Source: Candidatus Bathyarchaeia archaeon (GTDB lineage Archaea > Thermoproteota > Bathyarchaeia > Bathyarchaeales > Bathycorpusculaceae). Taken from it: DNA of 28,782 nt. Under the pieces are notes generated by a model. That model was not told the origin of the DNA. It was given only the letters and a program-made list of their open reading frames with translations, and did no database searches. The DNA lies in NCBI GenBank assembly GCA_050015395.1, contig JBEKBM010000029.1, positions 1 through 28,782 of the forward strand, in the 5' to 3' direction. The position numbers and the translations under genes were made by a program. Of the stretch, positions 1 through 28,782 are shown piece after piece; the first letter of the stretch is position 1; each line of letters opens with the position of its first letter.

Positions 1-155
1 TACATAGGAACCGAAAACTCCGATACTTTTCACTTTAAATTTCTTTCTCAATTCTGTTTTGTGCTGTAAAAGCGTGCGTTTGATGCGCTCAATATCCTGC
101 ATACTTCAAACACGGAAAACTATGAATTTAAGCCTTTTCACAAAAGCAAAAGCTG

Positions 156-390
156 TTAGAGAGCAGTTATATCTGTGATTTCAATGGCGGCTATTTTGCC
201 TTTCTCGTCATAATGGATTATTGTTTTTTCCGTCGCTTGTTGGTTCGCCTTCAGCGGTGTCAGCGTTTTTGAATCGTATGTATAGGTCGCCTACGTCCTC
301 GTCATAGTCTATGGTTATCACTGTCCGCGGCAGCTTCAAGCCGTATTTTGCTTCAATTTGCTCCAGCACTTTTCGAACATCAATGTCTAG
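156..390 (-). pseudogene. DUF2283-family small protein (putative antitoxin), frameshifted
   Basis: Manual translation gives LDIDVRKVLEQIEAKYGLKLPRTVITIDYDEDVGDLYIRFKNADTAEGEPTSDG. An A6 run at 224-229 (A5 would keep the frame) then shifts the frame; the other frame continues KTIIHYDEKGKIAAIEITDITAL*. YDxxxDxLYIRF...DxxGxIxxIEI is the DUF2283 pattern. Start uncertain; the extra base could be a homopolymer sequencing error. Confidence 0.75.
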
Positions 391-523
391 GAGGGCTTTA
401 ACTTTCTGAATGCCTTATACCTCCTCGCTTTTCTCATGGTACTTGTATAGTACGCGGTTCTTATGTAGCCTTCATCTTCAACGCTGTAAGCATAAATGAA
501 CACGTTAGCGTCTAAGAACTCAT
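387..523 (-). pseudogene. Chimeric toxin remnant: PIN/VapC N-terminus joined to the C-terminus of a DUF4258/RelE-like toxin
   Basis: ATG at 523 overlaps the AbrB stop (ATGA) but is one base out of frame with FLDANVFIYAY (PIN first strand and Asp). After about 13 codons the sequence becomes VEDEGYIRTAYYT, resembling the 'IxTAY' end of toxins paired with DUF2283. Confidence 0.6.
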
Positions 524-765
524 TTGCCGACCTCATAGAATTTCTTCTCAAAGTCACTCCAATTTCCGATAGCACCAACACCTAAATCTACTTTGTCGAA
601 GCATTCGGTCAGGTCAACACGGCGCTTGGGAACCAATTTCAAGTAACCTCTCCTCTTGATAACATATAATTCTCTGCTTTCACCTATCTCGGCTTCACGC
701 CAATCCACTGGCAGGATGAAACGCCCTTGAGCATCCACTTTTTTGATTTCTACTCCAGTTCCCAA
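520..765 (-). CDS. AbrB/MazE/SpoVT-family DNA-binding antitoxin
   Basis: KKVDAQGRFILPVDWRE swapped-hairpin motif; 81 aa; GGTGA SD upstream; coupled to a PIN remnant. Confidence 0.85.
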   Translation of the reverse strand: MGTGVEIKKVDAQGRFILPVDWREAEIGESRELYVIKRRGYLKLVPKRRVDLTECFDKVDLGVGAIGNWSDFEKKFYEVGK

Positions 766-846
766 ATTTTCACCATATTACAATCATTTTACCATAATGA
801 TAAACTTTCTTCCACAAGGGCAACGGCATTTTTCAGTGAATTTAGC

Positions 847-2223
847 CTAAGAAATTTTTGAACCCTGCGTTTTTGATAACTGAACTATTATAAAAACCAA
901 TAAAATAGAAAATACGCAACCCAGTACAGCAAGAGTCACAATTCTTAGGGGTTCAACAGCCCAGATAGCATGTACCATGCCAAGCAAAATATTGGTGTAC
1001 CGTGGAGCTAAAGGCAAAAAGAAGAAAGGAAGGGGACAATTCAGTACAGCGTAAAGTAGCGCTACTATCGAAGCAGCCCAGTAAAAAGCCTCTTTAACGC
1101 GTCCTCCCACACATAATATGACTAGGAAGGGTATTGCCCAAACAAAAAACTGCTCACAAATAATTCTATATGAAAGAAAGAATGCAAGCACAGGCAAAAG
1201 CATTACAAAAGCCAAATCATAGGCGGGTTTCTGAAAAGTCATTTTGACAGTTCTCCAGTAAACGAGCACCAAAGCAACGGCCACAAGTACAATCGATGCA
1301 ATCGATGCAAAAGAAACGAACTCAGCAGTTACAGGCAAGTTGAGTAGCCGATTTAGCTGATAAAGCGACCAGTAAGAAAGACCAAAAGCCACAGGGTTAG
1401 TAACTTGATTAGCCACAGCACCAGACGCTGCAGGATTTGACACAAAGAAGCCAGCGAAAAAGCTTGTTATCTTGCCGAAATAGGGAAGAAAAAGCAAAAC
1501 TGTAGCAGCTGTAAAGACAGAAAAAAACTTCAAGCAATTCTTCCACCTATCTCCAACAGGACTCGACTTAAAAAGATAAACCGCAATAGGCACCAAAAAC
1601 AAAGCAGGATACAATTTTGAAGCCACACCTAAACTGAGAAAAACCGCGGAAAGTGCATATCTCTTTTTCAACAAAAAGAAGAAGGCAACCAAAGAAAAAA
1701 GCGCAGGCAAAGTGTCCCACATGCCCCAACCAGCTGAAATCCAAATTACAAATGGGTTAAGAAACCAGAGAAACGCGGCTTTTTCAGCAAGCCCCTTGTT
1801 ATTTGTTAATTCCTCCACTATTTTGTAAAGAAGAAAAGCTATCGCAACGTCTGAAATCAAGAAGGGAATTTTAACTACAAAATTAAAAAGCATCCCTGGC
1901 ACAAATTGAACATTAAAAGAAGGGTAAAAGTTCAATGCAGACGGAAGAGAAGCCATAGGAATAGCCCTTGTGGAGAAAATGCCTGCAAGCCAACTATAAC
2001 TGTAAGCGATTGGAATCATCATGTAATGATACCACAACGGTGGAAAAGACTGCAAACTGAACGGCCCATTTTTCAAAATATTCATTGAAATGCTATACCA
2101 AACATACACATCAAAAGGGTGAGCGGAAATCGGCATCAGAAGAACTCGTACGACTACTCCAACGATGATTATGCTTGCTAATTTATGCTTTGAAATTAAC
2201 TCGCGAATTTTTGAAATTATCAG
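847..2223 (-). CDS. GT-C fold membrane glycosyltransferase (GT87/PIG-M/DUF2029-like)
   Basis: Polytopic protein with HPFDV after the first helix, KIPFLISD, NPFVIWISAGWGMWD and KLYP motifs. The frame stays open upstream of the ATG at 2136 to a CTG at 2223, adding the first TM helix (LASIIIVGVVVRVLL). Confidence 0.8.
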   Translation of the reverse strand: MIISKIRELISKHKLASIIIVGVVVRVLLMPISAHPFDVYVWYSISMNILKNGPFSLQSFPPLWYHYMMIPIAYSYSWLAGIFSTRAIPMASLPSALNFYPSFNVQFVPGMLFNFVVKIPFLISDVAIAFLLYKIVEELTNNKGLAEKAAFLWFLNPFVIWISAGWGMWDTLPALFSLVAFFFLLKKRYALSAVFLSLGVASKLYPALFLVPIAVYLFKSSPVGDRWKNCLKFFSVFTAATVLLFLPYFGKITSFFAGFFVSNPAASGAVANQVTNPVAFGLSYWSLYQLNRLLNLPVTAEFVSFASIASIVLVAVALVLVYWRTVKMTFQKPAYDLAFVMLLPVLAFFLSYRIICEQFFVWAIPFLVILCVGGRVKEAFYWAASIVALLYAVLNCPLPFFFLPLAPRYTNILLGMVHAIWAVEPLRIVTLAVLGCVFSILLVFIIVQLSKTQGSKIS

Positions 2224-2242
2224 ATTTTCAACTCTACATTAG

Positions 2243-3739
2243 TTAATTTGGAGTATAGCGGTAAATGGCAATTTCGCCACTCTGATAGATTTCATGAAAT
2301 GCCGAGGACACAGTTGGTTGCCCATCCCATCCTTTTCCATTTACCCACCATATAAGGTATATTTGATTATACCCTTCTTGGGCAGCAGTCGTTGCAGCGT
2401 TTAAAGGATTACCGAACTCATACAGAAACACCTGATCAGGGTTAAATGTTGTGAGCGCCCAACCATAAAACGCCCTATGCGTAAGCAAAACCGAGTTACC
2501 AGTCATATTATCTTTAAGCCATTGAAGGGCATTTACTGTCCCTTGGCAGTCAGTTATGGACACGGTGTTCTGAAGCATAGAGGTCGGAATCGTGTAAATG
2601 TAAGGGTTCACCCCTTCCTTAAAATACGGAAAAGGATTTTCTGGAGTCATCACCATGAAACCTAAACTCAGAACCACAGTTACAAGCATTAGATAAACTA
2701 AGCCAACGCGCAGCAAAGTTATCCTAAAACGCTTCCAGTGAACAGACTTAAGCCAGCTTAACCCTTCAGTCGCATAAAAAGCTAAGGGATAAACAAGCAA
2801 CATTACAAGGCGCAGATCGCTGGGGCTAACCATAGGAACCAAAGTAGCAATCAAAATCAAAATGACCAAACTGCGCATCTGAAAGTTATCAAAACGCTTC
2901 ACACTCAACACTGCTAAAGGCAGAATAGGCAGAAAACAGTACAGAATAAACCCTGCTTCACTTGCCAACATCGCTGGATAAGAAGAGTAACCAAACAAAG
3001 CCAACCAGCCATCGGTAGTTGTGGGGAAACCAAAAATCAAACGGTACTCAGGCACTGCAGGACTCAAATAAAAGATAACGAAAAAAAGCAGCACCGCCGG
3101 CAAAGAAAACACGATTAAACGAACAGCATCAACGCGGCTTTCGCGAACCAGCTTATAAATAACAGTGAACAGCAACACACCAAGCACAAGAACAGCAACC
3201 ACTTGATTCGACAATACGACCGCGGCTAGAGCCAAAGAAAACGCCACGTAACGCTTCCAAGAAAACTTACCCGACGCCCCAGCTCTGACGACAAGCAACA
3301 TGAGAACCACAAAGAAAAAGATTAAAGCCAACTCTTCTCGAAACGCATCCCACGAAACTCGCAGAGCCACAAAATACAAAGTTCCAACCATAGCAGGTAC
3401 AATACTCTTTTTAGGCGACCAGCCCAAGCCGCGCCTAGCATAACCATACATGGCTAAACCCAAAAAGCCCAAAAGCACAGATGGAAGCACCTTAAGCACC
3501 AAAACGACTGAACCACTAGCTAAAGTCAACCCAGCAGTCAAAGTATAAAACAAAGGCGCCGAAGCAATAAAACTCAATAGGCTCACATCGCCATGCAGCC
3601 ACAACGTCGTAGTCGAAACATAATACGCCATCGTGTCAAAGCCAACAACGTAAGGTCCCATCAAAACCTCAGGGATAACTCTAACCAACAGCGGAACGGC
3701 GAACGCAAGCAACGGAAACAGATACTTTTTGGGAAACAA
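2243..3739 (-). CDS. Polytopic membrane protein, probable GT-C-type glycosyltransferase
   Basis: N-terminal TM followed by R...PYVVGFDTMAYY loop (acidic residue in the first external loop, as in GT-C); many TM segments; soluble C-terminal domain. Confidence 0.65.
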   Translation of the reverse strand: MFPKKYLFPLLAFAVPLLVRVIPEVLMGPYVVGFDTMAYYVSTTTLWLHGDVSLLSFIASAPLFYTLTAGLTLASGSVVLVLKVLPSVLLGFLGLAMYGYARRGLGWSPKKSIVPAMVGTLYFVALRVSWDAFREELALIFFFVVLMLLVVRAGASGKFSWKRYVAFSLALAAVVLSNQVVAVLVLGVLLFTVIYKLVRESRVDAVRLIVFSLPAVLLFFVIFYLSPAVPEYRLIFGFPTTTDGWLALFGYSSYPAMLASEAGFILYCFLPILPLAVLSVKRFDNFQMRSLVILILIATLVPMVSPSDLRLVMLLVYPLAFYATEGLSWLKSVHWKRFRITLLRVGLVYLMLVTVVLSLGFMVMTPENPFPYFKEGVNPYIYTIPTSMLQNTVSITDCQGTVNALQWLKDNMTGNSVLLTHRAFYGWALTTFNPDQVFLYEFGNPLNAATTAAQEGYNQIYLIWWVNGKGWDGQPTVSSAFHEIYQSGEIAIYRYTPN

Positions 3740-3797
3740 GTCACTTACAACTCGGATTTGAAGAAGTTAAATTTTTCCCAAAATGCAAAAGAAAACG

Positions 3798-5075
3798 TTA
3801 TGCAACGAGAAGCCAATTTTTGCTTTGCGATGAAACCAGCGAGGGATAAGGAGCACTGACATTGTTATTTATCGCATATAATGCAGCCGCTAAGATCAAC
3901 CCATTAGTTTTATCAATCACAGTCGAAACCACCTGACCATTTTCATTAACACCATCTCGGTACCCACTGTTTGTAAGGGAAACAGGCTCAATCGCATCAA
4001 CCATACTCTGTGTGTAATTTGTATTATAAATTGCGTCCAAGCCAACCGCTACCTTCAAATAAACAACCGGCGTCACGGAAATAACTGAAGTTTCATCCTT
4101 CTCGATAACCCATGTGCTTCCATTAGGCAACACCACCCACTCCCACACGTAAGTTACGCCATTCACCCCTCCAATATTTCCCTCACTAAAAGCTGTGTAT
4201 TTTCCCGTTGCATTATACCTCGCTTCCTCAGCAAGGTAAACTTGCCTTGACAAATTCAGCAACCCTGCCGCAGGTTGTTGAAAATTAAAAATGGAAAGAA
4301 GCAAAAGCTCAGACGTTACTTTAGCTTCCGGCAACGCAACACCATAAGTTTCGACTGCAGGAGCATTAACAATGTTGTTAAGGATAGTGTTTGCTTCCGA
4401 AGAAAACTGACTAGGCCAAAAATCCGCAAACCCACACGCCACATAATAGTCATAAATATTAACAGAGCCAGCTAACGCACTAACAACTTCGCATTCAGGT
4501 CCATAATTGGTACGATTATAAACAATGTAATCAATGCTACTTGCTAAATCAGGTCTATAATCCTTCAAGTTATTAAGAGCCACAAGCAAATTACCAGCAT
4601 CAGTAGCAACCTGAACTGAATCATCTTGATTCTGCCCATCATCCGTACAATACCTATCATAAGGCTGACCATCACTCGTTAATGGACGAGTTTCAAGGAA
4701 TGCTAATATTTTATTGAATCTCCAATCTGCACCATAAGTCCCATTGTTACTTATTATGCCCAGTTTCTCAGCGTCAATAATCGCTTGAATATAAACACCT
4801 AAATCCCAATCAGTAAAATAGGGGTAACCCTGACCCGAAGCATGCAGCCCAGTTGCAGAGTTTACGCCGTTTCCAACCTGAAAATACTGCCAAGCATTAG
4901 TAGCTAAACTCATCCAATACGCTGTACTATCAACAATTGGAGGATTTTGGATAACTTGATTAACTGAGGAGTTTTCTGCAAGCCAAAGGCCCTGCGAAGC
5001 AACGACGACGACCATAATCACCGCAAACACCACCGATGTACGAAACTTCATGCCCTCCAGCACCAAGCCTCCCAC
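3798..5075 (-). CDS. DUF3131-family secreted protein, paralogue 1 (putative glycoside hydrolase/transglycosylase)
   Basis: Signal/TM anchor; AWQYF...TGL, TDWDLGVYIQAIIDAEKLGII, DAGNLLVAL and AFSEG motifs typical of DUF3131. Confidence 0.8.
   Translation of the reverse strand: MGGLVLEGMKFRTSVVFAVIMVVVVASQGLWLAENSSVNQVIQNPPIVDSTAYWMSLATNAWQYFQVGNGVNSATGLHASGQGYPYFTDWDLGVYIQAIIDAEKLGIISNNGTYGADWRFNKILAFLETRPLTSDGQPYDRYCTDDGQNQDDSVQVATDAGNLLVALNNLKDYRPDLASSIDYIVYNRTNYGPECEVVSALAGSVNIYDYYVACGFADFWPSQFSSEANTILNNIVNAPAVETYGVALPEAKVTSELLLLSIFNFQQPAAGLLNLSRQVYLAEEARYNATGKYTAFSEGNIGGVNGVTYVWEWVVLPNGSTWVIEKDETSVISVTPVVYLKVAVGLDAIYNTNYTQSMVDAIEPVSLTNSGYRDGVNENGQVVSTVIDKTNGLILAAALYAINNNVSAPYPSLVSSQSKNWLLVA
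4539..4631. repeat. 93-bp inverted repeat, copy 1 (partner 12306-12398)
   Basis: The reverse complement matches 12306-12398 with 2 mismatches. Confidence 0.9.
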
Positions 5076-5253
5076 TTAACCAACTGAATCCGAAACTTTA
5101 CAAACAACACGCAACATTCCCAATTAAGCTTCTCTATACTATTTGCCTTATTCAAATATAGTTCTACTGCAAAAGAGCCTTCGCCGCACTTGCAAACTTA
5201 ACGAAAAGCAAAAATACGCCAAAATAAACCACTTCTGCTCTGTTTACAATATA

Positions 5254-6390
5254 TCAGCAACGTAAAAGCGCTATGTAAGCGTCTTCGTAAGCTTTTGCTA
5301 CTGAGCTCCAGCTTTCTCTCTGAGCAAAATTCAAGTTCTGCTCACTCATCTTAGTGGCTATCTCCTTGTTAGAGAGAACCGTCAAAATTGCTTCTTTCAA
5401 TGCGTCTACGTCATCGGGAGGCACCAGAATTGCTGAAGCGCCATCGTTCACCAGTTCTCTAATTTCGGGCAGATCAGAAGCTACAATTGGCCGCCCATAG
5501 CCACAGGCTAGATGAAATACACCGCTTGTGCCTGGCGTAGCATTGTAAGGTAGAACCACCACGTCAGCCATTCTAAAAACAGACCCAAGTTTCTGCCGAG
5601 GGACATAACCTGAGAATTCAACGTTCGGAGTATGTGCTTTGCCAAATTCTTCTAAGTAATTGGGAAAGTTTGGGTGGTTGGAACCAGCAACTACCAGTTT
5701 GATGTTGCTTTTTTCCTTCACTATTTTTTCAAAAGCTTCAAACATTAATGGAAGCCCCTTGTGTGGTCCCATGTGACCGAAAATTAGGATGACCTTTTCA
5801 TTAGTATTCACCTTCAGATTTGTGTCCACTGAGGCGCCGTGAGGTATGTACTGAACCCCCTTGTGACCATAACGTTTCTTCAAAAAATCACCGTAGGACC
5901 GAACAAGCACCACGACGCTCTGAGCAGAAAGGATAATCTTAGTAGCCATAAGAATTCCCACTCTGTTCAGCAAACTATCCTTTAGATGAAACTTCTCTAA
6001 ATCCGCTTTTTCCCCAAGCGTATGCACTCCAGCTAGAACACGAAAACCGAGAAGGCGACAAAGAAGAATCAGAGACAAACCAGTGATGTTGGTGAGTTTA
6101 TTCTTCCCAAAACTCTGGAAACTCACATTAAAATGCACAACATCAGGTCTCAACTTCAAAATGTAGTACATTACGCTCAGCACTGAAAGCAAATTATCAG
6201 CTTTCCAAACCCTCAAAACTTTAACCTTAGGGTCTTCCGGTAATACTTCCTCAGAACGATCGCTTTTGTCAACTAAAAGATAGAGGGTATCTATCGCAGG
6301 TCTACTTGCCAATGCAGCTACCAAATTCTGGGCATATTCGCTTAAACGAGCTCGGTTGGGCGGATAAGAAGAGACAAAACAGACCCTCAA
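5254..6390 (-). CDS. GT4 (GT-B) glycosyltransferase
   Basis: RVCFVSSYPP start, HKGL, ADVVVLPY...SGV...GRPIVASD. Likely start is the TTG at 6390 after a GGAG/GGTG SD; the ORF track extends it to 6465. Confidence 0.9.
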   Translation of the reverse strand: MRVCFVSSYPPNRARLSEYAQNLVAALASRPAIDTLYLLVDKSDRSEEVLPEDPKVKVLRVWKADNLLSVLSVMYYILKLRPDVVHFNVSFQSFGKNKLTNITGLSLILLCRLLGFRVLAGVHTLGEKADLEKFHLKDSLLNRVGILMATKIILSAQSVVVLVRSYGDFLKKRYGHKGVQYIPHGASVDTNLKVNTNEKVILIFGHMGPHKGLPLMFEAFEKIVKEKSNIKLVVAGSNHPNFPNYLEEFGKAHTPNVEFSGYVPRQKLGSVFRMADVVVLPYNATPGTSGVFHLACGYGRPIVASDLPEIRELVNDGASAILVPPDDVDALKEAILTVLSNKEIATKMSEQNLNFAQRESWSSVAKAYEDAYIALLRC

Positions 6391-6772
6391 CCACACCAGT
6401 CTCCCTGTCCGCCGGCTCGAAGGATGAATACCTGTGTTATGCCAAGCGGAATCACGGTAAAGCAAAGCGCAGTTATCTTTTTCTTAGTAATCATTCATAT
6501 TGTTCCTGAAACGTCTTTAAGGCGTTCGCAAGGTTAAATATATTAAACTTGCCTCTTCCCAGTTTGAAAGTTACATAGATGTTGAACCTTAATAGGTTTT
6601 AGGTTTCCAGCATCTTTCCCAGCCCGAATCTGGAACTTCACCAAGTTAAAACCGTAATTTGCAATCCAAAACGCCTCACGCTTGCAACATAAAGAACTTT
6701 TAAAAAATGTCCTGAATAATAAAAAAAACCGGTATCCCCATTGATTGCTAAAGGTCCAAAGACAAGCATGCA

Positions 6773-8344
6773 TTATGGATTATTCTGTATAGCGTAGAGT
6801 GCGGCGTCTAAGATTAAACTATTCGTGTTACTGCCAAGATCTGCAACTAAATTCCCAATATTGTCGGCTCCGTCATAGTACCCGCTTGTAGGGGTCGGAA
6901 GGCATTGCTCAAGATAAATAACCATATTGCGGGCATAAGTTGTGTTATAAAGAGCTAAGAAACTAAACGCTACTTTATCATAAATAATAGGATTAATGTT
7001 CAAATATGCACTGCTCCCAGACCCTGTTATTTTCCATGTATCACCATTAGGCAAAACCACCCATTCCCATATGTAACCGTTTGAAGGCTTATTTCCTTCA
7101 CTAAAAGCCACATACTGCCCCGTCGCGTTATGATAGGCTTCACTAGCCAAATAAACTTGCCTCGACAGCCTCGACAAAGCCATTAATTGAGAATTATTAT
7201 TGTTAAGTTCAAAAACTGAACAAAGCAACGGGTCACCTGTAATTGAAGCTTCAGGCAACGAAACATTACCATAAGGTGAGTATGTAACATTAGCTGAAAG
7301 AATATTATTCAGTATTTTACTCGGAACATTAGAGAGACTAGAGAAAAAGCTTGCAAAACCGCTGTAAACATAGTAAGAATAAATATCAGTCGAGTTAAGG
7401 CTATTTCTCATGATGCTAGGAACTAAATCAGCATAGTTCGATCTATTATCATAGACATTCCAAACAAAATTATCTATCTGCTGCTGCAAACTATTGTTAT
7501 AATTGATAAGGTTGTTGAGAGCAACAAACAACCTTCCCGTATCAGCAGCATCAACGATTTCGTTAGATGACACTGAAGAATCGTTTTTTCCAGTTGTAGC
7601 ATCGTAGAACTGGTACGGATAACCCTCAGTATTAAGAGGCCGGTTTTCAAGGAACGTTAAAACATCATCTATTCTTGCAGAAAAGTCCCAAGCGCTATCA
7701 TTACCTATTAACCCTAGTTTCTGCGCGTCAATGACAGCTTGGATATAACAACCTAAATCCCAATCAGTAAAACCAGTAAAACCGGTACCTCCAGCGTAAG
7801 GAAGCCCAGTATTAACATTAACACCTACACCAGGCTGGAAATACGCCCAAGCATTCGCCGCAACCTCCATCCAAACAGTACTATTGATAATTGTATAAGA
7901 CTGTATTAAGCCAGGAGGCTTTGAACCAATAGATTGCGCCGCACCTGCACTTATTGGGCTAAACCATTGAGCTATGCCTGATATCGAGGACCCATTATCG
8001 TGATTTGCAGCAGCCGGCGGAGTCGCTGTCGAGTTATCACCGCTTTGCGGAACAACATTACCCCTGCCAACGCTTTGTTTTGGCAAAAACGCAAAAACAG
8101 AAACCAACAAAACAGCTACAATCGCAACCACTATCAGGCACTTTGCTTTCCTGCTAAAACGCCAATGATTCAGCCGAAAAAAACCTTTTTTTGACTCAGC
8201 TTCAAGAGAAGCCTCTAAAGAAACAAGCCAAACTAATGGAAGAGAGCAAATTTTTTTGAAATTAACTAAGGCATTCGTCATCGTAACAGGACTGTCTCGT
8301 TTTAGGTGAGTGATAATTTCCTTCTCCACGGAGTCGAACCACAC
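6773..8344 (-). CDS. DUF3131-family membrane-anchored protein, paralogue 2
   Basis: N-terminal TM, low-complexity linker, then AWAYF, TDWDLGCYIQAVIDAQKLGLI, DTGRLFVAL and AFSEG. True start is probably downstream of 8344. Confidence 0.8.
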   Translation of the reverse strand: MWFDSVEKEIITHLKRDSPVTMTNALVNFKKICSLPLVWLVSLEASLEAESKKGFFRLNHWRFSRKAKCLIVVAIVAVLLVSVFAFLPKQSVGRGNVVPQSGDNSTATPPAAANHDNGSSISGIAQWFSPISAGAAQSIGSKPPGLIQSYTIINSTVWMEVAANAWAYFQPGVGVNVNTGLPYAGGTGFTGFTDWDLGCYIQAVIDAQKLGLIGNDSAWDFSARIDDVLTFLENRPLNTEGYPYQFYDATTGKNDSSVSSNEIVDAADTGRLFVALNNLINYNNSLQQQIDNFVWNVYDNRSNYADLVPSIMRNSLNSTDIYSYYVYSGFASFFSSLSNVPSKILNNILSANVTYSPYGNVSLPEASITGDPLLCSVFELNNNNSQLMALSRLSRQVYLASEAYHNATGQYVAFSEGNKPSNGYIWEWVVLPNGDTWKITGSGSSAYLNINPIIYDKVAFSFLALYNTTYARNMVIYLEQCLPTPTSGYYDGADNIGNLVADLGSNTNSLILDAALYAIQNNP

Positions 8345-8459
8345 GATCTTGAAACATTAATGAATAGTCGAAAGCTTGATTTAAAACTATGGAAGAAATT
8401 TAAACTCCGATAGAATTATTTGCAAATTAACTTAACAATTTTTATGTATATGAAGCGGG

Positions 8460-9695
8460 CTATTTAGCAATGTTGGATGTTATGAATCCCTTTTTAACCG
8501 TTTTATTCCAAACCTTTTTTCGTCTAAATATTAATTTCAGAAAAGCCCACCCAGCAATACACATCTGAATAAGCCAATAAGCGTAAATTGCGGGAACCCA
8601 GAGCAGATTTCGAAGCTTCACAGGTTTCTCAGAAGCAATTAGCCCAACACCGACGGAAACTAAGGAAACCGCGGTTAAAGCTATAACTAGCCCTGTGAAA
8701 TTTATTACCGGATTGCTTTCGGAGAGAAATAACGCAAGGAAAAACCAGTTTACGTAGCTGAGCAACGATACAACCATCATAAATGGTCCAGCAAGCGAAA
8801 TTTCGGCATCCACAGTCTTCTTATTTAGAGTATCAAGAAGACGCCCATACTTTAAAGCCGTATCCATATACCCTCTATACCAACGAACTCGCTGCTTGAT
8901 GAAGTCTCTTAAGCCATTAGGCGTTTCCTGACCACAGCAAACATCTTCAGCATACTTTATCTGATACTTTTTTTCAACAAGGCGCAAAGCTAACTCCACA
9001 TCTTCCGTAAGAGAAGTCTCATCCCACCCGCCTAACTCTTCCAGCACGTTACGCCTTATGAATTGGCAACTACCGTTTAAAGGAACAAACAGCTGCAACT
9101 TTTCCCTTCCGCAAAGCAAAGCCTGATACCAAGCCTTCTCTTCCGCTGAAACAACCCTTGTCAAAATGTTTTTTTTCGCATTCAGCGAGGTAGTTCTGCC
9201 CTGCACAGCCATTAATTGCTTGTCACCAAAATACGATGCAACCTTTCTAAGCACATCCTTTTCCGGAACACTATCAGCATCAAAAACTCCCACAATTTCC
9301 CCTGTTACATATGGCAATGCAAGGTTGAGAGCCGCAGGCTTGCCTTTAGATTCCTTTTCATTAACAATCTTGAAAGCCCCAGGATACTTCGATGAAAAAT
9401 CCGAGCACACCTTACATGTGCCGTCAATCGAATTTCCATCCACTATTATAATTTCCAACTTATCCTTCGGATAATCCAAATCCAGTAAACCATTCAAACA
9501 GCGACCAATAACAACTTCTTCATCCTTGGTCGGCACAATAATTGAAAACTTTGGCTCCTCATTCGCATAATTATTTTGGGGGCGCTTGCGTCTGCTTCTT
9601 ACACCGACGTATATAATCGAGCCATTATATACAGTCCAAAAAAGCAAAACCGAAAGCAAAATAATAGAAATGACATCAAAAAGTATCATTAGCAC
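8460..9695 (-). CDS. Processive-type GT2 (cellulose synthase/IcaA-like) glycan synthase
   Basis: D,D,D,QxxRW set: IVDG, FDADS, TEDVE, QRVRW; KPAALN; N- and C-terminal TM helices. Confidence 0.9.
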   Translation of the reverse strand: MLMILFDVISIILLSVLLFWTVYNGSIIYVGVRSRRKRPQNNYANEEPKFSIIVPTKDEEVVIGRCLNGLLDLDYPKDKLEIIIVDGNSIDGTCKVCSDFSSKYPGAFKIVNEKESKGKPAALNLALPYVTGEIVGVFDADSVPEKDVLRKVASYFGDKQLMAVQGRTTSLNAKKNILTRVVSAEEKAWYQALLCGREKLQLFVPLNGSCQFIRRNVLEELGGWDETSLTEDVELALRLVEKKYQIKYAEDVCCGQETPNGLRDFIKQRVRWYRGYMDTALKYGRLLDTLNKKTVDAEISLAGPFMMVVSLLSYVNWFFLALFLSESNPVINFTGLVIALTAVSLVSVGVGLIASEKPVKLRNLLWVPAIYAYWLIQMCIAGWAFLKLIFRRKKVWNKTVKKGFITSNIAK

Positions 9696-10094
9696 CCAGC
9701 CTCAATTAACCCTCTACCAAATATTAAAAGTATGTTTTTGAGTGATTGAGCTACAAGATTTATTCGCAAAGCTCTAAACCACACCCAAACACCAGCAATT
9801 TCTAACTTTACCAATATCTTTTTCCTAAGGCGAGATCTAAGCATTCTTCACTACAACTTATATTTGTCTTTAAACTCTTTTAAGTTTTGTTTATCAATGT
9901 TTACTTGCTAAGCTATAAACCCATAATTTAGAACCCAAGCAATAAAAAAGTATCTCAAGAAACCCTGTGTAATTTGAACAGTAGAACAATTATTATTAAA
10001 AAAAAACAATTTGGAAATCCAAACCGCTCCCTAAAACCGCTATCATGTTAATTGTTATCGCCATATACCAAGAAAAAACAAAAAACAAGAAAGA

Positions 10095-10718
10095 CTACGA
10101 TTCCGTCATAAACGTGATAAAATCTTCAAGGCTCCTACGCTGCAACGTATAATTAGACTTTTTTTCCTCGCCAATAGTTGACGAAGGCTTCAATCCATAA
10201 TCATGCCCCGGATAGACCTCCACAGCATCGTTTAGTTTCAGGAGCTTATTGAATAAACTGTCATACATGCTTTTGGAGCTGCCGCCAGGCAAGTCTGTTC
10301 TTCCACATTCGCCAACAAATAAAGTGTCACCAGTCAACAGCTTCTTATTATCCACTAACAAGCAAATACTGTCCACAGTGTGACCCGGCGTATAAATCAC
10401 TTTTATCGAAACCCCGCCAACAGTTAATACGTCGCCATCTTCAACTGCAACATCGCAAGTCAATTTTGACAGTTTATAAGCAACCAATTTCGCCCCAAAA
10501 ATAGAACTTAACTCTGTGTTTCCAGCAGTATGATCGGAGTGTCCATGAGTATTTATGATGTACTTTAAATTCAATTTTTTAGCTTTTAAAACCTTGATTA
10601 TTTCGCTGGAGTTAAAGCTTGAATCCACAACCGCAGCTTCCACAGTATCTTCGTCCGCTATAATGTACGAAAAATTGTCGCCGTGCTGTTGGATTTGTTT
10701 AAAAAACACAGGTTTCAC
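10095..10718 (-). CDS. MBL-fold metallo-hydrolase (glyoxalase II/ETHE1-like)
   Basis: THGHSDH, TPGHT, TGDTLF, GRTD and YPGHDY motifs. Confidence 0.92.
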   Translation of the reverse strand: MKPVFFKQIQQHGDNFSYIIADEDTVEAAVVDSSFNSSEIIKVLKAKKLNLKYIINTHGHSDHTAGNTELSSIFGAKLVAYKLSKLTCDVAVEDGDVLTVGGVSIKVIYTPGHTVDSICLLVDNKKLLTGDTLFVGECGRTDLPGGSSKSMYDSLFNKLLKLNDAVEVYPGHDYGLKPSSTIGEEKKSNYTLQRRSLEDFITFMTES

Positions 10719-11179
10719 CTATTTTGTTCTTTTCTTCTTTGCGCCAGCAACTCTTCCGCCAACTGTTTCGCTTTTTTGGAATATACGAGAGCAACGATTT
10801 TGTTCCAGTCAAAGTCCTTTCTCGAATTATAATTCGGGTACTCTTCTTTGGAAAACATGACTAGCTTGTCTGAATCATATAAGGTTCGGAATGGCTCGGA
10901 GGGGTTGTCTGGGTGTTCATGGTGAGTGCTTATGATTTCGCAAACTTGCCTAATGAAGTTGTCAGGGCATTTTAGCTTTTTTAGGATGGCTGTTGCTATT
11001 TGTGGTCCTTTTTCGTATTGTTCTTTTATTGTGCTTCCGCCGATGTCATGCAAAACGATTGAAGCAAATGTTAGTTCTTGAAGTTCCGGTTTAACAGTGA
11101 AGTTTTGTTTTGCTATATCGAAGACTCTCTTGGTATGTGCTACGCCGAAGTCGTTTTTTTCTAAATACGGTGTCGCCAA
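10715..11179 (-). CDS. HD-domain phosphohydrolase
   Basis: HTKRV...LHDIG...HH...DSDKL; GTGA overlap with the MBL gene. Confidence 0.88.
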   Translation of the reverse strand: MATPYLEKNDFGVAHTKRVFDIAKQNFTVKPELQELTFASIVLHDIGGSTIKEQYEKGPQIATAILKKLKCPDNFIRQVCEIISTHHEHPDNPSEPFRTLYDSDKLVMFSKEEYPNYNSRKDFDWNKIVALVYSKKAKQLAEELLAQRRKEQNR

Positions 11180-11289
11180 CTCAAACAGTTTGTCGGTGTC
11201 TATTTTGCCTCACCCGTGGCTCTTTATTTAATTCTTTTTGGTTGCTTATTTAGCTCTTCGTTGTTGTGCTTTTTTGTTGTTATACCAAT

Positions 11290-11420
11290 TTTCGCTTAGT
11301 GCGAAATGAGGAACTCTGCGGCTTCATAGTGTATAGTTACCCGCCGCCAGCTTGCTATGGAAGACGCCTAGTGCTTCCACACATGACAATCCAAGAAATG
11401 AACAAACAGCTAAGCAGCAA
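11290..11420 (+). pseudogene. Fragment of a GNAT-like proviral protein
   Basis: FRLVRNEELCGFIVYSYPPPACYGRRLVLPHMTIQEMNKQLS looks like an internal piece of a GNAT/Mom-like viral protein (recognised from memory); it has no proper start or C-terminus. Confidence 0.45.
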
Positions 11421-11885
11421 TATGTTTATGCCAAGAGCGATTACCTACAGTCAGCAATCCGGAAAGCAGTCATGACGGTATGTTATGGGTTTGCTTTGGC
11501 AGGAATCATGTCAGCGCTCCTTTGGAGTGGGCGGGCGCTATTATGCTTATGCATTAATGGTTATGGATGGTGAGTTTTAGTTGCCCATAGAATCCGTAAA
11601 GGTTTTTTAAGCGTTAGGGTTTTTTAAGGTTGGACAATTTTTTAATGTTGTGTTGCTACTGTAGTCACATATGTTTTTAAGAACCTGTTAGTCAGTAATT
11701 TATGTAGATGCATAAGCGAGAACTTTATTTTGCTTTCCTTATCTGATCTCTGGTCGGATAGTTTTATGTTGATGCTGTTTTAGGAATTTACTGTGTTTTA
11801 GCCCCGTTTTTAGGAGGAAAATTTTGGAGTTTGTTTTTTCTAGCAAGGCCACTGGCTCCGTTTTGTTAGTTGAGAGGTTGCTTGC

Positions 11886-13406
11886 ATGAATACTCAGAGA
11901 ACTTTTACAAAAGCTGTTGTTATCATCCTAATTAGCGTCTTAACCGTGTGTTTAATTGCAGGTTTAGGCTTAAACTTTTCCGGCGCACAGGTGAATGCTT
12001 CTGATGATTCTTCGTCTTTTTGGTTGAGCCTTGCTGAAAACGCTTGGAATTATTTTCAGCCAGGCATAGGTGTTGATTCAACAACGGGGCTTCCATTAGC
12101 ATCTGTCGGTGGTCCCGTCTTTACTGATTGGGATACGGGACTTTATATTCAAGCAATCATTGACGCTGAGAAATTAGGTATACTAAGTAGTGGTGGTGTT
12201 TGGGGTGCTGATGATAGAATCAATAGAGTGTTAACTTTTCTGGAGAATCGTCCGTTGATGGCTGATGGTTTACCTTACCTTTATTATTCTTCGCAGACGG
12301 GCGAAAATCAAGATGATTCAGTTCAGGTTGCTACTGATGCTGGAAATTTGTTTGTGGCTCTTAATAACTTGAAGGATTATAGACCTGATTTAGCAAGTCT
12401 CATTGATTATATCGTGTATAATCGGACAAATTATGAGCCGCGGGAGGAATCAGTTGATATTTTGCTTGGAGAAATGTTGAAGGGAACACGTGTTCCGAAC
12501 ATTTACGATTATTATGTTACGTGTGGGTTTGCGGATTTTTGGCCTGAAAGGTTTTCTGCTGAGGCTAATGCGATTCTTAACTTTATTGTTTCCTCTCCCA
12601 CGGTTAATTACAGTGGTGTTGTGTTGCCGGAGGCTAAGTTAACGTCTGAGCCTTTGCTTCTTTACATTTTTAATTTTCAACAGCCTAATGCGACGATGCT
12701 GAATCTAACGAGGCAAGTTTATCTTGCTCAGGAAATGAGGTATAACTTGACGGGAAAATACACAGCTTTTAGCGAGGGAAACACTGACAGTGGTCTTTAT
12801 GTGTATGAATGGGTGGTTTTGCCTGATGGTCGTATGTGGGTTTTGCAGACTGGGGATTCTAATGACGTAAATACTGATGTTGTTGGGGTAACGCCGATTG
12901 TTTATTTGAAGGCGGCGGTGGGTTTTTTGGCTATTTATGATACGCCATATACGCAGAATATGGTTAGTTATATTTTGGGGCGGGTTCCTGCGCCTTCCAG
13001 TGGGTATAATGATGGCGTTGACGAGACCGGGCAGGTGGTTGCTGCCTCGTTGGGTGTGGGTAACAGTTTGATTATAAGTGCGGCAAGGTATGCTGTCGAT
13101 AACAATGTTAGTGTACCCTTTTCTTGTCCAATGCCTAGCCCTTCCTCGACTCCAATAGTTGATGATTCAGCTCCTGTTATTTCTCCTGCGCCAACGGTAG
13201 CGCCTACGCCTGTGATTGTGCCTAGTCCTACGATTACGCCGTCGCCTTCAGTTGCTCCGAAAATTGATCTTAGTTCTTTGTCTATTTCTACTTCTATGCA
13301 GAATAAAATCTACATCATTATTTCTGTATCAACTGTTGCATTCGCGATTGCAGTCTTTGCTGATGCGTTGGTTTATAAAAAAAGGAAAACTGCAAAGTCG
13401 AAATAG
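11886..13406 (+). CDS. DUF3131-family protein, paralogue 3, with Pro/Thr linker and C-terminal membrane anchor
   Basis: Signal peptide, same DUF3131 motifs, PT-rich linker, TM helix and KKRK tail. Confidence 0.85.
   Translation: MNTQRTFTKAVVIILISVLTVCLIAGLGLNFSGAQVNASDDSSSFWLSLAENAWNYFQPGIGVDSTTGLPLASVGGPVFTDWDTGLYIQAIIDAEKLGILSSGGVWGADDRINRVLTFLENRPLMADGLPYLYYSSQTGENQDDSVQVATDAGNLFVALNNLKDYRPDLASLIDYIVYNRTNYEPREESVDILLGEMLKGTRVPNIYDYYVTCGFADFWPERFSAEANAILNFIVSSPTVNYSGVVLPEAKLTSEPLLLYIFNFQQPNATMLNLTRQVYLAQEMRYNLTGKYTAFSEGNTDSGLYVYEWVVLPDGRMWVLQTGDSNDVNTDVVGVTPIVYLKAAVGFLAIYDTPYTQNMVSYILGRVPAPSSGYNDGVDETGQVVAASLGVGNSLIISAARYAVDNNVSVPFSCPMPSPSSTPIVDDSAPVISPAPTVAPTPVIVPSPTITPSPSVAPKIDLSSLSISTSMQNKIYIIISVSTVAFAIAVFADALVYKKRKTAKSK
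12306..12398. repeat. 93-bp inverted repeat, copy 2 (partner 4539-4631)
   Basis: AATCAAGATGATTCAGTTCAGG...TTTAGCAAGT is shared between DUF3131 paralogues 1 and 3. Confidence 0.9.
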
Positions 13407-13676
13407 TTTGGCTTCGTTGGGGATATTGCTGGTCTTTCTAGCCTTCCCTCGCTGGTGTTATTGTTTTTTGCTTCTTTTAGTTCATTGGTAATTTTGGTTT
13501 TTGGGATGTTTACGTATCTTGCCGTTTTTGTAAGTCTGATGCCCTTGCTGAAAAGGCTTGGAGTAAATTCTTTGGCCAAACAAATTCTACAGCTTTTGTC
13601 CAGAAAATGAGCCAGTTCCTGATACTTTGAGTATGGAGAAGGGTGTTAAGCTTTTCAGCACAGCGTTCGAACACAA

Positions 13677-13967
13677 CTAAAGAGGTTGATAAGCTTGCAC
13701 TTGAGCGTTTTCGGATAATTTTCCAGGCTTCAAAAGACGAAACTTGCGCCTTCTTACGATTAAGATTAATGTTAAAACGATAGCGGCTACTACAGCAATG
13801 AATATGATAAGCATTGTTGTGTTGGTTTGAGAAGTTGGTTTAGGTGAAGTTAGCGGTGCTGAAGTTATAATTGGAGTTAAGGTTGGAGTTGAAGGCGAGG
13901 TTGGAGGGCAAAATTTAAGGTTTTCAGATACCTTTTGGGGAAAAGATAGTGGACTTGACGCACTCAT
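13677..13967 (-). pseudogene. Orphan C-terminal surface-anchor fragment (PT linker, TM, RRRK)
   Basis: PTSPSTPTLTP...MLIIFIAVVAAIVLTLILIVRRRK with no signal peptide or passenger domain. Confidence 0.55.
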
Positions 13968-14300
13968 GAGTCAACCGTGAGTAACGTGAATTTGGACTTG
14001 CCTTTGTATAAAAGTGCGATCTTTTGTAGACCGATTGAGCGGTTGGTGTTGACAAAGCCTAAATATGTTTAGATGTATATTTGTCAGCTATGACTCAAGA
14101 ATGACATGCTACACAATCAAGCTTTCGAAAAACCTTGTGAAGAGATAGATGGATGAAACTGGCGCATGATCTCTTTTGAAGGGATATCGCTTGATTCTTT
14201 GTCGCCGCCTCGAGTGGCGTTGAGATGATAATTTGCACAATAACAGGTGTTTTAGGCTTACTGTGCAGTTCTGACCTAAAATTTTCATGGTGATTTAAAT

Positions 14301-14732
14301 ATGAGAGCTAATAGAGGGTTTACGGTTTTTGTTGAAAGGCGTATTTCTCAGCTTCGGCAAACTGCTGATTACGATACACAGCATCTTAGAAGAGAGTGGA
14401 TTGATAAGCTTAACGTTACGTTCACTGTGGCTAATTCGATTGCTAAGGGTGAAGTTAATCGGCAGCGAGTTGGCAATAGGGTAGAGTTTATAACTCCTAA
14501 GCAGCGGCAGATGTGGGCTCATGTTGCTGCTCATATTGCGATGGTTATGGGTAACTTGGCAAAAGGGTACGATGAGCACCAGTTTAATGAGGATTTAGCT
14601 GAAGTGGAACGGTTAGTTGATGAGATCAAGAAGCTACAAGCTCAAAGAGCTGAGGAAGGAGATCGAGCAGCAGAAGGCAAACCTGCAGACAAATGCAGTG
14701 GAACAGGCACCGAAAGCGTTAGTAATCCCTGA
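14301..14732 (+). CDS. Helical proviral protein upstream of terL (candidate terminase small subunit)
   Basis: GGTGA SD; helical/coiled-coil character; overlaps the terL 5' end. Assignment is by position only. Confidence 0.6.
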   Translation: MRANRGFTVFVERRISQLRQTADYDTQHLRREWIDKLNVTFTVANSIAKGEVNRQRVGNRVEFITPKQRQMWAHVAAHIAMVMGNLAKGYDEHQFNEDLAEVERLVDEIKKLQAQRAEEGDRAAEGKPADKCSGTGTESVSNP

Positions 14733-16026
14733 GGATCCTGTTGATTTTGCGCGGGATTTCTTCGGTTTTGATGCAAAGGAATATCAGGCTGGGCTTCTTC
14801 GCGACAAAAGTAAGCGTATTGTGGTTCGCTGGAGCAGGCAAGCTGGAAAAACCACGTGCATCGCATTGAGGGCAATCTGGTTTGCATGCGTCTACCCGAA
14901 GACGGTGACGTTGATTGTTGCGCCCACCTTGCGCCAGAGCATGATTATGAGTGATCGTATCCAAGATTTTCTTGCGAGCTTGCCGAAAGATAAGAGAACG
15001 ATGCTTGTTGAGAAGTTACAGCGCACAACAGTACGCTTCAGAAACGGTAGCCGTATAGTTGCTTTGCCTAATAGCCCGCAGTTGCTTCGCGGTTACACTG
15101 CAAATCAGGTTATTACCGATGAATCGGGTTTCTTCAAGGATGACCGGCTCGTATTCTACAATGTGCTTTATCCAATGCTGTCAACAACAGATGGCACATT
15201 AATCGCAAGTAGCACTCCCTGGAGCAAGGACAGCGTTTTCTACCGCTTTTGCCAAGCGCCAGAATTCAGCAAGCACGTTGTGACTTGTGAGGATGTCGTG
15301 CGTAGCGGGCTTGTTAAACAGAGCTTTATAGATGACACAAAAGCGCTTATTCCTCCTGAGCGTTTCCAGCGGGAATTCATGTCTGAATTTGTTGAAGACA
15401 TTGATGCGTGGCTAACGCAGAGTCTTATCGTCAGCTGCATCGACAGCCAACTTGTATCTTATGATTTTCAAGCTCAGCCTCAGGGTGAATTCTACGCTGG
15501 CGTTGACTTCGGGAAAGAACAAGACTTTAGCGTTGTGCTGGTGGTCGAGAAGCAAGGCTACATTCTGAGGGTGGTTCATGTCCATCGCTTTCCATTACAT
15601 TCGCAATACGCTTCAGTTATAGGTTATATCAAGAGCCTGCAGGATCGCTGGAAAATAATCCGAGCAGTATATGGCGACGTCACAGGAGTTGGCTCATATA
15701 TTGTTGAGGATATGGTTCGTTGTGGGATCCAAGGCGTAACTGGAGTGACCTTCACAGTTAAGTCTAAAGAGGAGATGGCTACGATTCTGCGGGAAAAGAT
15801 GCGCAACGGCGAAGTAAAGATTCCATATGTTCCGACAAGAAAACTGGAAGATATTGATCTAACAGCTGAATTGAATGTTGAAAAGTTTGAGCTCATGAAG
15901 ACTGGGCACTTGCGCTTTAGTCATCCTGAAGGTGGGCATGATGACGTTTTCTGGAGCACTTCGTTGGCTGTTCTAGGTTCTGTGCAGGCACCGTTGCCTG
16001 GTAGAGGCGCTGTTATGCCGTATTAA
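14617..16026 (+). CDS. terL: Terminase large subunit (Terminase_6 family)
   Basis: Q motif YQ; Walker A SRQAGKTT; Walker B VITDE; coupling motif SSTP; nuclease motifs GVDFG, DVTGVG and HDD. Confidence 0.95.
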   Translation: MMRSRSYKLKELRKEIEQQKANLQTNAVEQAPKALVIPEDPVDFARDFFGFDAKEYQAGLLRDKSKRIVVRWSRQAGKTTCIALRAIWFACVYPKTVTLIVAPTLRQSMIMSDRIQDFLASLPKDKRTMLVEKLQRTTVRFRNGSRIVALPNSPQLLRGYTANQVITDESGFFKDDRLVFYNVLYPMLSTTDGTLIASSTPWSKDSVFYRFCQAPEFSKHVVTCEDVVRSGLVKQSFIDDTKALIPPERFQREFMSEFVEDIDAWLTQSLIVSCIDSQLVSYDFQAQPQGEFYAGVDFGKEQDFSVVLVVEKQGYILRVVHVHRFPLHSQYASVIGYIKSLQDRWKIIRAVYGDVTGVGSYIVEDMVRCGIQGVTGVTFTVKSKEEMATILREKMRNGEVKIPYVPTRKLEDIDLTAELNVEKFELMKTGHLRFSHPEGGHDDVFWSTSLAVLGSVQAPLPGRGAVMPY

Positions 16027-16092
16027 TGGTAAGTGAATATGAGCTTTGTTGCTGAGCGTTTGCCTCAGTTTATTGGTAATTGAATAATTAAG

Positions 16093-16638
16093 GTGAAAAA
16101 TTTAATGGACCAAGAGAATAAAAAAATCAAAAAACCTGAAGAAAAAACAGAGACAAAAAGTTTGCTTGAGGACTGGCCGAGTTTTTGTGCTTGGGAGCAA
16201 GCCCTCGACGATAGTCGGAGTAAAGGAATTCCAGCGTTCTTGCAAGAACCTGAAGACAAACAAATAAGCAAAGAAGGGGTGAAGCCTTTGTCTGAACTGA
16301 ACGCTCAGCAAGGTGCTTCTACACAACAGGCACAAGACTTAATCAAAAATGCATCGGAAGAATCGGGGCCAAAACAATTGACGTACGAGGATTTGACGAA
16401 TCAACTGCAAAACTTGGAAAAGCAGATTAAACAGATTCCAAGCGCTAGCTATGATGAACTTGTCGCATTGAAAAAGAAGATTGCGGATTTGAATAAGGAG
16501 ATTGTTAAGAGGACGCCTATGCGTGATTTAGGCAAGAAGATTAGTGAGCTTTCTAAACAGTTGCAGCAACCTGAAGACGAGGAAGATAGCGAGAGCAAAG
16601 AAACTGAAGCATCTGAAGCTAAAAGTGCTGAGGGCTAA
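16093..16638 (+). CDS. Acidic coiled-coil protein, possibly a scaffold/head-assembly remnant
   Basis: E/K/Q-rich heptads in the position expected for head genes; may be a deletion fusion. Confidence 0.5.
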   Translation: MKNLMDQENKKIKKPEEKTETKSLLEDWPSFCAWEQALDDSRSKGIPAFLQEPEDKQISKEGVKPLSELNAQQGASTQQAQDLIKNASEESGPKQLTYEDLTNQLQNLEKQIKQIPSASYDELVALKKKIADLNKEIVKRTPMRDLGKKISELSKQLQQPEDEEDSESKETEASEAKSAEG

Positions 16639-16746
16639 ACGTGCAAGCGTCAAAGGCATAGTCGACACTAGACAAGATGCAGCGTGACATACTTAGGAAT
16701 TACGTGGTTAGCGCTTAGCTATGGGCAAGTGTGCGATTGTGTTGAT

Positions 16747-16869
16747 GTGACGGGTAAGCTGTGGCGGAGCAAGATAGCCACCTTTTCGCAAAAGGTCACT
16801 GAAGGCGGATTCTTAGTGTTGCCTATCGCCTAGGCTCGCTAGCGGGAGCTAGAACATAAATTCCGTCAA
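16747..16869 (+). ncRNA. Candidate structured RNA (multi-hairpin with possible pseudoknot)
   Basis: Consecutive stems GTGGC/GCCAC, CTTTT/AAAAG, CACTGAAG/CTTAGTG, GCCTA/TAGGC and CTAGC-GGGA-GCTAG (GNRA loop). GGCGGA or TGACGG can pair with TCCGTCA at 16862-16868. Confidence 0.35.
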
Positions 16870-16907
16870 AAGAGCAATTTCAGGGTAACGAGTAAAGGCG
16901 AAAAGAG

Positions 16908-17336
16908 TTGGGGCAAAAAGAAAAAGAGAAAGATTTGAAGAAGCAGCTTGGAACGCTTGGTGTGGGCGACTTGATCTGTGTGGAATGGTGCGATGCTAGC
17001 GTTGGCAAAAGCAGCGGCAGCGGAGCATCTATTGATGTGCCTGTGAAGAGCTGGGGTATTTATGTGGGTTTATTCGGTAACAACCGTAAGCATGTCGTTA
17101 TTGCGCAGAACAGTTTCCGCTATACCGACGACCTCTTTGACTTGGATTATTCGGCTATTCCGCTTAGCTGGGCTGAGGACCTGTCAGTGCTGGTTAAAGA
17201 GCATATTCCCCGAGAAGAGGCTGGCAAGCTAGTTAACAGTTTCTTGCTGGGCGGGCACTGTAGGCTTAGTCGCACACGGACTTTTCAGCGCCGTATCTTT
17301 CAGCAGAGGTTAAGTGTTGATGGCAGGCCTGATTAA
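16908..17336 (+). CDS. Proviral hypothetical protein (VEWxDA motif, SH3/Sm-like beta protein)
   Basis: GDLICVEWCDAS...VKSWGIYVG...AIP pattern seen in small viral beta-barrel proteins. Confidence 0.7.
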   Translation: MGQKEKEKDLKKQLGTLGVGDLICVEWCDASVGKSSGSGASIDVPVKSWGIYVGLFGNNRKHVVIAQNSFRYTDDLFDLDYSAIPLSWAEDLSVLVKEHIPREEAGKLVNSFLLGGHCRLSRTRTFQRRIFQQRLSVDGRPD

Positions 17337-17557
17337 GCGTGCTTTGACGCACAGACGTTTTCAACTTGGGCGTTTCACTGCAGGTGCAGGAATTTCGCAC
17401 AGGTGTAGGTGCACGTCTTGCAGGTGTAAGTAGGCCGCCCCACGCACTTCACATTAACTATAGTGTAACTGCTCTTCGCTTACATCTTTCCATTCACCGT
17501 TTTTGTACAAATTTAATAAGAAAATCTGTTTTATAGAATCATGAATATTATAATCGG

Positions 17558-17869
17558 TTACTTGCAGTATTTTGCTACTTTCTCAATGAAGTCTTTGACC
17601 TCTTGAAGTAATGCAGGCGAATAAAACTGAAGTCGAATAGTCGCTTTTTGACTATCCTTGAAACGTGCGGTGAGCGTTTCGCCTTTTATTTCGGCTTTAT
17701 CAAAATCGCGTAAAAGGTACATTTCAGGGTCTTGCCTCTCCACGATATTAAGGCGCAAGTTATGCTTCTCTTGTTGGATGATGAGGTGATGAGTGGTTAA
17801 CCAGCCTACACCATTTTCTAGCCTGAAGGATAAGATTGTCTTTTCTTCCGGAAAGCCGTCAAATTTCAT
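17558..17869 (-). CDS. Hypothetical protein, possible PH-like domain
   Basis: EEKTIL...GVGWLTTHHLII resembles the bacterial PH 'LTNxRLI' strand; C-terminal helix. Confidence 0.6.
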   Translation of the reverse strand: MKFDGFPEEKTILSFRLENGVGWLTTHHLIIQQEKHNLRLNIVERQDPEMYLLRDFDKAEIKGETLTARFKDSQKATIRLQFYSPALLQEVKDFIEKVAKYCK

Positions 17870-18233
17870 AATGCTCTTATTGTAGCGTAGTATTATTTTG
17901 ATTTTTCCTGTTTTGAGTCTGGGAATTTCAGCGGCAGCTTCTAGTTTTCAGGGTTTCATTATTTTTCGATACGAGATTTAAGTTTTATAGCATACGATAG
18001 CATGGCTTTTTTGCATAGTGGGAAAATCGAAGTTTCCAGTAAGCCAGTTAGATTTACAGGGGCGCACAGAAGGCAATTAGCAAAGGTAGAAAAGGGCTAT
18101 TTTCTAATTGACCAAGAATGGTACGTTAAATCTTCTTAATTTTCATATCCGATTTTTTTGTGCTTGTGCCGCTCGCTCTCTTTATTGTTTCGCCGCAAAT
18201 CAACTAAGAATCGATAAAGACTAAAGTAAATTT

Positions 18234-18590
18234 CTAAAGCAACGCATGAATAAATTTTATTGCCTCTACCCTTCTTTCTTTGCAAATATTTAAGGTTCTC
18301 ATGCCCTTTTCCGTTAAAGAAAATAGGCATTTTCCACATGAATATTCTGTGCAAATCATTTCTTCAAACCACAGAATATCCAACGAATTATCAACCTTCG
18401 AAGAGTCCAATACATTACCTGATTTAGTTTTTATAGTATTAAAGATGACTTCTTTGCTTAACAAACTCTTTTTTGAGAGTAATGCTAAAATGGCGTACTG
18501 CAAGATACGTTCCGCAATAATATTTACTAGTTCAGCGATTCCTTCAGATCTATGTAATTGCTGAATTTCCGCTTTCTTATAAGCCATCAA
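18234..18590 (-). CDS. PadR-like winged-helix protein
   Basis: ILALLSKK...FSLTEKGMRTL (PadR Y/FxLTxxG wing); overlaps the MinD stop. Confidence 0.7.
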   Translation of the reverse strand: MMAYKKAEIQQLHRSEGIAELVNIIAERILQYAILALLSKKSLLSKEVIFNTIKTKSGNVLDSSKVDNSLDILWFEEMICTEYSCGKCLFSLTEKGMRTLNICKERRVEAIKFIHALL

Positions 18591-19359
18591 TTTTATCTGC
18601 CACCTCCTCTAATTTCTTAATAAAAGGATGATCTGGCTGCTGAATAGCTAATAATGCCATTCTCTCTGCTTGCAGAACGTCGCAGTAGCAAGGAATTTTG
18701 CTTATTACTGGATGCTTTAAAATTTCTTCTGTTTTAGATACTAAGTCGTTTTCTTCATTGGGGATAATTCTATTTTCTGGAGAAAATTTATTCAAAATAA
18801 TAACCGTTTTTTTGTCTAAAATATCGAATATATCTTTAAGCATATTTTTTGTCCCAATCAAATCAACCAAGTCAGAATTCATTACGATAACGCACACATC
18901 TGAACAAGCTAAAGCATTAACTGAAGAATACTGAACTCCAGGACTCGTGTCAAAAATGCAATAATCGATGCCCATATCGCTATTAAGTGAAGATAGCAAT
19001 GAAAAGAGCTTCTTAACGGCAACTGCTTCCCAAGCTTGACTCTTTAGCATCATATTTTGGATGGCTTCAACAGAAGGGTTAGCCAATCCCACTTGCAGCT
19101 TACCTTTAAGATTATAATAGTTCGATATGTCAATTAGCACTTGCACTTCCTTGCACCTGCCATTCAAGAAGTCATTTAACCAATATTTTACTGGAGAATT
19201 AAGCGCCTTGGAGAAAATAATTACCATACTAGGCGCTCGAAAATCAACATCTAAAAGTGCAACGTTAAAACCCCTGGAAGCCAAAACACACGCTAAATTA
19301 GTTGCAATTTCAGTCTTTCCTGTTCCCCCACGGGATGAATGTATCGATATGGTTTTCAT
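18577..19359 (-). CDS. MinD/ParA-family ATPase
   Basis: Deviant Walker A SRGGTGKT, LLDVD, FDTSPG, ILNK. Confidence 0.92.
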   Translation of the reverse strand: MKTISIHSSRGGTGKTEIATNLACVLASRGFNVALLDVDFRAPSMVIIFSKALNSPVKYWLNDFLNGRCKEVQVLIDISNYYNLKGKLQVGLANPSVEAIQNMMLKSQAWEAVAVKKLFSLLSSLNSDMGIDYCIFDTSPGVQYSSVNALACSDVCVIVMNSDLVDLIGTKNMLKDIFDILDKKTVIILNKFSPENRIIPNEENDLVSKTEEILKHPVISKIPCYCDVLQAERMALLAIQQPDHPFIKKLEEVADKIDGL

Positions 19360-19736
19360 TTTTTCGCCTCCAATTCAGGTTCGATGGAAAAATACATGGT
19401 TCGGCCTTCCCGTTTTTTCTTTACATAGCCCATCCTTACTAGCTGATTAGCAAAGGAACTTTCTACTGCTCTTAAATTACCCGTTACCTTAGCGATGTCA
19501 TCAGCGGTGGCTCTTTGGAACTTATACAAAGCCATGGCAGTTCGTCTAAGTGACGCTGGTAGCTTCAATAACGTCATAACGTCAGCTTGTGGATGTGATG
19601 AAGATTCATTCGAAGTTTCAAATATTTGTATAAGCTCAGTATTACTCTTAACTATTAAATCCAGCTTATCGTTAACTAATTTAAGCTGCTCAACCACCTT
19701 TGCAAGTGTTTCAACTAAGCTGGATTGCTCCTCCAT
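19356..19736 (-). CDS. Coiled-coil plus wHTH (ArsR/TrmB-like) transcriptional regulator
   Basis: ATADDIAKVTGNLRAVESSFANQLVRMGYVKKKREGR; ATGA overlap with MinD. Confidence 0.85.
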   Translation of the reverse strand: MEEQSSLVETLAKVVEQLKLVNDKLDLIVKSNTELIQIFETSNESSSHPQADVMTLLKLPASLRRTAMALYKFQRATADDIAKVTGNLRAVESSFANQLVRMGYVKKKREGRTMYFSIEPELEAKK

Positions 19737-19758
19737 TTACACTTCTCTCCCCAGCGGA

Positions 19759-19786
19759 GTGTAGTTTTGTATATGCAAAGCTACAC
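19759..19786. promoter_or_regulatory. 28-bp imperfect palindrome (candidate operator) in a divergent promoter
   Basis: GTGTAGTTTTGTAT|ATGCAAAGCTACAC; 12 of 14 positions are symmetric. Confidence 0.6.
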
Positions 19787-19864
19787 AATATAACACTATG
19801 GCAGACAAATAGACACACAAGGAAAACAGCAATGATTAAAAATAACAAGCAATAATAGAGAACC

Positions 19865-20869
19865 ATGAATCAAAAAAGCGCTGAGTGTATGAGCCGAAAA
19901 ATTCTGGAAGATAACGGAGCAAAAGTCGCAGACAAGGCTAAAATGATTTTACTTGAAGATCCCGCACTAAAAGAATTACGAGAACCTTTACAATTCATAA
20001 GTGAAAATTGGCGGGACATCACACCAGCATTAATAAGCCTCTCATGCGAGGCAGTTGGAGGAAAAACAGAAGAAACGTATGATGTTGCATTAGCCATGTG
20101 TTTGATGAATCTTGGCTTTACTACATGGGATGACATAATAGATAACGCACAATCCAAGACATTCAAGCCAACATTATTTGGGAAGTTTGGTCAAGGCATA
20201 ACAATCATTGTTGGCGGAATAGCCTCTGCAAAAGGGTTCACCATTCTTAACGACAGCAAAATAGAAAATGGAAAACGGAAAAAAATAGTAAAACTAATTT
20301 GGAAGCTATGGAGCAAAATGGCGACTGTGGAAACAAGTACGCTTAGAATGCGTACACAAGGTACTCTATCAAGCAATAAGAAATTTTGGAAGATCAAGTC
20401 AGAGGCTCTAGACCTTGGGACGTGCCTTAAAATTGGAGCAATAATAGGAAACGGCTCTAACAATGAAATAAACCACTTAGGCAAATATGGCGAATACCTT
20501 GGAATAATCCTTGCATTACAGCAAGACTTTCAGGTATCGGTTAATTTAACCTTGGAGTTGGCTGAAAAAATAAGAAACAATAGACTACCTTATTCCATAA
20601 TATGGGCAAGTGAGCATTCGAAGCCTTTTAAACTAGAGCTTGAAACCTTAAAACAAAAAAGCGTAATCGACGATGTATCAATAAAAGAATTTATTAAACT
20701 TTTCTTGGATACGGCAATTATTTACAATATCGAAAACAAGATAAAAAAATATAAAAAATTGGCTGAAAAAGAGCTTAACTATAGAGCGGCTACCAATGCT
20801 AGCCAATCGCTTAAATCATTTCTTAACATTCAATCAAGGACTTTTCATCACGAATTTCCGAGCAAATAA
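19865..20869 (+). CDS. Polyprenyl-synthetase-fold (class I isoprenoid) enzyme with degenerate IPP site, ComQ-like
   Basis: LSCEAVGG; FARM DDIID; PTLFGKFG; LGKYGEYLGI. Second motif reduced to QQDFQV; RRG and KRxRP absent. Confidence 0.85.
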   Translation: MNQKSAECMSRKILEDNGAKVADKAKMILLEDPALKELREPLQFISENWRDITPALISLSCEAVGGKTEETYDVALAMCLMNLGFTTWDDIIDNAQSKTFKPTLFGKFGQGITIIVGGIASAKGFTILNDSKIENGKRKKIVKLIWKLWSKMATVETSTLRMRTQGTLSSNKKFWKIKSEALDLGTCLKIGAIIGNGSNNEINHLGKYGEYLGIILALQQDFQVSVNLTLELAEKIRNNRLPYSIIWASEHSKPFKLELETLKQKSVIDDVSIKEFIKLFLDTAIIYNIENKIKKYKKLAEKELNYRAATNASQSLKSFLNIQSRTFHHEFPSK

Positions 20870-20883
20870 TGCAATATTGTCTC

Positions 20884-21105
20884 TCAGAGGATTTCTGGAT
20901 ATTTTTGCTGTGGAGTAGCCATGGTAAACAGTGTTGTTGCTATTGTACTGAAATATTTGTTTGGTATTTTTGCATTTCTGCAGATTTTACTAAGTGAGAC
21001 TTTATCTTTTTTTTCAACAGCCTCTTCTACTTGAGAAGCGAATTCAGGGGTGGTTAACGATTGTAGATAGCCTGATAACTCAGCTATATTGTTAATTTTA
21101 TTCAT
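20884..21105 (-). CDS. 73-aa small protein, candidate ComX/Nif11-like precursor peptide
   Basis: AGGTGA SD at 21117-21112, 6 nt before the ATG; helical leader ELSGYL..PEF..QV; short tail PQQKYPEIL. The CDS itself is well supported; the function is inferred. Confidence 0.7.
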   Translation of the reverse strand: MNKINNIAELSGYLQSLTTPEFASQVEEAVEKKDKVSLSKICRNAKIPNKYFSTIATTLFTMATPQQKYPEIL

Positions 21106-21211
21106 ATTTGTTCACCTAATTTTATATGTAAGATGTTTTGCTTTTAAGTATTTGCTAGAACGATAAATTTAAAAAAAGTACTGCTAATCTCTATCAGGTG
21201 TCATTGACCAA

Positions 21212-22405
21212 ATGAGCCTATTGAAAAGCGGTATAGCTATTTCAAAAGGTAACTTAATATTTAGTATTTATTCGTTTTTTTACCTATTTACTTTTTACAT
21301 TATATTAACGAGTTTACCAAATCTTTCTATTTCCACAAATTATCGTTTAATAGTAGTTGCAGCGCTAAATTTTGAGATATGTATCGCTATTTTGATCAGC
21401 AGTTTTTTTATCAAAAAAATCAATAAATTAATTTTTGCTTATATCATACCTTTACTCATAATAATTATGTCTATTTTTCTTTTTCTTACAAATTGGCCTT
21501 TTACACTTATAATTATTTTTGCAATAGCGCCGCTCTTAAGTATTGAATTAGTTATTTTTTTCAATCACTTCCAAGAGATCACTCTTTCTTCGGAACGAGC
21601 ACGTACTGCGGGAATCATTGCTTTCGTAACGCTGCCCTTTATTTTTATTTTAACATTAATGCGCCAAAGCAGCATGAATAGTTTTTATTCTCTTATATTT
21701 ATAATTGTTTTAAATCTGGGAATTATATTTTTATTTTTTTTAAGACCTAACATAAAAAGCATAAATGAAAAGAAAGAAGTTGGGAATTACTTTGAAAAAA
21801 AGGTAATTTTCTTTTATTTATTTCCGTGGATATTATTTTCAATTATTAATGTTACACTAGCTGAGGATGCCTCGATTTATATCCTTGAACAAACATCAGC
21901 TTCATTCCATTTGTTCTTGGTTGCTTTACAAGTTATTGGAGTTAATTTTGGGGCAGTTATAGCAGGGTTTTTTGCCGATTTTTTTGGAAGAAGGATAACT
22001 TTAGCTCTTAGCCTCACTCTGTATGGGACCAGTTCAGTTCTCGTAGGAATGTTCACAACTAATGGAGCATTTTCTTTAATGTACTTTATTAATGGTATGA
22101 GCTGGGGCATTCTTTTCGTGTTATATATTTTTGTTGTTTGGGGTGATTTAGCGAATAAAGACAATTGCGCGAAAATGTATTCTTTTGGATTAATAACTTA
22201 TTTCTCCTCATTAGGAATCGGCTTGCTTATTCCTCGAACTTTCTTACCAATTAGCACCAGCTCACTTTTAACATGTTTAATAATTTTCCTTTCAATCATA
22301 CCAGTATTCTTGGCACCTGAACTGATTTCATCCGATTTTATTGAAAAAATTAGACTAAAGCGACACATCAATGTCATAAAAAAACTGAATAAAAATCAAG
22401 GATAA
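21212..22405 (+). CDS. MFS transporter
   Basis: About 12 hydrophobic segments; ERARTAG; motif A GFFADFFGRR. Confidence 0.85.
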   Translation: MSLLKSGIAISKGNLIFSIYSFFYLFTFYIILTSLPNLSISTNYRLIVVAALNFEICIAILISSFFIKKINKLIFAYIIPLLIIIMSIFLFLTNWPFTLIIIFAIAPLLSIELVIFFNHFQEITLSSERARTAGIIAFVTLPFIFILTLMRQSSMNSFYSLIFIIVLNLGIIFLFFLRPNIKSINEKKEVGNYFEKKVIFFYLFPWILFSIINVTLAEDASIYILEQTSASFHLFLVALQVIGVNFGAVIAGFFADFFGRRITLALSLTLYGTSSVLVGMFTTNGAFSLMYFINGMSWGILFVLYIFVVWGDLANKDNCAKMYSFGLITYFSSLGIGLLIPRTFLPISTSSLLTCLIIFLSIIPVFLAPELISSDFIEKIRLKRHINVIKKLNKNQG

Positions 22406-23331
22406 ATATTGTCAGCTGATCTTGGAAACGCTGAAGCTTTTTTAATATTTGATAGTTTGCATACCCATTGGAGCAACCTTTCTATTCCTATTGCAAATCC
22501 AGAGCAGGGCTCTAAGCTTGATTGCATAAACTTTTCCATCCAAACTTGATTACTTTCATTTAGTCCTGCCTCTCTCACAGTATTGAGCATTTTGTCTTTT
22601 TCCGTTATCATTTGCAAGCTGCTTGCAATTTCACCATAGCCCTCTGGAGCAAGCAGGTCGGCGTATAATGACAGCTCCGGCTTCTCTGGATCTGTTTTAC
22701 TAAAGAATGTCTCAGGACCATAGGGATATTTCCAAATAAAAAATGGCTTATCAAACTTAAGACTCAGATGCTGCTCTAATTTCCAGTCTATTTCTTGTCC
22801 CCATACAATTTCGTAACTGTCATTTTGCAAGACATCGATAGCTTCGTCATAGGTCAACTGTTTAAACGGTTTCTGTACTTTTGCCATTTCACTGTAGGGA
22901 CGATTAAAACAATCGAGCGTTTCCTTAAACTCGGATGCCAGAGAACTGCAAATAAAGGCAATAAGTTCTTCCTGAACGGTCATAATATTTTCTAAGTCGC
23001 AGTGTTGAACGGCTTCCATTCGCCAATATTCAGTCAAATGCCTTTTATTCGGTTGTTCTTTTCTGAAGCTGGGTGTAATGGTGTAAACTTTCCCCAATTT
23101 ATCCGCAAAAACCTTCCCATACGGCAAGAATCCTTTAGCCAAGTATGCCCTTTTATCATAATACTTGACCTCAAATGAGTTTGGCGACTCTCCTAATGCA
23201 GGAACAAGTATTGGCGCTTGAACTTCAATGTAACCATTATTATCAAACCAACTTCTTGCTTTCTTAAGTAAAAAAGCCCTAAGCTTAAGCAAATCAACCG
23301 TTTTTTTATCTATCAACCTATTTCTCTCCAA
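22396..23331 (-). CDS. AsnRS-like class IIb synthetase catalytic domain without an anticodon-binding domain
   Basis: Motif 1 GYIEVQAPIL, motif 2 SFRKE..RHLTEYW, DLLAPEGYGEI, motif 3 GFAIGIERL; 311 aa; no N-terminal OB fold. Confidence 0.9.
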   Translation of the reverse strand: MERNRLIDKKTVDLLKLRAFLLKKARSWFDNNGYIEVQAPILVPALGESPNSFEVKYYDKRAYLAKGFLPYGKVFADKLGKVYTITPSFRKEQPNKRHLTEYWRMEAVQHCDLENIMTVQEELIAFICSSLASEFKETLDCFNRPYSEMAKVQKPFKQLTYDEAIDVLQNDSYEIVWGQEIDWKLEQHLSLKFDKPFFIWKYPYGPETFFSKTDPEKPELSLYADLLAPEGYGEIASSLQMITEKDKMLNTVREAGLNESNQVWMEKFMQSSLEPCSGFAIGIERLLQWVCKLSNIKKASAFPRSADNIYP

Positions 23332-23351
23332 GCCATTATAGGCTGAATAAA

Positions 23352-23610
23352 TATAAAAAAATAGTTAATTTAAGACCTATCTGGGCTTGCTCCAAGAGAG
23401 AATTTATATTGTGTAGTCGTCTGAGGTTTCTTGTGGGTTTTCTTCGTCAACGGTTTCGATGGTTACGTAACCTTTCTTGAAAGCTAAAGCGAACACGGCA
23501 GCCAATGCAACTATGGCTGAAGCGGCTATTAGTATTGTTTCGGTTGGGAAGGGGTTGGTTTGAGTTGGTGTTGGGGTTGAGGTTGGGGTTGTTGAGGGGG
23601 TCGGCGTTGG
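23352..23610 (-). repeat. Direct repeat copy 1: orphan surface-protein C-terminus (PT linker, TM, ...DDYTI*) plus downstream T-rich terminator-like sequence
   Basis: Matches 25358-25609; 23521-23610 is identical to 25520-25609. Confidence 0.92.
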
Positions 23611-23638
23611 TAGCACGCGCGCTTAATCGATTAAATGG

Positions 23639-24004
23639 TTATTCATTGAGTTTGGCGTTTTTTCTTGGGGTTATGTCTATTGCGTATTGGAGAATTTTTT
23701 GCATGAGGAATCTTTCTTTGATTGTGGCAAATTCGCTTGGCGTGTAGGCGAGTGTTTCGAGGTCTTCTTTGTATTTCCACATGTGTTGTAGCAAACCCCA
23801 TCTTTTAGGCTCGGGCATTTTGGCAAAAGATTCAGAGACTATTATAATGTCTACGTCGCTATTTCTATGTCGCTTGCCTTTTGCAGTTGAACCGTAAAGA
23901 AGTGCTTGGTCAACACCAAGTTCAGTGTCTAGCATGTTAACGTATTCTCGTATTCGTTCCATAAGAGGTCTTTTATCTTTTAGTATAAGTTGCTGTTTAG
24001 CCAT
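23639..24004 (-). CDS. Minimal nucleotidyltransferase (MNT), HEPN partner missing
   Basis: LYGSTAKGKRHRNSDVDIIIVS (GSx10DxD). Confidence 0.9.
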   Translation of the reverse strand: MAKQQLILKDKRPLMERIREYVNMLDTELGVDQALLYGSTAKGKRHRNSDVDIIIVSESFAKMPEPKRWGLLQHMWKYKEDLETLAYTPSEFATIKERFLMQKILQYAIDITPRKNAKLNE

Positions 24005-24044
24005 TAAGATTGTTTCTCCTTGATGCTTCTTTTAACCCTTTTGG

Positions 24045-24085
24045 CGGGAAGCCCACGTCCTCGGTAGAGCGGGGATGAGAGCCAA
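24045..24085 (+). mobile_element. Degenerate IS200/IS605-family end hairpin
   Basis: GGGAAGCCCACGTCCTCGGTAGAGCGGGGATG resembles the GGAAGCCCCG...GGGCGGGG subterminal palindrome. Confidence 0.5.
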
Positions 24086-24106
24086 TAATCTCTATAACAT
24101 TTATAA

Positions 24107-24187
24107 TTAGCAAGTGCCGAGCATGACGCATAGGAGAAGCGAAAAACACGCTATTATGACCGAGGAGTTTAGGACAGATTTACTCAA
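24107..24187 (-). pseudogene. Truncated PIN (DUF3368-type) toxin
   Basis: TTG overlapping the UPF0175 stop reads MSKSVLNSSVIIA (the 'V.NSS..I.L' PIN start), then unrelated sequence and a stop after 26 codons. Confidence 0.6.
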
Positions 24188-24414
24188 AGCATAAGCTCCT
24201 TAAGAGCCTCTTTGTCCGTGTACTGGTATGCTTTTACGCCTCTTTTTTTAAGCTCAACCAGAAACTCTTGGATAGGTATCTCAGCTATTTCTGCTGCTTT
24301 TCCAACACTTATTGAACCCTTAGAGAAAGCTTCTATCGCCGCAGCTATTCTAACATCCTTTTCGGACAAGAAGTCTGGAACCTTAACCTGAACTACTTTC
24401 GTCAAGAAAACCAC
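24184..24414 (-). CDS. UPF0175-family antitoxin
   Basis: AIEAFSKGSISVGKAAEIAEIPIQEFLVELKKRGV. Confidence 0.9.
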   Translation of the reverse strand: MVFLTKVVQVKVPDFLSEKDVRIAAAIEAFSKGSISVGKAAEIAEIPIQEFLVELKKRGVKAYQYTDKEALKELML

Positions 24415-24539
24415 CCTTCGTTTTTATTCATATCATAACCGAATTAAAAAACATGTTGGAGCCTTTACTTGCTGAAAAAGAGAAGCTTGAGCGATTTGTT
24501 TGATTAAAGCAAACGTAGCCTTTGAGGAAGGTTTGGAAA

Positions 24540-24558
24540 TTATATTGTGTAGTCGTCT
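24540..24558 (-). repeat. Short third copy of the DDYTI* tail
   Basis: TTATATTGTGTAGTCGTCT is identical to 23404-23422; it reads ..EQENQDDYTI*. Confidence 0.7.
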
Positions 24559-24655
24559 TGGTTTTCTTGTTCCATCAACCATTTTTCTCCGATAAAGTTA
24601 AAGAGAACAAACGCTAAAAGGAATATCAATAGTAGTCTTAAAGAGTTCCTAAAAT

Positions 24656-24952
24656 ATGCAGAGGTCACTTGAACATGTAAAGCAGCAGCTTCAAGAGTTG
24701 AAGCCTACGCTTAGGAAACGTTTCAAAGTGGAGTCTATAGAAATTTTTGGTTCTTACGCACGAAGCGAGCAGACAGAGAAAAGCGATTTAGACATTTTAG
24801 TTACATATTCTGAAATGGTTGATTTACTTTTAGTAGCTGGCTTACGAAGATACCTTAGACGAAAGCTTCACATGAAAGTGGATGTTGTTTCCAAGGAATT
24901 CTTAAACAAACACATCAAAGACCAAGTTTTAGAGGAAGCTGTGCCGGTGTGA
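24656..24952 (+). CDS. mntA: MNT antitoxin (type VII TA)
   Basis: FGSYARSEQTEKSDLDILV. Confidence 0.9.
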   Translation: MQRSLEHVKQQLQELKPTLRKRFKVESIEIFGSYARSEQTEKSDLDILVTYSEMVDLLLVAGLRRYLRRKLHMKVDVVSKEFLNKHIKDQVLEEAVPV

Positions 24953-25314
24953 AAAGGGACAATTTGGAACGCAGCCCCAAGATTTATTTGTCAGAAATTA
25001 TTGAATTTATTGACAAAATCGAAAAGTACACAAAGGGCATGTCATACGACGATTTTTCCAAAGACACACGAACAGTTGATGCCGTAGACGCCAATCTCAG
25101 GAATATTGGTGAAGCCGTTCGTGTGTTGTCGAAACACCGAAGGGTAAAAGAGTTATTCTACCGTTTCCACATACCCTATGTTGACCTTTCTGATATGCGA
25201 ACCGATCTTACGCATGAATACTTCAGCATGAATCCTAAGTCTATTTGGAAAACAACATCAACATTAATTGCTCTAAAGCCGCAATTTAAGAAAGTTCTTG
25301 AAGAATTGAGTTGA
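24949..25314 (+). CDS. hepT: HEPN/DUF86 RNase toxin
   Basis: DAV..NL..IGEA and the Rx4HxY motif RTDLTHEY; GTGA coupling to the MNT gene. Confidence 0.9.
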   Translation: MKRDNLERSPKIYLSEIIEFIDKIEKYTKGMSYDDFSKDTRTVDAVDANLRNIGEAVRVLSKHRRVKELFYRFHIPYVDLSDMRTDLTHEYFSMNPKSIWKTTSTLIALKPQFKKVLEELS

Positions 25315-25345
25315 CACTACCCGACTTAAAGTTGGGGAGATTCTT
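25311..25345 (-). mobile_element. IS200/IS605-family right-end remnant
   Basis: Minus strand reads AAGAATCTCCCCAACTTTAAGTCGGGTAGTGTCAA: a hairpin followed by a TCAA end tetranucleotide. Confidence 0.55.
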
Positions 25346-25357
25346 GCTGATTTTTTC

Positions 25358-25609
25358 TATAAAAAATAGATTTTAGACCTGTCTGGGCTTGCTCTAAGAG
25401 AGAATTTATATTGCATAGTCGTCTGAGGTTTCTTGTGGGTTTTCTTCGTCAACTCCGATAGTTATGTAACGTTTTTTGAAAGCATAAGCGAACACGGCAG
25501 CCAATGCAACTATGGCTGTAGCGGCTATTAGTATTGTTTCGGTTGGGAAGGGGTTGGTTTGAGTTGGTGTTGGGGTTGAGGTTGGGGTTGTTGAGGGGGT
25601 CGGCGTTGG
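25358..25609 (-). repeat. Direct repeat copy 2: orphan surface-protein C-terminus (...DDYAI*)
   Basis: Matches 23352-23610 and is truncated at the same base. Confidence 0.92.
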
Positions 25610-25705
25610 CACAGGTGAAATTCACTGCCTGATTAAAACCAAAAGCGATAAACACCACCTCGCCAACAGCAGTTATCTTAAGTTAACAGCGATTGGGAAA
25701 GGAAA

Positions 25706-27301
25706 ATGACTAAGGCTGTAGAGATGGCGAGGGTTTCAGCTAAAGGCGGCTTTAACGTCTTATGGGGCTTAGTTGTTTCCACGGTTATTTCGGCTATAGG
25801 TACAATAATTATCGCTCGGCTTCTGGGTCCAGATAATTACGGCTTATACGCAATTGCTCTTACTGCCCCAAGCCTGATTTCCACATTCCGCGACTGGGGA
25901 ATCAACACGGCTATGGTAAAATACTCTGCACAATACAACAGTGAAAACAATGCTGCTAAAATAAGAAGCATTTTTGTTTCAGGCGTACTATTCGAGGTTA
26001 TTTTAGGTTTATCACTTTCCATTCTTTGTTTTGTTCTCTCTCCCTTTTTAGCTATGACCTTTAACCGACCTGCTATAGCTCCATTGATCCAAATTGCTTC
26101 CTTTTTCATCTTGGCTGGCGCGCTGGTTAATGCGGCGACTGCGGCTTTCACGGGTATGGAGAAAATGCACCTCTACAGCTTCACGCTAATAATTCAGTCG
26201 ATAGTCAAAACTGTGCTGATAGTTGCACTTGTAGTTTTAGGTTTAGGCACTTTTGGGGCAGTTACAGGTTTCGCAGTGGGCAGCCTATTTGCAGGGTTAA
26301 CCGGTGTGCTTCTAATTTGGACTATGTATAAATCCTTGCCTAAACCAACCAAGGGCAAACTAGAAATCATGGCAACTATTAAAACCATGTTCAAATATGG
26401 TTTACCATTGTCAATAGGCACTATTCTTACAGGATTTTTAACTCAATTCTACAGCTACATACTGGCAATTTATGTCCTTAACAACGCTATTATCGGCAAT
26501 TATAACGTAGCCTTAAATTTCGTGGTTTTGATCACTTTCTTTTCTGTTCCCGTAACAACCATGATGTTTCCGGCATTCTCCAAGTTGGATTCTCGGAGAG
26601 ATAAGGAGCTTCTAAAGAATGTTTTTCAGTATTCGGTGAAGTATGCTGCGCTTGTTGTTGTGCCAGTTACAGCTATGGTTATTGCTCTTGCGCAACCTGC
26701 TATTGTCACCATATTCGGAGATAAGTATGTTCAAGCGCCATTGTTTTTGGCTTTGTTGTCTGTAAATTATCTTTATTCTGCTTTTGGATCTTTGAGTGCA
26801 GGCAACTTGATAACCGGTCAAGGTTATACAACGTTCAGCCTGAAATTAGCTATTCTTACAGCCGTGATTGGTTTTCCTTTGAGTTTAGTGTTGATTTCTC
26901 ACTTTGGTGTCATAGGTTTAATTGTTGCTACGTTAGCGGATGGTCTTCCAAGCGTATTCATAAGTTTACGTTTTATTAAAAAGCACTTTGGAGCATCGGT
27001 GGATTGGGTTTTTTCCGCAAAAATTCTGTTCTCATCAGCAATAGCCGCCATCTTAACATATGCTTTTATTTCTAAACTGGCTTTTTCCAGTCCGATACAA
27101 TTAGTCATCGGCGTAATTGTTTTCTTGGTTGTTTTCATTGTTGCCGCGCTGGTTACTCGAACCGTTAACAGGGCTGACATGAGTAATCTTCGGGAAATTA
27201 TTAATGCGCTTGGTCCTCTTCGTAAACCGCTGCGTTTTCTGCTTAACCTCATCGAGAAATTGATGAAAATTCAATCCAAAACAAAGAAGTCAAGGAAGTG
27301 A
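25706..27301 (+). CDS. Oligosaccharide flippase (Wzx/MOP superfamily)
   Basis: IARLLGPDNYGLY, DWGI, IGNYNVA and FPAFSK motifs; about 14 TM segments. Confidence 0.92.
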   Translation: MTKAVEMARVSAKGGFNVLWGLVVSTVISAIGTIIIARLLGPDNYGLYAIALTAPSLISTFRDWGINTAMVKYSAQYNSENNAAKIRSIFVSGVLFEVILGLSLSILCFVLSPFLAMTFNRPAIAPLIQIASFFILAGALVNAATAAFTGMEKMHLYSFTLIIQSIVKTVLIVALVVLGLGTFGAVTGFAVGSLFAGLTGVLLIWTMYKSLPKPTKGKLEIMATIKTMFKYGLPLSIGTILTGFLTQFYSYILAIYVLNNAIIGNYNVALNFVVLITFFSVPVTTMMFPAFSKLDSRRDKELLKNVFQYSVKYAALVVVPVTAMVIALAQPAIVTIFGDKYVQAPLFLALLSVNYLYSAFGSLSAGNLITGQGYTTFSLKLAILTAVIGFPLSLVLISHFGVIGLIVATLADGLPSVFISLRFIKKHFGASVDWVFSAKILFSSAIAAILTYAFISKLAFSSPIQLVIGVIVFLVVFIVAALVTRTVNRADMSNLREIINALGPLRKPLRFLLNLIEKLMKIQSKTKKSRK

Positions 27302-27355
27302 AGCGTTACCGTACATAAAAAAGCTATAGTGTTATTCAAAGGAAGCAAGGACGCC

Positions 27356-28393
27356 TTAACGACCTTCAAGTACCTCTTTTAGAAAATTTATCTGTTTTTT
27401 CTTTTCTTTATTAATCATTTCTAAATTGAGGACTGTTAATCCTTTTGTTATATCGCCAAGATTAACCCGATCAAGAATTAATCTTCTTTTGGTTTTACTA
27501 TATAATTTACAAGGCTTACCTAATGAGAGAGCAGCAACGCAAGCGTGAACTCTATCACTATGTAATTCTTTAGCATTACCATATAAAGTTAAGTAGTCTG
27601 TAGGATTATCTGAAACCATCAAATTATTTTTTTTGTATATTTTTTTTGCTCTGGAAACACTGAAGGGGTAAGCATAATGGCTGGTTCGAACAATATCACA
27701 GTCTAAATTGATTTTCGGCTCAGATTGGCTGTCGAAACAAAAAACGACGTATGACGGTATGTTCAGGTGAGGAGGGGAAAAATAATCACTAACAAAGTAA
27801 GCGGCATCAATACCATCATAGGAGTGTTGGGCAAATTCTTGGTAATTTTTAAATGATTGATGATCTCTTGAAATAAAGGCGTAAGGCTTAAGTTCCTTCA
27901 AGTAATTACCGACAATTTCAACTTCAGCTTTCGAGTAGGTAGCTCCACCAACAGCGTTAAGAATAATTTTGCGATTTTTTTCGGTATGATATTTTAATGA
28001 TCGTGAAAACAAACTCAATTGATTACTCAACACACATCCAGAAAGTACGACAAAATCAGCGTTTAACGTAAAACTCAGATCATAAAAATTATTCGTGTTC
28101 TTTACACTTTGAGTAAAAATTTTTTGATACAGATTCGGTGATATTCCATCACTTTGTTTTCCAAAAAAGTTTCTTATAAATGAAAATGAATCAGCATAAT
28201 ATCGAAAAACCTTTTGAGACCCACTAGTAGCCATAACATCAAGTAGCCTTCTGCCTAGACCGCCTAAAACGTTAATTCTCGCTTCGGGAGAAGCGGTTTT
28301 TAAAGATTGCAAGCTACCTAGATGAATAAATGTATTACCTATATTTGTAGGCCAATCTTCTAAGTAAATAATATCCATTTTGCCGAATATCAC
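27356..28393 (-). CDS. Polysaccharide pyruvyl transferase family protein
   Basis: NIGN, ISRD..S, DAAY and SDRVHACVAALSLGKP (the 'R.H..I.A...G.P' motif). Confidence 0.8.
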   Translation of the reverse strand: MIFGKMDIIYLEDWPTNIGNTFIHLGSLQSLKTASPEARINVLGGLGRRLLDVMATSGSQKVFRYYADSFSFIRNFFGKQSDGISPNLYQKIFTQSVKNTNNFYDLSFTLNADFVVLSGCVLSNQLSLFSRSLKYHTEKNRKIILNAVGGATYSKAEVEIVGNYLKELKPYAFISRDHQSFKNYQEFAQHSYDGIDAAYFVSDYFSPPHLNIPSYVVFCFDSQSEPKINLDCDIVRTSHYAYPFSVSRAKKIYKKNNLMVSDNPTDYLTLYGNAKELHSDRVHACVAALSLGKPCKLYSKTKRRLILDRVNLGDITKGLTVLNLEMINKEKKKQINFLKEVLEGR

Positions 28394-28782
28394 CTATTTT
28401 AGGGTAAACTCTTTACCTACTTGATTTCTATTTATTAATACTAATGTTTTTTTTAAAAAAGTTTCGCAAATGAGAGCAAGAAAGATATTTGTTTCCTATT
28501 TGTCTAGTCAAAATGTAAAACGATTGTAAGGGAGTAATAACAGCAAGTTAAGTTATAAAATACGACAACTTAGCTAATCATCAGACAATACGCTCTTACC
28601 AAAAAATTTAACAACCTATTGGAACTAACCCTTACTTCCAACAACAAATAATTAGCGCGCGCCAGTGCGTTGCTAATTTAGCATTTTTGTGTTTAGTTTC
28701 TGCTCATCTTGCGAGTAAGGTTATGGACCGTGCTTTTTCTACCCTGTTTAATCGAAATGCAGCAACTGCGTTGAGTAGCATA

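What the first reader, a model, noticed from the sequence alone, without database searches (positions are those of the whole stretch)
18234..23331. Candidate archaeal prenylated-peptide (ComQX-like) signalling/RiPP system
Seen: a compact, visibly AT-rich island of seven genes. PadR, MinD and HTH are transcribed leftward, away from a palindrome and a rightward prenyltransferase-fold gene; that gene converges with a 73-aa peptide, which diverges from an MFS gene converging with an anticodon-less AsnRS-like gene. Known: Bacillus ComQ is a polyprenyl-synthase homologue with a degenerate second Asp motif that prenylates an aromatic residue (Trp) near the C-terminus of the short ComX precursor, and aaRS catalytic-domain paralogues such as EpmA ligate amino acids to proteins. 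Inference: the island supplies precursor, prenylating enzyme, a second tailoring ligase, exporter and regulators for a secreted lipopeptide signal. I know of no described archaeal equivalent.
Basis: partly seen in the sequence, partly recalled or inferred. Interest (0 to 1): 0.9.

Follow-up and report, generated by a model that had tools for sequence, protein, structure and literature searches.

The report
Archaeal peptide-prenylation (ComQX-like) gene cluster
A small gene cluster in uncultured peat archaea pairs a lipid-attaching enzyme with a short peptide whose tail has a fixed aromatic residue, much like bacterial ComQ/ComX, and would be the first such system in archaea.

Summary
The seven ORFs, their strands, the low G+C and the palindrome are all real. 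Six of the seven genes form a module conserved in Bathyarchaeia: HTH and MinD/ParA-like ATPase, then prenyl-synthase-like enzyme (PT), a ~73-aa peptide, an MFS-fold protein and an anticodon-less AsnRS paralogue. It recurs in the same order in 21 of 22 fully fetched loci and 6 further loci. The leftmost wHTH is not conserved, and the label "PadR" is unsupported.

The peptide is an orphan family: four predicted helices plus a floppy tail. The tail ends [W/Y]-Pro plus, in 26 of 28 loci, exactly three hypervariable residues. The PT keeps its first Asp motif, has lost the second and lacks the GGKRxR loop. A complex model scores 0.80 against a best control of 0.26. PT residue 185 tracks the peptide's aromatic residue (Tyr with G/A 8/8, Trp with E/Q 24/24). 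The AsnRS paralogue occurs only in peptide-bearing genomes (28 of 28).

Best reading (about 0.55): a RiPP-like system that prenylates the C-terminal Trp/Tyr, working like ComQ/ComX or PalQ/PalX but of independent origin. Prenylation, export and signalling are not shown, and no receptor kinase is present. I rate it a new variant of a known kind.

The parts
18234..18590 (-). 118-aa putative winged-helix protein. It is an accessory gene, not part of the conserved core.
   Evidence: Only weak sub-threshold Pfam hits (MC4 E 0.0019, HTH_45 E 0.036) and no PadR hit. Homologue present in 3 of 22 related loci and in L139.
18577..19359 (-). 260-aa MinD/ParA-superfamily P-loop ATPase (Walker A reads SRGGTGKT). 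Core component, role unknown.
   Evidence: AAA_31 E 1.7e-17, ParA and CbiA hits. All NCBIfam hits are far below cut-offs. Nearest solved structures are archaeal MinD 1hyq/1g3q, at only E 1e-8. Present in 21 of 22 loci. Also found next to the PT-MFS pair in type-2 loci, in peptide-less loci of other families and in the distant locus.
19356..19736 (-). 126-aa protein with a C-terminal TrmB-like winged HTH. Probable regulator of the divergent promoters. It overlaps the MinD start by 4 nt.
   Evidence: TrmB E 7e-4, below cut-off. Present in 21 of 22 loci, always just upstream of the MinD gene.
19759..19786 (.). 28-bp imperfect palindrome GTGTAGTTTTGTAT/ATGCAAAGCTACAC between the divergent HTH and PT genes. 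Probable operator.
   Evidence: 12 of 14 pairs. The consensus GTGTATTATTGTATATACAATAATACAC was found with 7 or fewer mismatches once per locus, 66-116 nt upstream of PT, in 17 of 22 loci and nowhere else in them.
19865..20869 (+). 334-aa trans-isoprenyl-diphosphate-synthase-like enzyme (PT). First Asp motif is D89-D93 (WDDIID). The second Asp motif is replaced by QQDFQVSVNLT. The GGKRxR loop is absent.
   Evidence: PF00348 E 4e-11. The best NCBIfam hit is 71 bits against a cut-off of 468. Motif table. Nearest solved structure by sequence is P. horikoshii GGPPS 1wy0, E 2e-26. Predicted to bind the peptide.
20884..21105 (-). 73-aa precursor-like peptide. Four predicted helices (3-17, 20-31, 35-44, 49-63), then a disordered tail TPQQ-K68-Y69-P70-EIL. 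A GGTGA Shine-Dalgarno-like box lies 6-10 nt before the ATG.
   Evidence: Conserved intact ORF in 32 of 401 genomes of the order. There were 41 hits among 1.84 billion representatives, of which 37 carry [WY]P with 0-5 residues after it. AF2 pLDDT 80.6. No Pfam, NCBIfam, PDB-fold or Atlas relative. The Shine-Dalgarno-like box was read from the sequence.
21212..22405 (+). 397-aa, 12-helix MFS-fold membrane protein, the presumed exporter. Always adjacent to the PT family.
   Evidence: No Pfam hit and only weak NCBIfam MFS hits. AF2 pLDDT 85.7, pTM 0.85. Foldseek top hits are OxlT, MCT1, NorA and VMAT2. Present in 22 of 22 loci.
22396..23331 (-). 311-aa class-II aaRS catalytic core derived from AsnRS, without an anticodon-binding domain. 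Motifs 2 and 3 are kept and the GGSQR arginine is replaced. It overlaps the MFS gene tail-to-tail by 10 nt.
   Evidence: PF00152 E 8.5e-44. AsnRS model 201.7 bits (cut-off 414) and asparagine synthetase A model 181.7 bits (cut-off 368). Aligns to 1x54 residues 130-434. Alignment. Found in 22 of 22 loci. All 28 genomes with the truncated form also carry the peptide.

Best explanation
The cluster encodes a ribosomal peptide-modification (RiPP-like) system. It works like bacterial ComQ/ComX and PalQ/PalX but arose separately from archaeal short-chain prenyl synthases.

Proposed mechanism:
1. The ~73-aa gene product is a precursor. Its four-helix N-terminal domain acts as a recognition leader, and its flexible tail presents an invariant Trp or Tyr followed by Pro and three variable residues.
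2. The prenyl-synthase-like enzyme binds the leader through the surface around its degenerate second Asp motif (the invariant N227-L-T229).
3. The enzyme ionises an allylic prenyl diphosphate at the retained first Asp motif and transfers the prenyl group to the aromatic side chain. It does not transfer to IPP, because its IPP loop is gone.
4. In the main clade, the AsnRS-derived, anticodon-less ligase adds a second ATP-dependent modification. The most likely target is the adjacent invariant Lys, by analogy with EpmA.
5. The MFS-fold protein exports the product, possibly with the MinD-like ATPase.
6. The HTH protein controls the divergent promoters through the conserved 28-bp palindrome.

Shown here: gene content, synteny, motifs and co-occurrence. 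Predicted only: enzyme-peptide binding. Inferred: the prenyl transfer, the ligase's target, export, and the product's biological role (signal, antimicrobial or membrane anchor).
For: (1) Synteny. Among 22 fetched loci, peptide, MFS and AsnRS-like genes were found in 22, and PT, HTH and MinD in 21 each; the misses lie at contig ends. Order and orientation are the same except for the rearranged L102. Six more loci from a later family search agree. Flanking genes are not shared. The bare triad PT/peptide/MFS also stands alone in G132. It recurs in a G+C-rich metagenome contig and in a second peptide subfamily.

(2) Peptide. [W/Y]-P lies 0-5 residues from the C-terminus in 37 of 41 representative hits; 2 of the 4 misses are repeat-protein false positives. 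K[WY]P plus exactly three residues occurs in 26 of 28 locus peptides. Mean pairwise identity is 0.11 in the last three residues, against 0.56 in the six before them and 0.53 in the leader. The AF2 model shows four helices and a disordered tail.

(3) Enzyme. WDDxxD is kept. The second motif reads xDFxVSxNLT in all 24 clade members except the divergent L039 and L080. The own-genome GGPPS loop GGKRWRP is replaced by NWRDITP.

(4) Complex model. ipSAE was 0.83, 0.80 and 0.79, against a best control of 0.26. That mark was reached by 58 of 80 solved complexes and 2 of 110 mismatched pairs. Runs agree in at least 71% of contacts, and partner pLDDT is at least 78. The interface includes peptide residues 4-18 against PT 226-233 and 268-281. 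It also includes peptide 62-65 and 68-69 (Lys-Tyr) and PT 48-53, 82 and 98-101, which flank the first Asp motif.

(5) Covariation. PT residue 185 is G/A in all 8 Tyr-type systems and E/Q in all 24 Trp-type systems. There were two independent switches, and six of the pairs were scored after the rule was stated.

(6) PT and AsnRS-like trees show the same well-supported groups, so the cluster is inherited as a unit.

(7) Literature passages. ComQ keeps the first Asp motif (FARM) and lacks the second (SARM), and its pseudo-SARM is implicated in ComX binding. PalX has a conserved leader domain and a conserved C-terminal Trp (PMC10853753).
Against: - No chemistry or expression data exist. No RNA run holds the stretch.
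- The complex score is a model's own confidence, not a measurement.
- All characterised enzymes of this kind prenylate Trp only (PMC13290415 passage), yet this window's peptide has Tyr.
- Two related peptide-linked PT groups keep an acidic second motif (TDEVRD/ADDVKD, NDDNRD). Loss of that motif is therefore not a defining feature.
- Most PT-MFS paralogues, including one on contig C26 of this genome, have no recognisable peptide gene between them. The PT-MFS pair therefore has a function that does not need this peptide.
- The whole 60-residue 'leader' is as conserved as a folded protein, so it could be a stable partner rather than a cleaved leader.
- The cluster has no protease and no receptor.
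- Residue 185 is not among the confident interface residues of the model.
- The covariation rests on only two independent events.
Confidence: 0.55

Rival explanations
1. The small protein is not a substrate. It is a stable accessory or regulatory subunit of the prenyl-synthase-like enzyme, as small subunits are in heteromeric hexaprenyl/heptaprenyl or geranyl diphosphate synthases. The enzyme then makes or transfers an isoprenoid onto a small molecule or lipid, which the MFS protein moves.
For: - The four-helix body is as conserved as the region around the aromatic residue (0.53 against 0.56 mean pairwise identity), and it folds with pLDDT of about 88.
- The strongest predicted contacts are helix-to-helix, not tail-to-active-site.
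- PT-MFS pairs exist widely without the peptide.
- A GGR-family reductase sits beside 2 of the 3 fully fetched type-2 loci, which fits lipid chemistry.
Against: - The invariant [W/Y]-P sits on a disordered tail at a fixed distance from the C-terminus and is followed by hypervariable residues. This is hard to explain for a structural subunit.
- Known small subunits are themselves prenyl-synthase-fold proteins (recalled, not tested here). This protein has no fold relative.
- PT residue 185 covaries with Trp/Tyr.
- The GGKRxR IPP loop is missing, so chain elongation is unlikely.
Confidence: 0.15
2. The peptide is a carrier or scaffold, like LysW or the pearlin scaffold peptides. A small molecule is built on its C-terminal region by the AsnRS-like ligase and the PT, then released and exported. 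The product would be an aminoacyl/prenyl small molecule rather than a lipopeptide.
For: - The aaRS-derived ligase co-occurs strictly with the peptide: 28 of 28 genomes.
- The ligase is present only where the tail carries the Lys of K[WY]P. It is absent from the K-less G132 locus and from the fully fetched type-2 loci.
- The tail length is fixed, which suggests recognition from the C-terminus.
- The ligase's substrate-pocket arginine is lost, so its substrate is probably neither Asp nor Asn (the role of that Arg is recalled, not tested).
Against: - The last three residues are hypervariable. A scaffold end that is chemically extended would be expected to be conserved.
- There is no LanB-like/PEARL or ATP-grasp enzyme, and no protease, in the cluster.
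- The triad PT/peptide/MFS works without the ligase in other lineages.
Confidence: 0.12
3. The genes are neighbours without a shared function. On this view the PT is a lipid-pathway GGPPS paralogue, the AsnRS-like protein is an archaeal asparagine synthetase (AsnA type), the MFS is a nutrient carrier, and the small ORF is a chance or orphan gene.
For: Truncated AsnRS paralogues acting as asparagine synthetases are known in archaea. The NCBIfam asparagine synthetase A model gives E 2e-53.
Against: - Order and orientation are conserved across families while the flanks are not.
- The asparagine synthetase A score is 181.7 against a cut-off of 368. The solved archaeal AsnA chains (1nnh, 3p8t) match only at E 2e-15 to 1e-13, against 8e-64 for true AsnRS.
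- The genome has canonical AsnRS, AspRS and GGPPS elsewhere.
- A conserved palindrome and congruent gene trees link the genes.
- The small ORF is intact in every locus.
Confidence: 0.03

Closest known systems
ComQ/ComX of Bacillus (trans-IDS-like tryptophan prenyltransferase with its pheromone precursor)
   Same: - A prenyl-synthase-fold enzyme with the first Asp motif kept and the second degenerate (PMC10853753 passage).
- An adjacent small precursor with an invariant aromatic residue a few residues from the C-terminus, and variable residues around it.
- Patchy distribution, and cluster trees that do not follow taxonomy.
   Different: - Archaeal. It is derived from archaeal GGPPS-like enzymes; the best solved relative is 1wy0.
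- The peptide is on the opposite strand and belongs to an unrelated family with a folded four-helix leader.
- The aromatic residue can be Tyr.
- There is no ComP/ComA two-component receptor.
- Extra conserved partners are present: an MFS protein, a MinD-like ATPase, an HTH regulator and an AsnRS-derived ligase.
- A 2014 census found comQXPA only in Firmicutes (PMC4008528 abstract passage).
PalQ/PalX of Paenibacillus alvei
   Same: - The precursor has a conserved folded leader domain plus a conserved Trp at the C-terminal end.
- The enzyme belongs to the isoprenoid-synthase superfamily.
- That system was recognised by an AlphaFold complex model in which the tail enters the active site (PMC10853753 passages). 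This is the same logic.
   Different: - The PalX leader is NHLP-type, whereas this leader matches no known family.
- PalQ needs the Trp to be the very last residue. Here the aromatic residue is followed by Pro and, in most cases, three residues.
- The neighbouring genes differ: a kinase there; MFS, MinD, HTH and an aaRS-like ligase here.
EpmA (GenX/PoxA) acting on EF-P
   Same: - A class-II aaRS catalytic core that has lost its anticodon-binding domain, with a protein lysine as a possible acceptor.
- The ligase here is present exactly where the peptide has the Lys of K[WY]P.
   Different: - It is derived from AsnRS, not LysRS. The EpmA model gives 70 bits against a cut-off of 287.
- The target and the amino acid are unknown, and no acceptor test was possible.
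Archaeal asparagine synthetase A (AsnRS-like, PDB 1nnh/3p8t)
   Same: An AsnRS-derived core without an anticodon domain.
   Different: - It matches true AsnRS much more closely than those chains (E 8e-64 against 2e-15 and 1e-13).
- It scores below the family cut-off.
- The pocket arginine is replaced in 19 of 22 members.
- The genome already has a canonical AsnRS.
Eukaryotic CaaX-box protein prenylation
   Same: The modified residue sits at a fixed short distance from the C-terminus and is followed by a few variable residues, mostly ending in a hydrophobic one (22 of 26).
   Different: The acceptor is Trp/Tyr rather than Cys, the enzyme fold is unrelated, and no CaaX-type protease or methyltransferase is in the cluster. 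The resemblance is recalled, not tested.

Membership tests
trans-IDS-like peptide prenyltransferase systems (ComQ/ComX, PalQ/PalX kind) | Enzyme of the trans-isoprenyl diphosphate synthase fold with the first Asp-rich motif retained | tested here: met
   PF00348 E 4e-11. The profile matches GGPPS 1wy0 at E 2e-26. WDDxxD is present in 23 of 24 clade members aligned; the exception is L080, which reads YNHIMD.
trans-IDS-like peptide prenyltransferase systems (ComQ/ComX, PalQ/PalX kind) | Second Asp-rich motif lost or degenerate | tested here: met
   Met for this window and its clade, which read xDFxVSxNLT. Not met in the type-2 group or in the distant peptide-linked PT, which keep D[DE]xxD.
trans-IDS-like peptide prenyltransferase systems (ComQ/ComX, PalQ/PalX kind) | Adjacent small precursor gene with a conserved aromatic (Trp) residue at or near the C-terminus | tested here: met
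   [WY]P with 0-5 residues after it in 37 of 41 representative hits. The gene lies between PT and MFS in 28 of the 29 loci. The window's own residue is Tyr, which has no precedent among characterised enzymes (PMC13290415 passage).
trans-IDS-like peptide prenyltransferase systems (ComQ/ComX, PalQ/PalX kind) | Enzyme binds the precursor | tested here: inconclusive
   Prediction only. ipSAE 0.80 against a best control of 0.26; 58 of 80 solved and 2 of 110 mismatched pairs reach the mark. Covariation of PT residue 185 with Trp/Tyr holds in 32 of 32 pairs, from two independent events.
trans-IDS-like peptide prenyltransferase systems (ComQ/ComX, PalQ/PalX kind) | Transfer of a prenyl group to the aromatic side chain | not testable with these tools
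   Needs enzyme assay and mass spectrometry.
ComQ family proper (InterPro IPR033965) and the comQXPA quorum-sensing locus | Sequence membership in the ComQ family | not testable with these tools
   No ComQ-specific model appeared among the Pfam or NCBIfam hits, and no ComQ sequence was available to compare. The nearest relatives found are archaeal and other GGPPS-type synthases.
ComQ family proper (InterPro IPR033965) and the comQXPA quorum-sensing locus | Adjacent ComP histidine kinase and ComA response regulator | tested here: not met
   None of the seven proteins matches a histidine-kinase or receiver-domain family. The conserved neighbours are HTH, MinD-like, MFS and AsnRS-like proteins.
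EpmA-type aaRS paralogues that aminoacylate a protein lysine | Class-II catalytic core without anticodon domain, motifs 2 and 3 intact | tested here: met
   Aligns to 1x54 residues 130-434 only. FRxE...RHLTE and GFxxGxER are conserved in the 22 members aligned.
EpmA-type aaRS paralogues that aminoacylate a protein lysine | Score above the EpmA family cut-off / LysRS descent | tested here: not met
   TIGR00462 gives 70.1 bits against a cut-off of 286.9, and the best hits are AsnRS.
EpmA-type aaRS paralogues that aminoacylate a protein lysine | A defined acceptor lysine on a partner protein | tested here: inconclusive
   The Lys of K[WY]P is present in 26 of 28 locus peptides. The ligase is absent from the K-less G132 locus and from the three fully fetched type-2 loci. 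This is correlation only.
Archaeal asparagine synthetase A (AsnRS-like) | Score above the NCBIfam cut-off for asparagine synthetase A | tested here: not met
   NF005052 gives 181.7 bits against 368, and NF005054 gives 117.5 against 309.
Archaeal asparagine synthetase A (AsnRS-like) | Conserved Asp/Asn-binding pocket arginine (GGSQR) | tested here: not met
   The Arg is replaced by Met in the window protein and is kept in only 3 of 22 members. The role of this Arg is recalled, not tested.
Major facilitator superfamily | Twelve-helix MFS fold | tested here: met
   AF2 pLDDT 85.7 with 12 long helices plus a C-terminal helix. 245 PDB matches at E 0.001 or better, and every listed match is an MFS-type transporter. 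No Pfam hit by sequence.
Nif11 / NHLP RiPP leader families | Match to the leader-domain models | tested here: not met
   No Pfam family at E up to 10 for any of 4 members other than scattered chance hits, and no NCBIfam hit. The resemblance I first saw was from memory only.

The most novel reading that the evidence does not exclude
Bathyarchaeia make a doubly modified, secreted lipopeptide from a C-terminal 'aromatic-Pro-xxx box'. A GGPPS-derived enzyme prenylates the Trp or Tyr. An AsnRS-derived, tRNA-independent ligase aminoacylates the neighbouring Lys. An MFS carrier coupled to a MinD-like ATPase exports the product. The hypervariable last three residues, together with matched changes in the enzyme and the MFS protein, define strain-specific 'pherotypes'. 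This would be the first peptide-based cell-cell signalling system, the first peptide prenylation and the first Tyr-directed trans-IDS-like prenyltransferase in archaea.
Probability: 0.15. Interest if true: 0.92.

Novelty: new variant of a known kind. Interest (0 to 1): 0.8.

Why it matters
Peptide prenylation by prenyl-synthase-like enzymes is known only from a few bacterial systems (ComQ, PalQ, ChrPC), and every characterised case acts on Trp. My searches of the held library for an archaeal case found none.

If the reading holds, it would matter in four ways:
- It would give the first archaeal RiPP of this chemistry, in an abundant, mostly uncultured group of peat and sediment archaea.
- It would be a second, independent recruitment of the prenyl-synthase fold to peptide lipidation.
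- It would offer a natural Trp/Tyr specificity switch tied to one enzyme residue, which is useful for biocatalytic peptide lipidation.
- It would assign a new job to an aaRS paralogue.

The hypothesis is directly testable with two small genes in a heterologous host.

Tried and rejected
- **Nif11/NHLP leader idea.** The peptide reminded me of Nif11-type leaders. hmmscan of four members at E up to 10 gave no such hit. NCBIfam gave none. Foldseek against PDB gave nothing below E 4.4. The protein Atlas gave only generic helical look-alikes. Rejected as unsupported.
- **Peptide genes in paralogous PT-MFS loci.** I looked for small ORFs in the PT-MFS gap of 12 paralogous loci and found nothing conserved. 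A profile search later found a second peptide subfamily in other loci. It found none in the C26-type loci.
- **Defence system.** No PADLOC hit for any of the seven proteins.
- **Bacterial-type promoter and terminator scan.** No enrichment: 17 promoter-like sites against 18.6 expected, and 7 terminator-like sites against 3.9. The scan is not informative for an archaeon.
- **Expression.** No RNA holder is listed for the stretch. Read laying was not used, because only DNA contigs were on offer.
- **Asparagine-synthetase reading of the ligase.** Rejected; see the membership rows.
- **Literature on aaRS paralogues in RiPP pathways**. Nothing bearing on an AsnRS-type ligase. The searches found no archaeal ComQ-like system.
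- **Papers and supplements.** I saw only search listings and passages of PMC10853753, PMC13731918, PMC13290415 and PMC4008528. Supplementary figures, such as the ComQ motif alignments, are closed and could bear on how the pseudo-SARM compares.

Full report
**What is there**

The window is contig C29 of a 2.59-Mb, 98.9%-complete genome. Its relatives carry record titles of Bathyarchaeia/Bathyarchaeota MAGs. The stretch is held whole by 24 peat and wetland metagenome runs, each flagged as a possible source.

G+C there is 0.352, against 0.411 for the rest of the window.

Family searches give:
- a MinD/ParA-superfamily ATPase (AAA_31, E 1.7e-17);
- a small protein with a weak TrmB-like winged helix;
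- a polyprenyl_synt-fold protein (PT; PF00348, E 4e-11, with every specific synthase model far below cut-off);
- a 73-aa ORF with no hit;
- a membrane protein with no Pfam hit;
- a class-II aaRS core (PF00152, E 8.5e-44).

The aaRS core aligns to residues 130-434 of Pyrococcus horikoshii AsnRS (E 8e-64), so the anticodon-binding domain is missing. The membrane protein folds with pLDDT 85.7 into twelve long helices. It matches OxlT, MCT1, NorA and other MFS carriers at TM 0.6-0.72. The leftmost ORF gave no PadR hit.

**Is it a unit?**

A profile of the small ORF found it in 32 of 401 genomes sampled from the order, in 14 of 401 from the class and in 27 of 332 from the family.

- In the 29 short loci, it lies between PT and MFS in 28.
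- In the 22 loci fetched with long flanks, peptide, MFS and AsnRS-like genes were found in 22, and PT, HTH and MinD in 21 each. The misses lie at contig ends. Order and orientation match the window, except for L102, which is rearranged.
- The leftmost wHTH is present in only 3 of these 22 loci, and the flanking genes are not shared.
- Six further loci from the family search show the same order.

The truncated AsnRS paralogue (open frame of 353 aa or less) was found in 28 genomes of the 401-genome order sample. All 28 are among the 32 peptide-positive genomes. I left out one 355-aa frame in a 68%-complete genome. It scores like its genus's full-length AsnRS.

PT and AsnRS-like trees share the same starred groups and split the window's own genus into three places. 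The cluster is therefore inherited or moved as a block, not with the species tree.

A 28-bp palindrome (consensus GTGTATTATTGTATATACAATAATACAC; the window copy is at 19759-19786) lies once per locus, 66-116 nt upstream of PT, in 17 of 22 loci. It occurs nowhere else in them.

**The peptide**

A profile search of 1.84 billion representative proteins gave 41 hits, nearly all 56-78 aa long. Of these, 37 carry [W/Y]-Pro with 0-5 residues after it. Two of the four exceptions are repeat proteins.

Among 28 locus peptides, 26 end in K-[W/Y]-P plus exactly three residues. There are 25 different tripeptides among those 26. Mean pairwise identity is 0.11 in the last three residues, 0.56 in the six residues before and 0.53 in a 36-residue leader block. 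The last residue is hydrophobic or aromatic in 22 of 26.

AF2 predicts four helices (3-17, 20-31, 35-44, 49-63) and a disordered tail. No family, solved-fold or Atlas relative was found.

**The enzyme**

The genome has a canonical GGPPS-like gene on contig C9. It also has a paralogous PT-MFS pair on C26, followed there by a TIGR04084 radical SAM/SPASM gene and with no peptide gene.

Across the order, PT-family genes sit next to an MFS-like gene in 16 of 19 fetched loci.

All members of this PT family lack the GGKRxR loop of the canonical synthase. NWRDITP aligns with GGKRWRP of the genome's own GGPPS.

The peptide-plus-ligase clade keeps WDDxxD but replaces the second Asp motif with xDFxVSxNLT.

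Passages of PMC10853753 state two things:
- ComQ keeps the first Asp motif (FARM) and lacks the second (SARM), and the pseudo-SARM is implicated in ComX binding.
- PalX combines a conserved leader domain with a conserved C-terminal Trp.

The parallel is close but not universal. A second peptide subfamily (86-105 aa, same leader core, ending GDIIW, PGWFLK or NPWMTGA) and a distant G+C-rich locus (ending WPPLLWW) sit beside PTs that keep an acidic D[DE]xxD.

**Do enzyme and peptide meet?**

The complex model scored ipSAE 0.83, 0.80 and 0.79, against a best control of 0.26. That mark was reached by 58 of 80 solved complexes and 2 of 110 mismatched pairs. My own alignments were used, so these counts hold only roughly. 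Runs agree in at least 71% of contacts, and partner pLDDT is at least 78.

The lowest-error contacts join the first peptide helix (residues 8-15) to PT 226-232 and 270-281. PT 226-232 includes the invariant N227, T229 and L232 just after the pseudo-SARM. Peptide residues 62-65 and 68-69 (Lys-Tyr), and PT 48-53, 82 and 98-101, which flank the first Asp motif, are also in the confident interface. That the tail meets the site of the lost IPP loop is my inference from how the contact lists divide.

Independently, PT residue 185 is G or A in all 8 Tyr-type systems and E or Q in all 24 Trp-type systems. The switch happened at least twice: once in the window's clade and once in G125 within a Trp-type genus. 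Six of the pairs were scored after I had stated the rule. One MFS position (108, L against F) behaves the same way in the 21 systems compared.

**The ligase**

Motif 2 and motif 3 are intact. The arginine of GGSQR, which I recall as binding the Asp/Asn side chain, is Met in the window protein and is kept in only 3 of 22 members. The genome has full-length AsnRS and AspRS elsewhere.

The ligase is present only where the tail has the Lys of K[WY]P. The K-less G132 locus and the three fully fetched type-2 loci lack it. This suggests an EpmA-like action on that Lys, but it is correlation only.

**What I conclude**

The most economical reading (about 0.55) is a RiPP-like system. The PT prenylates the tail Trp/Tyr of a leader-bearing precursor, the ligase adds a second modification, the MFS protein exports, and the HTH regulates through the palindrome. 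It works like ComQ/ComX and PalQ/PalX. It is not a member of the comQXPA kind, because it has no kinase or response regulator, its precursor is unrelated, and its nearest relatives are archaeal-type GGPPS.

Rivals are:
- a non-substrate accessory subunit (0.15);
- a carrier-peptide pathway to a small molecule (0.12);
- unrelated neighbours (0.03).

**Evidence against my reading**

- There is no chemistry and no RNA evidence.
- The body of the peptide is conserved like a folded protein.
- Many PT-MFS pairs have no peptide.
- Tyr has no precedent as an acceptor for this enzyme kind (PMC13290415 passage).
- Residue 185 is not in the confident interface.
- The covariation rests on only two independent events.

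**Novelty**

Searches of the held library found no archaeal system of this kind. The term sets were Bathyarchaeota with RiPP; archaea with prenylated, RiPP and polyprenyl synthase; and archaea with ComQ and tryptophan prenyltransferase. A 2014 census reports comQXPA only within Firmicutes (PMC4008528 passage). A 2026 review describes the trans-IDS-like peptide prenyltransferases as bacterial (PMC13290415 passages).

I saw passages only.

Noticed in passing
own genome contig C33 (L094:1501-1695) and C25 (L096:273-1566): On C33, the first 37 codons of the AsnRS-like gene (89% identical) run straight into codons 72-102 of the wHTH118 gene (61%). The two end genes of the island are thus joined, as after deletion of a second copy or in a strain variant. 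C25 carries another N-terminal AsnRS-like fragment next to copies of window ORFs 14617-16026 and 16093-16638.
   Followed up: partly
own genome contig C26 (L007:490-4262): A paralogous PT (326 aa, both acidic motifs kept) and an MFS-like gene (451 aa) are followed by a TIGR04084 radical SAM/SPASM gene (309.8 bits against a cut-off of 225). This trio is conserved in 9 of the 19 loci and has no recognisable peptide gene. Its function is unknown.
   Followed up: partly
L129, L130, L131 (also L132-L134, L145): A second peptide subfamily (86-105 aa, same leader core, tails GDIIW / NPWMTGA / PGWFLK) lies between a different PT clade and its MFS gene, with a MinD-like gene nearby. In the three loci fetched with long flanks there is no AsnRS-like gene, and the neighbours include a TIR_2+TRASH protein, a GGR-family reductase and a KaiC-like ATPase.
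   Followed up: partly
L137 (metagenome contig, about 60% G+C by eye): A distant copy of the module in a G+C-rich organism. It has MFS, a peptide ending QPDQIWPPLLWW, a PT with DDIID and NDDNRD, then MinD and HTH on the PT strand.
   Followed up: partly
L102 (G184), L128 (G213), L121 (G496), L139/L140: Decayed copies of the cluster:
- G184: the AsnRS-like gene has 5 stop codons and the MFS gene is in two frames.
- G213: peptide, MFS, ligase, HTH and MinD remain, but there is no PT gene.
- G496: the PT has NNMMD in place of the first Asp motif.
- L139 and L140: the ligase matches in two pieces in each locus.

   Followed up: no
protein P0026 (220 aa): A predicted protein that joins the N-terminal half of a PT to the C-terminal half of the peptide (ending QKWPDEA), although the two genes are on opposite strands in every locus seen. 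It is possibly an assembly or gene-call artefact, or an inversion.
   Followed up: no
window 23404-23616 and 25406-25612 (-); 23639-24004 (-); 24656-25314 (+): Two near-identical small ORFs (70 and 68 aa) have a Thr/Pro-rich N-terminus and one hydrophobic segment. They flank a nucleotidyltransferase gene and an MNT/HepT-like toxin-antitoxin pair (NTP_transf_2 E 5e-15; HepT-like E 2.7e-16).
   Followed up: no
window 21212-22405 (MFS), residue 108: The MFS protein also has positions that follow the peptide's Trp/Tyr state. Residue 108 is L/V in Tyr-type systems and F/S/A in Trp-type systems, and the independent Tyr-type G125 changes with it.
   Followed up: partly

Follow-up and report, generated by a model that had tools for sequence, protein, structure and literature searches.

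[quoted passage not shown] The stop codon of the 73-aa reading frame occupies 20884-20886 and the synthase homologue ends at 20869; hence the two genes are convergent, with 14 nt (20870-20883) between their stops, in agreement with an earlier note on this DNA. The reading frame described there is real, the ORF list giving the same ATG start (21103-21105) and the same sequence, and the AGGTGA lying 6 nt from this ATG is, as had been claimed, a good Shine-Dalgarno site. The 24 sequencing runs listed for the locus are all DNA runs, with none of RNA, from peat and wetland metagenomes that are possible sources of it.

Table 1. Features of the cassette, with positions in the window
Feature	Position	Strand	Remarks
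Coding sequence, candidate prenyl-acceptor or precursor protein, 73 aa	20884..21105	-	ORF with ATG start; four-helix domain (residues 3-63) and floppy tail
Tail codons 64-73, T-P-Q-Q-K68-Y69-P70-E-I-L	20887..20916	-	C-terminal motif K-[W/Y]-P-x-phi-Phi-COOH
Shine-Dalgarno AGGTGA	21112..21117	-	+ strand reads tcacct; 6 nt upstream of ATG
trans-Isoprenyl-diphosphate-synthase homologue, 334 aa, candidate peptide prenyltransferase	19865..20869	+	PF00348 43 bits
MFS transporter, 397 aa, candidate exporter	21212..22405	+	Divergent from small gene; ESM Atlas features 0.99
Class II aaRS paralogue, AsnRS catalytic core, 311 aa	22396..23331	-	PF00152 150 bits; no anticodon-binding domain
Coiled-coil and winged-helix protein, 126 aa	19356..19736	-	Divergent from synthase homologue; weak TrmB match, 19.8 bits, below cut-off
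ParA/MinD-like ATPase, 260 aa	18577..19359	-	AAA_31, ParA and CbiA matches; phrog_164
Third gene of wHTH-ParA operon, 118 aa, probably PadR-like	18234..18590	-	Window copy: weak MC4 match

A small ORF lies convergent to the enzyme gene in all 64 metagenome loci that offer at least 240 nt of room, and in three further loci with less; the stop codons lie up to 14 nt apart or overlap by up to 41 nt. At the places found in genomes (14 of 401 Bathyarchaeia genomes), the small gene adjoins a synthase homologue in 14 cases out of 15, and the pair is constant while the flanking genes vary from one genome to another. The place G649:C9 holds the small gene with an MFS transporter, an aaRS-like gene and regulators, and shows neither an adjoining synthase homologue nor a remnant of one. 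Where there is room, the MFS transporter was present in 46 of 46 loci and the coiled-coil and winged-helix gene in 56 of 60; the ParA/MinD-like gene was present in 43 of 44 loci. The transporter reaches TM values of 0.78-0.80 to MFS_1 clusters, and counterparts of the 118-aa gene in L011, L012 and L013 match PF03551 (PadR) above its cut-off. In three distant variant cassettes (G160, G665:C3 and G693) a synthase homologue and an MFS transporter again accompany a homologous small protein; Trp occupies the last, fourth-last or fifth-last position of the latter.

The cassette forms part of a repeated unit of about 9.4 kb that adjoins a terminase gene, and the GC content falls to 0.29-0.39 over 18-23 kb. 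Among the cassette proteins, the ParA-like ATPase gave the sole PHROGs match. Neither a protease nor a receptor kinase was found in the cassette, and the scan of window ORFs revealed no histidine kinase and no response regulator. A reading of the cassette as a defence or toxin-antitoxin system found no support, PADLOC returning no match within it. Likewise, a 28-nt palindrome at 19759-19786, between the wHTH and synthase genes, was rejected as an operator because it recurs in identical copies of the locus only (3 true matches in 89 sequences).

The 311-aa paralogue aligns to residues 130-434 only of 1x54 (E 8e-64). It retains motifs 2 and 3, and its amino-acid pocket has changed: the position of an Arg, which we take to be the side-chain-binding residue, is Met in 35 of 40 copies. 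The protein falls outside AsnRS proper, scoring 202 bits against NF003037 (cut-off 414) and having no N-terminal anticodon-binding domain, and the same genome encodes a separate full-length AsnRS on contig C15 and an AspRS on C1. NCBIfam models of asparagine synthetase A (182 bits) and EpmA (70 bits) also match below their cut-offs. Like archaeal asparagine synthetase A (AsnA) and EpmA/PoxA, the paralogue is a catalytic core with motifs 2 and 3 intact and the anticodon-binding domain missing; archaeal AsnA (1nnh, 2e-15) is, however, much farther from it than the AsnRS core is, and unlike those enzymes it carries the Met replacement and is fixed in a peptide-modification-like cassette. The gene is present in 41 of 41 type-1 loci with room; the three variant cassettes, in which the small protein does not end in K-[WY]-P-x-x-x, are without it. 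A model in which the small protein accepts a prenyl group leaves this constant companion unexplained.

The small protein and its relatives

Searches with the 73-aa protein recovered 21 proteins at E<=0.01 (21 candidates), 72-85 aa long and 58-100% identical, and, among 1.84 billion sequences, 35 cluster representatives at E<=1e-3, of which 20 lie at <=1e-10. The pooled family comprises 101 distinct intact sequences of about 73 residues. Because relatives occur in protein, cluster and pooled sequence sets, the reading frame is, on comparative grounds, more than a product of chance. Four weak matches outside the class, from a phylum-wide search (E 0.001-0.008), have no adjoining synthase homologue and were set aside as unconfirmed.

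As the earlier note observed, the protein contains no Trp, and Tyr69 is the fifth residue from its end (Y-P-E-I-L). At this site 71 of the 101 sequences have W and the other 30 have Y. The aromatic is followed by Pro in all 101 and preceded by Lys in 91 (91 of 100 in a second count), and in 88 of 101 sequences exactly three residues separate [WY]P from the end, the last being hydrophobic in 82 of these 88. Those three residues are the most variable of the protein, with the highest entropy across the 101 sequences (3.0-3.8 bits); between the members of 22 pairs with 85-90% identity in the body, their own identity is only 24%. P0038, P0040, P0045 and P0047-P0051 are examples of divergent relatives with no Lys or with a shorter tail. 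Conservation is strong in the helical domain (column identity averages 43% in 45 diverse sequences). It is therefore not uniform along the length and no sequence lacks the tail aromatic; the homologue alignment bears out the conserved W/Y near the C-terminus and the hypervariable end that the earlier note proposed to look for. The fixed K-[W/Y]-P-x-phi-Phi-COOH end suggests, by analogy with CaaX proteins and with ComQ and PalQ substrates, that the C-terminus is measured. The choice between W and Y does not covary with the residue before the enzyme's pseudo-SARM Asp, Y being found with both Q and K. The N-terminal domain is far more conserved than in most leaders, an observation that counts against regarding the protein as a precursor.

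The AF2 model of the 73-aa protein (pLDDT 80) consists of four helices (residues 3-17, 20-31, 35-44 and 49-63) followed by a disordered tail (pLDDT 56-63). A sequence likeness of this N-terminal region to ComX or Nif11 leaders, put forward in the earlier note, did not hold up. At E<=10 the protein matched no Pfam or NCBIfam family, with no Nif11 or NHLP profile matched by it or by 45 relatives, which gave nothing relevant and no ComX; nor is there a GG before the tail. The Nif11 leader 9zn4 (MppE) ranked 26th against the model, with a Z of 4.4 and an rmsd of 5.4 over 61 residues, which is the noise level for helical bundles; the best Z in a wide VIA-align search, 6.4, is likewise noise for such bundles. 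A Foldseek search of the PDB gave nothing at E<=0.001, and the ESM Atlas gave no usable feature match and generic helical structure matches. A six-frame search of the genome with PF05952 (ComX) found no match at E<=1; this model is a weak detector, because it fell below its cut-off in a B. subtilis control as well. The functional definition of ComX (Trp within the last ~10 residues, a ComQ-type neighbour, ComP and ComA) does not fit the 73-aa protein either. Membership in ComX or Nif11 by sequence is thus not supported. A supposed likeness of the ComX-natto pheromone to the K-W-P tail was dropped, since the ComX-natto Trp is internal, being residue 54 of 73 in the available part of PMC5331326.

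The synthase homologue and the modelled complex

With 43 bits against a cut-off of 27, the 334-aa enzyme matches PF00348, and its AF2 model (pLDDT 90.8; TM 0.80 to 1wy0) has an isoprenoid-synthase fold with the FARM retained as WDDIID. In a profile alignment with the P. horikoshii GGPP synthase 1wy0, the DDxxD of the FARM is kept, whereas at the IPP site RRG has become K-x-F (k-l-F) and GD has become GG. The SARM, DDVLD in 1wy0, aligns with k-D-f-q-v, in which the second Asp alone is left (QDFQV), followed by a family-invariant NLTLEL. This degenerate SARM and IPP site agree with the pseudo-SARM criterion for ComQ in PMC5331326, the available portion of which describes a kept FARM and a pseudo-SARM of the form NDxxx or GDxxx. 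Across the family, the FARM reads DDxxD in 65 of 67 enzymes (those with the pattern found) and is damaged in two, NNMMD in L015 and WDNIVD in L080; x-D-[FL]-x-x-S is present in 63 of 74. A conserved Gln just upstream of the SARM is tied to Trp recognition in PalQ and Ord1 (PMC13290415). At what the alignment suggests is the equivalent position this Gln is absent, most of the present enzymes having Glu and the window enzyme Ala.

Among solved structures, the enzyme is nearest to the GGPP synthases of archaea and plants. The Trp prenyltransferase Ord1 (9v4g-i) comes only at ranks 25-31 in the fold search and at about rank 36 in the profile search; the structural matches also include heteromeric prenyl synthases with small helical subunits (3aqb and 9kp1). 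A tree of type 1, type 2, the C26-type paralogue and canonical GGPP synthases is dominated by long branches (7.7 and 2.6), and therefore no origin can be read from it.

Modelled together, the enzyme and the 73-aa protein gave a median score of 0.76 against 0.48 for the best control. Among solved complexes 58 of 80 reach the score mark used for such models, against 2 of 110 mismatched pairs, a calibration that holds only roughly because the alignments were our own. Runs agreed in at least 80% of contacts, with a partner pLDDT of at least 77. When the enzyme was swapped and the small protein kept, the control score was still 0.48, which shows the small protein to be somewhat 'sticky' in the modelling. 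On the side of the small protein the interface comprises helix 1 and tail residues 67-69; on that of the enzyme, residues 48-53 and 98-101 come from the former IPP site and residues 223-233 from the pseudo-SARM/NLTLEL region. The 73-aa protein is thus predicted to dock on the synthase homologue, and the complex model proposed in the earlier note passes its controls with the tail placed at the enzyme.

A putative prenyl acceptor and its alternatives

[quoted passage not shown] The archaeal enzyme resembles ComQ, in so far as the available part of PMC5331326 describes it, in its trans-IDS fold, its kept FARM and a SARM reduced to the second Asp. The small protein resembles ComX, a precursor of about 53-73 aa with a modified aromatic a few residues from its C-terminus and a hypervariable mature region. 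In contrast, the genes are convergent here and co-directional there, PF05952 is not matched, ComP and ComA are absent, and MFS, aaRS-like, ParA, wHTH and PadR genes are present; Tyr stands for Trp in 30 of 101 archaeal sequences, and in both sequence and fold the archaeal enzyme comes closest to GGPP synthase of archaea. A 2014 census, in its accessible portion, places comQXPA in Firmicutes only (PMC4008528), whereas the host here is an archaeon.

PalQ and PalX of Paenibacillus alvei provide a second parallel. In PalX, according to the available part of PMC10853753, a long NHLP leader and a C-terminal Trp are both conserved, and PalQ, found through AlphaFold docking, recognizes the peptide terminus. 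A long, conserved and folded N-terminal domain ahead of an aromatic near the end is common to both systems, and the variant enzyme of G160 has DDxxD at the SARM position, as PalQ does, beside a small protein that ends in Trp. However, no NHLP or Nif11 profile is matched here, the type-1 aromatic lies four residues from the end, PalQ refuses residues other than Trp, and a histidine kinase stands where the archaeal cassette has other genes. Nif11 and NHLP precursors share with the small protein a helical leader domain of ~60-70 residues before a short variable core; they differ in profile, in their GG motif and in a C39-peptidase ABC exporter where the partner here is an MFS transporter. Eukaryotic CaaX prenylation likewise has its lipid acceptor a set number of residues from the C-terminus, with mostly hydrophobic residues after it, the acceptor being Cys there and Trp or Tyr here. 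The CaaX prenyltransferases, with their alpha and beta subunits, are unrelated in fold to trans-IDS.

We consider it probable, and the most likely of the readings weighed here, that archaea have a ComQ/PalQ-like system here, in which the 73-aa protein accepts the prenyl group. The protein would serve the convergent synthase homologue as acceptor substrate, as ComX serves ComQ and PalX serves PalQ, its four-helix domain docking on the enzyme surface or acting there as a leader and its disordered tail placing the invariant aromatic (Tyr69 here, Trp in most relatives) where IPP normally binds. Using its intact first Asp-rich motif, the enzyme would still bind and ionize an allylic prenyl diphosphate and pass the prenyl group to the electron-rich ring. 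The product may be a short lipopeptide released by cleavage, or a form that is modified further, and the adjoining MFS transporter may then export it. We infer the transfer and its site, as well as cleavage, export and a biological role as signal or antimicrobial. A precursor-like small protein with its tail aromatic as acceptor, as the earlier note predicted, fits all the tests run, namely the W/Y tail, the pairing in 64 of 64 loci, the ComQ-type motifs and the complex model. The suggestion that Tyr would be a new chemistry stands in so far as all characterized trans-IDS-like peptide prenyltransferases target Trp (PMC13290415); PalQ, in the available part of PMC10853753, rejected electron-rich residues other than Trp. 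We infer the chemistry itself.

Several observations run against the acceptor reading. The characterized trans-IDS-like peptide prenyltransferases are Trp-only, whereas the window protein has Tyr. By our alignment the enzyme lacks the Trp-linked Gln, two FARMs in the family are damaged, G649:C9 has no adjoining synthase homologue and the cassette has no protease or receptor kinase.

A non-substrate role for the small protein, as a regulatory, gating or escort subunit of an enzyme that makes or modifies a small isoprenoid for export by the MFS transporter, with the W/Y-P tail plugging or tuning the active site, appears unlikely. Strict pairing and predicted binding fit it equally well, the helical domain is strongly conserved, the protease is missing, and 3aqb and 9kp1 are precedents for small helical subunits in heteromeric prenyl synthases. 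The large subunit of the known heteromeric synthases, however, keeps both Asp-rich motifs, whereas SARM and RRG are lost here; and a gating residue need neither be exclusively W or Y in 101 sequences nor keep a fixed distance from a hypervariable C-terminus. The acceptor reading also has to be set against the possibility, quite unlikely in our judgement, that the small protein is chiefly a substrate of the AsnRS-core paralogue, through ATP-dependent aminoacylation of Lys68 or through activation of the carboxylate at the C-terminus; the role of the synthase homologue would then be secondary or separate. EpmA, for comparison, aminoacylates EF-P. The paralogue may follow the K-[WY]-P-x-x-x end, being in 41 of 41 type-1 loci with room and in none of the three variant cassettes, which have no such end; Lys precedes the aromatic in 91 of 101 sequences, the tail length is fixed in 88 of 101, and G649:C9 keeps the small gene, the aaRS-like gene and the MFS transporter in the absence of a synthase homologue, while the paralogue retains motifs 2 and 3 with Met at its pocket Arg position in 35 of 40. 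Yet synthase and small gene are paired more tightly, their convergent stops lying no more than 14 nt apart, and they occur together even in cassettes that have no aaRS-like gene. Such a modification is moreover compatible with prenylation, and both may happen.

We regard it as highly improbable that the small protein works independently of the enzyme, as a small helical regulator or a DNA-binding protein belonging to a mobile element, and that the two genes are neighbours only through co-inheritance. The ParA-like, wHTH and PadR genes, the repeated ~9.4-kb unit beside a terminase gene and the dip in GC content are in keeping with a mobile element, and the small protein has a weak structural likeness to homeodomain and RecX folds. 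These Z values of 4-5.2 are nevertheless within the noise for helical bundles, the pair is fixed although the flanking genes differ between genomes, and the invariant W/Y-P tail and predicted docking would be left unexplained.

It is tempting to extend the acceptor reading, in a form that we find doubtful as a whole, to a type-1 cassette that makes a doubly modified archaeal lipopeptide or lipoprotein. Prenylation of Trp or Tyr by the trans-IDS-derived enzyme might be followed by ATP-dependent modification of the invariant Lys or the measured C-terminus by the aaRS core, for example by aminoacylation or a Lys-to-C-terminus macrolactam, and the hypervariable last three residues might give an exported signal or archaeocin its strain-specific identity.

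The literature searched contained no description of the cassette or of ComX-like prenylation in archaea. To our knowledge, the Bathyarchaeia, a widespread lineage of sediment and peat, have no cultured model and no known peptide signals. Should the acceptor reading be true, prenylation of Trp or Tyr in a peptide or protein by a synthase-derived enzyme would exist in Archaea. The small enzyme class of ComQ, PalQ and ChrPC, of interest for peptide lipidation, would gain a new branch in which Tyr naturally stands in for Trp and the C-terminal recognition box is defined. The cassette would also tie an aminoacyl-tRNA-synthetase core to a RiPP-like pathway. All its parts are short genes expressible in E. 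coli, and the question is therefore directly testable. One of the three variant cassettes adds a geranylgeranyl-reductase-like enzyme to its small protein, synthase homologue and MFS transporter.

The small protein and its variable tail

The local features from which the earlier note set out are borne out. The ORF encodes 73 residues on the minus strand with the sequence quoted there, is preceded by a strong Shine-Dalgarno sequence 6 nt 5′ of its ATG, converges on a 334-aa gene that ends 14 nt from its stop codon, and specifies a protein lacking Trp in which Tyr69 is the fifth residue counting from the C-terminus. It is a real gene. A word-indexed search of 5.8 billion proteins returned 21 candidates, all at E≤0.01; these are 72–85 aa long and 58–100% identical, and the sole named record is from a Bathyarchaeota MAG. 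A profile of the 21 yielded 35 matches at E≤1e-3, including 20 at ≤1e-10, against 1.84 billion cluster representatives. Alignment A2 has 45 rows, made up of 10 of these 21 proteins, 31 of the 35 cluster representatives and four genome loci. Not included were P0052 and P0054, which are long and match only in part, P0053 (59 aa, aligned over positions 1–38 only) and P0044, a 220-aa fusion. With the small ORFs of metagenome loci included, the pool comprised 110 sequences, 101 of them distinct. The metagenomic P0044 joins the N-terminal half of a synthase homologue to the C-terminal half of a small protein (end QKWPDEA); since the two genes normally lie on opposite strands, it arose either by inversion or recombination or through a chimeric assembly.

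A likeness to ComX and Nif11 leaders had also been proposed, and as homology it found no support by sequence or fold. The small protein has no match in Pfam or NCBIfam at E≤10, ComX and Nif11 are absent from the families matched by its 45 relatives, and a PF05952 search of the genome gave no match. Foldseek retrieved nothing at E≤0.001 with the predicted structure, while VIA-align gave a best Z of 6.4 and a Z of 4.4 for the Nif11 leader 9zn4, both within noise.

The AlphaFold2 model computed on A2 (mean pLDDT 80) consists of helices at 3–17, 20–31, 35–44 and 49–63 (pLDDT ~87), followed by a tail (64–73) at pLDDT 56–63. Leu17, Ala29, Asp34, Cys42 and Pro48 are near-invariant. Among the 101 distinct sequences, the column of Tyr69 holds Trp in 71 and Tyr in 30; Pro follows in all 101, and of the 100 sequences in which the preceding position is filled, 91 have Lys there. 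In 88 of the 101, [WY]-P is followed by exactly three residues; a hydrophobic or aromatic residue occupies the last position in 82/88 and the one before it in 58/88. These final three positions have the highest entropy in the protein (3.4, 3.8 and 3.0 bits; mostly 0–2.5 elsewhere), and in 22 non-independent pairs with bodies 85–90% identical the tails are just 24% identical. Phe never occurs at the aromatic site, and a change from Tyr to Phe takes a single base. We infer that Phe lacks the feature common to Trp and Tyr, namely an electron-rich ring able to accept a prenyl group.

The synthase homologue and a candidate prenyl acceptor

The convergent enzyme is a polyprenyl-synthase homologue (PF00348, 43 bits) that matches named synthase equivalogs weakly. 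Modelled at pLDDT 90.8, it adopts the trans-IDS fold and resembles the P. horikoshii GGPP synthase 1wy0 at a TM-score of 0.80; in the same comparison Ord1, a Trp prenyltransferase, ranked 25–31. Aligned to 1wy0, a profile of 23 family members (A3) retains the first Asp-rich motif (FARM), the RRG after it is replaced by K-x-F and GD by GG, and in the second motif (SARM) DDxxD becomes x-D-x-x-x, the second Asp alone being retained ahead of a family-invariant NLTLEL. Pattern searches located the FARM in 67 of 74 enzyme/small-protein pairs (DDxxD 65, NNMMD 1, WDNIVD 1) and the pseudo-SARM in 63 of 74, with Lys (44), Gln (10), Asn (5) or other residues (4) before the Asp. Given the known roles of trans-IDS motifs, the missing IPP-binding residues argue against an elongating role. 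The enzyme looks like an offshoot that arose independently from archaeal GGPP synthases. Elsewhere in the source genome are a canonical GGPP synthase (contig C9, 214 bits) and, on C26, another degenerate paralogue. This C26 gene and one on C15 of genome G649 represent a third kind of degenerate paralogue, in which the FARM reads HDD[VI]ID, RRG is missing and the SARM position holds RDEFID; in G649 an MFS gene comes next, and no small W/Y-tailed ORF was detected beside either.

The motif changes of the cassette enzyme are exactly the pattern given for ComQ in a review by Okada (PMC5331326), where the FARM is conserved and only the second Asp survives in a 'pseudo-SARM' (NDxxx or GDxxx). Additionally, we predicted the complex of the two proteins with A3 and A2 as input alignments. 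The median score was 0.76 (runs 0.69, 0.76 and 0.79) versus 0.48 for the best control. Of 80 solved complexes, 58 attain this mark, as do 2 of 110 mismatched pairs; the calibration is rough given our own alignments. Contact agreement between runs was at least 80% and partner pLDDT at least 77. The best control kept the small protein and swapped the enzyme; thus, part of the modelled score belongs to the small protein alone. The prediction supports, but does not show, binding. The confident interface joins helix 1 (3–18), 23–31, 58–64 and tail residues 67–69 to enzyme residues 48–53 and 98–101 (the degenerate IPP-site motifs), 216–233 (pseudo-SARM and NLTLEL), 268–286 and 330–332. This is the geometry to be expected if the tail aromatic residue were to take the place of IPP.

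Taken together, the earlier guess that the small protein is the prenyl acceptor of its convergent neighbour stands as the best available explanation, and we consider it fairly probable. The pair would work like ComQ/ComX or PalQ/PalX, yet is no demonstrable member of either family. Trans-IDS-like peptide prenyltransferases comprise ComQ, the ChrPC P domain and PalQ, and the characterised ones all target Trp, according to a 2026 review (PMC13290415). Individual reports describe ComQ-natto as Trp-specific (ComQ168 paper, PMC13731918) and PalQ as acting on an NHLP-type precursor with a conserved C-terminal Trp, other electron-rich residues not being accepted (PMC10853753). According to the ComQXPA census (PMC4008528), such loci occur in Firmicutes only, with cases of comX on the opposite strand. 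A term search of an archaeal RiPP mining paper (PMC12144867) found no mention of 'prenyl', 'Bathyarchae' or 'tryptophan'. No description of the cassette was found in the openly available main texts on archaeal or Bathyarchaeota RiPPs, ComQ/ComX and prenyltransferases.

Distribution and variants of the cassette

The gene set and its arrangement recur in all seven genome loci first examined, as far as the contigs extend: (PadR)-ParA-wHTH, the divergent synthase homologue, the convergent small gene, a divergent MFS gene (assigned by an ESM Atlas feature score of 0.99 and structure TM 0.78–0.80) and a convergent, overlapping AsnRS-like gene. Scanning metagenome contigs with A3 gave 249 relatives, and the best 80 of these 249 loci, four without a full enzyme ORF, were examined; the counts include near-duplicates and are non-independent. 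Among these 80, a small ORF lies beside the enzyme at 64/64 loci with enough flanking DNA and at three with less room; none was seen at nine with <240 nt of room. Where room allowed, MFS was present in 46/46, the aaRS-like gene in 41/41, ParA in 43/44 and wHTH in 56/60, the four misses having just 551–618 nt. No genes flanking the cassette are common between genomes. Within the class, profile A1 had matches in 7 of 301 genomes sampled, and A2 in 14 of 401 (E≤0.001); A2 also matched 4 of 40 further genomes from the genus itself. In a phylum-wide sample, convincing matches were confined to the class. Hence, the cassette is an accessory unit of patchy occurrence, and the searches did not detect it in most genomes.

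At 14 of the 15 genome places with the small gene, the synthase homologue lies convergent beside it. The exception, G649:C9, retains the small gene (tail K-Y-P-I-F-L), MFS, aaRS-like, wHTH, ParA and PadR genes, with neither a synthase homologue nor a remnant of one at the cassette; the other synthase-like genes of G649 are of the C26 type. Three variant cassettes (G160:C18, G665:C3 and G693:C14) encode a homologue of the small protein (local HMM, E 1e-8 to 1e-12), a synthase homologue 21–30% identical, an MFS and a ParA-like gene. Their small proteins have Trp last, fourth-last or fifth-last and no K-W-P, and in the enzyme of G160 the SARM position retains DDxxD. The Trp-ended variant of G160 is adjoined by a geranylgeranyl-reductase-like flavoprotein (PF22578, 28 bits versus a cut-off of 27), a ParA-like ATPase and two KaiC-like ATPases.

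The aaRS-like protein aligns almost without gaps to residues 130–434 of P. horikoshii AsnRS (1x54, E 8e-64), is much farther from archaeal asparagine synthetase A (1nnh, 2e-15), and lacks the anticodon-binding domain; separate full-length AsnRS and AspRS are encoded in the same genome. Motifs 2 and 3 are preserved in 40 cassette copies; in these, QSxQLY has become QGLQPY or KGFLPY, and the Arg position of GGxR holds Met (35), Arg (4) or Ile (1). In class IIb synthetases this Arg binds the side chain of the substrate; if this holds here, the enzyme would still make an adenylate, of a different substrate. No aaRS-like gene lies within the DNA examined around the three variant cassettes. That the gene strictly accompanies the K-[WY]-P-x-x-x tail and is missing from these variants, just three on that side of the comparison, suggests that its product may act on the tail Lys or the measured C-terminus.

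Surroundings of the cassette

Coordinates of the features discussed (in the window unless a locus is named)
Feature	Coordinates	Strand
Small gene	20884..21105	-
Shine-Dalgarno sequence AGGTGA	21112-21117	
Synthase homologue	19865..20869	+
MFS gene	21212..22405	+
aaRS-like gene	22396..23331	-
wHTH, ParA and PadR genes	18234..19736	-
PadR-like ORF	18234-18590	
Palindrome	19759-19786	
Terminase large-subunit gene	14617-16026	+
Paralogous ORFs (68-70 aa)	23404-23616; 25406-25612	-
Nucleotidyltransferase/HEPN-type genes	23639-24004; 24656-25314	
DUF3131 genes	3798-5075; 6773-8344; 11886-13406	
Chimeric ORF, L023 (G000:C33)	1459-1749	+
Third-kind paralogue, L018 (G000:C26)	1351-2331	-
Third-kind paralogue, L127 (G649:C15)	5714-6700	+
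Variant surroundings, L113 (G160:C18)	6910-7953; 8086-11121	

GC content drops to 0.29–0.39 across 18–23 kb of the window. Two further loci of the source genome, L023 and L025 (contigs C33 and C25), carry 80–93% identical pieces of window 13900-23350 in permuted order, joining ~13908/14204 directly to ~23330/23350, at the start of the aaRS-like gene. This is the pattern that a ~9.4-kb unit of terminase gene, hypotheticals and whole cassette would show if it had once been circular or tandem. L023 also encodes a 96-aa chimera that starts with the ~40 N-terminal residues of the aaRS-like protein (89% identical) and continues with the C-terminal part of the PadR-like ORF; this second copy appears to have lost the ~4.9-kb cassette interior, or alternatively is a strain variant within the MAG. 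The terminase gene (Terminase_6N/6C; phrog_2, 3.6e-36) lies 2 kb away from the cassette and is probably left over from a virus or related mobile element; no capsid or portal gene was recognised near it. The 28-nt palindrome, whose two 14-nt arms are 86% complementary, separates the wHTH gene from the synthase homologue; it was seen in identical copies of the window locus only, and in no other cassette.

The two paralogous ORFs (86% identical over 51 residues), each of which begins Thr/Pro-rich, has a single transmembrane helix and is acidic at the C-terminal end, flank nucleotidyltransferase/HEPN-type toxin-antitoxin genes and a UPF0175 gene. The three DUF3131 genes lie among glycosyltransferases (GT1, GT2 and a GT87/PIG-U-like membrane protein) and, together with a polysaccharide flippase and a pyruvyl transferase at 25.7–28.4 kb, look like a surface-glycan locus around the cassette.
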